Source: Candidatus Stramentimicrobium fermentans
Lineage (GTDB): Bacteria > Atribacterota > Phoenicimicrobiia > Phoenicimicrobiales > Stramentimicrobiaceae
Direction of reading: 5' to 3'
Assembly (NCBI GenBank): GCA_012520575.1
Contig: JAAYOB010000023.1
Location: 21,572 to 85,571, forward strand
Length of the DNA stretch: 64,000 bases
Part shown: one piece after another, positions 1 through 64,000 of the stretch
How the letters are laid out: each line of letters begins with the position of its first letter
Position numbering within the stretch: position 1 is the stretch's first letter
Made by a program: the position numbers and the translations under genes
Notes under the pieces: generated by a model
Database searches by the model: none
What the model saw: the letters and a program-made list of their open reading frames with translations, nothing else
Told to the model about the DNA's origin: nothing

Positions 1-98
1 ACCTCATTTCCCTTATTTAGCAATCTTTCAGAAAGATGGGAACCGATAAACCCGGCACCCCCGGTGACAAGAATACGTTTTGTCATAAGCTTACCTTT

Positions 99-1079
99 CT
101 AAAGGTTAACTCTTTTCTTAACAGTATTTTTCAGTTTTCTGATAATTTTAATTACCCCTTCCGGCAATACTTTTAACGCTATTCTTTTTATATTCGAATA
201 ATAGTATATTTTTTTAAAAAAGTTTGGGAAATTCCTATCCGGTGGCGAATAATGCTTCCAAGGGGTTTTTTTTAAATATTTATAATATTCCTTTTTTAAT
301 GGATGATTGTTAGTGAAATGCCACGGTTTAGGGTATGTGGTAAAATGTAAAATTGAAGGATTCTTCCTTGCTTCCATATACTCTGCTTTCGTGCAACGCA
401 ATTCATAAAGCCTTCGGATGAACATCGAAGACTGAACATTCCATGACAGGGATAGCTCTTTCCACCTGTTAAATAAAATTGCATTAAGCCCGTCCTGGTC
501 AACATAATTCACTTTGTCAGGATTATTTTTAATCCATTCTCTTGCCTTGTCACTAATACAATGATCTCTCCATCTCTCTAAATTTAACAGCAGAACGCCT
601 GAGTTAAAATATTTCGAACCAGCCGGCAGTCCCAACATATCCGGTAACCTATAATTTAAATCTTCTACTGCGGCTAGAAAGTATTCTGAAATATCAATAT
701 TCCACAATTTAGAAATATCTTCTTTTACAATTAAATCACAGTCTAAATATATTGCCTTTTTTATGGAATCTGTTAGTATCTCCGGAATTGATATTCTATA
801 GTAACAGGCAAGTACATGATTGCCTAATACTTTGAAGCCTTCATATTTTGAATTATCAATAGTTTTAAAAATAGCATTGGCTCCAGATTGCTCAATAATC
901 CTTTTTAAATTAATTTTATTACTTTTGGAAATAGAGTCTTCAATAATATAAATATCTAAATTCCTGTGAGCATTCATTCGAAAATTCTCAAGAAGGGAGT
1001 ATAACATTACACCTAAGTGTTGGGCATAATTATCATCAGTAACTGCAACAATATTAATTTTTTCATCATTTTCATTCAT
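99..1079 (-). CDS. Glycosyltransferase family 8 (GspA/WaaJ-like)
   Basis: Motifs DDNYAQH, YLDCDLIV (DxD), YFNSGVLL, DQDGLN and HFT..KPW, typical of GT8. Confidence 0.92.
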   Translation of the reverse strand: MNENDEKINIVAVTDDNYAQHLGVMLYSLLENFRMNAHRNLDIYIIEDSISKSNKINLKRIIEQSGANAIFKTIDNSKYEGFKVLGNHVLACYYRISIPEILTDSIKKAIYLDCDLIVKEDISKLWNIDISEYFLAAVEDLNYRLPDMLGLPAGSKYFNSGVLLLNLERWRDHCISDKAREWIKNNPDKVNYVDQDGLNAILFNRWKELSLSWNVQSSMFIRRLYELRCTKAEYMEARKNPSILHFTTYPKPWHFTNNHPLKKEYYKYLKKTPWKHYSPPDRNFPNFFKKIYYYSNIKRIALKVLPEGVIKIIRKLKNTVKKRVNL

Positions 1080-1216
1080 TTATTGTCCCCCTAAGAATTG
1101 TAACCATATTAAAAACAAAATTAAGAAGAGAAATTATTGATACTTTTATCGAGTTAAATTACACTTTTTTGAATATTTATATTTAGTTATTTGTTTATTG
1201 ATATATTTGCATTTCC

Positions 1217-3034
1217 CTATGATGCCGGCAGTTTTGCCATATCTCGGAACCGTTCATTTTTTTTAAGTAATTCTTCGTAGGTGCCCTGTCCCATAATCCG
1301 GCCTTTTTCCAAGATGTAGATCCGGTCACAGTCTTTCAAAGTACTGAGGCGATGAGCAATCATGATAACGGTTCTTGCCTTCGCCGCAGCATGTATAGCT
1401 TTTAATACCGCCTCTTCTGTAGCGCCATCCAGTGAACTGGTAGCCTCATCTAAGATTAACACTTCCGGATTACGATAGAGGGCACGAGCCAATCCGATAC
1501 GCTGCCGTTGCCCGCCGCTTAAACGAATTCCCCGCTCCCCGATAATAGTATCATACTTTTGAGGTAATTCCTTTTCGATAAATCCATCCAAGGCTGCGAT
1601 ACGGGCTACAAATTTTACCTGCTCATACGAAATATATTTATCCGGCACTCCAAAAGCAATATTTTTTAGTACGGTGTCGTCGCTTAAATATATTTCCTGA
1701 GGAACATAGCCAATTTTTTTCTGCCAAACAGCAATATTTTGATCGGTCAAAATCGTATCATCAATGATAATCCTGCCCTCTTGAGGAGTAAGTAAACCCA
1801 AAATAATATCAACAAGAGTGGTCTTGCCGCAGCCGGTAGGCCCGGCAAAACCAATGGTGTTATTTTTGAAGATAGTAAGGTTAATCTGTTTAATGACTTG
1901 AAAAGTTGAGCCCCCATAAGAAAAACTAATATTCTCCAGTTTAATGGTTTTATCAAAAGATAGTTGAAATTTTTCATTTGGTGAAGCAGGCACCGCTAAT
2001 TGCGACAATGGTTTAATGGCTACCATATCTTCATATATCTTGTCCACAATAGCGATATTGTAATAGACGATGCCTGCTGCGGCAAGAAGGCGATTTAGAG
2101 CAGGCAGGGTACGGTAGGCGGCGAAGGCATAGAGACTGAGTAAGGGTAAAAAATCGGTAACCTTCTCTCCGCAAGCAATCATAAAGAGAATAAAGAAGAT
2201 TATCCCGCCAAAGGCTACTGCTTCGAGCAGGTATCTTGGAATTTCTCTTACCACATGGGCAAAGACATTATGGCGAGTAAATTTTAAGGAAAAATTACTA
2301 TAATTTCGGAGAAAGTAGGATTCTATGCCCAGTGCTTTAGCGGTCTTAATGCCGGATAGGGCTTCATTGACTATTTTATATCGTTCCCTGTTTGCTTCTA
2401 ACCGTTCTCTTCCCGCTTCTTTCAGTCTTCTTTTGACAAAATAATTTATAAGTCCATAACTACCGCCCAAAAAGAAAATAACTCCCATGGTTATAGATAT
2501 ATCTACAATAAATAACATAATGAGTATTGCCAACACCATCAGGCCATTGATTATGATTTCAAATAAAGAAATTAGGAGTTGATTGGTAAGCTGATATATT
2601 TCTGATAAGACATTCTTTACTAGTTCACTGGTATTCTTGTGCAGGAAGTATTCATAGGGTTGGGAAAGATAAATGGTAAGCAGCCTTAGGGATAGGCCAT
2701 GGTTTTTACCGAGGGTGAATCTGGCTTTCCCCCAGGTAGTAATCGCCGAGATGACACTGGACAGTATTACAATAAGGAAAACTGTTATACCTAAAAAGAA
2801 TATAAAGGAATTAATGCCGGTAAAGTTTAATTTTTGGTAGATGAGCGAGAGCCATTTGTTCTGCTCGACTATATTGGGATTCATCACTGCATTAATAAAA
2901 GGAAAGATGCTGGCAACTCCAAATGCCTGGGCAAAAGCAGTAACCAAACTGGCAACAAAGACCAAGGCCGCCTGCTTGCGCTCCCGAGGAGTAAGTATTT
3001 CGTATATTTTTTTTAAGAAAGACTTTTGATTCAA
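1217..3034 (-). CDS. ABC exporter, fused permease/ATPase (PglK/MsbA-like, probable lipid-linked oligosaccharide flippase)
   Basis: N-terminal TM helices; Walker A GPTGCGKTT, LSGGQRQR signature, ILDEATSSLD, IAHRLST; glycan-locus context; TTG start. Confidence 0.85.
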   Translation of the reverse strand: MNQKSFLKKIYEILTPRERKQAALVFVASLVTAFAQAFGVASIFPFINAVMNPNIVEQNKWLSLIYQKLNFTGINSFIFFLGITVFLIVILSSVISAITTWGKARFTLGKNHGLSLRLLTIYLSQPYEYFLHKNTSELVKNVLSEIYQLTNQLLISLFEIIINGLMVLAILIMLFIVDISITMGVIFFLGGSYGLINYFVKRRLKEAGRERLEANRERYKIVNEALSGIKTAKALGIESYFLRNYSNFSLKFTRHNVFAHVVREIPRYLLEAVAFGGIIFFILFMIACGEKVTDFLPLLSLYAFAAYRTLPALNRLLAAAGIVYYNIAIVDKIYEDMVAIKPLSQLAVPASPNEKFQLSFDKTIKLENISFSYGGSTFQVIKQINLTIFKNNTIGFAGPTGCGKTTLVDIILGLLTPQEGRIIIDDTILTDQNIAVWQKKIGYVPQEIYLSDDTVLKNIAFGVPDKYISYEQVKFVARIAALDGFIEKELPQKYDTIIGERGIRLSGGQRQRIGLARALYRNPEVLILDEATSSLDGATEEAVLKAIHAAAKARTVIMIAHRLSTLKDCDRIYILEKGRIMGQGTYEELLKKNERFRDMAKLPAS

Positions 3035-3184
3035 TACAATAATCTGCCTTTCCCTTTTCTGCCTGATTAATCAACTGTTATTTATTTTTACTATTTAAAT
3101 ATACAATCGGTTTGATACGCTTTTGGTTTTCCTATAATAGTGCAAGTGTACTATTTGGCACTTGGCAATTACAGGTTATCCAAC

Positions 3185-4537
3185 CTATCTCCGCCCCATG
3201 CCGATGTAAGTGAATCCTATTTTCCTTACTTTGTCCGGTTCGTATAGATTGCGCATATCGAGAAGAATCGGATTGTTCAACAATTTTTTTATTTTTGGTA
3301 GATTCAGATTACGGAATTGATTCCATTCGGTCAAGATAACTAAGGCATCACTATTTTGGGCTGTCTCATATTCATCAGCACAATAAGTAAGTGCGGAAAA
3401 GATTTTCCCGGTATTCCCCATAGCCATAGGGTCAAAGCATCTTATTTGTGCACCTTTTTGCAATAGCATTTTAATGATATCAAGGGCAGGGGATTCTCGG
3501 ACATCATCTGTGTTTTGTTTAAAAGCAAGTCCTAAAATAGCAATATTCTTTCCGTTAAGGTTGCCCAGGGCTTTTTCTATCTTAGCAACTACTATTTGCC
3601 GTTGTCTTTCATTAACCTCCCCAACCGCTTTGAGTAGTTTAAAATCATAGCTATGATCTTTAGCGGTAGACAGAAGAGCTCTGGTATCTTTAGGAAAACA
3701 GGAGCCGCCAAAACCGGGGCCCGGGTGTAGAAATTTGGGACTGATACGTCCGTCCATGCCCATAGCACCGGCAACTTGGTGTACATCCGCTCCTACTCTA
3801 TCACAAAGATTGGCTATTTCATTGATAAAAGATATCTTAGTTGCCAAAAAGGTATTACAGGCGTATTTAATCATCTCTGCAGTTTCCAAGGTAGTAAAGA
3901 TAAAGGGAGCATCTAAGAGATAGAGGGGTCGATAAATTTCCTGCATAATTTGCCTAGCTCGCTCTGTTTCGTAGCCTATAACTATTTTATCCGGATGGGT
4001 GAAGTCATAGATAGCCGAGCCTTCCCTCAAAAATTCCGGATTGGAGATAATATCAAAAGGAGCGGGTTTAGGCTGAGACTGCTTCTTCTCTAAATTCCCC
4101 ATAACGACAGAAGAAAGGGAATTAGCGATAATTTGCTTTAATTTACAAGCGGTACCCACAGGAACGGTACACTTATTGACTATAACTTTATAATCATTTA
4201 AAGAACAGGCAATTTCTCCGGCTACCTCTTCTACCTGGCTAAGGTCGGCAGAGCCATCATTTTTTGAGGGTGTGCCAACCGCAATAAAGATTACCTGTGA
4301 TTGCCCAACTGCCCGTTTAAGATTAGTACTAAAAGACAAACGTCCATCAGCAACATTTTTCGAGATAAGGGATTCCAAATTGGGCTCATAGATAGGTACT
4401 TTTCCTGAATTAAGCAATTCAATTTTACTACCATCTTTGTCTACGCAGGTTACTTGAAGCCCAAAATCAGCCAGGCAAGTACCTGTTACCAACCCAACAT
4501 AACCGGTTCCAATTACGGAAATTTGCATATTCCCCAA
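3185..4537 (-). CDS. ugd: UDP-glucose 6-dehydrogenase
   Basis: GTGYVG Rossmann motif, SNPEFLREG, catalytic GFGGSCFPKD, GLAFKQNTDDVRES. Confidence 0.93.
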   Translation of the reverse strand: MGNMQISVIGTGYVGLVTGTCLADFGLQVTCVDKDGSKIELLNSGKVPIYEPNLESLISKNVADGRLSFSTNLKRAVGQSQVIFIAVGTPSKNDGSADLSQVEEVAGEIACSLNDYKVIVNKCTVPVGTACKLKQIIANSLSSVVMGNLEKKQSQPKPAPFDIISNPEFLREGSAIYDFTHPDKIVIGYETERARQIMQEIYRPLYLLDAPFIFTTLETAEMIKYACNTFLATKISFINEIANLCDRVGADVHQVAGAMGMDGRISPKFLHPGPGFGGSCFPKDTRALLSTAKDHSYDFKLLKAVGEVNERQRQIVVAKIEKALGNLNGKNIAILGLAFKQNTDDVRESPALDIIKMLLQKGAQIRCFDPMAMGNTGKIFSALTYCADEYETAQNSDALVILTEWNQFRNLNLPKIKKLLNNPILLDMRNLYEPDKVRKIGFTYIGMGRR

Positions 4538-4597
4538 ACCGTCCTTTAATTGATTAATTTGTTAATTAGTATATTACCGATTGCCTTTCGATATATA

Positions 4598-5037
4598 TTA
4601 TATACTGCCTTGCATATTTTTGTTTCTTTGCCAAAACTCTGTAAAAAATGCTACAAAAATACCTAAGATAAGAATAACCTTAATACTCCGGAAATAGCTG
4701 GGTTAAATTTTTTATTAGGCTTTATGGGAGTTCTAGGAAGCAGATCTAATCTACCTGCTTGTAAAGAGTGATAATTTGAATTATAAATTGATTCTATTTC
4801 TTGATACTCTTTTGACAATTCTTCATAAATCGCCATAGCTGAAGCATAGTCTCTTTGCAGCTGTGTTTCTTCTATTTTATTGATAATTAATTCAGATAAT
4901 AATTCTTTTGTTTCCGTATCAAGGTTTTCTATTTCCGCTATTAACAGTTCTTTTTCTACTGCCATTATCTGTATCATTCTAAAGTATACTGTATGCTTAC
5001 TTTTAATATTATAAGGCAAAGCAATCCTAGCTAGCAT
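4598..5037 (-). pseudogene. Remnant of a Wzz/GumC-type polysaccharide chain-length determinant (C-terminal part only)
   Basis: Coiled coil then PIKPNKK..AISGVL. Removing the tandem TAAGA duplication at 4664-4673 restores LFLGIFVAFFTEFWQ, the typical second TM, ending at TAA 4598. The N-terminal TM is missing. Confidence 0.75.
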
Positions 5038-5049
5038 TGATTAATTGAT

Positions 5050-5871
5050 TTAGTATACCAAAAATGCTTGCAATACTTCTTTGGTTATCTTATCCTGCAC
5101 AAAAACTACCCCATAATATCTGTCGAGCTCAGCATCTTCATCTTCTATCTCCGCCAGATCCAGATGTGAGACAAAGTCAAATTTTTTTTCTTCCAATGGA
5201 GCTAACTGACAGATATCCTGCTCTCCAAAGATATCTTTTACTAAATAAAAGAATTCGCTCTCATCGCCTTCATAGTAGACCATCCCGCCTAACATCAGAT
5301 TCTGCAATTGCGAATGGCTCCGGTTGAGAACACTTCCCCGTATAATGATTTTTCCGCCGCAGATCTCCATCATTACTTTTATCTCTACCGGCGTAGATTC
5401 GGCTAATTGTTTCTCTATAATACTCCGATATGCGGCAATATTCTCATCTATGTCGGCACAATCACTATGCAAGCCATGCACGCGCTCTGCCAGTCCGTTA
5501 AAGAAGGCATCGGGGGTGCCTTTTATACCGCTGCCGGTATACCAATCATAACGGGTATTGGCCTGCGGAATATCATGCCCATCCCCCCAGATGTGTGCCT
5601 CAACCAGAATTACCGTCCCCGGCTCATAGCTCCAGGCAAGATCTTCCAAGCAAAAAGCGGCTTTGGGACATACCGTACAGTCCTCATTAACAAAAAGCTC
5701 TATAAGTACATTGCGCGGTACTTCAGCACATAGATTGTTTTGTATATTTTCTACTGAAGGTTTCTCGGCTCCTTGACCAAATGCAAAATTTATAATTGTG
5801 GTACAGGCTATTATAAAAACAATAATATAAACTGCAACTAAATGCTTATTTTTCTTCATATCTCTTTGCAC
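5050..5871 (-). CDS. Exported thioredoxin-fold (CxxC) protein, Omp28-related
   Basis: Signal peptide; VLIELF..DCTVCP; cis-Pro-loop-like GTPDAFFNG; C-terminal beta domain ending VVFVQDKITKEVLQA. Confidence 0.7.
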   Translation of the reverse strand: MQRDMKKNKHLVAVYIIVFIIACTTIINFAFGQGAEKPSVENIQNNLCAEVPRNVLIELFVNEDCTVCPKAAFCLEDLAWSYEPGTVILVEAHIWGDGHDIPQANTRYDWYTGSGIKGTPDAFFNGLAERVHGLHSDCADIDENIAAYRSIIEKQLAESTPVEIKVMMEICGGKIIIRGSVLNRSHSQLQNLMLGGMVYYEGDESEFFYLVKDIFGEQDICQLAPLEEKKFDFVSHLDLAEIEDEDAELDRYYGVVFVQDKITKEVLQAFLVY

Positions 5872-5959
5872 TATTTCCTGATTATTCTCCGATAAAGTTG
5901 AGTTAGAACATTAGAACATGCCATTCATCATAGTATTTCCTCATCAGGTATGTAAGCCC

Positions 5960-8044
5960 TCACTTTTCTGCTTCTAAATTTATTAACAAAGTTTTTGAGT
6001 ATCCGGAAATTTTGCTTTCCGGTGAAATCTCAATAACTTTTTTTAAGGCCTCTATTGCCTTTTCTTTTTTATCCTGGTTTAGATATGCCCCTGCTAATCC
6101 ATAATAAGCTTCAGCGCTATCAGAGTTATTAAAAGTTACTCTTTCAAATTGGTGAACAGCTTTATTATATTCCCCAGCTGTCAGATAAAGATTACCTAGC
6201 TGCAATAGTAAGGGCTCCATATTTTTTTTGTTCTCCTGATATTCTATTCCTCGCTCTAAATAAGGAATCGCTTTATTAGTCTCTCCCACTTTAATAAATT
6301 GAACTGCTATATTCTGGGGTAGGCGATGATGATCAACATATTTTTCAGCTTTAAGAAGATATTCCAACGCAAGCTGATTTATGTCTTTGCTGGCTAAAAT
6401 ATTTCCTATATCAAAATACATTTCACCCTGCCAGGGATTCCATTTTAATCCCTTTTCGTATAGTTTTATCCCTTTGTTGTAATTTCCAAGAGCAATTTGC
6501 TCATTACCATAATACCAGTAAACTCTGGACATGAATGGTTTTATTAGCAAAAAACTGGTAAAGACTGCAAGTACAATAATGAAAAATGACCATATAGTCT
6601 TTTTAATTACTGGACCATAATTATTAATAAACTTTTTCTCTATTGATTTGTTGACTTTACCAGTGATAAAAGCAGACTCATTACCATGTTTATCATTTAA
6701 TTCTTGAGAGACAATAATCTGGGCATTGGTAAGACCTATAAACATCCAGAATAAAGATGATGAGGCGGCTAACTGCAAAGGAAATCCAAAAATAGCATCC
6801 AGCAATACTGCCATTATCCCACCCATTAATGAAATAACAATACTTTTACCACTCTCACTTATACTGGGAAGATTTATTAAAATATTTCGGCAATAAATGA
6901 ATAAGATACTTAAAAAGAGCAATAACCCAATAATTCCTATTTCCGACCACATTTGCAAATACTCATTGTGGGCTTGCACTGCATAACCATGCGGATAAAT
7001 TTCTCTATTATCTCTTTGTGCGAAAAATTGGGCTTGATATTTCAGAGTGTTATATCCGTATGTGCCCAACCCTGAACCAAATAAAGGGTAATCCTTAATC
7101 ATCATCCAGGTGGATTTCCATATTGCGACTCTTCTTAGGATAGAACTGCCAGAAGACAAAGATTCAATAGTAATTCTTTGTTTCAATTTTCCAATAGGGG
7201 TATTCTCTCTATTCAAAGGATGGGGAATATAAATAATAGTTGTTGCTATTATAATGACTAAAATAAAACATAGCATCAGTTTTTTATAGATTTGTTTATC
7301 AAACAAATTTGCGGCACTTTTATAATAACACAAAATCACTATGGGAATAGCAATAAAAACACCCAGATAGGAGCCCCTGGTAAAAGTAAGAAAGAGGGTA
7401 ACGCCCATTACCCCTGCAGCAAAAAATAAGAAAAAACGATTTATTATTTTTACTTTTGAAAAAATTAGACCTAAAGTTAAGGATAAAGGCAAAATAATGT
7501 ATTCTGCAAAATAATTGACATTTCCAAAAAGACCAAAGACTTTGTTTCTTCCAATATTCTCTGTCCAAAATTCGAAATCAATTCCAAGGTACTGTAATAT
7601 ACCATATATTCCCAATCCTGTTCCCATAATAACTATTACGAATAGAAGAATATGTATATCTTTTTGTCTATACATAGAATTGGTAACAAGAAAATAAACA
7701 ATTGGGCCCGCCAAAAAAAAGGGCAAAGCCAGAATAGTTCTCTGAACATTGATGGTCCAAAATAATGACGATATCATATAAAGTATATAGATGAAAACAA
7801 ATACGTCGAGACTTGATTTTTTCAGGTGGTATTCTTCAAAGAAAACAACTCTTAGCAAAATAAAAGCTAATCCTATTAAGGCAGTTAATTGAAAGATTAA
7901 GTTTTTTATGGGGTCAAATACCGGTATACTATACGGATAAAATGCAATTGGCAATAGAATAACATTCAATAACAATATTAAGAAGACACACTTGTCCCAC
8001 TTTAAGCAATGATTGTCTATAATTAAACTATTTTTAACATTCAT
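5960..8044 (-). CDS. O-antigen ligase / O-oligosaccharyltransferase family protein (Wzy_C) with C-terminal TPRs
   Basis: Many TM helices; FGNVNYFA, LTFTRGSY, R..IWKST..MIKDYPLFGSGLG, AHNEYLQ; TPR repeats at the C-terminus. Confidence 0.88.
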   Translation of the reverse strand: MNVKNSLIIDNHCLKWDKCVFLILLLNVILLPIAFYPYSIPVFDPIKNLIFQLTALIGLAFILLRVVFFEEYHLKKSSLDVFVFIYILYMISSLFWTINVQRTILALPFFLAGPIVYFLVTNSMYRQKDIHILLFVIVIMGTGLGIYGILQYLGIDFEFWTENIGRNKVFGLFGNVNYFAEYIILPLSLTLGLIFSKVKIINRFFLFFAAGVMGVTLFLTFTRGSYLGVFIAIPIVILCYYKSAANLFDKQIYKKLMLCFILVIIIATTIIYIPHPLNRENTPIGKLKQRITIESLSSGSSILRRVAIWKSTWMMIKDYPLFGSGLGTYGYNTLKYQAQFFAQRDNREIYPHGYAVQAHNEYLQMWSEIGIIGLLLFLSILFIYCRNILINLPSISESGKSIVISLMGGIMAVLLDAIFGFPLQLAASSSLFWMFIGLTNAQIIVSQELNDKHGNESAFITGKVNKSIEKKFINNYGPVIKKTIWSFFIIVLAVFTSFLLIKPFMSRVYWYYGNEQIALGNYNKGIKLYEKGLKWNPWQGEMYFDIGNILASKDINQLALEYLLKAEKYVDHHRLPQNIAVQFIKVGETNKAIPYLERGIEYQENKKNMEPLLLQLGNLYLTAGEYNKAVHQFERVTFNNSDSAEAYYGLAGAYLNQDKKEKAIEALKKVIEISPESKISGYSKTLLINLEAEK

Positions 8045-8156
8045 TTGGTATTGCCGTTAATATAAAAGATAGATTTTTACCTTTTTCCTGTTAGTAATGC
8101 TGTAAATAATGAAATAAGATATCGTACCCTATCTTTATTTTCATCTTAGTGTAAAG

Positions 8157-8582
8157 CTATTTAACATTGACTATTGCTTGTGCCCACTGACCGGCAGTGC
8201 CGCCATAATTAACCCATACTTCATATCTACCTATTTTGTTATAGTCCTTAATGTTAAAAGTTGCGGTACGTGAATTTGTCCGCGGAGATATATTACATGC
8301 GGCACCGCAAGCAATGCATTGATACACACAGGTCCATTTTATTTGCGATACATCAATATTGATTATTTTATTATCAGAATTATAGGCTTTTACTTCAAAT
8401 CTTTGGGTCTGATTGGCTTTCATCTCTGCTTGGGATGGAAGCACTTTCAGATATTTTATCTCAGTGTTGCTTTCATCGTATTCATCCTCAGATATAGGAG
8501 GAGTTGGTCTAGTGCATCCTGCTACTAAAAAAAACATTAAAGCTATTAACACTATAATAGTTAAATTAAGCATTTTTCTCAC
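8157..8582 (-). CDS. Lipoprotein with a bacterial Ig-like domain and a 4-Cys cluster
   Basis: Lipobox LVAGC; Ig-like pattern LKVLPSQAEMKANQTQRFEVKAY..WT; CVYQCIACGAAC; GGAGG RBS before GTG. Confidence 0.7.
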   Translation of the reverse strand: MRKMLNLTIIVLIALMFFLVAGCTRPTPPISEDEYDESNTEIKYLKVLPSQAEMKANQTQRFEVKAYNSDNKIINIDVSQIKWTCVYQCIACGAACNISPRTNSRTATFNIKDYNKIGRYEVWVNYGGTAGQWAQAIVNVK

Positions 8583-8781
8583 AAAAGGATTCCTCCTTAC
8601 CTTTTTTTAGTTTTTTAAAGGTTTCCCCTGCTGACGCTCGCGCAAAGGGCTGAAGATATGTTCATTTAAAATTTTAATTGATTTGGATTATGCTATATAT
8701 TGTCAGCAAATCCTTTCAATCAAACAATGAATATGGCAATTACTACAATACTTCCCTTTATCCTATTGTAAATGAGAATCA

Positions 8782-8817
8782 GGAATTGTGTCTGGATTTT
8801 AACTCAGCCACAATTCC
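8782..8817 (-). terminator. Stem-loop after the thioredoxin-like lipoprotein gene
   Basis: GGAATTGTGtCTG ... CAGcCACAATTCC inverted repeat; no clear U-tract. Confidence 0.4.
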
Positions 8818-8899
8818 ATACCATACATAGAACTATACTTATTCTCTTATTTAATTCTTTAACCAATCCATCCATTATTAATTTGAAATGGAGGTTATG

Positions 8900-9640
8900 T
8901 CAGTTTATAAAAAGAGATTGATGCACTCTTTTTTTACCTGTTGTTTCCTGTACAAAGATAACCCCGTCAAAGCCCTTCCCATCCCAATTAATATCTGTTA
9001 AAGTTATGCTAAAATTTTTTGTTTCTCCAACTGCCAAGGCAGGCACAGGTACCTTCTCTTTTTCAAAAATATAAGTCGCCGCATAGGCAAGGTTGCCGCT
9101 TCTTTTAAAAGTCATTCCATTTATAACCATATTGGAAAGCGTGGTAGTGCCTATATTTTTTATAGTTCCGCTTATCACAGAATTTTGTCCATTTTGAATT
9201 CTATTAGCTTGAATAGAAACCTTGGGAGGAATATTTAATTGAGCATCAATTCTATTCTTTAAAGTAGAGTAATCATGGGAGCCTGCAAGATAACTAGCAA
9301 GGCCATTAAATATAGTATGTGGAACTGTCGAAGCAAGATTGTACCAGTCATAATGTCTTGTTTTAGATTCAGGTATGGAGTAGATACCCCAGGGGATTAT
9401 CTCTACCAGAATCATTTCGTCTCGACTGTATTCTGATGCTAATTTCTCTAAATGTGGTTTTAGTTTAGCACAAACAGGGCAATTATTGGTTACAAAGGTC
9501 TCCACTAACACTACCTGTTTTACTGCTTCTTCGCCTTCGCCTTCGCCTTCTGTTCCGTTAGGGGGAGTTACGCCGTCACATCCTGTAATAGCAAAAATTG
9601 TGAAAAATATTATAAGCAAAAATACTAATGTTTTTTTCAT
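8900..9640 (-). CDS. Thioredoxin-fold (CxxC) lipoprotein, Omp28-related
   Basis: Lipobox ITGC; VLVETF..NCPVCA; TVPHTIFNG; C-terminal GVIFVQE..KKRVHQS; paralogous to 5050..5871; AAGGAG spacing favours ATG 9640. Confidence 0.75.
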   Translation of the reverse strand: MKKTLVFLLIIFFTIFAITGCDGVTPPNGTEGEGEGEEAVKQVVLVETFVTNNCPVCAKLKPHLEKLASEYSRDEMILVEIIPWGIYSIPESKTRHYDWYNLASTVPHTIFNGLASYLAGSHDYSTLKNRIDAQLNIPPKVSIQANRIQNGQNSVISGTIKNIGTTTLSNMVINGMTFKRSGNLAYAATYIFEKEKVPVPALAVGETKNFSITLTDINWDGKGFDGVIFVQETTGKKRVHQSLFIN

Positions 9641-9723
9641 TCGATTCATCTCCTTAAATATTTAATGCTATCTTAAAATACTTTCCTATTCTTTTCTATT
9701 TTAGAAAAACAATATTCAATCAG

Positions 9724-10458
9724 TTACCTAATCACATTAATCCGGGCTCCCGCAGTCAGAGAATTGTATTGTACTCTAATATTTCTTAAACCCGGCGACT
9801 CTGGAGCTGTATAGATAGTCTCCAATCCAACCTCTGGTACCAATTCACCAACCATGCACGGTTTACTCCATACTGTTAATTTTTCATCTAAAGGTACTTC
9901 ATTAACTGAAAATAAATCATATCCTTTTACTATAAAAGATAATTTTTCCCCTACCCTTAAGGTGGCTTCTATCGGCACAACAGCAATAGAAAAAAGCTCC
10001 TGCATCTCATAGTTTACAGTACAATAGAAGGGATTTTGACCTTCAGCAGGTAAAATGTTTCCTGCTTCATCTTTAAAGCGAACAAATATATTTTTTATAC
10101 CGGAAGTTCTTACTGTACCAAAATATCCATTGGCAATGTTAAATTGGTCATATTTTTTAGAAAATCTAATCCATTCAGACCAATCTTCACCATTACCGCT
10201 AAAGGACATGTATTCAATATCGTCTTCCTCGACCAATATTTCCATCTCAGGTGTGCAGTCTTTTATAATATCAGGGCTACCCTTAATAGATAAAAAATTT
10301 TTGGTACCACTATCACCCTCAACAGCACTATTGCTGTGATCATCTGCATTATGGTAGGAAATAAAAGGATATTGCTGACAGGTACAGATAAAAAAGGGCG
10401 TTGAAAAGCATATAAAAATGACAATCAATTTTTTAAAAACGAATGGATATTTCTTCAT
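9724..10458 (-). CDS. Exported protein (possible lipoprotein) with a C-terminal Ig-like domain
   Basis: MKKY..hydrophobic..ICTC N-terminus; C-terminal SIAVVPIEATLRVGEKLSFIVKGYD..VWS resembles 8157..8582; start uncertain (TTG 10494 is the alternative). Confidence 0.6.
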   Translation of the reverse strand: MKKYPFVFKKLIVIFICFSTPFFICTCQQYPFISYHNADDHSNSAVEGDSGTKNFLSIKGSPDIIKDCTPEMEILVEEDDIEYMSFSGNGEDWSEWIRFSKKYDQFNIANGYFGTVRTSGIKNIFVRFKDEAGNILPAEGQNPFYCTVNYEMQELFSIAVVPIEATLRVGEKLSFIVKGYDLFSVNEVPLDEKLTVWSKPCMVGELVPEVGLETIYTAPESPGLRNIRVQYNSLTAGARINVIR

Positions 10459-10636
10459 GCAACTTATTATATAAGACCAAAGTATTATTAGCAAGTATTC
10501 GTTATAAGTATTCCATACCTGATTGGTTATAGTTACAGGGTGCCATTTTAAGCAAAGCAGCTTTCAATCCCATGAATATGACACGGATAATGTTTAACAA
10601 AATTGATTAAACAGATTTTTGTATTTTGCATTCTCC

Positions 10637-10685
10637 ACAATAAGGAAAGAGAAAGATTTTAAAAATCTTTCTCTTTCCTTATTGT
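10637..10685 (-). terminator. Perfect 49-bp palindrome, probable terminator or processing hairpin after the Cys-rich lipoprotein gene
   Basis: 24-bp arm ACAATAAGGAAAGAGAAAGATTTT and its exact reverse complement, separated by 1 nt. Confidence 0.65.
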
Positions 10686-10774
10686 TATTTCTAATTCAAT
10701 ACTATATTGTTTAGTTTCTAATTTAATGTTTTTGTAATAATATATAGTATTACCGCTTAATTGATTAATCTACT

Positions 10775-11776
10775 CTAATCGCAACAATTCCCTGCAGGAA
10801 GACAAGTACCAATGACTCCATCTGCTGTTGCACCGACAACACAGGAGGTATCAGTTGATTCTGTTTCCCAAGTGGTACATGCACAATTCAGTTTATCCGC
10901 ACAGTATCTTGTTACTGTAACCGCACATCCTGTTTCCCCTGTTTGTGTCATGGTAGCATAATATTCTACTTCATTTCCTACATTATCAACTAAAGTAGCA
11001 ATAACGTAATAGAGTATTTTATTATTTGTAACGTTTCTAAGAGGTAAGCAGCTTGTTTTTGTATCTATCGGACAATCAGTTCCGCTGTCAGACCAGATGG
11101 GGTCATAACAAGTTGTGGCACAGCATTTGTCAAAGGGATTTTTATTATAAATAGCAATTGACCAGCCAGCCAATCCGGAACAATCATCACCGCAGCATTC
11201 TGCATCTGCTTTACAATCTTGTGAAGTTACCTGGCTCTTAAAGGTGAATTCACAATCTTCACATTCACAATCAGCTCCCTTTACTTCAATACAGGCAAAT
11301 GGTGGCAAGCAATCTACGATAACCGGTACCTGGATGCAGGTATCTTCATCACATTCCCCGGCTACTACAGTAACATAGGATGCACAGCATTCACTTGTAA
11401 GATTGCAGCTATCTGGGTCGCCGCAAGGAGTACAAGCAAATTTGTATTTACCGGACCAGACGGTATTATCCTCATTGGGCCATAGGACTATCTGAGTGCC
11501 AGAGGTTGGTTGTTTGCTATAATCACCAAGACAATCACTGACAAAAACACGGGCGTTAACTACCGGTTTCGGGAAGGTAACTGTAATATCATGGTTACCA
11601 CCGGAAACATAATTTTTTCCACCAATTTCAACGGCACCGTCTATTTCGACCACAACTCCGTCAACTGGATCATCGGGATCATCGGGATCTGGTCCCGGTC
11701 CCGGGGGTAAACAGCCGACAAAGAGAAATGCGGTCAAGGCTGCGATTAAAAGTAGTACTAAAAATTTCTTATTCAT
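10775..11776 (-). CDS. Cysteine-rich lipoprotein (31 Cys in 333 aa), unknown family
   Basis: AAGGAG RBS before ATG 11776; signal MNKKFLVLLLIAALTAFLFVG-C; Pro/Asp linker; many CC, CxC and CxxC motifs; ends GNCCD. Confidence 0.85.
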   Translation of the reverse strand: MNKKFLVLLLIAALTAFLFVGCLPPGPGPDPDDPDDPVDGVVVEIDGAVEIGGKNYVSGGNHDITVTFPKPVVNARVFVSDCLGDYSKQPTSGTQIVLWPNEDNTVWSGKYKFACTPCGDPDSCNLTSECCASYVTVVAGECDEDTCIQVPVIVDCLPPFACIEVKGADCECEDCEFTFKSQVTSQDCKADAECCGDDCSGLAGWSIAIYNKNPFDKCCATTCYDPIWSDSGTDCPIDTKTSCLPLRNVTNNKILYYVIATLVDNVGNEVEYYATMTQTGETGCAVTVTRYCADKLNCACTTWETESTDTSCVVGATADGVIGTCLPAGNCCD

Positions 11777-11967
11777 TAAGAATTCTCCTTCCATTTTTTT
11801 CAATGAATTATGTTTTTTATTTTTCCATGGATTTTCCTGAGAAATTAATTAATTCCTCTTTTTCCGGCTTCTCTGCTCTTCAGCTGTAATTTAAAAGTAT
11901 TTTACAGATAAATGCCGTATGTCGACCTCATACAGGCTAAGATGCCAGCTTTTATATACATTTTTGT

Positions 11968-11997
11968 ATTTTATATTACCTTCCCTTTAAATGTCAA
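11968..11997 (-). promoter_or_regulatory. Sigma70-type promoter of the Cys-rich lipoprotein gene
   Basis: TTGACA-N18-TAAAAT about 190 bp upstream of the ATG. Confidence 0.65.
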
Positions 11998-12180
11998 GTA
12001 TTACAATCAAAATCCAAGCGAAAGTAATTTTCAGTTATCGGTTAGGGACCACAGGTTTTCAGGTAAAGAGTGCAGGTTAACAACCATTTGTCACCTGTGA
12101 ACATTTTTCTTTATCTACGCTCAACTTAAAAAACTATTTAGATAGCTGATTAATCTATTTTCAAGGTACGGATACTAATA

Positions 12181-13185
12181 CTATTTAAAGGGCGATGAGC
12201 CGCTTTCATTATCAGCAGATGTATCTCCACTGCCGGAAGAAAAGGGCGATGAGCCGCTTTCTCCCGCGGGAGCGGCAGGACCGGAGCCGGAAATAATGCT
12301 GCCGTAAGAGGCCGGAATATCCGGACTTGCCGTGATATTTCCGGTACCGTCTGCGTAAGTATCATGGGAAGATGTACCGGATGAAACTTGAACAGCGATT
12401 TGTGCCGTGATAAGGTCCTGTATATTCATACAGATATTTTCCATACTATTCCCGTTATCCAGCGCTTGATGAAATATGGTTTCCAATTTATCGCTACCGA
12501 TGCCTAACTCTGTGGCTCTCAGGCTAAGGCCGGCCAGCTCTTTGGTAACTTCTTCCACTTCTTTCCAGCTTTTGCCCTGTTCGCTGCTTATTTCCAGGAC
12601 CCGTTCCAGTGCATTTGAAGACACACCGTTAGCCAGAGAATCGGCTAAAACATCGATTATCTCTTCCCGTTTTTCATCCGAGAGCTGCTTTCCGGCTAAA
12701 AGGATTTGGGCGGTCTCCATATTTTCCAATTTCCGGTTCAGTACCTCTATGATGGCTTTTGCCTCTACGTTTTTGACTAAACCTTCTTTAACCTTATTGA
12801 TAAGGGGCTTTTCCGAGATACCGATGTCTTTGGCTGAAATGGCGGTATCTAAAAATTTCTTTACATTGTAGGGATCCACCTTATTATCGATACTCGCCTT
12901 TATGATGGATAAGGTGTCTTCTTCCGAGATACCTTTTTCTATTGCCTCCCGGGTACTGTTTGCCACCATTCTCTTTTGGAAGTCGCTATAAGAAGACTTT
13001 TCCAAATATTGCTCCAATTGTTCCAAATCAATGTCATCTGCCGGGGCAGAAAAGGCCGGGAAAATTAGAAACAAAAAAAGAAATAGAGAGATTAACAGTT
13101 GAACGTTCAGCTTAGATAATATTCCGTAACCCTTATTCTGTTTTCCTTTTATTTCTTTTTTCATAGTGTCTTTAATGTCTTTCAT
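12181..13185 (-). CDS. Secreted, mostly helical hypothetical protein with a Ser/Gly-rich tail
   Basis: Signal peptide ending PAFSA; repetitive helical segments (EKGISE, DIGISE, ANGVSS); tail with duplicated ESGSSPF. Confidence 0.7.
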   Translation of the reverse strand: MKDIKDTMKKEIKGKQNKGYGILSKLNVQLLISLFLFLFLIFPAFSAPADDIDLEQLEQYLEKSSYSDFQKRMVANSTREAIEKGISEEDTLSIIKASIDNKVDPYNVKKFLDTAISAKDIGISEKPLINKVKEGLVKNVEAKAIIEVLNRKLENMETAQILLAGKQLSDEKREEIIDVLADSLANGVSSNALERVLEISSEQGKSWKEVEEVTKELAGLSLRATELGIGSDKLETIFHQALDNGNSMENICMNIQDLITAQIAVQVSSGTSSHDTYADGTGNITASPDIPASYGSIISGSGPAAPAGESGSSPFSSGSGDTSADNESGSSPFK

Positions 13186-13322
13186 CTTACATTCCGTTTT
13201 ATTTCACTCTGTTTTTGGTTTTTCTAGGTTTTCGGTCTTCGGTTGTCAATGTCGGTTTTCGCACTCTCGTATATTTTTACACTCTTAAACTAACTGATTA
13301 ATGGATTAGCGATACCGATTAA

Positions 13323-14003
13323 TCAATTGCAAACACATTTGCTGATTTCCAGAACCGCATTCTTATTACCGAATCCGTCATTAACATATTGGTATGCCGA
13401 CGGATCGGGCACCCATTTCTGCCCGTCAATAATAAACATATACTCATAGCGCCCCGGCTCTAACTTCAGAGTAGTAGTCCAGAGGCCGTCGTGGTTAACA
13501 TCGGTGAGCGGATTTCGATTGGGATCCCAGTCATTGAAGTCGCCAACTACGGCAATACTCTGTACTTGAGTGGCGTCCGCTCTCATGGAAAAGGTAATAT
13601 CGGTTAGGCCATCGGGGCAATACTGTTCTACCGGGTGGAAAAATGCATTATAGCTGAATAGAACCGCCACCAGCACCATAGTAACGGCGGCTCCCCATTT
13701 TAAGGAGACCCGGGGTAGAGCCAGGAGGTTGCTTATTCTCTCCAACCAGCCCGGAGCGGCTGTTTGCTCTTCCCGTTCAATTTTTTGCATAACTCTGCCC
13801 GTAAAGTCGGGAGACGGCTCCTCATCCAGCAAGGAGAAAGAAGCTAAACTATGGAAAAGCTCCTGCCAGCGGGCAAATTCTTTCTGACAGACAGGGCAAG
13901 AGACAAGATGTTCTTCTATCTCGATCTTCTCCTCTGCCGAAAGCCGGGCTTCCAGGTAATCCTCTATATAGTTTTGAATGTTTTGACATTCTTTTTCTTG
14001 CAT
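13323..14003 (-). CDS. Zinc-finger (ZAS) anti-sigma factor with a TM helix and a C-terminal CBM48/AMPK-type glycogen-binding domain
   Basis: EEHLVSCPVC (HxxxCxxC); TM WGAAVTMVLVAVLFSY; VVGDFNDW..GLWTTTLKLEPGRYEYMFIIDG..WVPDP..DGFGNKNAVL. Confidence 0.88.
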   Translation of the reverse strand: MQEKECQNIQNYIEDYLEARLSAEEKIEIEEHLVSCPVCQKEFARWQELFHSLASFSLLDEEPSPDFTGRVMQKIEREEQTAAPGWLERISNLLALPRVSLKWGAAVTMVLVAVLFSYNAFFHPVEQYCPDGLTDITFSMRADATQVQSIAVVGDFNDWDPNRNPLTDVNHDGLWTTTLKLEPGRYEYMFIIDGQKWVPDPSAYQYVNDGFGNKNAVLEISKCVCN

Positions 14004-14135
14004 TATCGAGTATACTTAAGGGCTTTCTCCCCTTAAAAACTCCTTTAATTAATATTTTCCAGATATTGTATCTGATTTAAAACTTTAGAAATATGAAGTT
14101 AAGAAACTACTTTTAAATTCTACCTTCTACTTAAT

Positions 14136-14163
14136 GATACGGAAGAATTGAGAGAATGTTACA
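14136..14163 (-). promoter_or_regulatory. ECF-sigma-type promoter upstream of the anti-sigma gene
   Basis: TGTAAC-N16-CGTATC, matching the AAC/CGT signature of Bacillus SigW/SigX/SigM-type promoters. Confidence 0.6.
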
Positions 14164-14205
14164 TGGATTGTTTAAATATTAAACAAATAAAATTTATCCC
14201 TCTAT

Positions 14206-14832
14206 TTATTCTTTATTTTCCTGTTCCTGTTCCTGTAACATATCTTTGAGCTCTACTCTGGCACGGTGCAAGCGCACCTTCACGGAATTCAGAGTGATAT
14301 TAAGAATTTTAGAAATTTCGTAATAGGAAAGGTTTTGTATATGACGCAGAATAATAATCTCCCTATGGGAAAGCGACAAGGCGTTAATGGCTGACTGCAT
14401 GGCAAATCTGTTCTGCTTGCGAATCTGCCGCTCTTCAGGGTCTTCAGCCAACTCGGCAGAGTTTGGGTATAGCGGACTCCCTGCCTCTTGATAGTTTTCG
14501 GGCTGAGCAGAAAAAGATGCGGTCAAATCCTGCTTTCTAATCCTATCGCGAATGGTATTAAGGGTAATCTGATAAAGCCAGCTGGAGAAGGAATAAGAAG
14601 GCTTATATTGGTGCAGTGAGCGGTAGGCCTTTAGAAAAGACTCCTGGGCGATGTCTTCACTGTCATGATAATTAGCGGTCATGCGCAGCGCCAGCTGATA
14701 GACCATATTCTTATATTTCTCCACTAAATAGGCAAAGGCATCACTGTTTCCGGCCTGACATAATTCTATTATCTTAAGGTCATTATCATGAGTGTGAGCG
14801 GCATTAAAATCCAAGCGATTTTTTATATTCAT
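14206..14832 (-). CDS. ECF RNA polymerase sigma factor (SigW/RpoE-like)
   Basis: Region 2 DSEDIAQESFLKAY..FSSWLYQITLN; region 4 LSYYEISKIL..SVKVRLHRAR. Confidence 0.93.
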   Translation of the reverse strand: MNIKNRLDFNAAHTHDNDLKIIELCQAGNSDAFAYLVEKYKNMVYQLALRMTANYHDSEDIAQESFLKAYRSLHQYKPSYSFSSWLYQITLNTIRDRIRKQDLTASFSAQPENYQEAGSPLYPNSAELAEDPEERQIRKQNRFAMQSAINALSLSHREIIILRHIQNLSYYEISKILNITLNSVKVRLHRARVELKDMLQEQEQENKE

Positions 14833-14883
14833 CTTATCGATTTTCGATTTCGGTTTTTCAAGTTATTCTTAAGGATTTTCTTC

Positions 14884-16134
14884 TTAGGGTTCGGGAGGAA
14901 AATGCTCATTAATAATCCTATCGATTCGTTCCTGAGCCAATGCTCCCATTTGTGTAGATTCTCCCCAGCAAGTACTGTTTGGGTATTGGTCAACAATTAT
15001 CTGATAGGTGTCGAGGGCTTCCTGCCACATTGCTTTCATTTCATAGCAATACCCGATATAAAAATAGGCACAGGGGGCAATCAATCTATTGTTATCATCC
15101 GGCCATTTAGCTGAAGCATAATTGTTGACGGCATTCTGAAAAGCAAGCAGGGCTTCATCATAGTTTGCCAAATTTTTACAATATATTTCTCCAATGAAGT
15201 ATTGAGAAGCAGGCGTATAAATGCTATCGGGATAGAGGTCTATTACTCTTTGAAAACCTGCAATAGCTTCATTATAATATCCCAATTCCCTGTTGCAGAG
15301 GGCAATTCGGTATTGCGCTAAAGGGGTTATATCGCATAGGGGATAATCATCAATAACTTTCCGGAATTCAGATATGGCATTAACGCAATCTCCGGTCCGG
15401 TAATAACAATTACCTATACCTAAACGGGCGAAGGCTGCCCAGGGACTATCGGGATAATGGAAGAGAAGGATGGAATATTCATCCCTTGCAGTAATATAGA
15501 GCCCATTCAGCTCGTAGATATAGCCGATATGATATTGAGCATCATCAGCCCAGGGGCTGTCAGGATAATCGGCGAGCAATTCTTGAAAAGTATTCAGGGC
15601 TTGCTGATATTCTTTCTGTTCCAGAAATTTATAAGCTGCATCATAGAGGGCAGTATCTTCCTTTGGTATAAGCACAATCGGGTCACCGAAATGTACTTGA
15701 TTAACAGTATTCGGCTCGATATAGACATTGAGTAATTTTTTGATAACATATCCCTCTTTGATAACGGTGAGAGTCCTCTTACCGGAGGGTGCTTCATTTA
15801 ACAGGAAGTATCCGTTCCGGTCAGTGTAAGCAGTATTGGTAGAACCGCTGATACTGATTAAGACATCGGGAAGCGGGGTGGTGAAATTACCGTCTCCTAT
15901 TTGTCTGTGTACCACTCCCTCTAAAGTGCCGAATTGGGAATTAAAGAGATTGCAGCCGCTTAAAGTGAGGGATAGAAGGATGAGTAATAACAGTGGTGAG
16001 AGTACCGGTAAGGGCCGTAATGAAAAAGGGACTGCTGAAACTAATCTTGATAACTTTGCTTTGTAACTTTTTGTTTTTATTTTTGTTTTTATCTGTTGAT
16101 CTTTTCTACCTTTTCTATTGTATGAAGGAATCAA
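14884..16134 (-). CDS. Lipoprotein with a carboxypeptidase-regulatory-like beta domain plus TPRs (BamD/CpoB-like)
   Basis: AAGGAG-7nt-TTG; lipobox LSGC at residue 61; TDRNGYFLLNEAPSG; repeated YPDS.WADDAQY-type TPR units. Confidence 0.8.
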   Translation of the reverse strand: MIPSYNRKGRKDQQIKTKIKTKSYKAKLSRLVSAVPFSLRPLPVLSPLLLLILLSLTLSGCNLFNSQFGTLEGVVHRQIGDGNFTTPLPDVLISISGSTNTAYTDRNGYFLLNEAPSGKRTLTVIKEGYVIKKLLNVYIEPNTVNQVHFGDPIVLIPKEDTALYDAAYKFLEQKEYQQALNTFQELLADYPDSPWADDAQYHIGYIYELNGLYITARDEYSILLFHYPDSPWAAFARLGIGNCYYRTGDCVNAISEFRKVIDDYPLCDITPLAQYRIALCNRELGYYNEAIAGFQRVIDLYPDSIYTPASQYFIGEIYCKNLANYDEALLAFQNAVNNYASAKWPDDNNRLIAPCAYFYIGYCYEMKAMWQEALDTYQIIVDQYPNSTCWGESTQMGALAQERIDRIINEHFPPEP

Positions 16135-16480
16135 TACTGTTCTCCTTTTATTTATACTTCTCCGGGATAAGCATAACTACACAACTAAGCAATTATTATA
16201 TTATATTTTTGTATTTAGTTTTTCCGGGATAATCATTTGCCTATATAATCTATGAATTGACAAAGCTGAACAATATTTTTAAGGTCTTATATACCCCATC
16301 CCGATTCCAATCTATTTCTGAATATTAATGAAACAAAATATCATATCTACAAAGCCGGTAATGGAAACCGATTTTTTTCAGGCGAACTTCATAGGGGCAA
16401 TATGATTTCATCTCTTAATATTATCACAACATGGTATTTTAACTCAATAAGCGCATTATACCAGAATAACTGGTTCTGCT

Positions 16481-17398
16481 TTAATACTTTTTCAATTCTT
16501 TTCGAGCTAATTGTGCCATTTCAGAATCCGGAAATTCGTTCAGGATAAGCTGAAAATAATGTTCGGCTTTTTCCTTTTCCCCTATTTTAGCATAAGAAAG
16601 CCCTAAATGATAGTAAGCAAAAGCACTCCTGCGTCCCCGTTTGAGATAAGTCAGGAAGGAGTCTATGGCACTTTGATAGTCTTTCTTCTGAAAATATATC
16701 CAGCCCATCTGATAATGAGTATAGGTCAGATAGGGTTTTTCCGTTAATAATTGTTCATAGATAGCAAGTGCTTTTTGATATTCGTCAATTCCGGGTATCA
16801 GACTGCGTATCTGATAGATATAGGCGAGCCGCAGATAGTCATTGGTATGGTCCTCATCCGGGCTTTCTTCTATTCTCTGGGAATACTTTTCAATGGCTGT
16901 ATCGGAAACAGGATAAGCCTGGCGAAAATATCTGGTTGCCTTAATGGCATCATTCTTTCGGGCTGCCTGCTGACCCTGCTGGAAATAGGATTGTCCTATG
17001 TAATAGTATATTTCCGGATTATCAGGGTCCTCAGAGATACATTGCTCCAGCTGATCTATTGCTTCATCATATTTTTGTTCAAAATAAAGCTCCATACCCA
17101 ATTCTAAGCAAGTGGGACTGCTATCTTCTTCTATTGCTATTGCCGATGAGGTCCCCCGTTGGGCGCGGGCTGAAGATTCATCGTCTTGTGCCTGAGCTTG
17201 GGCATCAATAGATAATGAGCTGCAGCTGAGTACCATAGATATATATACACCCATTAGTACCACTAAGGGGAAAATCCGGATAGAACGAATGGAATGAGTC
17301 GGAACTTTTGATACTCTTGTTCTGATTAAAACAGACAGCATATTACCAACTTTCCGAATAGTATTTCCTGACAGTTTTAGGTCCGGTTTATTCATCAA
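16481..17398 (-). CDS. Exported tetratricopeptide repeat protein
   Basis: Hydrophobic segment/VLSC after a long basic N-terminus; TPRs (YYYIGQSYF, YYHLGLSY); C-terminal FPDSEMAQLA. Confidence 0.78.
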   Translation of the reverse strand: MMNKPDLKLSGNTIRKVGNMLSVLIRTRVSKVPTHSIRSIRIFPLVVLMGVYISMVLSCSSLSIDAQAQAQDDESSARAQRGTSSAIAIEEDSSPTCLELGMELYFEQKYDEAIDQLEQCISEDPDNPEIYYYIGQSYFQQGQQAARKNDAIKATRYFRQAYPVSDTAIEKYSQRIEESPDEDHTNDYLRLAYIYQIRSLIPGIDEYQKALAIYEQLLTEKPYLTYTHYQMGWIYFQKKDYQSAIDSFLTYLKRGRRSAFAYYHLGLSYAKIGEKEKAEHYFQLILNEFPDSEMAQLARKELKKY

Positions 17399-17469
17399 TA
17401 AGTATGTTATACATTATTATATCTTAAAAAGTCAAAAATAGATAAATGCTGTGAGAAGAAACAGGGTGA

Positions 17470-17553
17470 GGCTGCTTTAAAACTAATTTGCTTTCGCTCT
17501 GCCAGTAGCAATAATCAATCCAGCTCTTTCTTCCCAAAGTAAAGTAATCGCAT
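17470..17553 (-). pseudogene. Remnant of a Txe/YoeB-family toxin
   Basis: TAATG overlap with the antitoxin stop. Correcting a 5-bp duplication (AAAGT x2, 17536-17545) and a 1-bp deletion gives MRLLWEERAWIDYCYWQSESKLVLK; homology then ends. Confidence 0.7.
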
Positions 17554-17815
17554 TACTCTTCCTCAACCAAGTCATGCTCACTAAGTTTTGCTCGCCCTTC
17601 CTTTATATCTTTAATAACCTGCTCCAAATACCTAATATTATTTTCAGAATAAAAGGGATTAGCAGAAATCTCAAAAGGTATTCGCTTTTCACGGGCTACT
17701 TTTTTGGCAAAAATAGTAAAGGCAGCTGTCAGAGAAAGCCCTAAATCTGAACAGACCTTTTCCATATTTTTTTTAAATCTTTATCCATTCTAAAATTAAC
17801 CATTGTTTTTGCCAT
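17553..17815 (-). pseudogene. RelB/DinJ-family antitoxin, frameshifted in an A8 tract
   Basis: GGAG RBS; MAKTMVNFRMDKDLKK, then a frameshift in the 8-A run (17767-17774) into MEKVCSDLGLSLTAAFTIFAKKVAREKRIPFEI..PFYSENN. Confidence 0.8.
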
Positions 17816-18099
17816 AAACTCTACTCCTCTCCTTGTGATTTTAATTTATCAAGGTGTAAAGCATTTATCAAGCATATTCCTTATACCAATACTAATGCGG
17901 CACGAAAAATGCTTTTCTTTTTTCCGGTCATCGCGAGAACTGTTGAAAACAGTTTGCGGTGAACTCATACTCTGCTGCCTGCATGGAAGAAAATAATTTT
18001 ATCTAAAAATATTTTATGCTATACTAATGGATAATCTTTAAATATTACATTAAGTTTAATGAATAGCTGCAACAAAAAATACTAAAAGGGAAGCAACTT

Positions 18100-19191
18100 A
18101 TGAAGATTCCTGGCATCAAAATCATTGACCGCTATATTCTGTCTCAGGTGATGAATACTTTCCTGGGAATAGTGGCGCTTTTGACTATCCTGCTAATCGT
18201 AGAGACTATGTTTGAACTTACCGAGATACTGATTAATAAAAAAGCCCCTATTATGAGTGTCATTGAATTGTTGCTCTATCGCCTACCTGCTTTTTTGGCT
18301 GTCACCTTCCCGGTAGCCCTGTTAGGTTCCAGTGAACTGGCCATTGCTCAAATGTCTACCAATAATGAGATTGCCGCTATGCGCACCGGCGGTATCAGTT
18401 TTCGCAGAATTATGAAACCTTTTTTGATTGCCGGCATTTTAGTCAGTATCTTATCATTTGTAACAAATGACTACATTGTACCTGAAACTAACCATATTTC
18501 CCAGAATATCATCCGGGAAATTGTACTGAAAAAGGGACCGCCCCATATTAAGCGCAATGTCTTTTTCCGCGATGCCGAAAACCGCTATTTTTATATTAAT
18601 AGACTGGATGAAGAAAATATGATAATGCGTGAGATTATGATTTATGAGATGACCAGAGAGCGTTATCCCAGAGTAATTACCGCAGCTGAAGGACGCTGGG
18701 TGGTGGATACCTGGGAATTAAAGAATGGAACGGTGTATAATTATAATGAAGACGGCAAAATTACCTATGAGATGGCGTTTCAGGAAATGAAAATAGAAGT
18801 GAAGGATGAACTGCAGGATTTCTTTAAGAATCAGCGTTCCCCGCAGGAGATGAGCACCAAGGAACTGCGGCAGCAGATACAGATACTGAAAGATGCGGGG
18901 GTGGACACCACCAATTTTGAAGTAGATTACCATGTCAAATATTCTTTCCCCTTATCAGGATTTATTTTTGCACTTATCGGCGTTCCGCTGGGAATGCAGA
19001 TGAAAAGGAGTACCAAAGCAACAGGTCTGATTATCAGTATTATTCTGGTTTTCCTCTATTATGTATTTTACTCTCTATGCCGTGCCATAGGCCGAGGCGG
19101 CATAATTGACCCATTCAGCGCATCCTGGATACCTAATATAGTATTTTTAGCGCTGGGATTATTCCTGGTGCTCCGTGTAGAAAAAGCATAA
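18100..19191 (+). CDS. lptF: LptF/LptG (YjgP/YjgQ) family permease
   Basis: IIDRYIL, NNEIAAMRTGGIS..RIMKP, periplasmic jellyroll, K.SFPLS..FALIGVPLG, SASWIPN; F versus G cannot be told apart by eye. Confidence 0.9.
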   Translation: MKIPGIKIIDRYILSQVMNTFLGIVALLTILLIVETMFELTEILINKKAPIMSVIELLLYRLPAFLAVTFPVALLGSSELAIAQMSTNNEIAAMRTGGISFRRIMKPFLIAGILVSILSFVTNDYIVPETNHISQNIIREIVLKKGPPHIKRNVFFRDAENRYFYINRLDEENMIMREIMIYEMTRERYPRVITAAEGRWVVDTWELKNGTVYNYNEDGKITYEMAFQEMKIEVKDELQDFFKNQRSPQEMSTKELRQQIQILKDAGVDTTNFEVDYHVKYSFPLSGFIFALIGVPLGMQMKRSTKATGLIISIILVFLYYVFYSLCRAIGRGGIIDPFSASWIPNIVFLALGLFLVLRVEKA

Positions 19192-19202
19192 TATTGCCAT
19201 GC

Positions 19203-19222
19203 TGCCGTAGAGACGGTTCTTT
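19203..19222 (+). repeat. Dispersed 20-bp repeat, copy 1 (TGCCRTAGRGACGGTTCTTT); also hairpin plus T-tract
   Basis: 18/20 identical to the reverse complement of 39456..39475; both copies lie just after stop codons. Confidence 0.55.
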
Positions 19223-19283
19223 CTTTTGGTACATATTAATAGATATTGGAGAAATGACGGAGAAGGCAGAATATAACAGATTT

Positions 19284-22106
19284 ATGTTAAAGAAAAAAAT
19301 AGAACAACTACCGCCTAAATACAAGAAAAGCAGTTATAAATATAAGTCTTGCCTCAATTTTTTCATAATAGGTTTTCTCACTTTTTTAGTTACCCTTCTT
19401 TCCCTTTCTGCCATTCCTGCCCATGCTCAAACAGACCTCTTATTTGATGAACAGATAAAAGCTTTTGCCATTACCCGATTCCGGCAAGGATTCACCGAAC
19501 ATGAAGTCCGTTTGCTCTGGGCTTCTTTTGAATTAGAGACAGCTGATGAGTACAAAGTATTTAAAAGTACCAACCGGATGGACTTTGTAGAAGTAAGGGC
19601 AGACTATGAAGATGAAGGATTTCAATTTTGGTGGATTGATGAGGATATTCTGGACCGAAACATCTACAGTTACTATGTAGAAGGATACAGCTCCAACGAG
19701 TTGGTGGGCAGAACTCAACAGGTGGAGGTCGATTTCTGGCTACCCTCCTGCACCGCCCTCTATCCGGTTAATAATGAAATTATAGAGGAAGAAGAGCCGG
19801 AATTTAAATGGCAGCCTATTGCCATAACCTCTTTTCCTTTTAAAGATGTAATCTTTTCAGCCGACGGAGAATTTATAGTACACGATTTGACAGAGGATAA
19901 GGAGATCTGGCGAGTTGCCATTGATGATATAAATAGCGAAGCTATTATGTTTAATAAAGAAGAAGCTAAGGCGGTTTTAGAAAAAAAGCACCGGTATCAA
20001 TGGCAATTAAAGATTATCGGTTATGGCTCAGATAACAGAGCTATTGCGGAATCTATTACCGGCGGGCTGTTTGGATTTCAGGAAGCCGCTGAAGGGGTTG
20101 TGCCTGAGGATGAAGGGGAAGAATATGTAGAAGGAAAATTAAGCATCGATGCCGGCTGGATCAGCTATCAAACAATTGAGGGGGAAGATGTAATTGTCGC
20201 TCAGGATAATGTAAAGCTCAATTACGAAGATATTAGTCTTACTGCAAATTATCTGCAGATTACTCTCGATAAAAATGAATTAATCGCTAAAGATGAGGTA
20301 ACTTTCATTGTCGAAGAAGAAAGCTACACCTGCCAGAGTTTAAACTATAACTGGAAGAACGATAAGATTATTATGGAAGGTTTTGCCGGGGAAACAGGCG
20401 GTGAAAATGTCAGAGGATTGGTCTATTACAAGGGCGGAAAATTAGAAAATTTTCCGGATACTGTTGAGATTAACAGCGGATTTTTCACTACCTGTGATTT
20501 AGAAGAACCTCATTGGCATATTGAGGCAGAACAGATTACTATCTACATTGATGATAAGATTGTGGCTAAAAAGGTTTCCTGGTATGAAGGAGACCGAAAG
20601 ATGTTTACCTTGCCCTCTTTTCTAATCTTTCTGAGAGGTAAAAATCAGCTGCCTTATATTCCGGATATCGGACAGAGCAGCAGTGAAGGGTGGTTTTTTA
20701 AGAATCAGATTAACTATGTAGAGGATGAATCATCTTATGGCAGTATTTACGTGGACTTAATGCAAAAAAAGGGTATCGGGGCAGGCATTGAACATACCTT
20801 TGAGTTGGGTGAAAAAAAGGTAGATGACGGTGAGTTAATCCTCTATTTCTATGGCTTAAAAAGAAAAGGGACTTCAATTTATGACCTCGATGCCAATGTT
20901 AATTACTGGCAGAATTTTGAAAATGATTTAAGATTGAAGGCAAATTTGGACTATACAGGTACTATTAATGCCGGCTCACTGGCGAGTTCCGACCATACTT
21001 TAAAACCTGATTTTTACCTTTACAAAAAATGGGAAGATTCGCTCTTAACTCTTGCCGGAAAATATAATTTTAATGTCAAAAAGGATAATATAGCCGGCAA
21101 GGGGAATATTAAGATGGTCTATGACCATACAATTACCGATGATTTAAAGTCCAACCTGACCCTGCTCTATTCTTCACAAGATGCCACAGACCAGCCCATA
21201 GACCACTTGCTCCGTCCGGAATGGCAATTGACATATAACGGTGAGGGTTATACCCTACGGCTAATCACTGAAAAACTATTCGATTTAAGTGTAGGAACAA
21301 GACCTGCCGGAACACCTGCACCGGGTACTCTGGATAGAATACCGGAATTGGTCTTTAACAAAAGCAGCGCTAAGTTATGGAATACGGGCATTAACTATAG
21401 TATAAATGCCTCAGTGGGACGATTTTACGAGAGCGCTACGGATCAGGAAAATGTGCGGGGAGAATATATTATCAATGTGAACAGACCATTCAAAATCAAT
21501 GACAATATAAGCTTGAATGCCTCCGGACTTTACCGACAAGATTTTTATTTAACAGGTGAAGCGCGCTACATGCTGGGCGGTAAGTTAGACTTGAAGATCG
21601 GCTACCAACCAAAATTTTATGGCAATTTTTCTTATAGTTATTATATGTCTGAGGGACCAACTCCTTTTAATTTTGATACCTTAAGTCCTTTGAGTGAATC
21701 GGCCAGTGCTAGCATAACATTAAAACCCGGAAATGATTTGCAGATTAATCTTTCTACCAATTATAACTTTGTCTCTGAATCTTTTGGCAGCTTAGGCGCC
21801 AAATTGCAATGGAATCCAAAGGATGAGCATAGTGTGAGTTTAAGCACCTATTATGACTTAAATAAAATGAAGTGGAGTGACCGAATAGATACCAAAATAA
21901 CTTTAAAGTTAAGCGATGAATGGAAGGTGAATTACAGCGGCTCGCTCTATTTTAACAAATTTGATATCAAGAACAGCGTAATTAGTGTGGTAAGAGACCT
22001 GCATTGCCGGGAAGTCAGTATCAATTACCGACAATCGAGCAAATCCATCTGGGTTGATTTCAGCATTAAAGCATTCCCCACCGAATCCATCACCATCGGC
22101 GGCTAA
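19284..22106 (+). CDS. lptD: LptD-like outer-membrane assembly protein with extra N-terminal beta-sandwich region
   Basis: Signal ..IPAHA; OstA-like jellyroll; GFFTTCDLEEPHWHIEAEQI; barrel with C-terminal RDLHCRE..IKAFP; follows lptF/G; start uncertain (19194/19254/19284). Confidence 0.78.
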   Translation: MLKKKIEQLPPKYKKSSYKYKSCLNFFIIGFLTFLVTLLSLSAIPAHAQTDLLFDEQIKAFAITRFRQGFTEHEVRLLWASFELETADEYKVFKSTNRMDFVEVRADYEDEGFQFWWIDEDILDRNIYSYYVEGYSSNELVGRTQQVEVDFWLPSCTALYPVNNEIIEEEEPEFKWQPIAITSFPFKDVIFSADGEFIVHDLTEDKEIWRVAIDDINSEAIMFNKEEAKAVLEKKHRYQWQLKIIGYGSDNRAIAESITGGLFGFQEAAEGVVPEDEGEEYVEGKLSIDAGWISYQTIEGEDVIVAQDNVKLNYEDISLTANYLQITLDKNELIAKDEVTFIVEEESYTCQSLNYNWKNDKIIMEGFAGETGGENVRGLVYYKGGKLENFPDTVEINSGFFTTCDLEEPHWHIEAEQITIYIDDKIVAKKVSWYEGDRKMFTLPSFLIFLRGKNQLPYIPDIGQSSSEGWFFKNQINYVEDESSYGSIYVDLMQKKGIGAGIEHTFELGEKKVDDGELILYFYGLKRKGTSIYDLDANVNYWQNFENDLRLKANLDYTGTINAGSLASSDHTLKPDFYLYKKWEDSLLTLAGKYNFNVKKDNIAGKGNIKMVYDHTITDDLKSNLTLLYSSQDATDQPIDHLLRPEWQLTYNGEGYTLRLITEKLFDLSVGTRPAGTPAPGTLDRIPELVFNKSSAKLWNTGINYSINASVGRFYESATDQENVRGEYIINVNRPFKINDNISLNASGLYRQDFYLTGEARYMLGGKLDLKIGYQPKFYGNFSYSYYMSEGPTPFNFDTLSPLSESASASITLKPGNDLQINLSTNYNFVSESFGSLGAKLQWNPKDEHSVSLSTYYDLNKMKWSDRIDTKITLKLSDEWKVNYSGSLYFNKFDIKNSVISVVRDLHCREVSINYRQSSKSIWVDFSIKAFPTESITIGG

Positions 22107-22149
22107 GTTTAGTTTTGCTATTCTTTATTCTATTAATCTTTCTGTTCTA

Positions 22150-22791
22150 TTAGGATTTTGTGTAGAGATTTACGGTAACCTTGTTTATGGCAAAGTCAGG
22201 TCCCCCAATTGAACTTCCGGAACCTTGCCCTATTCTGCTATAGCTTTCCAAACCGGTATCACCAATTGTTAAATCGGCGGGATTATCGACAGAATCATAG
22301 GTTTTATCATTGTTATCAGTAGTAATAACATTCATATAAATTTTTTTGGGGTCGCCTAAGGATTTTAAATCGAGATTTATTTGAAAATATCCTTCAAATC
22401 TATTGCCAACACTGGTATACTGGCAGAATTTACCCCATTCTCCCATACAGAATCCAAACTTATCCAATCTGATATAATGATAGCCTTTTTCCCATTCCTC
22501 TATATCCCGAGATGGTGGTTGCGTGGCATCCTCTCCGATGTCCAAAACAATGTAATATTTCCCCAGCTCGGTGTTAATTTTCCCGGTTTCATTTATATCC
22601 ACTCTGATAAGCAAGAGTTTTTGTTTTTCACCGTCCCCTCCTCCGTCATCATCATCGGGCCAGCGGGCACAACCGCTAATCAGGAGTGCCGTTATCAGAA
22701 ATAATATCAGCATTAAATCTTTTAAAAACATTGTTTTTTTAAATGTTTTAACTGCTTTTTTATTCTTATTATTTATATGGTTAAAGAGCAT
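22150..22791 (-). CDS. Hypothetical lipoprotein, at the end of the lptC-lptA unit
   Basis: Lipobox ISGC at residue 41, followed by ARWPDDDDGGGDGE. Confidence 0.7.
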   Translation of the reverse strand: MLFNHINNKNKKAVKTFKKTMFLKDLMLILFLITALLISGCARWPDDDDGGGDGEKQKLLLIRVDINETGKINTELGKYYIVLDIGEDATQPPSRDIEEWEKGYHYIRLDKFGFCMGEWGKFCQYTSVGNRFEGYFQINLDLKSLGDPKKIYMNVITTDNNDKTYDSVDNPADLTIGDTGLESYSRIGQGSGSSIGGPDFAINKVTVNLYTKS

Positions 22792-22811
22792 TTTCTATAT
22801 ATCTCCCTGTT

Positions 22812-23537
22812 TTAATCCAAAATCATAGTACTTCTGACACCGCCGGTTACATCCAGCTTATCATCTCCGATATGAAAGACGGCTTTTTCACCGGATATTT
22901 TTCGGTCATTAGCGAGCTCTTCGATCTTAACCCCACCGGTCAGAGAAATCATATCCTCTGCATCATCGTAAATGGCTTCCAGTGCAGTAATAGTGTAATC
23001 TTTTTTTGTGATGAGCACCTCCCCGGTAGCAGTCATATTTTTTGTTCCGGTAAAAATCTCCAATTTCCGGCATTTCCAGGTTATATTGTCCGGCTCTCCC
23101 TTGCTATCCTCTCTTTCCTGCACTAATTCCACCTGGTTTTCAAAGATATATTTTTTGTCGTTTAAGAATGCCTCCAGCTTCTCACCGGTAATGGTGATAT
23201 CCTCTTTGACCAGCTTTACATTTCCCGATATCTGCCCGATTTTAGTACCGACATTGAAGGACGCTAAATCTGCAGTAAGGGTAGCATCTTCCTGAATGAT
23301 TACCACATTACCGCTAAAAACCATCGAATCGTTTTCTTTATCATAGCTAACCTGATCAGAGGTTAATTCTACGATTGATTCGCCTTTTTCTTCTTTTTCC
23401 CGAGACACTTCCGGTTCGGCTATCCCGGTATCTTTCCCTTTATCAACCTCTGCCTGCTCCTGAGCAAAGAGCAACATAGTGGTTAAGCTTATCAAGAAAA
23501 TAATCATAAAACCTAACAAAACCTTTTTCGTTTTCAT
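22812..23537 (-). CDS. lptA: LptA/OstA family periplasmic protein (extended jellyroll)
   Basis: Signal peptide; repeated jellyroll units FSGNVVIIQ, ISGNVKLVK, ATGEVLITK, LTGGVKIEE; downstream of lptC. Confidence 0.82.
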   Translation of the reverse strand: MKTKKVLLGFMIIFLISLTTMLLFAQEQAEVDKGKDTGIAEPEVSREKEEKGESIVELTSDQVSYDKENDSMVFSGNVVIIQEDATLTADLASFNVGTKIGQISGNVKLVKEDITITGEKLEAFLNDKKYIFENQVELVQEREDSKGEPDNITWKCRKLEIFTGTKNMTATGEVLITKKDYTITALEAIYDDAEDMISLTGGVKIEELANDRKISGEKAVFHIGDDKLDVTGGVRSTMILD

Positions 23538-23585
23538 ATTATTCCTGTTCCTTTCTTTTGTTCTATTGGGTTCAGGTCTCAATAA

Positions 23586-24167
23586 TCAGAGTTTCATGGT
23601 AACTCTGGCACCATCGAATAATTCTAATCGGGTCATCTCTTTGTTAGCAGAAAAGCCGCCGGCTATTATATGGTTATCATCAACCTGTAATTCTACTTGT
23701 TCACTGCTGGACAATCTTTCATCATCAGAATGCCAGAAAACCCTTTCGCCCTTCAGATAATCACCATTTTCTTTAGTTATGACCACGCCGCCGCTTAATT
23801 CCATATCTTTGGTGTACATATTAGCGATACATTTCTGAGCTGAAATGGTCAGGCTTGGTTCTTCTTCTTTAAAAATTATCATCTCTCTAATATTTTCAAA
23901 TAGTGTATTTTCCCGGTCTTGGGCAATAGAGATACTATCCGCTTCGATCATCCACTCTTTCTTTTCATCTTTAATACCCAGAACTTGCCCCTGGTCAATA
24001 CGTACCGGCGGTTCATGAATTATAATATCATCCACCACCTGTTCCATAGCCTCCTCAGGAGAAAGTTTATTATCATCATCCGGTAGTTTGTAGTAATAAT
24101 GGTATATCAGATATCCGCTAATGATAAAAACGATTAATATTAAAAAATATATTTTTTTATTGTCCAT
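23586..24167 (-). CDS. lptC: LptC-like bridge protein
   Basis: Single N-terminal TM; KEWMIEADS, MELSGGVVI, LKGERVFW jellyroll pattern. Confidence 0.82.
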   Translation of the reverse strand: MDNKKIYFLILIVFIISGYLIYHYYYKLPDDDNKLSPEEAMEQVVDDIIIHEPPVRIDQGQVLGIKDEKKEWMIEADSISIAQDRENTLFENIREMIIFKEEEPSLTISAQKCIANMYTKDMELSGGVVITKENGDYLKGERVFWHSDDERLSSSEQVELQVDDNHIIAGGFSANKEMTRLELFDGARVTMKL

Positions 24168-24226
24168 TATATTCGGGACTCCGTATTACGCTATCTATTA
24201 TACAATACACAATGGTTATGGAAACC

Positions 24227-24278
24227 GGGTCTTGTCATTGGACATTGATTTTGTAATATCAAATGCCAAGCCCGACCC
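24227..24278. repeat. Imperfect REP-like inverted repeat
   Basis: GGGTCTTGTCATT ... AATGCCAAGCCCGACCC hairpin in a long intergenic gap. Confidence 0.35.
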
Positions 24279-25070
24279 TTATATTTAGCCATATCTGGTA
24301 CAATTTGATCTCAAAATATATTGTAACATAAAGCGGGTAAAAAGAGCGCAAAAAATTATCGGTTTTGTTTGGTTTAAGGTTGCGGCAGAAATAATGAGAA
24401 ACAGAAAGAAATTTCGTCGGAAATTTGTAATGAAGGAAGGTAGTTAAAGTTAAAGTGCGAGAGAAGGGATTGAATAGTCAACCAATCAGACAATTTATGG
24501 TACAAAAGGCAGTGTTTCAATTGTATATTTCCTATAAATTATTATATAATTATAGGGATACTCAAAATGAATTCAGTAGAATGCTAAGAAAGGTAAAAAA
24601 ACCGGATATCATCACTTTGAAGCTTTTACGCCTCTTTCATAGGGCGATATGGAGAAAAATGGCAAACTATTACCGGTGGCTATAACGGAGGAAATATCTG
24701 TACTTGCTCATATTGCTTAAGGTGTTATATGTCTTTGCAAATTAGCAAAAAAATTTTGTTCACTGTTTAGACAAAAATGATAATTTAATATAAGATAAGG
24801 GTACTTTAGTAATAAAAATGTAATTTGTCACAATATTAACTTCCCTATCGTTTATTTAAAATCTTAGGAGGTGAATAAAACTAAGAACAAAAAGAGAGAT
24901 TAATAAATTTCTTGTTCTTTTTTTGTTGACTTCTCAAGATTTAAGATAGGAAGAGATTTATTAAATGGTATTATTAAGTGTCCCTCTTTTTTTTAAGATT
25001 TAAAAGAATCTGCAATTATTGTGATTATATAAAATAGTGTTATATTTTAAGATTAAGGAAATTAGTTGTT

Positions 25071-26054
25071 ATGTTAAAAATGCTAAGACTTTTTTTTGAG
25101 AAAACGATAAAATACAAATTTATCCTTTTCTATCTTTTCTTTTTGACACTGCCTTTGCTGTTCACTTCCTGTGTGCCATACCCTACTCCTCCGAATACTA
25201 TATCAACTTACCGTGCGTTATCCATCGGAATCGGAGACTACATTAATTATGGTCCGGACGGAGATTTATTGTCCCCGCCTTACGATGTTAATAAGATGAG
25301 CAGGATGTATTGGGATTGCTGTTTCAGCCCCACTTGTATTACTTTTCACAAAATTGATAAATTGACCGACCGACAGGCAACTAAGGCAAGCATATTCAAT
25401 AAAATCCAGAGTACTTTTTCCGGAGCAAAGGAAAATGATGTATCGTATTTCTATTTCAGTGGACATGGTACCCTGTATAACCGAACCTCCTATCTCTGCC
25501 CGGCTGATTTCAACGGAAATATCTCTACCGCTATCAGTGTCAATGAATTGGAATCTGCTTTAAGCGCTATTCCGGGAACTAAAGTGGTATTTATTAATTC
25601 CTGCCATTCCGGTGGATTTATCGGCAAGAGCTTAACAGGCAGAGGTAATAGAAATAATGAGACATATTTTATTTCGGAAGAAGAATATTTATCTAATTTT
25701 AACGAAAATATTTTAAGCACATTTTCCTTTAGTGAGGGGTTCATAGCTAAAGATTTGCTTACTTCCAGTAAATATCAGGTGCTCACTTCCAGCCATTGGT
25801 ACCAATCAAGTTATGAGGTACACCCACTTTATGGCGACCCCCCCTATAGTGTTTTTACACAAGCTTTATATATGGGATGCAGTTTACCCTATAATACTCC
25901 AGCTGATATGAATCAAAATGCCCAAATTACATTACAGGAAGCCTACCAGTTTATTACCCAATGGACTGCTTTTTTTGGATTCCACCAGAATGTCCAGGTT
26001 TATCCAATCAATTCCCCATTTATTATATTTGAATATTATTTCTCTTTTTGGTAA
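25071..26054 (+). CDS. Caspase-family (peptidase C14) lipoprotein
   Basis: Lipobox FTSC; RALSIGIGDY, YFYFSGHG (catalytic His), VVFINSCHSGG (catalytic Cys), ADMNQNAQITLQE. Confidence 0.88.
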   Translation: MLKMLRLFFEKTIKYKFILFYLFFLTLPLLFTSCVPYPTPPNTISTYRALSIGIGDYINYGPDGDLLSPPYDVNKMSRMYWDCCFSPTCITFHKIDKLTDRQATKASIFNKIQSTFSGAKENDVSYFYFSGHGTLYNRTSYLCPADFNGNISTAISVNELESALSAIPGTKVVFINSCHSGGFIGKSLTGRGNRNNETYFISEEEYLSNFNENILSTFSFSEGFIAKDLLTSSKYQVLTSSHWYQSSYEVHPLYGDPPYSVFTQALYMGCSLPYNTPADMNQNAQITLQEAYQFITQWTAFFGFHQNVQVYPINSPFIIFEYYFSFW

Positions 26055-26234
26055 TTTTAAAGCATGACTAGCTAATTTGTTAATTGATTGATTAAATATA
26101 GAATTGGGAGATAAATAGTCTTAGCTTAGTGTTTCAATTGTATATTTACAATAATTAAGATATAATTGAGATTGAACATGCTCTTGAAATAAATTTGTGG
26201 AATTATTTTAAAAAAAGAAGGAGGCAAGATAACG

Positions 26235-26603
26235 ATGAAAAGAATGCCGCTGGTAAAGCTATTTTTGATTGTTGCTGTACTAACAATAATGGGATTGAGT
26301 TTATCAGGGTGTTTATGGATTGTTATTGATGATGGTACGACTACAACGGGAACTGTTAAAATAGTGATCAATAATGATTATAAAGCGTATGAAGTATATA
26401 TGGATGGTGCTTTTTTAGGTGAAATTCCAGAGGCTCCAACAAGTTGGGGATATACCAATGAAAAGACCTTTTACGACATACCGACTGGAACTCATAGTTT
26501 CTCTGTTAAAAGTATAGATCTTGTCTATGAAGGGTCGAAAACTAAAACAATTGTTCCCGGACTGAATACTGTTGAAATATATGTCAAATACATCCATAAA
26601 TAG
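26235..26603 (+). CDS. Small lipoprotein with a PEGA-like domain
   Basis: AAGGAGG RBS; lipobox LSGC; GTVKI..AYEVYMDG..IPTGTHSFSV. Confidence 0.72.
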   Translation: MKRMPLVKLFLIVAVLTIMGLSLSGCLWIVIDDGTTTTGTVKIVINNDYKAYEVYMDGAFLGEIPEAPTSWGYTNEKTFYDIPTGTHSFSVKSIDLVYEGSKTKTIVPGLNTVEIYVKYIHK

Positions 26604-26647
26604 TATTTTTATTATATAATTTATCTTATTAAAAACAATTCAAATAT

Positions 26648-26711
26648 AACGAAGAGACCTCAGTTCTCGTTAAATGATGATGACACTACTGAGGTCTCTT
26701 CGTTTTTTTTT
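26648..26711 (+). terminator. Rho-independent terminator between convergent genes
   Basis: 17-bp arms AACGAAGAGACCTCAGT / ACTGAGGTCTCTTCGTT followed by a T run. Confidence 0.8.
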
Positions 26712-26727
26712 ACTTAATTATAGCGTT

Positions 26728-27660
26728 TTATTGGGCGAGGGACATGATTTTGGCGTCTTCAGCTACCTCAAGATAAAGCCTAGTCCCTTCTTTCAATATT
26801 ACATTTTTCCCCGGAACTAAAGCACCGACAGCCAAACCGATTGGATTGCTTAATATAATCAATCCCGCAATGCCGGCACCTACCGCAACCCCTAAACGGG
26901 TCTTCTCATCTTCTGTCAGCTCTGCCATATCTAATTTGATATGAGAACCGCCTAATGTTTCAATGGATTTAAAGTCAAGTTCCAGCTGACCTCTTTTCAA
27001 TAAAACCGAAGCCTTCTTGGCCTTGATTACCTCGCCTTGGGCAGTAGTGCCCTTGGGGATAATTACTGAACCGGCATATACTATATCCTCAGCAACCTGA
27101 TAGGTAAATGTATCACCGCCTTTATTCTTTTTGGAGCTGATTTTATCTAATAAGGTTACCGGGATTAAAGTACCGGCAGGGATATTTATTTCCTTGCTAG
27201 CAGGCCTTCCTTCGGGAAAACAGACATTGAATATTTTTTCAGCCCTCATAGCTAATACCTCTTCTGACAGCTCCCCAAATATTGTTAATTCTAAGTCTTC
27301 TATTTTAGGTAATAGGGGATCTTCGGTAATCCTGTCTTGCAAAACCCGTTGAGTGGAATTTATTTTAAAGGACAAAGAAGGCTCTTCGGGAGTACCGGTA
27401 ATGACGAAATCTTTCAACTGCTTTACTCTGTCTGTAATTATTCCCGGAAGAGTTCTACCTACCAGATCTTTTTCCAGTAATTCCACTCTGTTAAGGAGTG
27501 AATCGTCCCGGGGTTCACCATAGATTAGTATCTCGATCTGTGTCAGGTCTTCTATAATCGGGATTTCTGCTGTTGCCTGTGCCAAAGCAATCTGGGGCAG
27601 AATAATGGAAAAAATAAAAACAATGGCAAAAAATATTGATATTCTTTTTTTAGTAAACAT
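26728..27660 (-). CDS. Secreted conserved hypothetical protein (duplicated helical N-terminal unit, VirB10/TrbI-like beta domain)
   Basis: Signal ..IALA; IPAGTLIPVTL..ISSK..GD.F..IIPKGT..GEV; Gly-rich hydrophobic hairpin near the C-terminus. Confidence 0.65.
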   Translation of the reverse strand: MFTKKRISIFFAIVFIFSIILPQIALAQATAEIPIIEDLTQIEILIYGEPRDDSLLNRVELLEKDLVGRTLPGIITDRVKQLKDFVITGTPEEPSLSFKINSTQRVLQDRITEDPLLPKIEDLELTIFGELSEEVLAMRAEKIFNVCFPEGRPASKEINIPAGTLIPVTLLDKISSKKNKGGDTFTYQVAEDIVYAGSVIIPKGTTAQGEVIKAKKASVLLKRGQLELDFKSIETLGGSHIKLDMAELTEDEKTRLGVAVGAGIAGLIILSNPIGLAVGALVPGKNVILKEGTRLYLEVAEDAKIMSLAQ

Positions 27661-27954
27661 AGTGTCCTCTCACCTCAATTTGATAATAAATCTAAATAAT
27701 AATATTCTAAAAAATTAACTAAGAACTAATGACCAAGTACTTATAAGCCATGATAAATCATAACTCTTTTACTAAATATTGTCTATATAATTATAGCTTA
27801 GTTTATAATATTATGACAAGTAGTAATAAAAATTATTATCTGGAGAAAAGATGTGGGAATAAGAGAGTGAGGTTGACACGAGGGCTGATCGCGGCAATAG
27901 AGCTCTCTCGCAGAGGCGGAAGTAAAGATAGTCACAGGGGAATGGTTGGGGATT

Positions 27955-27986
27955 AAAAAAGCCTCCGGAAAATTCCGGAGGCTTTT
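27955..27986 (-). terminator. Rho-independent terminator of ompM
   Basis: AAAAGCCTCCGGAA / TTCCGGAGGCTTTT hairpin with a T6 tail on the minus strand. Confidence 0.85.
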
Positions 27987-28013
27987 CGTTCAAGATAAAA
28001 TAATCAGCAATGA

Positions 28014-29696
28014 TCAGAATTTGACTTCGATACCAGCATAGATCTTGGTAACGTCGTTATTAATTACCCAATCATCCTTATCTGACCAATCAGCTATGTC
28101 AGCTTCCCAATCGTTCATTTCAACACCGACCTTTAAGGTGGTATTCTCAGCTACGTTATATTTGAGCTGAGCTTCTGCACTGTAGAAAGGAACGAATGCA
28201 GAATTAACGCGGCCTTCAACGATTAACTGCATTGGATCATCCGGGAATTTATAGGTAACATTGCCCACAACTCTGTATGCCGGTAATGCTGCAAAGAGAT
28301 AATCAGCGTGTGCATTAACCACAAATTCATTGTCATCACCGAAAGTAAGATTCAAGTATTCACCTTCTAAGTAGATGTCGCCGGTAAGTAATCTGTATTC
28401 ACCCTTGATATAGGCTTTTTCGTCCGGGTTATCTTCATTAATATTAGTGAAATCTAAGCGTAAGCCACCGGTATTAGCCTTCGGAACGGCGAAAGCGGAA
28501 TCCATTACGTATTTCCAGCTTGGAGTAAGTTTAATCTGGAGGTCATCATCTTCATCGGTTAGCATAAAGGCTAATGATGCTTTTACGCCAATCTCGTCAG
28601 GATCGTAACCGCTGTTATCAAGAACAAATCCGGGCTGGGTATACCAACCTTCAACAGTTAAAGCTATATCTTTATCATCGCCGAGGTCGACACCTAATTT
28701 ACCAGCTGCTCCAAAAGCAACGTTAACGAAATCACTTACTACACCGGCTTCTACGTCAACTTTTATAGAATCATCATCACCTGCAACGAATCCCACATTG
28801 CCACCGCCGAATACTACATTGTTAATAAGATCGTAACCGGCTGTTATGCCAACAGGTATATCGTCTTCATCCCCTAAATCAAAGGCGACATTCAGGTAGT
28901 AGAAATCTTCTACCCGGCTAAACAATGTCCAAGTGCCGAGATCTTCTTCTGTATCCCACTGCCACTGTGCCCAGAAGCCCGGGAATTTTTCATTTTCATC
29001 AAAGTCATAGAATAAGCCTAATCCAATGGTAGCCGGAGCTACATCAGAAGAGACCAGCAAATCCCAATCGCCGGAGTATTTTAAGTTATATTTGCGAGGA
29101 GTAATAGTTACCGGACCATTGAGTACATTGCTAACTCTAAAGGTAATATCGGCAGTTGTTTCCGGGTTAATCTCAGCGGCAAATTTGAGGTCAACACGGT
29201 CTGTTAAAGTTGCCGGGGCGAGCGGATCGCCGGACATATCATAAACATCCTTGCTATAGTCAGCTTTCCAGGTTCCTGTGATTTTGACCGGTTCAAAGAA
29301 TCTCTCATGTTTATCAACGACTGCCTGTAAGGCTGCAATAGCTTCACTGTTTTTGCCTACTGCTGCTTCTAAGTCAGCTACAGTAACTCCCAGGTTGGCA
29401 AGCTCATCAGCAAATTCCACAGCTAGCTTGGACAGGATTTCAACATCTTCTGCCAGAGCACCATACTGTTCAACATAAGCCAATAATCTGGCTACGGCTT
29501 CGGCAAATTCGTAACGGGTTAATGTTCTCTGTCCGCCGTAAGTACCATCCGGGTAACCAATAATCACGCCTTTTGCGGCAAGTACCTGAACTGCATCATA
29601 TGCCCAGTGAGTTAGTGGCACATCTACAAAAGGATTAGCTAAAGCTGGAATGGCCAGAGCAAATACGAGTAATACTACTAATGCTAATTTCTTCAT
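28014..29696 (-). CDS. ompM: SLH-domain outer-membrane porin (OmpM/SlpA/Mep45-type peptidoglycan tether)
   Basis: Signal; SLH FVDVPLTHWAYDAV..GYPDGTY.G..TRYE; coiled coil; beta barrel ending YAGIEVKF. Confidence 0.88.
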   Translation of the reverse strand: MKKLALVVLLVFALAIPALANPFVDVPLTHWAYDAVQVLAAKGVIIGYPDGTYGGQRTLTRYEFAEAVARLLAYVEQYGALAEDVEILSKLAVEFADELANLGVTVADLEAAVGKNSEAIAALQAVVDKHERFFEPVKITGTWKADYSKDVYDMSGDPLAPATLTDRVDLKFAAEINPETTADITFRVSNVLNGPVTITPRKYNLKYSGDWDLLVSSDVAPATIGLGLFYDFDENEKFPGFWAQWQWDTEEDLGTWTLFSRVEDFYYLNVAFDLGDEDDIPVGITAGYDLINNVVFGGGNVGFVAGDDDSIKVDVEAGVVSDFVNVAFGAAGKLGVDLGDDKDIALTVEGWYTQPGFVLDNSGYDPDEIGVKASLAFMLTDEDDDLQIKLTPSWKYVMDSAFAVPKANTGGLRLDFTNINEDNPDEKAYIKGEYRLLTGDIYLEGEYLNLTFGDDNEFVVNAHADYLFAALPAYRVVGNVTYKFPDDPMQLIVEGRVNSAFVPFYSAEAQLKYNVAENTTLKVGVEMNDWEADIADWSDKDDWVINNDVTKIYAGIEVKF

Positions 29697-30008
29697 ATTT
29701 TTCTCCTTGGTATTTTTTTATATTTCCAGCTTAATTCTCTTTCCAAACAATAATTAGCTGAGTATCCTTCGTTTCCTCATCAAGATGTTTTTCTGAAAGA
29801 ATTAAGTTGGGTGTTTGCACCATTTCTGAATAAATAAAACAGGCACCAATTCTTCTTCACCTCCTTCCTTCCCGTTTTATCTATAAGTTGAAATGACACA
29901 AATCTTTAGTCAGTATAATTTAGGGTAATAATATTACGTACTTAAAACTAAGGTATGTAATATTCAAATTTGGGGGGTAGATTTAAATTTAGAAAGAACT
30001 TTTTTACT

Positions 30009-30038
30009 ATTATAGAATGGTAAGAATGCCAATGTCAA
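30009..30038 (-). promoter_or_regulatory. Consensus sigma70 promoter of ompM
   Basis: TTGACA-N18-TATAAT, implying a 5' leader of about 300 nt. Confidence 0.75.
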
Positions 30039-30076
30039 GCTTTTTTATCTAAAAATTATTATAGTTAGCCGATTAG

Positions 30077-31210
30077 CTAATCAGTTAATTGATTAGATAC
30101 TTCCATTATAACCTTAAGAGGTCCGGTTGTCCAGGTATCATTGAACGCTGTTACTTTTACTTGTATGGCAATATCGCTTTGCACCACATCCTGAACCATT
30201 TCAAAAAGATTAACAGCCGAAATAGTGCCAACCAGACTGGTACGTGGTTCGGGGATAATGCCTTCTTGTACGGCTTTTAAATTAACCTTACGCAAGAGAG
30301 CAAATAATCTATTTTCAGCTTCTTTAGGGTCTTTTGTTACCGGTATCTCTTCTACTAGAAGAACCTCATTTTTATGAAAGACCAGTTTATTTTCCAACAG
30401 AGAAAAATTAGCGATAACTGCTTCTCCTTCAATAACATTCATAGCGGCAATCAAGCGGACAATCAATTCTTCTTTACTTTGAGAAATATTTTGCATAGTA
30501 TCATCAAATTCTTTTTTAGAGATAATCAGCACTTGTCCACTGTTCTCATCGGGTGCTGCACCCAATTCAATTACCTTTGCAGTAGCCTGGCTAAGCAGAC
30601 TAAAGAGGCTTTGCTCTACCTCTTTCTTTGCGGTTTCAGCTTTGATAATAGTCATGGCGATTTCTTCGCCCTGGTCTATAATGATGTCTCCGCTCCTCAG
30701 CCAGCTAATTCCGGAGTATAAAACTTTTATCGCTTCCTGTAATTCGACTATTTCTTCTTGTAAATTATCTCTCTCAATGATCAGTTCCTGCCCTATCTCC
30801 CTCAGGGATTCTAATTGAGCAGTCTGTGATTCAATCTGACTATTTAGCTTTAGATATTGTTTTTCTGATTCTTCTAATTCCAGGGTCTTTTCTTCTAATT
30901 TGTGACGTGTTTCTGCCAGCAGGGTATTTCTGATATTGATTTCCTCTGTTAATTCACTCTGTCTCCGGCGCAACTCTTCCATACCGAACAAGGCAGTACG
31001 GACATCTTTGGAAAGAATAGACAAGATGGTTATTGTGAGAATGGAAATAATAATACCGGTTAAAATAGCAATAAGAATAGCGGTACGCCGGGGACGTAAA
31101 CCGAATATAGTTATTTTTTTCTTGCCGACACGGAAACCGGTTAAATCCCCGATATAGGCAATTAATCCGCTGATTATTATTAAGGTTAAGATTAGGACTA
31201 TGCTATACAT
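30077..31210 (-). CDS. DUF3084 domain membrane/coiled-coil protein
   Basis: GLIAYIGD..G.RVGKKKITIFGLRPRRTA, SKDVRTALFGMEEL, then coiled coil; next to lptB. Confidence 0.85.
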   Translation of the reverse strand: MYSIVLILTLIIISGLIAYIGDLTGFRVGKKKITIFGLRPRRTAILIAILTGIIISILTITILSILSKDVRTALFGMEELRRRQSELTEEINIRNTLLAETRHKLEEKTLELEESEKQYLKLNSQIESQTAQLESLREIGQELIIERDNLQEEIVELQEAIKVLYSGISWLRSGDIIIDQGEEIAMTIIKAETAKKEVEQSLFSLLSQATAKVIELGAAPDENSGQVLIISKKEFDDTMQNISQSKEELIVRLIAAMNVIEGEAVIANFSLLENKLVFHKNEVLLVEEIPVTKDPKEAENRLFALLRKVNLKAVQEGIIPEPRTSLVGTISAVNLFEMVQDVVQSDIAIQVKVTAFNDTWTTGPLKVIMEVSNQLTD

Positions 31211-31409
31211 AATATTGCGGGGGAGGTGTCCCCTAAAAACCCTCAAATATAATAATAAGGTTATCGATTTTTCAGTCAAAAACAAAAAATAAAGAATTCG
31301 GGCTAAAGAGCAGGCATGAGATTGCCGCAGCCGCTACACTCCTTCGCAAGGACAAAAAAGGAAATTCCTACTGAAAATTATAAACCATGAACCGAAAACT
31401 TCTTTATCT

Positions 31410-32138
31410 TCATAATGAAAACCGTTCACCGAGATAATATTTTCTGGTTATTTCTAAATCGGCAACCTCTGAAGGTTTTCCCGAAGCTAATATTTTCCCA
31501 TCATGCATTATATAGGTGCGGTCGGTAATCTTCATGGTCTCTCGAACATTATGGTCGGTAATTAAAATACCCAGACCTTTTTCTTTCAAAAATTCAATAA
31601 TCTCCTGAATATCATAGACCGCGATAGGGTCTACTCCGGTAAAAGGCTCATCTAATAAGATAAAAGAGGGTGAACCGGCTAAAGTGCGAGCTATCTCTAC
31701 CCTTCTCCGCTCACCGCCTGAGAGCATATATCCCTTGTAATCAGCCAGATGTTCGATTTCCAGTTCTTTTAACATTTTTTGGCAAGTTTTTTCTCTCTCC
31801 GTCTTATCAATGCCCAGAGCTTCCAGTATTAACAGGATATTCTCATCCACAGACAATTTTCGGAAAATAGAGGGTTCCTGAGCCAGATATCCTAACCCCA
31901 TTCTAGCTCGTTTGAACATAGGGGTATGGGTTATATCTTTCCCTTCAAAAAAAACTTTTCCTTTATCCGGCCTGATTAGCCCTACTATCATATAAAAGGT
32001 AGTTGTTTTACCGGCCCCGTTAGAGCCCAGCAAACCAACTACCTCTCCTTTATTAATCTCAATATTTACCTCATCAACAACTCTGCGTTTACGATAAACT
32101 TTAACCAGTTGTTCGGTCCATATTTTTCCCAAAAACAT
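31410..32138 (-). CDS. lptB: Lpt ABC transporter ATPase
   Basis: GSNGAGKTTTFY, GYLAQEPSIFRKL, LSGGERRRVEIAR, LLDEPF.GVDP, ITDHNVRET. Confidence 0.95.
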   Translation of the reverse strand: MFLGKIWTEQLVKVYRKRRVVDEVNIEINKGEVVGLLGSNGAGKTTTFYMIVGLIRPDKGKVFFEGKDITHTPMFKRARMGLGYLAQEPSIFRKLSVDENILLILEALGIDKTEREKTCQKMLKELEIEHLADYKGYMLSGGERRRVEIARTLAGSPSFILLDEPFTGVDPIAVYDIQEIIEFLKEKGLGILITDHNVRETMKITDRTYIMHDGKILASGKPSEVADLEITRKYYLGERFSL

Positions 32139-32201
32139 CTCCTGTAAGTTTTATGAACAATAAACAATGTGTCTTAATTGTTCATAAAAACAAAGTATGA
32201 A

Positions 32202-32732
32202 TTATTTCCCGCTAATAATTTTCCCCAGTACCGCAATTACATCCTGAGTCAAATTATCTCCACCATATAGAACGACAGGATATTCATTTATTTCGCTACC
32301 GGTAAAAACCGGAACTTCTCTATTGATAATTAACTGATATTGTTTTTCTTCTCCAACAACACTGATGGCTTTCAATACATCTGAATTTCTCTCGGCTTGC
32401 AAAGCCTGCCTTTGTGCTATTATTTTTTGCTTAACCGGGTCCCATTCCTTATTAAACTCTTCTTCCAGCTTTTTCAACTCCAGTTCTTCCAATCCCTTCC
32501 CCTCCTGATTGAGCTTAGCCTGTCTGGTCTGTAATTCTGTCATCAGCTCTTTTTCGAGCTCAATAATTTTTTCAGAATTAGGGTGACTGGCGATAACTTG
32601 AGTCAGATTGATATAACCGATTTTCTGAGCCAATACACCTATGGAAAAAATAGAAACTAATAGTATAATCAGTGCTAAAGATAATAATATTCTGCCCTTG
32701 CTCATAGTTCTTGCCTTCTCGTGAAAAGCCAT
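32202..32732 (-). CDS. skp: OmpH/Skp chaperone
   Basis: Signal; KIGYINL..VI..HP; coiled coil; VVLYGGDNLTQDVI; follows bamA. Confidence 0.85.
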   Translation of the reverse strand: MAFHEKARTMSKGRILLSLALIILLVSIFSIGVLAQKIGYINLTQVIASHPNSEKIIELEKELMTELQTRQAKLNQEGKGLEELELKKLEEEFNKEWDPVKQKIIAQRQALQAERNSDVLKAISVVGEEKQYQLIINREVPVFTGSEINEYPVVLYGGDNLTQDVIAVLGKIISGK

Positions 32733-32834
32733 TCGTTACCTTCCTCCTTCATTTGTATCTAAAAACATATAGTTATTATTTTTAATTAAATTTAGTTTAA
32801 TAATGGTACAAATAAATCCGGTTTCAAATTTTAT

Positions 32835-34583
32835 TTAAAAAGTATGGCCAATGCTGAAATACGCCTTACCCTCCTCATCACCTTCTCCAAAACCATAATC
32901 GATACTGATTGGTCCTAAGAAAGTATCAAAACGTATTCCCACTCCCTTACCGAATTTTAAATCACCGATAGTGATGGGTATACCGTGGTCCCAGGCATAA
33001 CCAAGGTCCGCAAATAGTACAGCTTGCAGATTGTCTGCCACGGGGAAACGATACTCCACATTAAAAACAAGAGACACATCCCCTACAAATTCCTTGTATT
33101 CATAGCCTCTAATGGTACCCAGTCCGCCAATTTCGTATTTAGCGAAAGAAGGAAGTGAAGTATCTCCATAGCCGACCATCATTCTCATAGCAAGTACGCC
33201 CTCATTGATAGCGCTTGATATGGTAGTATCTCTTTTGTAGCCTTCCCTAATGGGACCGGTAGAAAAGTAGGTGCGTAGATCGAGATCATATTTACGAAAA
33301 TTATAATCTCCACCTAATACTCCGCCTGCACTTAAAACTGAAACGGTACCAAACCATCCTTCTGTAGGGTTAAACCGGTCATCACGAGTATCATAGATCA
33401 AGAATGGTTTTAAGCTATTGGTTAGCCCTGCCTGGAGGTTATCAGGCAGTTTTCCGGATATTAATTCATAAGAAGCCTCTTCGCTCTTCAGTTCTATACC
33501 TACTTTAAAATGTTCCTTAAATTCTTGTCCGAAGGTAAGTTTGCCGCCCATTCTTTCCATCTCATATTTTGAATCAATGCCGTCGATTTGTTTATTTACT
33601 TCCAGGAAAGTGTCGTAAACATCTAAACCGAAGAAAGTAGGAGAAGAGGCATTTCCCAGCCATGGATCATAAAAGGACAGGCTATAGGTGGTTCTTCCGC
33701 CCACTTCCAGCTTTGCTTCAATGCTCTGCCCCTGTCCAAAGAGATTTGCCTCTTTAACACTGGCATAGGCAAATAACCCTTCGCCGGTACTATAGCCGCC
33801 ACCGCCGCCCAGCAGACCGGTGCTTTTTTCCCTCACTTCAATGACCAATACAATCATATTCTCGGCACTGCCCGGCTCTAATTTCATAGACACGTCATCA
33901 AAAAAACCGAGATTATAAACATCTTGCAGAGATTTCCGTACCTCATTAAAATCAAACAGCTGACCCGGCTCAACTTTAACGTGTCTCCTGATTACCCGAT
34001 CTACTGTTTTTTCGTTTCCGGTAATCTTTATTTCTTCAATTTTTCCTTCTACAATTTTAATGAGTAGTACCCCGGTGTCCTGATTATAATCAATATCCTC
34101 TAATTGAGCTAAAATAAGTCCTTTTTCTCTGTAGAGTTGAGAAATTCTATCCAGATCATTCTGTAATATCATCTGTGAAAATACTTGTCCTTTGTCTAAA
34201 ACCATAGCATTTTTAATTTCTTGTGCTTCTAAAACAGTACTGCCTTCGATAACAATATCTTTCACTAAGGTATTTTCCTTGACCGAAAAAACAACTCTAT
34301 AGCCATCTCTGAAGGGCTCTAATTTGACCTGTACATCTAAAAAATAACCCGAATCATAGATAGCCTTCATATCAGTTTGAATTTTATCTTTAGAAAAAGT
34401 ATCGCCGATATTGGAAGAGATTAGGGAAATAATAAATTTGGTATCGATATGTTCATTATCACGCACTACAATAGCCGTAATTTTACCATTATTTTGTGCG
34501 AGAACTACACTCCCAAACAGGAAAAGCAATAAAAGAGATATGATTAAGAAAACCAAGCCTTTATTTATAGTTTTATGCCCCAA
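32835..34583 (-). CDS. bamA: BamA/Omp85 (three POTRA domains)
   Basis: POTRA repeats (ITGNEKT..VIRR), EANLFGQGQ, DTRD..FNPT.G, IRGY, GIRFDTFLGPI.IDYG, ends FSIGHTF. Confidence 0.92.
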   Translation of the reverse strand: MGHKTINKGLVFLIISLLLLFLFGSVVLAQNNGKITAIVVRDNEHIDTKFIISLISSNIGDTFSKDKIQTDMKAIYDSGYFLDVQVKLEPFRDGYRVVFSVKENTLVKDIVIEGSTVLEAQEIKNAMVLDKGQVFSQMILQNDLDRISQLYREKGLILAQLEDIDYNQDTGVLLIKIVEGKIEEIKITGNEKTVDRVIRRHVKVEPGQLFDFNEVRKSLQDVYNLGFFDDVSMKLEPGSAENMIVLVIEVREKSTGLLGGGGGYSTGEGLFAYASVKEANLFGQGQSIEAKLEVGGRTTYSLSFYDPWLGNASSPTFFGLDVYDTFLEVNKQIDGIDSKYEMERMGGKLTFGQEFKEHFKVGIELKSEEASYELISGKLPDNLQAGLTNSLKPFLIYDTRDDRFNPTEGWFGTVSVLSAGGVLGGDYNFRKYDLDLRTYFSTGPIREGYKRDTTISSAINEGVLAMRMMVGYGDTSLPSFAKYEIGGLGTIRGYEYKEFVGDVSLVFNVEYRFPVADNLQAVLFADLGYAWDHGIPITIGDLKFGKGVGIRFDTFLGPISIDYGFGEGDEEGKAYFSIGHTF

Positions 34584-34941
34584 CTTTTCTTACCTCCTGG
34601 ATATTTATTTCTCAATCTTGATTGCTCAGTCTTAGCTGATTAACTCTACAGAGAATTATTTTACTCTGTTCATTATATAACATATCTGACAATATCTAAA
34701 CTAATTTCCAAAAAATATTTCGAAAATAAAGCTTATCGCTCTTTTAAATCAAATTATCGAAAGTATAAAATAAATGGTACTACAATTATCATTAATTATC
34801 TACAGCAAGAATTATCATAAACAGTGATAACTGTAGTGATAGAAAATAAAAAATGATGGTTTCGAGACCCCCAGAACAATTAAATTTTTATTCTTGTCAA
34901 CTGCTTTATCTAATCTGAATACACTTTTTATTTCAGTTAAA

Positions 34942-37900
34942 TTAAAACTGTATATTCATTTTTCGGGCTAAATCATCCAGATAAGTATAGAGAATCGGTA
35001 TAAAGACCAAGGTAAGAAAGGTGGAGGAGGTTAGCCCTCCTATAATAGTAACAGCCAACGGCGCTCTCATTTCAGCGCCTTCTCCTAAACCAATAGCCAT
35101 AGGAACTAAAGCCAGTACGGTGGTAAGGGTGGTCATTAAAATTGGTCTCAAACGGGTCTCCCCTGCTTCAATCACTGCTTCATTGCGCCCCAAGCCGCTT
35201 TTCCGCAATTGATTAATATAATCAATCAAAACTATAGCATTGTTTACTACGACACCCGCCAGTATGATTAAGCCAATGAGAGAAAGTACATTTAAACTTA
35301 TTCCGGATAGCATTAAAGCTATAATTACCCCGATAAAAGAAAAGGGAATAGAAAAAATAACCGCAAATGGGAAAAGCAATGATTCAAATTGTGCGGCTAT
35401 AATCATATATACTAACAGTATAGATAGAATCAAGGCAAAGAAAAGTTCTCGAAAAGACTTGTTCATCTCCTCTTGTTCACCGGCAAAGGCATAATGATAG
35501 CCTTCCGGCAAAACTAAAGAATTCAATTTTTGCCGGGCTTCTTGAATGACACTGCCCAAGAATCTGCCGCTAACATTACCGGTTACTTGAACCTGTCTCT
35601 GTTGGTTTTCCCGATTGATTCCCTGAGGACCTATCCCTACCTCTACCCGGGCAATCTCTTTCAGGGGAACCTGTAAACCATAGTTAGAGCTAATCATCAT
35701 ATTTTCTAACTCCTGCAGTTCACCATACCCGCTCTTCTCGAGTTTTACGGTTATATTATAGCGCTCTCCACCTTCCTGGAAGTAGCCGGCTACTTTGCCC
35801 AAGAGGGCATCATGCACATTAGAGGCTACCTGACCGGCGCTCAAACCATATAAATTCACTTTTTCCCGGTCAATGGCAATATGCAGTTCGGGCCGTACCT
35901 CTTCTACACTGCTCTGTAAATCATAAATTCCCTCCACCTCTGATAGAAGAGACATTATGGTATTGGCAATAAAATCTAATTCTCCCAGTGAATCACCACT
36001 GATATTAATGGTGAGAGCAGCGCCTGAGGTAAGAGAGAGATTCTGTTCGCTAAAACGAATCTGGGTATCGGGATATTCCCCTATCCTATCGCGCAGTTCG
36101 GCAATGATATCCGAACTATCCCTTTCTCTTTCACCTTTTTCTATCAGAGTAGCCATTATAGCTGCGTTATTACCGCCGGATCCCCCAATGTCCATACTGC
36201 TTCCACTGCCAACCGTGGTAAAAACATTTTCGATCTCAGGAACACTATGGACCACCTTTTCGATTTCCCGGGCAATTTCTCTGGTCACCTCAAAATTAGT
36301 ACCCACCGGCAGTGAGATATTGATGCTGAAATTGCCCTGGTCTATCGCCGGAAAAAATTCAGCTCCCACTAAGGGTAAAAGAGTGAAGGACAGAACTAAT
36401 ATTGCTATAGCCATAAGGACCATGATACCCCTGTGTCTTAAAGCCCAATCGATAAGATAGCTATATTCCCGACGGACAGCATTAAAGAAACCTCTCTTAT
36501 TTGCCTCCTTAGCAGTAAGAGATGAGGACCGGTCAGCAGCATCACTTGAAGGAGATAATATTTTTCTGTTTCGGGAACGGGAAAAAAGCATGGGTACCAA
36601 GGTTAGCGCAACAAACAGAGACATTAAGAGAGAGAAAGCAATGGTCAGACCCATAGTCTTAAACAATTCACCGGCAATCCCAGAAACATAGACGACCGGA
36701 AGAAAAACAGCAATAGTGGTTAAGGTGGAAGCGGTAATGGCATCCGCTACCTCATTGGCGCCAAGCTCCGCCGCGAGGGCGGCATCTTTACCCAGTTCTC
36801 GATGACGAAACACATTTTCCAACACTACAATGGAATTATCCACCAGTATCCCGATACCTAAGGCCAAACCTCCCAGAGTCATCATATTGAGAGTTAATTT
36901 AGCAAAATAGAGTAGAGTAAAGGTAGAAATAACGGATATGGGAATAGAAAACCCGATAATAAGGGTACTTTTAATACTGTGAAGAAAGGCATACAAGACA
37001 AGCATGGTCAGTACTGCACCAATAAGCAGGGTATCGGAAACTTCTTTTATCGCCTTTTTAATAAAATCCGAGGAGTCAAAGACGGTAATGGCTTTAGTAT
37101 CACCAGGCAGAATTCCCTTATTTTTAATGGTATTAAGCTCACTGTTCACCCGATTTGCTACAATAACGGTATTCGTTCCGGATTCCTTTTGTAAAGTTAA
37201 AGAGATACTGGGGTAACCGTTGATATAAGCTACCGTTTGCTGTTTTTTAAAGGTATCTGAAATCCGGGCAATCTCTTTCAGGGGTATTTGATTACCTTTT
37301 ACCGTAGATATGATGACATTTTCAATATCGGCAATGCTCTCAAAACGTCCCAGGGTTCTGATTAAAAAATCAACATTCCCTTCCCTTAAGGTACCGGCCG
37401 GCAGGTTAATATTCTCACTCCTTAAAGCCATTACCACCTGGTCCAGAGTCAGGCTGTTGGCTCTCAGTTTTTCATTATCAACCGATACCAGTATCTCTCG
37501 TTCCACTCCGCCGCTTACCGAGGCACTGGCAATACCCTCTATCCTTTCCAGACGTGGCTTGAGTAAAAGGCGGGCAAATCTATCCAGCTCATGCAGTGAA
37601 TATTGCTCCGAATTGATACCTAAGACCATGATGGGCATCATAGAAGGGTCAAACTTAATCACACTGGGGTCGCCGGCTCCTTCCGGCAGTATTCTTTTTA
37701 CCTGGTCTATCTTTTCTCTGACCTCTAAGATGGCAATATCCATATTGGTCCCCCATTGAAAAGATAAGAGCAGTACTGTGTTTCCTTCTTGGGAAATAGA
37801 ATTGATGGTATCGACGCGATGGACAGTACTTACCACTTCCTCCAGCGGAATGGTAATCAGCGCTTCCATCTCTTCCGGAGCAGCGCCGGGATAAGAGACC

Positions 37901-38043
37901 ATTATGGCTGATACGGGGAAAGACATATCGGGCAGCAGATCCAGGCCCAAACCTTGATAAGAAACAAACCCTATTACTATCAGAGCGATAAAGAGCATAG
38001 AGATAGTGACAGGACGATTAATAGAAAATTTAGGCAGGTTCAT
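34942..38043 (-). CDS. RND efflux permease (AcrB/SwrC family)
   Basis: SINRPVT, YPGAAPEE, GILVDNSIVVLEN, GVVVNNAIVL.D, RLRPILMTT. Confidence 0.93.
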   Translation of the reverse strand: MNLPKFSINRPVTISMLFIALIVIGFVSYQGLGLDLLPDMSFPVSAIMVSYPGAAPEEMEALITIPLEEVVSTVHRVDTINSISQEGNTVLLLSFQWGTNMDIAILEVREKIDQVKRILPEGAGDPSVIKFDPSMMPIMVLGINSEQYSLHELDRFARLLLKPRLERIEGIASASVSGGVEREILVSVDNEKLRANSLTLDQVVMALRSENINLPAGTLREGNVDFLIRTLGRFESIADIENVIISTVKGNQIPLKEIARISDTFKKQQTVAYINGYPSISLTLQKESGTNTVIVANRVNSELNTIKNKGILPGDTKAITVFDSSDFIKKAIKEVSDTLLIGAVLTMLVLYAFLHSIKSTLIIGFSIPISVISTFTLLYFAKLTLNMMTLGGLALGIGILVDNSIVVLENVFRHRELGKDAALAAELGANEVADAITASTLTTIAVFLPVVYVSGIAGELFKTMGLTIAFSLLMSLFVALTLVPMLFSRSRNRKILSPSSDAADRSSSLTAKEANKRGFFNAVRREYSYLIDWALRHRGIMVLMAIAILVLSFTLLPLVGAEFFPAIDQGNFSINISLPVGTNFEVTREIAREIEKVVHSVPEIENVFTTVGSGSSMDIGGSGGNNAAIMATLIEKGERERDSSDIIAELRDRIGEYPDTQIRFSEQNLSLTSGAALTINISGDSLGELDFIANTIMSLLSEVEGIYDLQSSVEEVRPELHIAIDREKVNLYGLSAGQVASNVHDALLGKVAGYFQEGGERYNITVKLEKSGYGELQELENMMISSNYGLQVPLKEIARVEVGIGPQGINRENQQRQVQVTGNVSGRFLGSVIQEARQKLNSLVLPEGYHYAFAGEQEEMNKSFRELFFALILSILLVYMIIAAQFESLLFPFAVIFSIPFSFIGVIIALMLSGISLNVLSLIGLIILAGVVVNNAIVLIDYINQLRKSGLGRNEAVIEAGETRLRPILMTTLTTVLALVPMAIGLGEGAEMRAPLAVTIIGGLTSSTFLTLVFIPILYTYLDDLARKMNIQF

Positions 38044-39329
38044 TCCAGAACCTCCCTATTGGCAACTCTCACAAGGTCACCCTCTTCTAGAGAAATATTA
38101 CCTAATATCACTATAATCTCATTACCGGTAATACCATTAACAACTTCTACCTGATTATCCTGAGTTATACCTGTGGTAATAGCCCTTCTTTTTACAGTTT
38201 TCTCATCATCTCCAAGTACAAAAACATATAGTCCATCGGCTTTTCTGGTTAGAGCGGAGGAAGGGATGATTAAGGCATCGGGGTTATCTTCAATTATAAT
38301 ATTTGCTCGGGCAAAAACACCGGGAGGAATATCTATATCTGCCTCTTTAACCCTTATTTTTATTTCCATGGTTTTGGTAACCGGGTCAACTACCACTCCT
38401 TTGCTGACTATTTCTCCAGAAAATTTTTTTTGAGGGTAGGCATCTATAAATATTTCGGCATCCTGCCCTAATTGAACTGCGCCAATATCTTTTTCTGATA
38501 TACCTGTTTTGACCGATAATTCGCTGACATCAATTATTGATAGTAACGGCATTGCCGATGAAGCTAATTCTCCGGTCTTTACTGAAACAGCAGTAACACT
38601 GCCGCTAATAGGAGCTTTTATAATAGTGCTGTTGAGCTGGGATTGGGCAAGCTCTAAAGCAGATTGCGCCTGTCTAACCTGCGCTTCCACAGCTTTAATA
38701 TCTTGCGATGAGGCACCCTCAGTTATCAATTTGTAACTTTCAGAGACACTCTGATACTGTGCTTTGGCAATTTCATACTGGTTTTTGGCTTGGTCGTGCT
38801 GCTGCTCCGAGATAGCACCTTCGGTGAACAGCTTTTGCATTTTTTGATAATTTTCCTCTGCACTATCTAAACTTATCTTTGCTTGTCTTACGCCGGCTTC
38901 AGCCTGACTGACCTCTTGCGGGCGGGCACCGGCCTTGATTCTTTCCAGAGAGGCATGGGCTGAATCTAAGTTGGCCTTTGCTTGAGCAACCTGAAGCCTG
39001 ATTTGCTCATCATCCAGACGCATTAAAATGGCACCTTTTTCTACCTGTTCGCCTTCCTGTACCGAAACTTCTTTTACCTGTCCCATTATCTTGGCAAATA
39101 CGCGCACCATTTCTTTTGGTTCAACCACTCCGGATACCGTCAAAAACGATTTAATCTCGCCATGTTGAACTCTGGTAACCTGTATGGGAACCATTCTTTC
39201 CGATTGAACTGCAGGCTCAATAACTACCTCCTGCCTCTTCTGAGAGATGCGATTAGCGGCCTGCACAATCAATAATCCTATCACTGTAATTAAAACAACA
39301 TAAAATACTTTACGTCCGGTAATTCTCAT
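38040..39329 (-). CDS. RND periplasmic adaptor (membrane fusion protein)
   Basis: N-terminal TM, lipoyl halves G.VKEV.V.EGEQVEKG and IKAPISG, long helical hairpin. Confidence 0.92.
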   Translation of the reverse strand: MRITGRKVFYVVLITVIGLLIVQAANRISQKRQEVVIEPAVQSERMVPIQVTRVQHGEIKSFLTVSGVVEPKEMVRVFAKIMGQVKEVSVQEGEQVEKGAILMRLDDEQIRLQVAQAKANLDSAHASLERIKAGARPQEVSQAEAGVRQAKISLDSAEENYQKMQKLFTEGAISEQQHDQAKNQYEIAKAQYQSVSESYKLITEGASSQDIKAVEAQVRQAQSALELAQSQLNSTIIKAPISGSVTAVSVKTGELASSAMPLLSIIDVSELSVKTGISEKDIGAVQLGQDAEIFIDAYPQKKFSGEIVSKGVVVDPVTKTMEIKIRVKEADIDIPPGVFARANIIIEDNPDALIIPSSALTRKADGLYVFVLGDDEKTVKRRAITTGITQDNQVEVVNGITGNEIIVILGNISLEEGDLVRVANREVLE

Positions 39330-39455
39330 CTTTTACATTCCTCTCTAACATATCAAGGTAAGTTGTATTCATAGCCCACAAAATAGTTCTAAAATTGGCT
39401 AAATACTTACAATGTAATTAGTATAAAGTACTTTTGTGGCTGAAAAAGTGCAACA

Positions 39456-39475
39456 AAAGAACCGTCCCTATGGCA
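39456..39475 (-). repeat. Dispersed 20-bp repeat, copy 2
   Basis: TGCCATAGGGACGGTTCTTT just after the tolC stop; matches 19203..19222. Confidence 0.55.
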
Positions 39476-39477
39476 AT

Positions 39478-40794
39478 TTAGAGTAAGCCCATGGCTTTGA
39501 TAAGTGCCGCTCTATTGGTATTATAATCATATAGGGCATTGAGATGGTTGGTCTCCGCTTCAATTAAGGCACTCTGGGCATCTATTACTTCGATATTAGT
39601 AGAGATCCCCTCATTATACTTTACCTGAGCAATGCGAAAACTCTCCTCAGAATCCCCGATTCCTTGTTCGGTAACTTTTACTAATTTCTCCGCCTCCACC
39701 ATTTTCAGATAGAGGGAACGTACTTCAAACTCTATCAGCTGCAGAGCTTGTTTTTCACTCTGCTCAACCTGGGCTAAACTTAACTCTGCCTGCTTTATTT
39801 TAGATTTATTCACTCCGCCATCAAAAATAGGTATTTCCCCCGCAATTGCTACTTTCCAACCTGCCAATCCTGAATCCATGTTCATCATTATTTGCGGCCC
39901 TTTATTGCTTTTCGCTATATTTAGCATATTTTTCATGATTTTTTTCTGCTGGCTGACCTGCTCTAATTCAGGACGATATTGCCTGGCACTTTCCAGCGCT
40001 TCTTCCAGTGAAATATCACAGGGCTCATAGGCCAAATCATTTTCTAATTTAAGGGACGTTTCAAGGTCAATTCCCATGATGGAATTTAAATTGTATACCG
40101 TTAATAAATAACCATTCTCAGCCCTAATCAGGTTATGTTCCAAATTAGATAGCTGTGAGTTGATACGATTTAAATCTATAGGGGCAATCATGCCTTCCGT
40201 CAATAAAGAGCGTGAGCTCTCCAGATGTGCCTTAATCTGAGTTAGGGCTTGTGCACTGACCCTCTTCAGGCCTTCTGCCTGCAATACCCGGTAGTAGGCT
40301 TCGGTCACCTTATAGATGAGTTCCTGCCTGTCTCCCTCCAATTCATTCAAAGCGATGGACTGTTCCGCTTTAGCCAATTCAATCAGGTTTTTCAGTTTTC
40401 CACCGCTGTACAATATTTTAGAAATATTGAAGGAGATTAAGGGAACTCCGGTACCGGAAGAATAGAGGTAGCTGTAGTCTCCTGCGACTATCTTGTCCGG
40501 GTCCGGTGCATCACTGGTCCTAACGTAACCGCCTTGAAATTTAGCATTTATTTTTTTTGCACCTTCCGCTTCCTGCACCTGCTCTTCTTTTATTTCCACT
40601 TTACTTTGAGCAATCTGGTAGCTCAAATTATTTTGCAGGGCAAGCTCAATGCAATCTTCAATATTTAAACTCAAACTTTCGGCCGGATAAGCTGTACCAG
40701 ACAAAAATAAAAGAAGAGATGCCACCAACAGCAAGTAGAGGCAAAATCCCCTCAACATTACTCCTGCCCTTTCTAATACTCTTCTCGTTTTCAT
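39478..40794 (-). CDS. TolC family outer-membrane efflux protein
   Basis: LNIEDCIELALQNN, VTEAYYRVL, PIFDGG, YNEG.ST.IEVIDAQ; GGAGGGGG RBS before ATG 40794. Confidence 0.9.
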   Translation of the reverse strand: MKTRRVLERAGVMLRGFCLYLLLVASLLLFLSGTAYPAESLSLNIEDCIELALQNNLSYQIAQSKVEIKEEQVQEAEGAKKINAKFQGGYVRTSDAPDPDKIVAGDYSYLYSSGTGVPLISFNISKILYSGGKLKNLIELAKAEQSIALNELEGDRQELIYKVTEAYYRVLQAEGLKRVSAQALTQIKAHLESSRSLLTEGMIAPIDLNRINSQLSNLEHNLIRAENGYLLTVYNLNSIMGIDLETSLKLENDLAYEPCDISLEEALESARQYRPELEQVSQQKKIMKNMLNIAKSNKGPQIMMNMDSGLAGWKVAIAGEIPIFDGGVNKSKIKQAELSLAQVEQSEKQALQLIEFEVRSLYLKMVEAEKLVKVTEQGIGDSEESFRIAQVKYNEGISTNIEVIDAQSALIEAETNHLNALYDYNTNRAALIKAMGLL

Positions 40795-40859
40795 AAATAA
40801 CACCCCCTCCTCCCCATTTAGATAAAACAAGATTAATTTCATCTATTAAGCTAAATAAC

Positions 40860-41261
40860 TTATTCTTTATTCTGCCCGTCTCTTTCCAATTGCTTCATTT
40901 TTTGCCAGACTAAAAGTGCCTCCTCAGCACTATTGACCCGGATATCGCCAAAAACATGGGGATGACGACGGATTAGCTTGCTTTTAGCTCCCATCAACAC
41001 CTGCTGATAGTCAAATAACCCTGCCTCACGGGCTATCTCGATTTCAATTAAGATATCCATAAGTAAATCTCCCAACTCCTCGCACAGATTCAGGTAATCA
41101 CCCTTCTCTGCGGCCTCTTTTACCTCCTGTGCTTCTTCCGTAATATTGTGAGCCATAGATGACAAGGTCTGTTTTTGATCCCAGAGACAGCCCTGAGGTC
41201 CCCTCAATCGTGTCGCGATAGAGATTAATTCTGAAAATAACTCCCGTTCTTTCCGATGCAT
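40860..41261 (-). CDS. mazG: MazG nucleotide pyrophosphohydrolase (single domain)
   Basis: LRGPQGCLWD..QT, EEAQEV, EELGDLL, KLIRRHPHVFG; AAGGAG RBS before ATG 41261. Confidence 0.9.
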   Translation of the reverse strand: MHRKERELFSELISIATRLRGPQGCLWDQKQTLSSMAHNITEEAQEVKEAAEKGDYLNLCEELGDLLMDILIEIEIAREAGLFDYQQVLMGAKSKLIRRHPHVFGDIRVNSAEEALLVWQKMKQLERDGQNKE

Positions 41262-41494
41262 GAAAAAATATTCTCCTTTTGACTGTACCGGCACAACATT
41301 TTTTTCTTTCAAATCATAATTGCTAAATTTTTAATTCCACATATTGTTTTATTATATTAACAAAATTGTTAAGAATCTATAAAGTAAATTCGAAGATTTA
41401 AAGTTTTTATAAATATTTTCTCTATTATGGTTAAGTCATTCTGATTATACCATTTATAGTAGATATTTCCGATATTCTATACTTATTCCTATTC

Positions 41495-44400
41495 CTATAG
41501 TATTTTTTCTAAAAAAGAAAGTCCTTGGGAAAGTGCACTATTTTCCGGAATTGACTGGCCGGTTCTTGGGGCAGTCAATATTAACTCCCCCTGACTCCCC
41601 TTTTGCCGGAAAAATGCATTCTTAACAGGGTTAATCGTTAAACTTTTTTGAATCTTATCAGACAGAGATGAACCGATGGGAAATTTAAGGGAAAGATGGC
41701 GCGTAGTTATCCTAATGTCCAAAACTTCCTGATTTTTTAATTTCAATTTCAAAGAGATGATCTGTAGTAAGGTTTCCAGTTCTTTCGGAAATGAACCATA
41801 GATATCTTGGAGCTCTGTCTTTATATCATTGAGCTCTTCCTCGCTGTTTATCCGGCTGAGCTTCTGATAATAACTTATCCTAATCTCCGGACTGGAGATA
41901 TAGTATTCAGGAATGAGGCTTTCGAGCTTTACGTCAATTTCCGGTCCGGTATCTTGCAATTCGTTACCGGCCGTTTCGGGGTGCAGAAGCCGGCTGACAC
42001 TCTCCTCCAGCATCTGGCAATAATAATTGAAACCAACTTCAGTAACAAACCCATGTTGTTCTTTTCCCAGTAAATTACCGGCTCCTCTAATCTCTAAATC
42101 ACGCATGGCCAGTCGGAATCCTGAGCCTAAATCGCTAAATTCCCGGATTGCTTCCAGCCGTTTTCGAGCATTATCCGTTAATATTTTTTTAGAAGGATAG
42201 AGCAGATAGGCATAGGCACGCCGGCTGCTTCTGCCCACACGTCCCCTAAGCTGATAGAGCTGGGATAGGCCAAAACGATGTGCCTGGTCAATAATGATGG
42301 TGTTCACATTGGATATATCCAATCCTATTTCAATAATGGTGGTGCAGACTAAAACATCACTCTCATGATTTATAAAACTAATCATGATCTTTTCCAACTG
42401 GTCCTCCACCATCTGACCATGGGCTGTGATAACTCTGGCTTCCGGCACCAGTCTTTTTACTTTTTGGGCAACAGAATCAATATCTTCAACCCTATTATGG
42501 ACATAGTAGACCTGACCACCTCTTTCTAATTCTCTCCTGATGGCCTCTCGGATAACTTCATCTGTTTCGGACTTAAAAAAAGTGACTATGGGTAAACGGA
42601 GTTCCGGCGGGGTATTTATGATACTCATTTCCCTGATACCGGTTAAAGATAAATAGAGCGTTCTGGGAATAGGGGTAGCGGTGAGAGTTAGCGAGTCTAT
42701 CTGTTCTTTCAAATTTTTGATTCTCTCTTTATGGATTACCCCAAAACGCTGCTCTTCATCCACCACTAACAAACCCAGGTCTTTGAAAACCACATCCGGC
42801 TGGATTAAACGATGGGTCCCGATAATAATATCGATATTTCCTTTTTTTAAATCTGCAATAATCTTTTCCTGTTCTTTTTTAGTTTTAAATCGAGAAAGCA
42901 TCTCAATCCTTATAGGAAATCCCTTCATTCTTTCGCTAAAATTTTCCCAATGCTGTTGAACCAAAATAGTGGTAGGTGCCAATACCGCTACCTGTTTATT
43001 GTCCATAACTGATTTAAAGGCAGCCCGAATGGCAATTTCTGTCTTACCATAACCAACATCTCCGCAGATGAGACGTTCCATGGGGTAAGATGATTCCATA
43101 TCCTTTTTCACATCCTGAAAAGCCTTTTCCTGGTCCGGTGTTTCCTGAAAAGGAAATGCCATTTCTAATTCCTGCTGCCATACGGTATCGGCGGAAAAAG
43201 TGTGTCCTTTAATACTCTTCCTCTTCCTATATAGTTCAAATAACTCCAGAGCTGCTTTCCGAATGGATTCCTGTACCCTCCTTTTGGTTGACTTCCAGAG
43301 GCTGCCTCCTAAGCGGTTTAATTTTGGAATTCCTCCACCCGCTCCAATATACTTATGTACCGAGGATAATTGTTCTACCGGTACATACAGTTCGTCATCG
43401 GAGGCATACTTGATTAAAAGATACTCCCTCCTGATACCATCGGTAATACGAGATTTGACGCCCTCATACCTGCCAATACCATGATTAACATGTACTACAA
43501 AATCCCCCACTCTCACTTCATCCAACTCATAAAAGGATTTGCCCTGAAATCTTTTCGGTTTATAACTTTTTTCGCGTTGCTTACCAAAGATTTCCTGCTC
43601 GGTAATGAGAAAAAGATTTAGTTTCGGAATAGAAAAACCATTACTAACCGACCCATAGCTTAAGCAGACCTGTTCAGGATTAAGGTCAGCTTCCTTTAAA
43701 TCCTGCAAACGATACCGGGTAAAGCCCCTATCATCTAAGATATCAGCCAGACGTGAAGCTCTGACTTTGTTACCGGCTAAGATAATAATATTCTGTTTTT
43801 CCTGATGATTTTTCCGGAGAGCCTTCTGGAATAAATCTAAATTTCCAAAATAATGTTCTACAGCAGTTGCCTCAAAGGAATAGAAATGATTGTTCTCTTC
43901 CCCGCTTTGCTCCGGGCTGAGGTTGTCTTGTGCCAACCAAGGTTCGATAGTTACTAAACGTTGTTTTTGAGAAAATAGCCCCCTGATTTCCGACCAGTTG
44001 AGGTAATAATAATCCGGTGGCAAGACATTTTTGTCCTCCTCTTTTTTTGATAAATAGGATTTTCGGATTTCTTTTTCAAAATCCAGGCCATGTTTTTCCA
44101 TTTCCTGATACTGAGAAACTATGATATCGGTATTCTCAGGTAGATAATCAAAAAAAGAGCCTGCTTCTCTCTCTTTTTCTTTAGATTCGGCAGTCAGTTC
44201 AATTCGGGGAACCAGTACAATTTCTTCGATTTTTCTGATAGAACGTTGTGATTCCGGGTCGAAAAGCCGGAGAGAGGAAATCCTATCACCATCTAACTCT
44301 ATTCTTAATGGATTTTCCTCGGCAAAGGGAAATACATCAATAATCCCGCCGCGTTGGCTGAACTGCCCGGATTGTTCGATCATTCCCGAGGATTGATAGC

Positions 44401-44932
44401 CCTGGTCTAAAAGATGATTAAGGAAGTTTTCAATATTTAATAGCCCTTCCCGCTCTAATTTGAGGTGTCCTTTCAGAAATTTATCGCCGATAAGGATTTT
44501 AGGCAGGAGCGCTCGATAGGTACTGATTATAATTAAGGGATAAGAAAGGTTATTTTTATACTGCTGACGGGAGTATATTATGGGGGATAAGGCAGATAAA
44601 ACCTTAATTCTCTGTTTTATAATTTCTATATCATAGGGCAGTTCTTCATAAGGCAAGACCTCAGGTGCCGGAAAAATCAGGATGCTATTATTTTCCGGCC
44701 AGCCGGTAAAAGTCAGTAAATCCTGGTAACTGCGTTGTGCCTCTTCTAAGCTACTAGTTAAAAAAAGTAACACCTGTTTTATCTCTCCTTTTAAAACTAA
44801 AGAAGAGATAAAAAAAGAGAGTGCGCTGGACTGCAATCCTCTTATTCGGAAAGTTTTTTTCTGCTTGATTCCAAAATCCTGTAAAAACTGATTATAATTA
44901 GGGTCCTGAGCCCAAAATTTACTTAATTCCAT
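41495..44932 (-). CDS. mfd: Transcription-repair coupling factor
   Basis: RGGIIDVFP, VVH..HGIGRY, CGDVGYGKTE, DEEQRFGV, QLRGRVGRS, RDLEIRGAGNLLG. Confidence 0.97.
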   Translation of the reverse strand: MELSKFWAQDPNYNQFLQDFGIKQKKTFRIRGLQSSALSFFISSLVLKGEIKQVLLFLTSSLEEAQRSYQDLLTFTGWPENNSILIFPAPEVLPYEELPYDIEIIKQRIKVLSALSPIIYSRQQYKNNLSYPLIIISTYRALLPKILIGDKFLKGHLKLEREGLLNIENFLNHLLDQGYQSSGMIEQSGQFSQRGGIIDVFPFAEENPLRIELDGDRISSLRLFDPESQRSIRKIEEIVLVPRIELTAESKEKEREAGSFFDYLPENTDIIVSQYQEMEKHGLDFEKEIRKSYLSKKEEDKNVLPPDYYYLNWSEIRGLFSQKQRLVTIEPWLAQDNLSPEQSGEENNHFYSFEATAVEHYFGNLDLFQKALRKNHQEKQNIIILAGNKVRASRLADILDDRGFTRYRLQDLKEADLNPEQVCLSYGSVSNGFSIPKLNLFLITEQEIFGKQREKSYKPKRFQGKSFYELDEVRVGDFVVHVNHGIGRYEGVKSRITDGIRREYLLIKYASDDELYVPVEQLSSVHKYIGAGGGIPKLNRLGGSLWKSTKRRVQESIRKAALELFELYRKRKSIKGHTFSADTVWQQELEMAFPFQETPDQEKAFQDVKKDMESSYPMERLICGDVGYGKTEIAIRAAFKSVMDNKQVAVLAPTTILVQQHWENFSERMKGFPIRIEMLSRFKTKKEQEKIIADLKKGNIDIIIGTHRLIQPDVVFKDLGLLVVDEEQRFGVIHKERIKNLKEQIDSLTLTATPIPRTLYLSLTGIREMSIINTPPELRLPIVTFFKSETDEVIREAIRRELERGGQVYYVHNRVEDIDSVAQKVKRLVPEARVITAHGQMVEDQLEKIMISFINHESDVLVCTTIIEIGLDISNVNTIIIDQAHRFGLSQLYQLRGRVGRSSRRAYAYLLYPSKKILTDNARKRLEAIREFSDLGSGFRLAMRDLEIRGAGNLLGKEQHGFVTEVGFNYYCQMLEESVSRLLHPETAGNELQDTGPEIDVKLESLIPEYYISSPEIRISYYQKLSRINSEEELNDIKTELQDIYGSFPKELETLLQIISLKLKLKNQEVLDIRITTRHLSLKFPIGSSLSDKIQKSLTINPVKNAFFRQKGSQGELILTAPRTGQSIPENSALSQGLSFLEKIL

Positions 44933-45063
44933 ATTATTTACTCTGAACAGAAAGGGCTTTTACTATCAACAAAATTCTTTCTTTATTATTAATCATAGGA
45001 TTAGAATAAATATAGCTAAAGACCGTACTGCCTTTTGATTATCAGTTTTTGTAGAGAAATGGA

Positions 45064-46035
45064 TTAACGGGCTAAAACATCAGCCAACCGGTACAGTGAA
45101 TCAGGGAGAGGTTTTTGGTGAGACAAGACTTCTTTTATGGGAATAGCTGAGATCTTATCTCCATTTAAAACAACCATATGGTGATACTGTTTTTGCAGCA
45201 ATTGCTCTACTGCTGCTGAACCTAAGCGACTTCCTAATATACGGTCAAATGCTGAAGGAAATCCACCTCTCTGCACATACCCCAATACGGTAACCCTCAT
45301 CTCAAAACCAATCTTATCTTCTAAATATTTTCCAATCTCATAGGGATTACCGGCCCCTTCGGTTACTATTACCAGACAGTGGGTTTTGCCTCTCTCATAA
45401 CCCTGTTTCAATTTTATGCTAATTTCTTCCAGATTGGCCGGAAACTCCGGAACGATTACTGTTTCAGCACCACCGGCAATTCCACCCATTAAGGCCAGAT
45501 ATCCGGATTCTCTTCCCATGACTTCAATAATGAAAGCCCTGCGCAGCGAGGAGGCGGTATCTTTAATCTTGTCTATGGTAGAAATAACGGTATTTAAAGC
45601 GGTATCAACACCAATAGCCATATCGGTGCCATAAAGGTCATTATCAATACTGGCCGGTATACCAGCCACAGGAATCCCTTCCTGTTGATAGAGTTGGAGG
45701 GCGCCCGCCATGGAACCATTTCCTCCAATTACTATAAGTGCATCAATTTTATTATCCCTTATAATGGCAGAAGCTTTTCGAATCCCGGACTCGGTTTTAA
45801 ATTCCTCACTGCGGGAGGTCATCAACATAGTGCCACCACGCTGCATAATCCCACCCACAGTTTTTAAATTAAGGGGAATAATTCGGTTTTTCAACAGTCC
45901 TTGATAACCGCTCTGTATGCCTAAGACTCCCAATTTATGGTATATTCCCTTGCGCACTACCGCCCGGATAGCGGCATTCATTCCCGGAGAATCCCCTCCA
46001 CTAGTCAATACAGCAATTTTTCTAATTATATTCAC
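45064..46035 (-). CDS. pfkA: ATP-dependent 6-phosphofructokinase
   Basis: LTSGGDSPGMNAAIRAV, GGNGS, PASIDND, EVMGR, LGYVQRGG. Confidence 0.93.
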   Translation of the reverse strand: MNIIRKIAVLTSGGDSPGMNAAIRAVVRKGIYHKLGVLGIQSGYQGLLKNRIIPLNLKTVGGIMQRGGTMLMTSRSEEFKTESGIRKASAIIRDNKIDALIVIGGNGSMAGALQLYQQEGIPVAGIPASIDNDLYGTDMAIGVDTALNTVISTIDKIKDTASSLRRAFIIEVMGRESGYLALMGGIAGGAETVIVPEFPANLEEISIKLKQGYERGKTHCLVIVTEGAGNPYEIGKYLEDKIGFEMRVTVLGYVQRGGFPSAFDRILGSRLGSAAVEQLLQKQYHHMVVLNGDKISAIPIKEVLSHQKPLPDSLYRLADVLAR

Positions 46036-46050
46036 CTGCCTAGCTCTGCC

Positions 46051-46647
46051 TTAGAGACTTTCCTCAGTTAAATTCAGACTATTGTATTCTCTCATGGCAA
46101 ACTCCAAACCTTTTAAGAGAATATCCCTTACTGCCCGTACAGCGTAAGTTAGAGTGGTCTCTATCAGTCTCTCCTCTTCCGACAAAAAAGAGGTTATTAC
46201 GAAATCGGTATAGTCTAAATTTGTTAGCAGCTGCTCATTCCCTATACCGATTCGTAGGCGAGGAAACTCTTCGGACTTTATGGAATTTATGATAGAATCT
46301 ACTCCGTTATGTCCCCCGGAGCTTCCATGTCTTCTTATACGTATTTTGCCTAAAGGTAGATGAAAATCATCATAGATAACTAATAATTGCTCCGGCATAA
46401 TATGGTAATAAGTCATAATTTCTTTTACTGCTTTGCCGCTAAGATTCATATAAGTCTGCGGTTTAACCAGAATAAGGTCCTGTTCTAGAAATTTAAAAGG
46501 GAGAATGTGGGCTAAAAATTTCTTTTTCCATTTAAGGTTGTGGTCACCTATCTTGAAAGCAAATTGGTCTACAACTCGAAACCCCACATTATGTCGAGAA
46601 TGTTTATATTTAATTCCAGGGTTACCCAGACCTACTATTATGTTCAC
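46051..46647 (-). CDS. pth: Peptidyl-tRNA hydrolase
   Basis: VGLGNPG, RHNVGF, KPQTYMNLSG, GGHNG, RLRIGIG. Confidence 0.97.
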   Translation of the reverse strand: MNIIVGLGNPGIKYKHSRHNVGFRVVDQFAFKIGDHNLKWKKKFLAHILPFKFLEQDLILVKPQTYMNLSGKAVKEIMTYYHIMPEQLLVIYDDFHLPLGKIRIRRHGSSGGHNGVDSIINSIKSEEFPRLRIGIGNEQLLTNLDYTDFVITSFLSEEERLIETTLTYAVRAVRDILLKGLEFAMREYNSLNLTEESL

Positions 46648-46696
46648 ATCATCACAGCCTTAGCTGAATATATTTTTAGTTAGATATAGGATTCTC

Positions 46697-47389
46697 TTAT
46701 TCTTTACCTTTATGTTCCTCAGACTTTGCATCATGAGCTTTTGCCTTATCAGCAGCTTCCTCACCAGTCCCTTCAGCAGCTTCTTCTGCTTCCTCTTCCG
46801 GTACTTCTTCCTCTACTTTGGTAGGAGCAACTACTGAGGCAATCGTACGATCAATATCCGTTATCAGTTTAACCTCTTCCGGTAAAACAATGTCTTGTAA
46901 TGTTATAACATCATTAAAGCCCATTTCACTGATATCGATAGTTATAGCACCGGGGTCATCTGCCGGAAAACACTCTACCTCTATTTCGCGTAAAGATATA
47001 TCCAAAATTCCCCCTTCTTTAACCCCTTTTGGTTCACCTTCCAGAATAAGCGGTACAACCAAGGTAATCTTCTCCTTCATAGAGACACCATAAAAATCAA
47101 AATGATTTATTTTTTTCTTCAAGGAATCATATTGGAAATCCTTAATTACCGCTAAGCGAGTAGTTTCCTTAGCTTTGTCAGTCTTTATTTTTAAATCAAT
47201 TATTCCATGGGAATGTTTTTTATCTGATAAAAAACGAAAGAGTTCCTTTTCCGGAATTTTTAATAAAATGCTATTCTTATCCCGTGGGGAGTAAAGAATA
47301 CCCGGAACATACCCTGTCTTTCTAAGCCTTTTGCTCTCCTCCTTGCCAGATTTCTCTCTGGTTTCAACTTCTAACTTAATTCGTTTCAT
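46697..47389 (-). CDS. rplY: 50S ribosomal protein L25/Ctc
   Basis: GK..SKRLR..GYVPGILY, HFDFY, GVKEGG; position between prs and pth. Confidence 0.94.
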   Translation of the reverse strand: MKRIKLEVETREKSGKEESKRLRKTGYVPGILYSPRDKNSILLKIPEKELFRFLSDKKHSHGIIDLKIKTDKAKETTRLAVIKDFQYDSLKKKINHFDFYGVSMKEKITLVVPLILEGEPKGVKEGGILDISLREIEVECFPADDPGAITIDISEMGFNDVITLQDIVLPEEVKLITDIDRTIASVVAPTKVEEEVPEEEAEEAAEGTGEEAADKAKAHDAKSEEHKGKE

Positions 47390-47514
47390 AACCCGCTTCC
47401 CTCCATGTCATCACTTTTTAAATAGTTATATTAGATATATGTCAAAAATACCTAAAATAGTATTATAGCACAACTTTCTACTAAAATATAATTCCATAGT
47501 ATGGTTTAATTCTA

Positions 47515-48477
47515 TTACCTGAATAGAGCACTTATGGATTGATTATAATGAATGCGTTTAATTGCTTCTGCAAACAATTCTGAAACAGATAAAATTTTTA
47601 TACAGTCCAATTTTTTTTCTGCCGGAATCTGTATGGTGTTGGTTACTACTATCTCTTTAAACAATTTTTCCCGTGAATATTTCTCAATACGCTCCCGTGC
47701 CGGACCGGCAAGAACGGGGTGAGTGGCACAGATATAAATTTCTTTGGCTCCGGCGTTGAAGATGGCCTGGCTGCCTTTAATAATTGAACCGGCTGTATCA
47801 ATCATATCATCAACTATAATAGCCGTTTTATCTTTGACATCACCTACAATGTGCATTATTTCCACATTAGAAAAAGAGGATCTGTATTTATCGATAATGG
47901 CAATGGGCTTATTTAAATAGCCGGAGAAATTACGAGCCCGGGCTGTTCCCCCTACATCAGGTGAAACAACTACTGCCTTGTCAAGATTTTTCATTTTAAA
48001 ATAGTCTACTAGTATGGGGGCGGCCTCTAAATGGTCTACCGGGATATCAAAAAACCCCTGTATCTGTCCTGCGTGTAAATCCATAGTTAAAATACGGTTA
48101 GCTCCCGCCTCTACTAACAGATTAGCCACTAATTTGGCAGTAATAGGTTCTCTGGGTCGGGTTTTCCTGTCTTGCCTGGCATAACTATAATAAGGTATTA
48201 CGGCAGTAATTCTACCTGCCGATGCCCGATGAAGTGCATCGATCATAACTAATAGTTCCATGAGATGGTCATTAACCGGATGACAGGTGGGCTGTATTAC
48301 AAATACATCCCGCCCCCGCACATTTTCACCAATCTCTACATGTAGTTCACCATCTGGAAACCTGGATATATCAGCTTTCCCCAGCTGAGTTCCTAAATGC
48401 GCCACTATTTCTTCTGCTAAAGACAGATTAGCATTCCCAGAAAATATCTGCAATTCTTTGCTGTCACATGCAATCAA
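47515..48477 (-). CDS. prs: Ribose-phosphate pyrophosphokinase
   Basis: FPDGE, YSYARQDRK, DLHAGQIQGFFD, VSPDVGG, VDDMIDTAGS. Confidence 0.97.
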   Translation of the reverse strand: MIACDSKELQIFSGNANLSLAEEIVAHLGTQLGKADISRFPDGELHVEIGENVRGRDVFVIQPTCHPVNDHLMELLVMIDALHRASAGRITAVIPYYSYARQDRKTRPREPITAKLVANLLVEAGANRILTMDLHAGQIQGFFDIPVDHLEAAPILVDYFKMKNLDKAVVVSPDVGGTARARNFSGYLNKPIAIIDKYRSSFSNVEIMHIVGDVKDKTAIIVDDMIDTAGSIIKGSQAIFNAGAKEIYICATHPVLAGPARERIEKYSREKLFKEIVVTNTIQIPAEKKLDCIKILSVSELFAEAIKRIHYNQSISALFR

Positions 48478-48496
48478 ATTATTGCCTCCAATCTTT

Positions 48497-49900
48497 TTAT
48501 TTTTCTATTTTTTTATTTTCGTTCTGCTTCTTTTTTTTGCTTACCCAACCGGTAATATTTTCTTGTTTAGCCCTGGCAATTCCCAAACTTTGAGCAGGAA
48601 CATTGCCGGTAATAGTAGAGCCGGCGGCAGTATAGGAATCTTTACCGATAATTACCGGGGCTACCAATGCATTATTGCTGCCGATAAAGACACCATCCTC
48701 AATAGTGGTGCGATTTTTTCTTACTCCATCATAATTGCAGGTTATGGTACCGGCCCCGATATTAACCTGTTTCCCTAAAACGGCATCTCCCAGATAAGTG
48801 AGGTGCCCCACTCTGGTACCCTCACCCACCAGGGTCTTCTTAATCTCTACAAAATTTCCAATTTTTACCTCATCACAGATAATACTTTCCGGTCTGATAT
48901 GGGCAAAAGGCCCTATGTCCGAGTTGCTGCCAATCCGGCTCTTTTCTACTAAAGAGGAGAAAATCCTGGTTTGGCTGCCAATCTTACTCTCTACGATATG
49001 TGCATAGGGGCCAATTTGGCAGCCGCTTCCTATTTGACTGCCAGCGGTAATCACCGTAAAAGGGCAAATAATGGTGCCGGGACCTATTTGCACTCGTTGT
49101 TCCAGAAAGGTATTTCCCGGGGAAATGACGATAACACCTTCTTCCATATGTGCCAGAGCATTTCTTTCATATATTAACTGAGAAACCTGGGATAAGGTTT
49201 GCTGGTCATTTATACCGGTTATCTCAACCGGGTCGTCTACCGTAATACTGCCAATAGAAGAACCCTTTTCTAACAGTATCCTAATAACATCTGTTAAATA
49301 GTATTCTTTTTGGCTATTATCTTTTTTAACTTGGGCTAAGGCCTGAAATAATTCTTTACTATTAAAACAATAAATTCCACTGTTAATCTCGTTTACTTTC
49401 CGCTGTTCGGGCAAAGTATCGCCCTCCTCAACGATTTGTATTACTTCTCCCGCTGCATTACGTATTATTCGCCCATACCCTTCCGGATGCTTTACCCTGG
49501 CAGTCAATAAAGTACCGGAATTTGCCGCTCTTTGGTGGTGTGTGATAATTTTTTGAATAGTAGATGCCTTCAAAAGGGGTACATCAGCTGAGATAATTAG
49601 AATAATACCCGAAAAGTCAGTCAAATAGGGTTCTGCTGCTTGTACTGCATGGGCGGTGCCCAGCTGCTCTTTCTGATGAACAAATAGCACTTTCCGGTCC
49701 ACACTCAAGATTGCTTCTTTAATTCTTTCGAACTGATGGCCGAGAACTACAATTCTTTTAGCCAGATTTAGAGAGCCGGTTAGTTCTAAAGAATAGGAGA
49801 CCATAGGTATTCCAGCTACCGGGTGTAAAACTTTGGGAAGTGTGGACTTCATTCTTTTTCCCTGACCGGCAGCTAATATAATAGATGCAACAGCACTCAT
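48497..49900 (-). CDS. glmU: Bifunctional UDP-GlcNAc pyrophosphorylase / glucosamine-1-P acetyltransferase
   Basis: ILAAGQGKRMKS..PKVLH, QLGTAHA, GYGRI, EYYLTD, NIGAGTITCNYDG. Confidence 0.97.
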   Translation of the reverse strand: MSAVASIILAAGQGKRMKSTLPKVLHPVAGIPMVSYSLELTGSLNLAKRIVVLGHQFERIKEAILSVDRKVLFVHQKEQLGTAHAVQAAEPYLTDFSGIILIISADVPLLKASTIQKIITHHQRAANSGTLLTARVKHPEGYGRIIRNAAGEVIQIVEEGDTLPEQRKVNEINSGIYCFNSKELFQALAQVKKDNSQKEYYLTDVIRILLEKGSSIGSITVDDPVEITGINDQQTLSQVSQLIYERNALAHMEEGVIVISPGNTFLEQRVQIGPGTIICPFTVITAGSQIGSGCQIGPYAHIVESKIGSQTRIFSSLVEKSRIGSNSDIGPFAHIRPESIICDEVKIGNFVEIKKTLVGEGTRVGHLTYLGDAVLGKQVNIGAGTITCNYDGVRKNRTTIEDGVFIGSNNALVAPVIIGKDSYTAAGSTITGNVPAQSLGIARAKQENITGWVSKKKKQNENKKIEK

Positions 49901-50017
49901 AGCATTATCCTGTCAAAAAATAATTTATGAAAATTCGGAAAAGATATAATTTGAGTTGAGGTAAAATAATTAATATAAAGAAATTTGGATAAACAAAAAT
50001 AAAAAAAGAGCAATATT

Positions 50018-50091
50018 TGGCTGGGGTGGAAGGATTCGAACCTCCGGTGAGGGAGCCAAAGTCCCTTGCCTTACCGCTTGGCTACACCCCA
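50018..50091 (-). tRNA. tRNA-Gln (TTG)
   Basis: Cloverleaf TGGGGTG..AGGGA-CTTTGGC-TCCCT..GGTTCGAATCC..CACCCCAGCCA. Confidence 0.95.
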
Positions 50092-50265
50092 TCCAATTGG
50101 TTATAACTCCATCTTTTTTAATTTTATTCGGCAAGAAGAATAGATGCGGAATATAGTAAATTCAAAACCGAGTATTGTTTTTATTCTCCCCCACCGAGAT
50201 AAATTGAATTTAGCTGCTTATATTATAAGAAAGCAATAGCTATTAATCGTCAAATCAAATCTGAT

Positions 50266-50622
50266 TTATTCTTGTTCAGTTGATTCGAATTCGGAATCAT
50301 CCGAAAGCTCAGTACTACTTAGCTCGACATCTTCAGCTTCTACAGGTTCACTGGTTATTTGCTCTTCATGTTCAGTTGCTTCATATTCCTTTAATACAGC
50401 GGTCTGAATCTGTTCCCTGACTTCTGTATTGATAGGATGAGCTATATCCTTATGATTTCCGTTAGGCAATAGCTTGCTGGGCATCGCTACAAACATGCCC
50501 TTTCTACCGTCAATAATTCTTAAATCATGAACCACAAAGGAATCATCAAAGGTTATGGATACATATGCTCTCAGCTTGCCATCGGTCTGTATTCTTCTAA
50601 TTCTAACATCAGTAACTTGCAC
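50266..50622 (-). CDS. spoVG: SpoVG nucleic-acid-binding regulator with an acidic tail
   Basis: [35 protein letters not shown]. Confidence 0.95.
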
Positions 50623-50847
50623 TTGCTTACACCGCCTTTTTGTTTTTTGGTTTAATAATCTTTCCAGTTAATAACATTGAAGTACCGTACTTTCTTTTTA
50701 CACAGTATAGTATTTAATATCTAACCCGCATTGAACCTTCCTTGTTGCCAAATTCCAAAAAGATAGCTAAACCCCCTCTGCTACATATTTTCATTTACCT
50801 CCTGTCATATTCGCAATTTGATGCAATAGTTAATTACGGTTCTATTA

Positions 50848-50886
50848 AAAAATAAACACAGCATAATAATAATAATAATTGCTGTG
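50848..50886 (-). terminator. Terminator-like hairpin in the region upstream of spoVG
   Basis: CACAGCA-(TTA-repeat loop)-TGCTGTG followed by TTTATTTTT on the minus strand. Confidence 0.45.
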
Positions 50887-51023
50887 CTGATTATTATCCT
50901 ATATTAACACTAACTGATTTAAAAAGTAAAAACTTTTCTACTCTTGAGCCTGCCATTATAATGTCTAGTGCTATCATACACTTTTCCAATTCTTAAAGTT
51001 ATTCCTTTTTCAGAGTTTGTCAA

Positions 51024-51053
51024 ATTTTATCATGTAGAATAGTTATTTGTCAA
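51024..51053 (-). promoter_or_regulatory. Sigma70 promoter upstream of the spoVG region
   Basis: TTGACA-N18-TAAAAT with an extended -10 TG. Confidence 0.55.
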
Positions 51054-51172
51054 AAACTTTTTCTATTTTAGAGAACAAGCAGTCTAAAATGAACAAGAAA
51101 CATGATTATAGCCCCATTTAACTAAAAACCATGCTCTTCAACCAAGAGATTTAAAAATATATATGAAGCCGT

Positions 51173-52060
51173 TTAACATTCTTTTAGAACAGCGGTGAGA
51201 CGGGCCAGTTCTTCTAAAGACAGACTTTCTCCTCTCTGATTGGGATTAATACCTGTTTGTATTAAGGTAACTTCTAACAGCTCTTTGGAAAGAGAATCCC
51301 CATAATACAATTTAAGTGCATTGAAGAGGCTTTTCCTTCTATGCCGAAAAATGGCCTTTACTATATCAAAGAAGAGCGTTTCATCTGTCACTTTAATTCT
51401 TGGTGTCGGTAGGAATTGCATCCTTAGAAGCATGGATTCAACTTCGGGTTTGGGGAAAAAGACATTTGGTTTTACGCGATGTATTTTCTCTGTTTCGGTA
51501 TAATATTTTGTTATTACCGACAACAATCCATAGTCTTTACCGCCCGGATTAGCGAGCATTCTTTCGGCTACTTCTTTTTGCACCATTACTACCGCAATCT
51601 TTAGACCATCTTTCAACTCCATTAGTTTTTTTAATAGGGGTAGGGAAATAGAATAGGGTAGATTGCCTACTAATTTTTCTATATGGTATCCTCTCTGTTC
51701 TTTTTGCCGAAGAAAACCGACCAAATCAAAAGTCAAAATGTCTTCGTATATCACCGTAACAGAATCACGGTAAGGTGCCAATATCTCCTCTAATATCGGT
51801 TTAAGACGTATATCGTTTTCAATAGAAAAAATGTGCCGTACATGAGGTATCAAGGACAAAGTAAGACCACCAAAGCCGGTACCGATTTCAAATAGAGTTT
51901 CCTCTTTTTCTAAATTCAGGGATTTGACAATAATATCTTTAATATTCCGGTCCAGCAAGAAGTTTTGGCCTAATTTTTTCCGGGGTTTAAAGTTGTATTG
52001 AGCCATGTATGCCAGTATTTTTTTGAGAGAGGGCTGGGGAAGTGGCGATGGGGCAGGCAT
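51173..52060 (-). CDS. rsmA: 16S rRNA m6(2)A dimethyltransferase
   Basis: KKLGQNFL, EIGTGFGGLT, VGNLPY.IS, MVQKEVAER, F.PKPEVES. Confidence 0.96.
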   Translation of the reverse strand: MPAPSPLPQPSLKKILAYMAQYNFKPRKKLGQNFLLDRNIKDIIVKSLNLEKEETLFEIGTGFGGLTLSLIPHVRHIFSIENDIRLKPILEEILAPYRDSVTVIYEDILTFDLVGFLRQKEQRGYHIEKLVGNLPYSISLPLLKKLMELKDGLKIAVVMVQKEVAERMLANPGGKDYGLLSVITKYYTETEKIHRVKPNVFFPKPEVESMLLRMQFLPTPRIKVTDETLFFDIVKAIFRHRRKSLFNALKLYYGDSLSKELLEVTLIQTGINPNQRGESLSLEELARLTAVLKEC

Positions 52061-52130
52061 AAAAACCTTCCTTTGAATAAAGATTTATTAATGTTCAAAC
52101 ATTACCTTGTTGACTATTGCCCAAAACTTA

Positions 52131-52206
52131 TGGAGCCGGCGATCTGAGTTGAACAGACAACCTACGGATTACGATTCCGTTGCTCTGCCAATTGAGCTAC
52201 GCCGGC
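52131..52206 (-). tRNA. tRNA-Thr (CGT)
   Basis: GCCGGCG..ACGGA-ATCGTAA-TCCGT..TCCA, 76 nt. Confidence 0.94.
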
Positions 52207-52588
52207 TCAATGTTCATCTTATTTTTTATGTTTTTCGTCATTCAAGTCTTCTTGCTCTGTTGTTAATTAACGTATCTTTTATATTCTACCATATAAATAG
52301 ACTCAGTAATATTTGTAAACCTAACTTTTTAATTATTCAAAGTCCTTATACTATTTTTTAGAAAATTTTTTAAGAGGAGTGGTTTTAGTGGGGATACCTT
52401 AGGATAAGTAATCGGAGCATAAGGAATCGGCGTTAACGATATCTTTACAAAACTCCGGAGTTATAAGCCCTATAGAGCCGGGAGCAACCTGATAATGCCG
52501 AAAATAGATGGCAAAGGCATAGACAAGTCCGGAATTTCAGAAAACACACTTTATAGAATCTTTGGTCAATTTTACCATTCAAAAATAA

Positions 52589-52664
52589 TGGTAGGCGGAA
52601 CAGGACTTGAACCTGTGACCCCCTACATGTGAAGCAGGTGCTCTGCCGACTGAGCTATCCGCCC
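52589..52664 (-). tRNA. tRNA-Val (CAC)
   Basis: GGGCGGA..CCTGC-TTCACAT-GTAGG..ACCA, 76 nt. Confidence 0.95.
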
Positions 52665-52764
52665 ATTTAATGGAAAACGATTAATTATTTTAATTTAAAA
52701 AGGAAATTCTTTTTTCTTTCTATTTCCTGATTAACCTTTTTTAAATTGAGCAATTTAGAAAAGG

Positions 52765-52837
52765 TGCCCCCAAGGGGATTCGAACCCCTGCCGCCGCCGT
52801 GAAAGGGCGGTGTCCTGAACCCCTAGACGATGGGGGC
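52765..52837 (-). tRNA. tRNA-Glu (TTC)
   Basis: GCCCCCA..CCGCC-CTTTCAC-GGCGG..GGTTCGAATCC; followed by CCT rather than CCA. Confidence 0.94.
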
Positions 52838-52848
52838 ATACTATACAG

Positions 52849-52921
52849 TAGGCCGTGCAGGTCTCGAACCTGCGACCCTCTGATTAAGAGTCAGATGCTC
52901 TACCAACTGAGCTAACGGCCC
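52849..52921 (-). tRNA. tRNA-Lys (CTT)
   Basis: GGGCCGT..TCTGA-CTCTTAA-TCAGA..GGTTCGAGACC; CCA not encoded. Confidence 0.94.
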
Positions 52922-52967
52922 GTAACTATTGCTTATTTGAAATTATTTCTTTTTCAATTGCTTTCCA

Positions 52968-52996
52968 ATGTTACTATGTTTTAGAAAAAGTGTCAA
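52968..52996 (-). promoter_or_regulatory. Sigma70 promoter of the tRNA-Lys/Glu cluster
   Basis: TTGACA-N17-TAACAT about 45 bp upstream of tRNA-Lys. Confidence 0.65.
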
Positions 52997-53041
52997 CGGA
53001 ATTTCAGACAAAAAGTCTTTAAATAATGTCCATGATGGTGT

Positions 53042-54382
53042 CTATTCCATATCTTCATCTACTATCGCTAAATTTTCAAAACGGGTGTATTCTTTTAAAA
53101 AAGTCAGCTCGAATGTTCCGGTAGGCCCATTTCTTTGCTTACCAATATTAATCTCAGCAATTCCTTTCTTACTTGTCTTTGGTTTATAATATTCTTCCCG
53201 GTATAGTATCAGGACTACATCGGCATCCTGTTCCAAGGCACCGCTTTCTCTCAAATCGGAAAGGCGTGGACGCTGATTGGTACGTTGCTCAACCGCCCTG
53301 GACAATTGAGATACTGCCACCACCGGTATGTTTAATTCCCGGGCAAGTCCTTTCAAAGAACGGGATATTTGCGATATTTCCTGTTGACGATTCTCAACTC
53401 TAAGTCCCGTCTGGATTAATTGCAGATAATCGATTAATATTAGCCCTAAATCATGTTTAGCTTTTAATCTGCGAGCTTTTGCCTTAATTTCAAGAGGCGA
53501 TATGCCTGCCGAATCATCAATAAAAATGGGCGCGGCAGATAATCTACCGGCAGCCGAAGATAGCTTAGGCCAATCTTTGTCCGGTATTAACCCCCGGCGC
53601 AAAGCATGTGTATCGATACGAGCCTCTGAACACAATATTCTCTGGACAATTTGTGATTTAGACATTTCTAAACTAAAAATAGCTACCGGGATATTGTGCT
53701 GCATAGCAGCATATTGAGCAATATTCATACAAAAAGCGGTTTTCCCCATAGATGGTCTCCCGGCCACTATTATCAACTCTGAGGGCTGTAAACCGGTAGT
53801 CAGTTCATCTAATTTTATAAAACCGGTGGGTACTCCGGTGATAAAATTCCCACTATGATATAAATCTTCAATTTTTTCAAAACTCTCTGTTAACAGGTCT
53901 TTGATGGGGGTAAAAAAATCTTTAGTTTTTTGCTGAGATACCTCGAAAATCAAGTTCTCCGCCTTATCCAGCAATACCTTTGCCTCATCTTGCTCTTCAT
54001 AACTCATAGTTACAATCTGGGTAGCATTATTAATTAGTTTTCGCAGGATAGACTTTTCTGCTACAATTTTAGCATAATAGACGACATTAGCCGCAGTAGG
54101 CACACTATTCATTAAGGTAGCCAGATAGGAAGCTCCCCCCACCTCATCCAACTGTTTTCTTTTTCTTAGCTCTTCGGTTAGAGTAACTAAATCCACAGCC
54201 TCATTTTTTTCAAACAAGTCCAGTGAACATTGGTAGATAACCTGGTGGGCAGTGTTATAATAATCATCAGGCTTCAGGATTTCAATGCAATTCAAGATAG
54301 ACTCCTTCTCTAAAATAATAGAGCCCAAGGTAGCCTGTTCTGCGCTAATATTTTGGGGAGCGCTTCTGGTTATTTCCATCAA
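53042..54382 (-). CDS. dnaB: Replicative DNA helicase
   Basis: AGRPSMGKTAF, FSLEMS, IDYLQL, SQLSRAVEQR, LSDLRESGALEQDAD, KQRNGPTG; no intein. Confidence 0.97.
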   Translation of the reverse strand: MMEITRSAPQNISAEQATLGSIILEKESILNCIEILKPDDYYNTAHQVIYQCSLDLFEKNEAVDLVTLTEELRKRKQLDEVGGASYLATLMNSVPTAANVVYYAKIVAEKSILRKLINNATQIVTMSYEEQDEAKVLLDKAENLIFEVSQQKTKDFFTPIKDLLTESFEKIEDLYHSGNFITGVPTGFIKLDELTTGLQPSELIIVAGRPSMGKTAFCMNIAQYAAMQHNIPVAIFSLEMSKSQIVQRILCSEARIDTHALRRGLIPDKDWPKLSSAAGRLSAAPIFIDDSAGISPLEIKAKARRLKAKHDLGLILIDYLQLIQTGLRVENRQQEISQISRSLKGLARELNIPVVAVSQLSRAVEQRTNQRPRLSDLRESGALEQDADVVLILYREEYYKPKTSKKGIAEINIGKQRNGPTGTFELTFLKEYTRFENLAIVDEDME

Positions 54383-54428
54383 TTTTTTCTCCCATTTTTC
54401 CTCTCTGAGGCAGAAGGGTTATTCTTTC

Positions 54429-54962
54429 TTAATCTTCCTTATCTTCCTTTTTTACTACACTTTCCTCTTTTTTATCCTCCAGAGGAAGAGCCTCCTCTGC
54501 TTCCGGCTTGACTTCCTCTTCGGGTACTACCTTAATATTTAACTCAGCAATTACTTCCTTGTGCAGACGTAAGCTTAGCTTATAGTCATCAATTTTCTTT
54601 AAGGGGTCGCCGGGTTCAATCTTCTTACGGTCAACCTCAATCTGATAATTATCAGCGAGAGCTTGGGCAATATCTTTATTGGTAATGGAGCCAAATAATT
54701 TCCCGTCCTTTCCTGCTTTTACTTCAAAGGTTAACACCAGCTGATTAATTTTCTCCGCTAATTCTTGAGCTTCCAGTAATTCCCGATTCCTTTTTTCCCA
54801 CTCTTTTTTCTTAAGATGTTCAATAGATTTTAGATTACCGCTGGTGTATTCCATAGCCAATCCACGTGGAAATAAATAATTTCGGGCATACCCCTTATTA
54901 ACCTCTATTACATCACCAGTATATCCCAAATTATCAACATTTTCTTTTAGTATTACCTTCAT
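54429..54962 (-). CDS. rplI: 50S ribosomal protein L9 with a charged C-terminal tail
   Basis: MKVILKE.V..LG..GD...V..GYARNYLFP, GKLFGSIT; GGAGG RBS before ATG 54962. Confidence 0.96.
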   Translation of the reverse strand: MKVILKENVDNLGYTGDVIEVNKGYARNYLFPRGLAMEYTSGNLKSIEHLKKKEWEKRNRELLEAQELAEKINQLVLTFEVKAGKDGKLFGSITNKDIAQALADNYQIEVDRKKIEPGDPLKKIDDYKLSLRLHKEVIAELNIKVVPEEEVKPEAEEALPLEDKKEESVVKKEDKED

Positions 54963-55041
54963 AAACAATACCTCCCTCAGTTTTCGGTAAGATACAAGAT
55001 ACATCCCTAAATATTTATTTTTTTCTTTATAATTCTATTAC

Positions 55042-56016
55042 TTAACCGGCTTTCTTGCCAAAATTTTGAGAAATTAATTTTCGAAAATCCAGCCAAACAT
55101 CCGCTAATCCCATCCAAGCAACCACCAGAGAGAGTGAGGGTTGTATAAAGACAAGAATACAGATTGCCCAGAAGAAAAAAGGTTTAATCTTATAATATTG
55201 TATAAGATAAGCTATTAGAGCTAAACCGGTTATCAGGAATATTATTGAGAACAATATCTGAATATTAACCCCAATTCTTTGCAGAACCGGGATATTGAAG
55301 CGGGTGTTAATAATGAGTAAAGATATCCCCGCCAGATAGCTCCAAAAAAAGGATTGTCCCACTCTCCACTCCCGAAATGGGATAAAAGGTGCTAAGGTAT
55401 ATCCAAATCTTTTCAGTATTTTCCCCGATACCCAATAATTGATTATAGTATCGAATGCAGAAGCAAGCACTAACATCGCCGGAAAAGCAATTCTGAGTAA
55501 TTCTAAAGACTGTAACAGAGAATTTTTTAAAGTTTCCAACTGTTCGGGGTCAAAACCCATATTCCGGTAAAAAGACAAGCTTTGATTAATACTCTGGTCA
55601 ATTTGATCTACACCGAGTAAAAGCGGATTGACCCCCACTAGCCATAGCCCTAGAAACATCAGTAATATTTTAGATGCGAAAGAAGTAATGCTCCCTATCA
55701 AAAGTATTTCCCATACTGACAGCTTTTTTTTAATTGTGACCCCTAAGGCTATTCCTAATAATCCAAAACCAAATACAGCGATTAAGCCTTGAAAGGGTCC
55801 CGCTAATAAGGTCACCATTATAAAAGAAACGAACAGTGCCAGTAGGGCTATTTTAATATCATGGCGCAAGCATAAGATTATCAGTGGCAAAGGGCATAGA
55901 AAACTGATCAGGGTACCTAATAAAGGAATATAGAGACTGGCCAGGAATAATAATGCTGTAATTGCCGAAAGAAAAGCTCCTTCTACAATTGATTTTGTCG
56001 GCATACGTTCTTTCAA
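55042..56016 (-). CDS. YybS/DUF2232 membrane protein
   Basis: TKSIVEGAFLSAI, multiple TMs, GLADVWLDFRK; conserved position between rpsR and rplI. Confidence 0.88.
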   Translation of the reverse strand: MKERMPTKSIVEGAFLSAITALLFLASLYIPLLGTLISFLCPLPLIILCLRHDIKIALLALFVSFIMVTLLAGPFQGLIAVFGFGLLGIALGVTIKKKLSVWEILLIGSITSFASKILLMFLGLWLVGVNPLLLGVDQIDQSINQSLSFYRNMGFDPEQLETLKNSLLQSLELLRIAFPAMLVLASAFDTIINYWVSGKILKRFGYTLAPFIPFREWRVGQSFFWSYLAGISLLIINTRFNIPVLQRIGVNIQILFSIIFLITGLALIAYLIQYYKIKPFFFWAICILVFIQPSLSLVVAWMGLADVWLDFRKLISQNFGKKAG

Positions 56017-56183
56017 TAAAATAACAATCCTTTCTTTTTTCCTTTGCAGGCAGCCTAATTATTACTTTCCATAATATAATAATTACTCTATGAGCGCCTT
56101 AAAATAGCATTCTTATCTGTTTCAGCGGAAAACGGTTAAAGATACCATTTGGCTAGTTATTTCTTATATTAAAAAAAATAGAA

Positions 56184-56417
56184 CTATCTGACAAAGGGCA
56201 GCAAGGCAGCCTCTCTCGCTCTTTTTATAGCTACCGCAAGAGATCTTTGGTGTTTAGCACATGTCCCGGTAACTCTACGAGGTAAAATCTTCCCATTGTC
56301 GCTTATAAAGCGATTTACAAGTTCTACATCCTTATAATCTGCTACCTTTTTTTCAGCACAAAAATAACAAACTTTTTTTCTTACTCGAAATCCTTTGTAA
56401 CTACTTCTCCTAATCAT
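56184..56417 (-). CDS. rpsR: 30S ribosomal protein S18 (Zn-binding form)
   Basis: [36 protein letters not shown]. Confidence 0.97.
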
Positions 56418-56494
56418 TAACTATTTCCTTCCTATTTCCCATATCGCTATTGCACTTCGTAGAAACACAAATCTACCTTTATTGAAATACTGAC

Positions 56495-56839
56495 TTATTC
56501 TTCTTCTTTCTTTTCTTCTTCTTTTGCTGATTTTTCCTGTGGCACAGTGAATTTTTCTGAGCCGATAATCAAAAGATATCTAATTATTTTCTCTTCAAAT
56601 TTAATGCTGCTTTCTAAATTAGCTATACTTCCCGGTTCAAGATTAAAATAAACAATGACATAAATGGCTTCTTGAAATTTCTTAATCGGGTAGGCTAGTT
56701 TTCTTTTTCCCCACTGGTCTGTCTTAACTACTTTTCCTTGATTGGCAGTTATAGTGTTGCGGATTTTGTCCAGTAAAGTCGTCTTATCCTCATCTGGCAG
56801 GTTTGGGTCAAAGAGAATCATCAATTCGTAATTACGCAT
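56495..56839 (-). CDS. rpsF: 30S ribosomal protein S6
   Basis: MRNYELMILFDP, WGKRKLAYPIKK; AAGGAGGTG RBS. Confidence 0.97.
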   Translation of the reverse strand: MRNYELMILFDPNLPDEDKTTLLDKIRNTITANQGKVVKTDQWGKRKLAYPIKKFQEAIYVIVYFNLEPGSIANLESSIKFEEKIIRYLLIIGSEKFTVPQEKSAKEEEKKEEE

Positions 56840-56843
56840 GTGG

Positions 56844-56900
56844 TCACCTCCTTCTGGTCATAATGGCCCCTATTCTTTTTATCCGATAGGAGCAAGGAAA
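56844..56900 (-). promoter_or_regulatory. S6:S18 ribosomal protein leader (autogenous regulatory RNA)
   Basis: TCCTTGCTCCTAT..ATAGGGGCC..GACCAGAAGGAGGTG: anti-SD, hairpin, CC motif and SD, as in the Firmicute rpsF leader. Confidence 0.7.
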
Positions 56901-56911
56901 AATGTTTTATC

Positions 56912-56940
56912 ATTATAACATTGTCTATTTTAGATGGCAA
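56912..56940 (-). promoter_or_regulatory. Sigma70 promoter of the rpsF operon
   Basis: TTGCCA-N17-TATAAT with an extended TG. Confidence 0.7.
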
Positions 56941-57052
56941 CATTAAAATATGACTTTTCTTAATATTATTTGGTATAGTATTGCTGTAAAAAAGGTGGAT
57001 TGATACAGTTCTTTAGCATGAAGAATCTTGAATTTATCCAGTCTATTCTTTT

Positions 57053-57082
57053 GGAGGGGGTTTTAAGGGGCATACGCCCCTT
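57053..57082 (+). repeat. GAGG-TTTT-AAGGGG..CCCC hairpin repeat; related copies at 14016..14043 and 31219..31244
   Basis: GGAGGGGGTTTTAAGGGGCATACGCCCCTT versus minus-strand GGAGTTTTTAAGGGGAGAAAGCCCTTAA and GAGGGTTTTTAGGGGACACCTCCCCC. Confidence 0.5.
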
Positions 57083-57097
57083 GGTGGGCCGGATTTA

Positions 57098-57286
57098 TTA
57101 ATCTTTTTTTATGATAAGTTTTATGTTTCTTTCCACCTTTACTCTGGGCACCAATACCTTCCTGCCACAACAAAGGCATCTCAGCCCTATATCTATTCCT
57201 GTTCTGCTTATCTCCCAATGGTATCCTCCACAAGGATGCTTTTTTTTCAGTTTTACTATATCTCCCACCCTTAAATCAAGCGGCAT
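57098..57286 (-). CDS. DUF951 family protein
   Basis: VGDIVKLKKKHPCG..WEI.RTG.DI.LRC..CGR.VL.PR. Confidence 0.9.
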   Translation of the reverse strand: MPLDLRVGDIVKLKKKHPCGGYHWEISRTGIDIGLRCLCCGRKVLVPRVKVERNIKLIIKKD

Positions 57287-57304
57287 TATCTTATCCCCCT
57301 CGCT

Positions 57305-58588
57305 CTATATTTCTAAAACGGGGAGCAAACTTTGCCGACTGACTTTGAGGTCAGCAGGAGAAAAGACTACCAACTTAAGCTTCTGATTTTGGAATATGTC
57401 CTGAGCTAACCTGCTCAGGTCTTCTAATTTCACTCTCTCTATTTGAGCAATAATCTCATTAACACTATATTTTTTATTGTATAACAGTGCGTAACTGCAC
57501 AGGCGGAAGGCAAAGCTCATGGTATTTTCTAACCCCATCAGGACACTTCCTTTGTACATTTCTTTGGCTATCTTTAATTCAGCGGCAGTAACCCCTGTCT
57601 CTTTAATATTTTTTAATTCCTGCAATATCTTGCGGATACTATGAACCAGTTTATCAGCTATCACACCGGCATAGATATTAAATGAACCGGTTTTATCAAA
57701 ATATTGGAGGTAGGAATGGATATCATAAGCCAACCCTTCTTTAACCCGCACTCCTTGAAACAAACGAGAGCTTAACCCTCCACCTAAAATTATATTCAAT
57801 AAATCTAAAGCGAATTTGTGGTGATGAAACCGAGGAATGGCTTCAAAACCAAAACATAGATGGGCTTGGCTGACCCTTTGGGGCAGCAGTTTTAATTCCG
57901 GTGCTGAATTTTTAGTCTGTTCAAAGGGCAAGACCGGACCGGATACACCTTTTTGAACAATAAGAGGGAATTTATCCAGCATACTATTTATTTCTTCGGG
58001 AGAGATATTACCGGTAATGCTGATAACTATATTCTGAGACTGATACCTTTCTTGAAAATATCTTAATAATGAGTCCCGGTTAATACTCTGTACTGTTTTT
58101 TTCTCTCCTAAGACATCTTGTCCCAATACTGTATCTTTCCACATCAGCTTATTAATTAAAAAAACGATCCAATCTTCCGGTATATCCCGGTATTTATTAA
58201 TCTCTTCCAAAATTACATTCTTTTCCTGCTTGATATCCTCTTCTCTGAAGAGTGAGTTATTCAGAATATCAGTGAGCACTTCAAAAGCAGCAACAAATTT
58301 TTTCTGTGGTACCTTGCTATATAGAAAGGTGCACTCCTCCGAAGTAGAGGCATTTATCTCCCCGCCCAACTGCTCTATGGCTTGCGATATGGCTAAAGTA
58401 TCCGGTCTGTTTTGAGTGCCTTTAAAGAGCATATGTTCTATGAAATGGGAGATACCCTGCTCTTTTTTTGATTCATAGATGGAACCGGCTTTGATTCCTA
58501 TTACCATAGAAACGGATTGCATGTACGGCATCATGCCGGATATTACTCTAAGATTATCATCCGTGTTTGTGGTTGTAATGCTATCCAT
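57305..58588 (-). CDS. M16 (pitrilysin-family) zinc peptidase
   Basis: GISHFIEHMLFKGT (HxxEH), INASTS.E, LGGGLSSRLFQ.VR...GLAY. Confidence 0.93.
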   Translation of the reverse strand: MDSITTTNTDDNLRVISGMMPYMQSVSMVIGIKAGSIYESKKEQGISHFIEHMLFKGTQNRPDTLAISQAIEQLGGEINASTSEECTFLYSKVPQKKFVAAFEVLTDILNNSLFREEDIKQEKNVILEEINKYRDIPEDWIVFLINKLMWKDTVLGQDVLGEKKTVQSINRDSLLRYFQERYQSQNIVISITGNISPEEINSMLDKFPLIVQKGVSGPVLPFEQTKNSAPELKLLPQRVSQAHLCFGFEAIPRFHHHKFALDLLNIILGGGLSSRLFQGVRVKEGLAYDIHSYLQYFDKTGSFNIYAGVIADKLVHSIRKILQELKNIKETGVTAAELKIAKEMYKGSVLMGLENTMSFAFRLCSYALLYNKKYSVNEIIAQIERVKLEDLSRLAQDIFQNQKLKLVVFSPADLKVSRQSLLPVLEI

Positions 58589-58613
58589 ACTTTAAAATAT
58601 AACCTTTATTTTT

Positions 58614-59459
58614 TTATTCATTACCCTGAGGCTGTTTGACTACATAAACCTCTTCTAATCTATTGAAGTCAACTTCAGGTTTAATTAATATTTTTTGAAA
58701 AAGTTCATGCTTTTCTTTTCTAATAGCCACTACCCGGCCAACAATGATACCTTTGGGGATTGAGCTGCCCATGCCGGAGGTAACTATAATATCACCAATC
58801 TGAACATCTGCATCATGGGCAATATAATCAAGATAGGAATAGAAACCTTCAACTCCTCCTTTTATTACGCCCACCTCTCTGCTTCTTTGTACTAAGGCTC
58901 CCACGGAACACCCCTGGTCCAGTAATAAAATCGCTTCTGAGGTATGGTGTTCTACCTCTATAATCTTACCCACCAACCCTCTATGGGTAGCAACTCCCAT
59001 ATCGACCTCCACTCCATCCTTGCTCCCTAAATCAATAATTACACTGTGGAACCAATTGCTCGGTTCCCGGCCAATTACCTGAGCAGAGATCATCTCATAA
59101 TTATAGTACTCTTTGAATTGTATCATCTTCTCTATCTGCTCATAAGAGGCTAATTTCTCTTTCAGTAAGGCATTCTCTCTTGACAGCTCGCGGTTTTCTT
59201 GTTGTAATTGGGTATTTTTTTGTTGTATTACTTCAGTTTCTGTAAATACTTGGTAATATTTAGTAAGCAAGTTTACCGTATTATGAACCATCTGATTAAA
59301 CGGCTTTAAGATTATAAAGCCTGTATTCTTTAATAAGCCGAAAATTCCTTTACCATGGTAATCCACAGTCATAATTAAAACCGACAACAAAGTAAGACAT
59401 AAGAACAGGATGAATACTTTACTTTCTTTAGATAACCTCTTCCAAAAAAACATTTCCAT
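58614..59459 (-). CDS. mreC: Rod shape-determining protein MreC
   Basis: TM, coiled coil, AQVIGR, IIDLGSKDGV, GLVGKI, VTSGMG..PKGI.VG. Confidence 0.94.
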   Translation of the reverse strand: MEMFFWKRLSKESKVFILFLCLTLLSVLIMTVDYHGKGIFGLLKNTGFIILKPFNQMVHNTVNLLTKYYQVFTETEVIQQKNTQLQQENRELSRENALLKEKLASYEQIEKMIQFKEYYNYEMISAQVIGREPSNWFHSVIIDLGSKDGVEVDMGVATHRGLVGKIIEVEHHTSEAILLLDQGCSVGALVQRSREVGVIKGGVEGFYSYLDYIAHDADVQIGDIIVTSGMGSSIPKGIIVGRVVAIRKEKHELFQKILIKPEVDFNRLEEVYVVKQPQGNE

Positions 59460-59558
59460 CTATCCTCTTTTCCAACAATACAAATTCAGGTTCTTATTAT
59501 GGCGAGCGGGTTATTAAAAAGATAAGATATGCTCTGTAATTATTTGCCTTGGTTAGCA

Positions 59559-60623
59559 TCATCTGCTCCGAGCAGTTTTTACAAGTACACTGCTGTATTT
59601 ACTAAAATTCTCTAATGCTTCTCCTGTTCCTTTTACAGCACAATAGAGCGGCTCCCTGGATATAAAAACAGGTATTTGGATCTGTTCTTGCAGTATCTTA
59701 TCTAAATCAGCTAACAGGGAACCACCCCCGGTCATGATTAATCCCTTATTGATAATGTCAGAGACTAACTCTGGAGGAGTTCTTTCTAAAGCCGTTTTCA
59801 CCGTACTGGCTATTATCTCAACTGAACCATAAAGGGCATCTTTTAATTGTTCTTTGCTAAGCTTTATAATAACAGGTAGGCCGCTGATACGATCACGGCC
59901 TCTTACTTCGAAATAATCTTCTTTATTATGTTCCCGGTTATTATTCTTGCAGAGTTCTATTTTTAAATCTTCTGCAGTTAATTCCCCAATATAGAGACCA
60001 TGGGTTTCTTTAATATATTTGGCTATCTGCTGATTAAGGTGATCTCCGGCAACCTTAGTAATACCGTTAACCACGATTCCTCCTAAGGAAATAACCGCTA
60101 CTTCGGAGGTACCTCCGCCAATATCAAGAACAAAGTTTCCCATTGGTTCAAAAATGGGTAATCCTGCACCAATAGCGGCAGCAACCGGTTCCTCAATTAG
60201 AAATACACTTCGGGCACCACATTCATAAGCTACTTCTGATACTGCCCTTTTTTCCACTTCAGTAACGCCAGTGGGAACACAGATAGTTATGGTGGGCCTA
60301 ATAAATTTATATCGAGTAAAAATTTTTTTAATAAAATAGCGCAGCATTCCGGCTGTTGCTTCAAAATCGGCAATTACACCGTATTGCAAAGGACGAATGG
60401 TGTAAATACCTTTTGGTGTTCTCCCTATCATAGCCTTGGCTTTTAAGCCCACTTCCAAGATACGATTACTATTTCTTTGACAAGCCACTACGGAAGGCTC
60501 TTCCAGGATAATCCCTTTCCCCTTGACATATATCAAGGTAGCACTGGTACCTAAATCGATACCTATATTTCGAGAAAGAGTAAAGGGGAAAGAAAGGTTA
60601 ATTCGGCTCAAATCTTTTCCCAT
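59559..60623 (-). CDS. mreB: Rod shape-determining protein MreB
   Basis: IGIDLGT, EPSVVA, RPLQ.GVIADF, IEEPVAAAIGAG, DIGGGTSEVAVISLGG. Confidence 0.95.
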   Translation of the reverse strand: MGKDLSRINLSFPFTLSRNIGIDLGTSATLIYVKGKGIILEEPSVVACQRNSNRILEVGLKAKAMIGRTPKGIYTIRPLQYGVIADFEATAGMLRYFIKKIFTRYKFIRPTITICVPTGVTEVEKRAVSEVAYECGARSVFLIEEPVAAAIGAGLPIFEPMGNFVLDIGGGTSEVAVISLGGIVVNGITKVAGDHLNQQIAKYIKETHGLYIGELTAEDLKIELCKNNNREHNKEDYFEVRGRDRISGLPVIIKLSKEQLKDALYGSVEIIASTVKTALERTPPELVSDIINKGLIMTGGGSLLADLDKILQEQIQIPVFISREPLYCAVKGTGEALENFSKYSSVLVKTARSR

Positions 60624-60778
60624 TATAAAAAATTCCTTTTTGTTTTTAAACCAAACATCGCTTCAGTACAAGCAACTGTTTCCTTAAAGATAGCTAATTG
60701 GGCGGTATTGCTAAACATTTATCACATCTTTAAAATAATAATAGCATGTTTTTTAAGAATTAAGAAAATATATTTCCG

Positions 60779-61303
60779 TTAAAAATACCTTTTAACTTCA
60801 AATCTTTCAATCTCTACCGTCTCTTCAGAAAAAATTCCTGCTTTTTGCTTAGCGATATCGACCTGCTTCTCTACAGTATCTACACCCTCCAGGTCAGGCA
60901 GTAAAAGACCTCTTTTAAATCCGCTGCTCACTATAACCCCATATTTCTTGGGATTCAGCTGGCTGGTGTCTTTAACTTTTTCCGGAACAGAAAGGAGGTC
61001 TACCGAGATGCTCAACTGTGATACCTCATCCAACGTTACCGGAGAAAACCTGGGGTCATGAATTGCTGCAGATACGGCATTTTCTATAATCTCCTCTGCT
61101 GCATTGCGCTTAGTAGCCAAAGGTGTACCGATGCATCCCCTTAATCTATCCCCTTTATGTAATGACACAAATACTCCTGCTCGGTTTTCAATTAATTCTC
61201 CAGGTAAATCATCGGGAGGGATTAACTTTTTTTTATTTGCTAAGTAATAGTTGATACTTTTACGAGCTAATTGTACCGGGTAGCTCTCTTTTCGTTGCTC
61301 CAT
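60779..61303 (-). CDS. AMMECR1-domain protein (AmmeMemoRadiSam system protein A)
   Basis: GVFVSL..LRGCIGT, AA.HDPRF.PV, GLLLPDLEGV. Confidence 0.92.
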   Translation of the reverse strand: MEQRKESYPVQLARKSINYYLANKKKLIPPDDLPGELIENRAGVFVSLHKGDRLRGCIGTPLATKRNAAEEIIENAVSAAIHDPRFSPVTLDEVSQLSISVDLLSVPEKVKDTSQLNPKKYGVIVSSGFKRGLLLPDLEGVDTVEKQVDIAKQKAGIFSEETVEIERFEVKRYF

Positions 61304-61336
61304 TTTACCTCAACTCCTTCAGTATATATTAAAATT

Positions 61337-62347
61337 CTAACAGATTCTGGGAAGTTGCTCACCGCTTAGCATCCCCAGTAGTCTTTTACCGCCGATATCT
61401 GTTTTAAGGAATACCTCTGCTCTCCCACTGGCAATTACCCTGCCGATAATGGTGGCTTGCTCTCCTAATTTATTACCCCTCATCCTCCGTAATGCTTTCT
61501 CGGCAAATTGCTCCGGCAGAAAGGCGATTAATTTGCCCTCATTGGCTAAATAGAGAGGGTCATAGCCCAGAATTTTACAGGTGTCACGGACCATAGTGTC
61601 AATAGGTATCTTCTCTTCCAACACCTCTATCTCTACTTGAGATGATTGGGCTATCTCGTTTAGGGCAGTGGCGAGCCCGCCTCGTGTGGGATCGCGTAAA
61701 ACATGAATTTCTTTAGTCACGGATAGCATCTCCTGTACCAGCTCCGCCAGCGGGGCGGTATCGCTTATTACATTTTCTTCCAACTGCAGGTTTTCCCGGG
61801 AGGCCAGGATGCTGATACCATGATTTCCTATCGGACCATTAACGATTATAACGTCATTAACCTGTGCACTACCGGGATGGATATGAACATCATTATCGAT
61901 AAAGCCTATTCCGGTAGTATTGATAAAGATTCCATCAATATCACCTTTGTTGACAACTTTAGTATCTCCGGTAACTATCTCAACACCTGTTCTCCGCGAT
62001 GCCTCGGCCATACTGCAGGTAATCTGTTCCAATGTTTGCAAAGTGACCCCCTCTTCAATTAAAAAGGAGACACTGAAATACTTCGGAATAGCCCCGCACA
62101 TGGCTAAATCATTTACCGTTCCATGTATAGCAAGATCTCCGATATTTCCACCATTAAAAAAAAGAGGGCTGACTGTATAAGAGTCTGTAGAGAAGGCTAT
62201 TCTTTTTTTTGTCTGCGGCAATATTGCCCCATCGTGTAATTGATTCAAAATCGAATTATTAAAATATTTTAAAAATAGGGAACGAATCAGCTGATTGGTT
62301 AATTTTCCTCCACTGCCATAGTCCAACGTAATTATTTGGTCAGTCAT
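61337..62347 (-). CDS. hypE: Hydrogenase maturation protein HypE
   Basis: GSGG, TDSYTVSPLFF.GGNIG.LA..GTVNDLAM, GDTKVV, RDPTRGG, C-terminal EQLPRIC. Confidence 0.97.
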   Translation of the reverse strand: MTDQIITLDYGSGGKLTNQLIRSLFLKYFNNSILNQLHDGAILPQTKKRIAFSTDSYTVSPLFFNGGNIGDLAIHGTVNDLAMCGAIPKYFSVSFLIEEGVTLQTLEQITCSMAEASRRTGVEIVTGDTKVVNKGDIDGIFINTTGIGFIDNDVHIHPGSAQVNDVIIVNGPIGNHGISILASRENLQLEENVISDTAPLAELVQEMLSVTKEIHVLRDPTRGGLATALNEIAQSSQVEIEVLEEKIPIDTMVRDTCKILGYDPLYLANEGKLIAFLPEQFAEKALRRMRGNKLGEQATIIGRVIASGRAEVFLKTDIGGKRLLGMLSGEQLPRIC

Positions 62348-62383
62348 GGTTTCTCCTTTCTTTGGAAAATATAATTTTCAGTT

Positions 62384-62455
62384 CATGGTTTATGGCCATT
62401 GGATTATGGTTTTCGGTTTTTGGTAAAAATGGTTAACACTTGTTGGTTTTCAGTA
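62384..62455. repeat. Degenerate 7-bp-period tandem repeats
   Basis: catggtt tatggcc attggat tatggtt ttcggtt tttggta; similar tracts at 13210-13262 and 14838-14860. Confidence 0.5.
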
Positions 62456-62699
62456 AAAACAATCTCATCCACTCGTACCCGCAGTATTTATTAATTAATT
62501 AGTTAATTCGTCAGTTAAAAGAATATGTTTACAATTTCGGTTTTCGGATGCAGGATAACTAAACCATCAAAAACATACTAAACATTTCTTTATTATTTTT
62601 CTATTCGGCTTATTAAGAGTTCGTTTAATAAAGCGCAAGTTTTTTAAGTCATTTTAGGGTCTGTTCTTTAGACTGATAGCTAATAACTTAATTACGTAT

Positions 62700-63788
62700 C
62701 TAGCCTTTTACTGAGCTATACTTGTAGTATGCCGCACAGACTCCCTCACCGGAGACCATACAGGCACCTATCGGATTCCCCGGTGTACAGACTTTCCGGA
62801 AAAGTGGACATTGTAAAGGCGTAATTACACCTCGCAAGACCTCTCCACACAAGCATTGTTCATTCTCTTTGGTAATCTCCGCTACTACAGAGAAATTCCG
62901 GGCATCCCACCCGGAAAATTCAGACCTTAATGCCAACCCGCTATCTTTTACCCTTCCCATGCCCCTCCATTCGCTTTCTCTGGGGATAAAGACTTGATTT
63001 ATCAAGTTGAGAGCTGTCGGATTACCCTCTTCTCTTACCGCCCTCTTGTACTTGTTTTCTACCCTCGGGTCTTTATTAATGTTCTGCATAATAAGATGAT
63101 AGATGGCAATTAAAATATCAACAGGTTCAAAGCCGGCAATGACACAGGCAATCCCATAGCTGTCCGGAATAAACTGATAGGGTTTGCTGCCTATAATGGC
63201 ACTGACATGTCCCGGACAGAGCATACCATCTATTCTCGCCTCATGACTTCCCAAAAGAGCTTTTATGATAGGGGGCATGAGCTTTCCCAGGCTGAGCAGA
63301 TAAAAATTATTTATATTCTTCTCTTTTGCCTCCAGCACTACACTGGCCAACAAAGGTACCGTGGTCTCAAAACCAATTCCAACCAGAATAACCTTTTTTC
63401 CCGGAAACTCCAGAGCAATATCCAGCGCTTGGCTGGGAGAATAGATAATCCTTATATCAGCCCCTATTGCCTTTTCTCTTTTCAGACTGGAGGTACTTCC
63501 CGGCACATTAATCATATCACCGAAAGTAACAATTATAGTATTGTCCATTCGAGATAAAGCTATGATACGGTCAATATCGGAAATGGGGGTAACACATACC
63601 GGGCATCCGGGACCGGAAATTAGATGAATATTTTCGGGCAGCAAATCTTTTATTCCGGAACGAAAAATAGATATGGTATGGGTGCCGCAAACTTCCATAA
63701 AAGTGAAACTTTCTTCAGTCAAACTACTAATTTTAGCTATCAGGGCTTGACAGAGTTCTTTATCGCGGTACTCATCATAATATTTCAA
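62700..63788 (-). CDS. hypD: Hydrogenase maturation protein HypD
   Basis: MEVCGTHT, GPGCPVCVTP, GFETT, PGHVS, PIGACMVSGEGVCAAYY. Confidence 0.97.
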   Translation of the reverse strand: MKYYDEYRDKELCQALIAKISSLTEESFTFMEVCGTHTISIFRSGIKDLLPENIHLISGPGCPVCVTPISDIDRIIALSRMDNTIIVTFGDMINVPGSTSSLKREKAIGADIRIIYSPSQALDIALEFPGKKVILVGIGFETTVPLLASVVLEAKEKNINNFYLLSLGKLMPPIIKALLGSHEARIDGMLCPGHVSAIIGSKPYQFIPDSYGIACVIAGFEPVDILIAIYHLIMQNINKDPRVENKYKRAVREEGNPTALNLINQVFIPRESEWRGMGRVKDSGLALRSEFSGWDARNFSVVAEITKENEQCLCGEVLRGVITPLQCPLFRKVCTPGNPIGACMVSGEGVCAAYYKYSSVKG

Positions 63789-64000
63789 GATTCAAGCTCC
63801 TCCCAGGCTTGTTCTATCTCATTTGCTTGCTGAAAATCTACTTTAGTAATAGCATATCCGGCATGAACCAGAACATAATCACCATCTTTTACTTCCGGTA
63901 AAAGGCTAACTCTAATCAGTTTTTTTACCTTTCCCAACAAGACTTCTGCCTGCTCATTATCAATTTTTTTTATTATCTTACCCGGTATAGCTAAACACAT
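63785..64000 (-). CDS. hypC: Hydrogenase maturation chaperone HypC
   Basis: MCLAIPGK..GDYVLVHAGYAI; start codon at the window edge. Confidence 0.96.
   Translation of the reverse strand: MCLAIPGKIIKKIDNEQAEVLLGKVKKLIRVSLLPEVKDGDYVLVHAGYAITKVDFQQANEIEQAWEELES

What the first reader, a model, noticed from the sequence alone, without database searches (positions are those of the whole stretch)
5050..11997. Candidate new system: Cys-rich surface lipoprotein with dedicated CxxC oxidoreductases, Ig-like partners and a glycan ligase
Seen, co-oriented: strong promoter, 30-Cys lipoprotein, perfect palindrome, Ig-like exported protein, CPVC thioredoxin-fold lipoprotein, Ig-like lipoprotein with four Cys, ligase-TPR, CTVC thioredoxin-fold protein, then glycan genes. 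Known: exported CxxC thioredoxin folds form or shuffle disulfides, and Chlamydia cross-links its envelope with Cys-rich OmcA/OmcB. Inference: an abundant disulfide-stabilised or metal-thiolate envelope layer/appendage, with lower-expressed folding and glycosylation accessories, in a probable anaerobe. I recognise no named system with this layout.
Basis: partly seen in the sequence, partly recalled or inferred. Interest (0 to 1): 0.85.

Follow-up and report, generated by a model that had tools for sequence, protein, structure and literature searches.

The report
Atribacterial cysteine-rich lipoprotein envelope cassette
One branch of the anaerobic phylum Atribacterota carries a conserved gene cluster for a very highly transcribed, cysteine-packed lipoprotein with its own thioredoxin-like, Ig-like and glycan-transfer helpers, probably making a disulfide-braced, sugar-decorated envelope protein in a cell that lacks the usual disulfide machinery.

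Summary
The six genes are syntenic in relatives, in one order of Atribacterota only. The conserved block is larger than reported. Upstream it adds an ECF sigma factor, an anti-sigma factor with a CBM48-like outer domain, and a secreted 334-aa protein.

- **Cys-rich lipoprotein:** three beta-sandwich domains, 30 Cys after the lipobox, 20 of them conserved. Variable Cys appear or vanish in pairs, and 94 of 120 homologues have an even count. No Pfam, NCBIfam or PDB-sequence relative was found.
- **Expression:** in 4 of 4 metatranscriptome runs (contigs only) its contig is 7 to 300 times deeper than the contigs over the five downstream genes. The drop falls at the palindrome.
- **CxxC proteins:** the two are paralogues, each a thioredoxin domain plus an Ig-like domain. 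The closest structures are P. gingivalis HBP35 (Z 20.5) and DUF1223.
- **Own genome:** no DsbA, DsbB, VKOR or lipid A genes were found. It has one CcdA and a single Wzy_C enzyme, the ligase-TPR, followed by a Pgl-like glycan cluster.

Best reading (about 0.45): a dedicated folding and O-glycosylation cassette for a major envelope lipoprotein. Disulfides, surface location and glycosylation are inferred, not shown.

The parts
14206..14832 (-). ECF-type sigma factor (208 aa)
   Evidence: Sigma70_r2 at 2.2e-20 and Sigma70_r4_2 at 2.4e-14. Syntenic with the Cys-rich gene in 7 loci of relatives.
14138..14163 (-). ECF-type promoter motif TGTAAC-N16-CGTA, between the sigma and anti-sigma genes
   Evidence: Found in the same intergenic region in 7 of 7 relatives checked. 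Only 3 matches in the whole 1.58-Mb genome. RNA contigs of 3 runs end at 14117, a weak hint. That this resembles ECF promoters is recalled, not tested.
13323..14003 (-). Anti-sigma factor: zf-HC2, a membrane span, then an outer CBM48/AMPK1_CBM-like glycan-binding domain
   Evidence: PF13490 at 6.8e-8, PF16561 at 7.7e-11, PF02922 at 2.9e-7.
12181..13185 (-). Secreted 334-aa helical protein with a Gly/Ser-rich tail, function unknown
   Evidence: No family found. Lies directly upstream of the Cys-rich gene in 9 loci of relatives.
11968..11997 (-). Sigma-70-type promoter of the Cys-rich gene
   Evidence: 11 of 12 matches. TTGAC and a TATA-like -10 conserved in 8 of 9 aligned upstream regions.
11777..11962 (-). 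Conserved, probably structured 5' leader (about 185 nt) ending in AAGGAG
   Evidence: 83 invariant columns in 9 sequences. 30 predicted pairs, 3 of them with compensatory changes. Its three motifs occur once in the genome, and only here. No Rfam match.
10775..11776 (-). Cys-rich lipoprotein (333 aa from the ATG at 11776; the ORF list gives TTG at 11803)
   Evidence: Lipobox, acidic linker, 30 mature Cys. 20 conserved Cys. AlphaFold2 model all-beta with three sandwich domains, pLDDT 79, pTM 0.75. No family or PDB sequence match.
10637..10685 (-). Perfect 24+24 palindrome: terminator or 3' stabiliser of the Cys-rich mRNA
   Evidence: A perfect inverted repeat with arms of 11 to 24 nt follows the stop in 12 of 16 family copies. 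RNA contig depth drops across it.
9724..10458 (-). Ig-like (Big_2-like) lipoprotein, 244 aa from M13
   Evidence: Orthologues carry lipoboxes. Big_2 look-alikes, lead-level only. Present in 5 of 9 related loci with downstream sequence (L009, L012, L014, L021, L039).
8900..9649 (-). TrxA: lipoprotein with a thioredoxin domain (CPVC at 9470-9481) plus an Ig-like beta-sandwich
   Evidence: C57 and C60 invariant, P110 at 90% or more. Profile matches thioredoxins at 6.7e-6. Model pLDDT 89.8. HBP35 Z 20.5, DUF1223 structure Z 16.8.
8157..8582 (-). IgS: small Big_2-like lipoprotein with CxxC (C89-C92, 8307-8318)
5960..8044 (-). Wzy_C glycan ligase with C-terminal TPR; the only Wzy_C protein in the genome
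   Evidence: Full-length orthologues found only in the same two families.
5050..5871 (-). TrxB: paralogue of TrxA (CTVC at 5668-5679), 7 Cys after a possible lipobox
99..5037 (-). Start of a glycan-synthesis cluster: Wzz-like fragment, UDP-glucose dehydrogenase, fused ABC exporter, GT8. It continues about 20 kb beyond the window's left edge.
   Evidence: Not syntenic in the relatives' loci fetched.

Best explanation
This is a lineage-specific envelope cassette of one order of Atribacterota.

Its product is a major lipoprotein. It has a lipid anchor, an acidic flexible linker, and three beta-sandwich domains braced by about ten or more disulfides.

The gene is transcribed on its own at very high level. 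It has a conserved sigma-70-type promoter and a conserved structured leader, and the transcript ends at a strong hairpin.

The weakly expressed genes behind the hairpin would mature or accompany this protein.
- Two paralogous Trx-plus-Ig lipoproteins (HBP35/DUF1223-like) would form or reshuffle its disulfides. The cell has no DsbA, DsbB or VKOR.
- Two small Big_2-like lipoproteins, one with its own CxxC, would be partners or further substrates.
- The genome's only Wzy_C enzyme has a C-terminal TPR. It would transfer the undecaprenyl-linked glycan made by the adjoining Pgl-like cluster onto the protein, as WsfB or PglL do.

An ECF sigma factor and an anti-sigma factor with a glycan-binding outer domain sit upstream and tie the unit to envelope sensing.

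Shown: the anatomy, conservation, synteny, folds, gene absences and relative RNA depth. Inferred: disulfides, location, who acts on whom, and glycosylation.
For: **Synteny.** ECF, anti-sigma, p334 and the Cys-rich gene stand in this order in 7 loci of relatives. A TrxA-like gene lies within 4 kb downstream in 8 of 8 loci that have enough downstream sequence. This holds even in a locus whose Cys-rich protein is only 30% identical (L038, 24 Cys).

**Phyletic pattern (86 genomes of the phylum).**
- Cys-rich family: f1 16/21, f2 14/30, other five families 0/34.
- TrxA family: f1 15/21, f2 21/30, other families 0/34.

**Cysteines.**
- 13 invariant and 7 nearly invariant non-lipobox Cys in 38 sequences.
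- 94 even against 26 odd mature Cys counts in 120 homologues.
- Variable Cys columns co-vary as pairs. Counts are both / only A / only B / neither: 33/0/0/79, 91/0/1/20, 14/0/2/96, 4/0/0/108 (twice), 14/1/3/94, in 112 sequences.
- The same both-or-neither pattern appears in the small Ig protein.

**No general disulfide route.**
- No DsbB, VKOR or DsbA families were found in the 98%-complete genome.
- Exported-like proteins show no even-Cys bias: 49 even and 74 odd, against 144 and 210 for cytoplasmic-like proteins (crude heuristic).

**TrxA.** It has a true thioredoxin fold with an invariant CxxC and a cis-Pro-like loop.

**RNA.** In 4 of 4 metatranscriptome runs the contig over the Cys-rich gene has depth 1367, 138, 159 and 32. 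The contigs over the five downstream genes have depth 2 to 7.5.

**Hairpin.** A long perfect hairpin follows 12 of 16 family copies.

**Ligase.**
- It is the only Wzy_C protein in the genome.
- LpxA, LpxC, LpxD, LpxK and KdtA were not found.
- PglF/E/D/C-like genes, glycosyltransferases, rhamnose genes and a fused ABC exporter follow on the same strand.
- WsfB and PglL are described as Wzy_C enzymes with a C-terminal TPR (PMC2943079, passages read).

**ECF link.** The ECF-type motif also stands upstream of a Cys-rich copy in two relatives.
Against: - No chemistry was measured. Pairwise Cys co-variation can partly reflect shared ancestry, and 26 of 120 homologues have odd counts.
- The habitat (anaerobic digesters) is strongly reducing. 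No oxidant or oxidising partner was found. The only membrane thiol-redox protein found is a CcdA next to a CGWC thioredoxin-like protein, which is a reducing route.
- The two residues inside the CxxC of TrxA vary freely among orthologues. That is unusual for a tuned oxidase.
- TrxA-like genes are multi-copy, up to 8 per genome. In some relatives they sit in other loci beside an AhpC/TSA-type redoxin and a DUF1573 protein, without a Cys-rich gene. They are therefore not exclusive to this substrate.
- Extra Cys-rich copies stand alone in G016 (L010, L011).
- The ligase has no PglL_A hit.
- A Wzz-like gene and Lpt-like transport genes nearby fit a polysaccharide or lipoglycan acceptor as well.
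- The window protein's linker has no Ser or Thr.
- RNA depths come from assembled contigs. The tool warns that these are a poor measure of expression.
Confidence: 0.45

Rival explanations
1. The conserved Cys hold metals (Zn, Fe, Ni or similar) or act as redox-active thiols on an abundant envelope protein. The Trx-plus-Ig proteins are fed with electrons through CcdA and keep these thiols reduced, rather than making disulfides.
For: - The genome has CcdA plus a CGWC thioredoxin-like protein but no DsbA, DsbB or VKOR.
- The habitat is anoxic.
- The closest solved relative, HBP35, shows reductase-type thioredoxin activity (insulin reduction assay) and binds hemin (PMC2907840, abstract and outline read).
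- In relatives, TrxA-like genes sit beside TlpA/AhpC-type redoxins.
- Motifs such as C-x4-C-x3-C-x3-C occur in the Cys-rich protein.
Against: - Cys are gained and lost strictly in twos, and the totals are mostly even. That fits bonded pairs better than four-ligand metal sites.
- The protein is exported unfolded as a lipoprotein.
- No known metal-binding family matches it.
Confidence: 0.2
2. The cluster is an envelope island of loosely related genes. The Wzy_C-TPR enzyme ligates or polymerises a surface polysaccharide or a non-lipid-A lipoglycan that the nearby Lpt-like system exports. The Trx-plus-Ig proteins are general envelope redox or uptake proteins. The Cys-rich lipoprotein is simply an abundant neighbour.
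For: - A Wzz-like fragment lies next to TrxB, and a full-length Wzz stands in a relative.
- LptF/G, LptC-like, LptA-like and LptB-like genes, BamA, Skp and an SLH protein lie in the same window.
- TrxA-like genes also occur in other contexts.
- The glycan genes downstream are not syntenic in the relatives' loci fetched.
- Gene order within the cassette shifts between relatives.
Against: - The Cys-rich gene, TrxA-like gene and ligase stay together from 60% down to 30% identity of the Cys-rich protein.
- The Cys-rich and TrxA families have the same narrow distribution, and full-length ligase orthologues were found only in those two families.
- No lipid A synthesis genes were found that could supply a classical ligase acceptor.
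Confidence: 0.25
3. The Cys-rich lipoprotein is the major subunit of a pilus-like appendage built from lipoprotein precursors, as in Bacteroidota type V pili. The two Ig-like lipoproteins would be the minor or anchor subunits.
For: - An abundant first gene followed by a terminator, then weakly expressed lipoproteins with Ig-like folds.
- The comparison with type V pili is recalled, not tested.
Against: - The listed structural matches (50 rows each) are generic Ig, FN3 and filamin domains, and no type V pilin is among them.
- Longer family members carry adhesin-like domains at the C-terminus, as a stalk would rather than a polymerising subunit.
Confidence: 0.05

Closest known systems
S-layer glycoprotein loci of Paenibacillus alvei / Geobacillus stearothermophilus (SpaA or SgsE with O-oligosaccharyltransferase WsfB or WsaB)
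   Same: A gene for an abundant surface protein lies next to a glycan-synthesis cluster. The terminal enzyme of that cluster is a Wzy_C protein, and in WsfB it has a C-terminal TPR (PMC2943079, passages read). Here: Wzy_C plus TPR, a glycan cluster and an abundant transcript.
   Different: The target here is a lipid-anchored, Cys-rich protein of a two-membrane cell, not an SLH-anchored lattice protein. Self-assembly and glycosylation are untested. Thioredoxin-like genes are not part of those loci as far as I recall.
HBP35 (P. gingivalis), DUF1223 (A. tumefaciens AGR_C_4864) and Omp28: exported proteins with a thioredoxin domain joined to an Ig-like domain
   Same: The two-domain architecture and the CxxC. 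HBP35 (5y1a): Z 20.5, rmsd 2.7 over 206 residues. 2axo: Z 16.8. Omp28 domain (2r2c): Z 9.9. Weak NCBIfam Omp28 hits at 7.4e-8 and 6.7e-7.
   Different: Sequence scores lie far below the family cut-offs (31.9 against 150 bits; DUF1223 15 against 30.7 bits). Anchoring is by lipobox, not a type IX secretion C-terminal domain. The genes are tied to a Cys-rich lipoprotein gene. Hemin binding is untested.
DsbA/DsbB and DsbC/DsbD pathways of periplasmic disulfide formation and isomerisation
   Same: Exported CxxC thioredoxin folds. A CcdA (DsbD-type membrane protein) is present.
   Different: No DsbA, DsbB or VKOR family was found. The enzymes carry an Ig-like domain and a lipid anchor. They look dedicated to one substrate family rather than general.
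Chlamydial cysteine-rich outer membrane complex (OmcA lipoprotein, OmcB)
   Same: A Cys-rich envelope lipoprotein proposed to be disulfide-stabilised.
   Different: No sequence relationship: no Pfam or NCBIfam hit. The fold is three Ig-like sandwiches. The organism is a free-living anaerobe.
PglL / PilO protein O-oligosaccharyltransferases
   Same: A Wzy_C enzyme encoded near its likely target. [quoted passage not shown] PglF/E/D/C-like genes for a bacillosamine-type sugar are present.
   Different: No PglL_A motif hit at E up to 0.1. The putative target is not a pilin.

Membership tests
Thioredoxin-fold CxxC oxidoreductase (TrxA, TrxB) | Thioredoxin fold | tested here: met
   The profile aligns to thioredoxins over positions 38-131, E 6.7e-6. 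Z 10 to 12 with many thioredoxins. Model pLDDT 89.8.
Thioredoxin-fold CxxC oxidoreductase (TrxA, TrxB) | CxxC at the active-site position and a cis-Pro loop | tested here: met
   C57 and C60 are invariant in 29 sequences and align with the CGPC of thioredoxin. P110 is present in 90% or more and aligns with the IPT loop. The two inner residues vary.
Thioredoxin-fold CxxC oxidoreductase (TrxA, TrxB) | Thiol-disulfide exchange activity | not testable with these tools
   Needs an enzyme assay.
HBP35 / DUF1223 / Omp28 class | Thioredoxin domain followed by an Ig-like beta-sandwich | tested here: met
   5y1a Z 20.5 over 206 residues; 2axo Z 16.8 over 188 residues. Foldseek E 7.3e-8 and 2.9e-8.
HBP35 / DUF1223 / Omp28 class | Score above the curated family cut-off (PF06764, NF033782) | tested here: not met
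   NF033782: 31.9 and 28.8 bits against a cut-off of 150. PF06764: 15 bits against 30.7 for TrxB. 7 of the 120 listed homologues carry a precomputed PF06764 hit.
HBP35 / DUF1223 / Omp28 class | Type IX secretion C-terminal domain (HBP35 only) | tested here: not met
   The protein ends with the sandwich domain at residue 249 and starts with a lipobox.
DsbA/DsbB oxidative pathway | DsbA-family oxidase with a DsbB or VKOR partner in the genome | tested here: not met
   PF01323, PF13462, PF02600 and PF07884 each gave 0 matches in the 98%-complete genome, and the control genomes were detected.
WaaL O-antigen ligase | Wzy_C domain | tested here: met
   PF04932 at 2.3e-24, 86.3 bits against a cut-off of 31.7.
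WaaL O-antigen ligase | A lipid A-core acceptor made by the cell | tested here: not met
   LpxC, LpxK, KdtA, LpxA and LpxD families gave no match. LpxB scored 19.7 bits, below its cut-off. The genome is 98% complete, so absence is not proven.
PglL-type protein O-oligosaccharyltransferase | PglL-specific motifs flanking Wzy_C | tested here: not met
   No PglL_A family among the 23 Pfam hits at E up to 0.1. PilO also lacks these motifs (PMC3643930, passages read).
PglL-type protein O-oligosaccharyltransferase | Transfers an undecaprenyl-linked glycan to Ser or Thr of a protein | not testable with these tools
   Donor pathway genes are present. Transfer itself is untested.
WsfB-like S-layer O-oligosaccharyltransferase | Wzy_C with a C-terminal TPR, encoded beside an abundant surface-protein gene and its glycan cluster | tested here: met
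   The architecture of WsfB is taken from PMC2943079 (passages read).
S-layer protein | Known S-layer or anchoring domain, and self-assembly into a lattice | tested here: inconclusive
   No SLH or other family hit. The HPI S-layer chain 8cka scores only Z 7.4, which is generic. Assembly cannot be tested here.
Chlamydial OmcA/OmcB | Sequence homology | tested here: not met
   0 Pfam and 0 NCBIfam families for the Cys-rich protein. 0 PDB sequences at E up to 1.
ECF sigma / zf-HC2 anti-sigma pair | Sigma70 regions 2 and 4 only, with an adjacent zf-HC2 membrane protein | tested here: met

The most novel reading that the evidence does not exclude
A strict anaerobe with none of the known disulfide-forming enzymes runs a private oxidative-folding line. 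Two HBP35-like Trx-plus-Ig lipoproteins, with an unknown oxidant, install ten or more disulfides into the cell's dominant lipid-anchored surface protein. A WsfB-like transferase then O-glycosylates it. The result is a new kind of disulfide-braced glycoprotein coat, under ECF control through a glycan-sensing anti-sigma factor, and specific to one order of Atribacterota.
Probability: 0.25. Interest if true: 0.8.

Novelty: new variant of a known kind. Interest (0 to 1): 0.62.

Why it matters
Atribacterota are abundant in anoxic sediments, oil reservoirs and digesters, and their envelopes are almost unstudied.

This cassette names a likely major envelope protein of one order. It also gives a concrete, testable case of protein disulfide formation outside the cytoplasm in an anaerobe that lacks DsbA, DsbB and VKOR. 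How such organisms fold Cys-rich exported proteins, and with what oxidant, is an open question.

It would further give a candidate protein O-glycosylation system in a deep-branching two-membrane lineage in which no lipid A genes were found. The abundant, fast-evolving lipoprotein could serve as a marker or antigen for tracking these uncultured cells.

Tried and rejected
- **Complex prediction.** The Cys-rich protein (residues 46-342, alignment A1) with the small Ig-like lipoprotein (residues 24-141, alignment A4) gave 'no answer', score 0.00. This counts neither for nor against binding.
- **Public genome scan.** Only 4 loci came back.
- **Small Ig protein.** The word-based homologue search found only 3 proteins. 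The alignment was built from loci instead.
- **Fold searches for the Cys-rich model.** Only generic Ig, FN3 and filamin matches appeared, best Z 9.3 over 78 residues. No specific relative can be named.
- **Rfam.** Nothing in the leader. The palindrome drew only chance microRNA-like matches far below threshold.
- **A. laminatus lipoprotein.** Katayama et al. 2020 (PMC7736352, section 7 read) list a lipoprotein, RT761_00907, among the ten most expressed genes of A. laminatus. I considered it as a possible homologue. The family was not found in any of the 34 genomes of the other five families of the phylum, so it is probably unrelated. I did not check which handle is that species. The paper's Supplementary Data 3 could not be seen, because supplements are closed.
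- **Lipoprotein Cys parity.** Only about 20 candidate lipoproteins were found in the genome, 9 even and 6 odd. That is too few to use.
- **Contig break at 11821-11826.** I first took this break in the RNA contigs as a possible transcript start. I rejected that. The break lies at the edge of a leader element shared by related strains, which would split an assembly graph anyway.
- **ECF motif elsewhere.** The two other matches in the genome lie inside genes or before no clear gene. I treat them as chance.
- **Literature.** Searches for Atribacter with cysteine-rich, for Atribacter laminatus, for Atribacter with lipoprotein and metatranscriptome, and for DUF1223 found no description of this cassette. 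PMC11227167 and PMC10116835 were checked by term search only and held nothing relevant.

Full report
**What is there**

All genes of the finding lie on the minus strand. Read in the direction of transcription, the region holds:

| Feature | Window coordinates | Main evidence |
|---|---|---|
| Promoter-like site TTGACA-18-TAAAAT | 11997..11968 | |
| Cys-rich lipoprotein gene | ORF 10775-11803; likely start ATG 11776 behind AAGGAG | |
| Perfect palindrome, 24-nt arms | 10637-10685; -31 kcal/mol, z -7.9 | |
| Ig-like protein (IgL) | 9724-10494; likely start M13 at 10458 | |
| CPVC protein (TrxA) | 8900-9649 | |
| Small lipoprotein with four Cys (IgS) | 8157-8582 | |
| Wzy_C-TPR protein | 5960-8044; PF04932 at 2.3e-24 | |
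| CTVC protein (TrxB) | 5050-5871 | |
| Wzz-like fragment, UDP-glucose dehydrogenase, fused ABC exporter, GT8 | 99-5037 | |

The mature lipoprotein has 30 Cys in 311 residues.

**Organism and habitat**

Source names on homologues point to Atribacterota. The genome held for the window is 1.58 Mb in 50 contigs and 98% complete. Near-identical DNA occurs in biogas-fermenter and anaerobic-digester metagenomes.

**Synteny**

I fetched DNA around family members in relatives and compared it with the window's proteins.

- **Upstream order.** ECF sigma, anti-sigma, 334-aa secreted protein, then the Cys-rich gene appear in 7 loci: L009, L012, L013, L015, L017, L018 and L038. Three more loci show part of it and are cut by contig ends.
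- **Downstream.** A TrxA-like gene lies within 4 kb in 8 of 8 loci that have enough sequence: L009, L012, L014, L017, L018, L020, L021 and L038.
- **Ligase.** It follows in L009, L012, L017, L018, L020, L022 and L038.
- **TrxB.** It follows in L009, L012, L017, L018 and L038.
- **IgS.** It follows in L009, L012, L014, L017 and L018.
- **IgL.** It is seen in L009, L012, L014 and L021, and beside TrxA and TrxB on a separate contig of G013 (L039), so it is the least constant member.
- **Order and copy number vary.** Two Cys-rich copies stand in G016 and G007, two ligases in G007, and the ligase comes directly after the Cys-rich gene in three loci.
- **Distant relative.** L038 belongs to the second family and keeps the whole layout, although its Cys-rich protein is only 30% identical (24 Cys).
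- **Solitary copies.** Two extra Cys-rich copies in G016 stand without these neighbours (L010, L011).
- **Contig breaks.** Contigs of draft genomes often end at or beside the Cys-rich gene (L013, L016, L019, L033, L040). 'Not found' in a draft genome is therefore weak evidence of absence.

**Distribution**

In 86 genomes of the phylum:

| Query | Family f1 | Family f2 | Other five families |
|---|---|---|---|
| Cys-rich profile | 16/21 | 14/30 | 0/34 |
| TrxA profile | 15/21 | 21/30 | 0/34 |

Some of the weaker Cys-rich matches cover only the signal peptide and linker. Full-length ligase orthologues occur only in f1 and f2.

An exhaustive profile search of 1.84 billion representatives found only 246 clusters at E up to 0.001. 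Ten longer members were scanned. Six of them carry surface-type domains beside the module: Ice_binding, InlB B-repeat, CarboxypepD_reg, He_PIG and Big_9. This suggests the module serves as a lipid-anchored stalk.

**The Cys-rich protein**

- **No known relative.** No Pfam or NCBIfam family and no PDB sequence match it.
- **Fold.** The AlphaFold2 model is all-beta with three sandwich domains (pLDDT 79, pTM 0.75). Its structural matches are generic Ig, FN3 and filamin domains.
- **Conserved Cys.** In 38 sequences, 13 non-lipobox Cys are invariant and 7 more are present in 90% or more.
- **Even counts.** Mature Cys counts are even in 94 of 120 homologues.
- **Paired gain and loss.** In 112 aligned homologues the variable Cys columns change together. 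Counts are both / only A / only B / neither: 33/0/0/79, 91/0/1/20, 14/0/2/96, 4/0/0/108 (two pairs) and 14/1/3/94.

Relatedness inflates such counts. Even so, several independent pairs show the same both-or-neither rule, which is what disulfide partners do.

A crude genome-wide test shows no even-Cys bias in exported-like proteins. They split 49 even and 74 odd, against 144 and 210 for cytoplasmic-like proteins. Together with the absence of DsbA, DsbB and VKOR families, this points to a dedicated rather than a general route. It also leaves the oxidant unknown.

The one membrane thiol-redox protein found is a CcdA next to a CGWC thioredoxin-like protein, which is a reducing route.

**The CxxC proteins**

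- TrxA and TrxB are paralogues, 29% identical, E 9e-23.
- In 29 TrxA sequences the two Cys are invariant, the residues between them vary, and a Pro at the cis-Pro position is nearly invariant.
- The profile aligns with thioredoxins over the whole fold, E 6.7e-6.
- The TrxA model is confident, pLDDT 89.8.
- Over both domains it matches HBP35 of P. gingivalis (Z 20.5, rmsd 2.7, 206 residues) and the DUF1223 structure 2axo (Z 16.8). The sandwich domain matches an Omp28 domain (Z 9.9).
- NCBIfam gives weak Omp28-family hits far below the cut-off.

HBP35 has thioredoxin activity in vitro and binds hemin (PMC2907840, abstract read). The parts therefore belong to a known structural class, but not to its curated sequence families.

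The family is multi-copy in relatives, up to 8 matches per genome. In some relatives a copy lies in another locus beside an AhpC/TSA-type redoxin and a DUF1573 protein.

**The Ig-like proteins**

IgS and the C-terminal part of IgL look Big_2-like by Atlas look-alikes only. IgS keeps a CxxC in 7 of 8 sequences, and an outer Cys pair is present or absent together (3 of 8).

**The ligase**

- It is the only Wzy_C protein in the genome.
- LpxA, LpxC, LpxD, LpxK and KdtA families gave no match, and LpxB stayed below its cut-off. BamA and Lgt are present.
- A classical lipid A-core acceptor is therefore not in evidence.
- On the same strand, within and beyond the window's left edge, lie genes for UDP-sugar dehydrogenases, a fused ABC exporter, and GT8, GT2 and GT4 transferases.
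- The same stretch carries genes for dTDP-rhamnose synthesis, a PglC-like initiating transferase, and PglD-, PglE- and PglF-like enzymes.

WsfB and PglL are described as Wzy_C enzymes with a C-terminal TPR (PMC2943079, passages read). PglL homologues usually lie close to their likely target's gene, in 21 of 31 cases (PMC3643930, passages read).

Against protein glycosylation stand four points. There is no PglL_A hit. A Wzz-like gene lies nearby. Lpt-like transport genes lie in the window. The window protein's linker has no Ser or Thr.

**Expression and control**

Four metatranscriptome runs were laid on 3000-18000. Only assembled contigs were available.

| Run | Contig over the Cys-rich gene | Contigs over the five downstream genes |
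|---|---|---|
| X15 | 1367 | 4.6 to 7.5 |
| X16 | 138 | 5.1 to 6.6 |
| X17 | 159 | 3.7 to 6.0 |
| X20 | 32 and 24 | 2.3 to 4.5 |

The upstream contig, 11821-14117, has depth 100, 27 and 24 in X15, X16 and X17. Part of that may come from the leader. The tool warns that contig depth is a poor measure of expression. However, flat DNA contamination cannot give such steps between adjacent genes.

Three further observations bear on control:

- **Hairpin.** A long perfect inverted repeat follows the stop codon in 12 of 16 family copies. The palindrome is therefore a conserved terminator or 3' stabiliser.
- **Promoter and leader.** Upstream, TTGAC and a TATA-like -10 are conserved in 8 of 9 relatives, followed by a leader with 83 invariant columns. 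The leader has a predicted multi-stem fold with only 3 compensatory pairs. Its motifs occur once in the genome, and Rfam has no match.
- **ECF-type motif.** TGTAAC-N16-CGTA lies between the sigma and anti-sigma genes in the window (14163-14138) and in 7 of 7 relatives. It occurs only 3 times in the whole genome. It also stands upstream of the second Cys-rich copy in G016 and of the Cys-rich gene in G085.

That this motif resembles ECF promoters such as those of B. subtilis SigW and SigX is recalled, not tested. The anti-sigma factor has a CBM48/AMPK1_CBM-like outer domain.

**Verdict**

The cassette is real, conserved and lineage-specific. I found no description of it in the searches made.

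Its parts are of known kinds: an Ig-like lipoprotein, Trx-plus-Ig proteins of the HBP35/DUF1223 class, and a WsfB-like Wzy_C-TPR enzyme. The combination, the Cys-rich family itself, and the setting are new. That setting is an anaerobe without Dsb enzymes and without detectable lipid A genes.

I rate the dedicated folding-and-glycosylation reading at about 0.45. The rivals are a thiol or metal reading (0.2) and a loose envelope-island reading (0.25).

Noticed in passing
window 18100-24167 and 31410-32138: Lpt-like transport genes are present: LptF/G permease, LptA/LptD_N-like, LptC-like and an ABC ATPase. The lipid A synthesis families LpxA, C, D, K and KdtA were not found in the 98%-complete genome. 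What this system carries is unexplained.
   Followed up: partly
window 11777-11962 (-): A conserved, probably structured 5' leader lies before the Cys-rich gene. It has three strictly conserved motifs, occurs once per genome, and has no Rfam match. It may stabilise the mRNA or regulate it.
   Followed up: partly
window 14138-14163 (-); L009 10606; L038 6030: An ECF-type promoter motif is conserved between the sigma and anti-sigma genes. It is also found before Cys-rich gene copies in two relatives.
   Followed up: partly
window 28014-29696 (-): A 560-aa protein with an N-terminal SLH domain. It could tether the outer membrane to the cell wall, as in other two-membrane bacteria without Braun lipoprotein; that comparison is recalled.
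   Followed up: no
window 25071-26054 (+); L039 3448-5724: The window holds a caspase-domain (Peptidase_C14) protein. In relative G013, a 758-aa protein combines a TrxA-like N-terminus, a He_PIG domain and a caspase domain next to the Trx cluster.
   Followed up: no
window 11690-11740 and 9540-9590 (-), and many loci: The Cys-rich protein, TrxA and other lipoproteins of this lineage share the same N-terminus: a signal peptide, a lipobox and a (Glu-Gly)n or acidic linker. It is similar enough that profile searches cross-match on it alone.
   Followed up: partly
window 4663-5037 (-): The Wzz-like ORF is only 124 aa, covering the C-terminal GNVR part at E 8.8e-4, below the cut-off. A relative has a full-length 408-aa form (L038). 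The window's copy may be truncated.
   Followed up: no
window 10456-10494 (-): The likely start of the Ig-like protein (ATG at 10458) has no Shine-Dalgarno sequence. It sits a few bases behind a TATAAT of a promoter-like site. The transcript may be leaderless or poorly translated.
   Followed up: no
L009 12817-13553 (G016): The TrxA orthologue in G016 is split over three frames, with a stop inside. This is either a pseudogene or an assembly error.
   Followed up: no
L013, L016, L019, L033, L040: Draft-genome contigs tend to end at or beside the Cys-rich gene. This fits strain-level variation or multiple copies of this gene within communities.
   Followed up: partly
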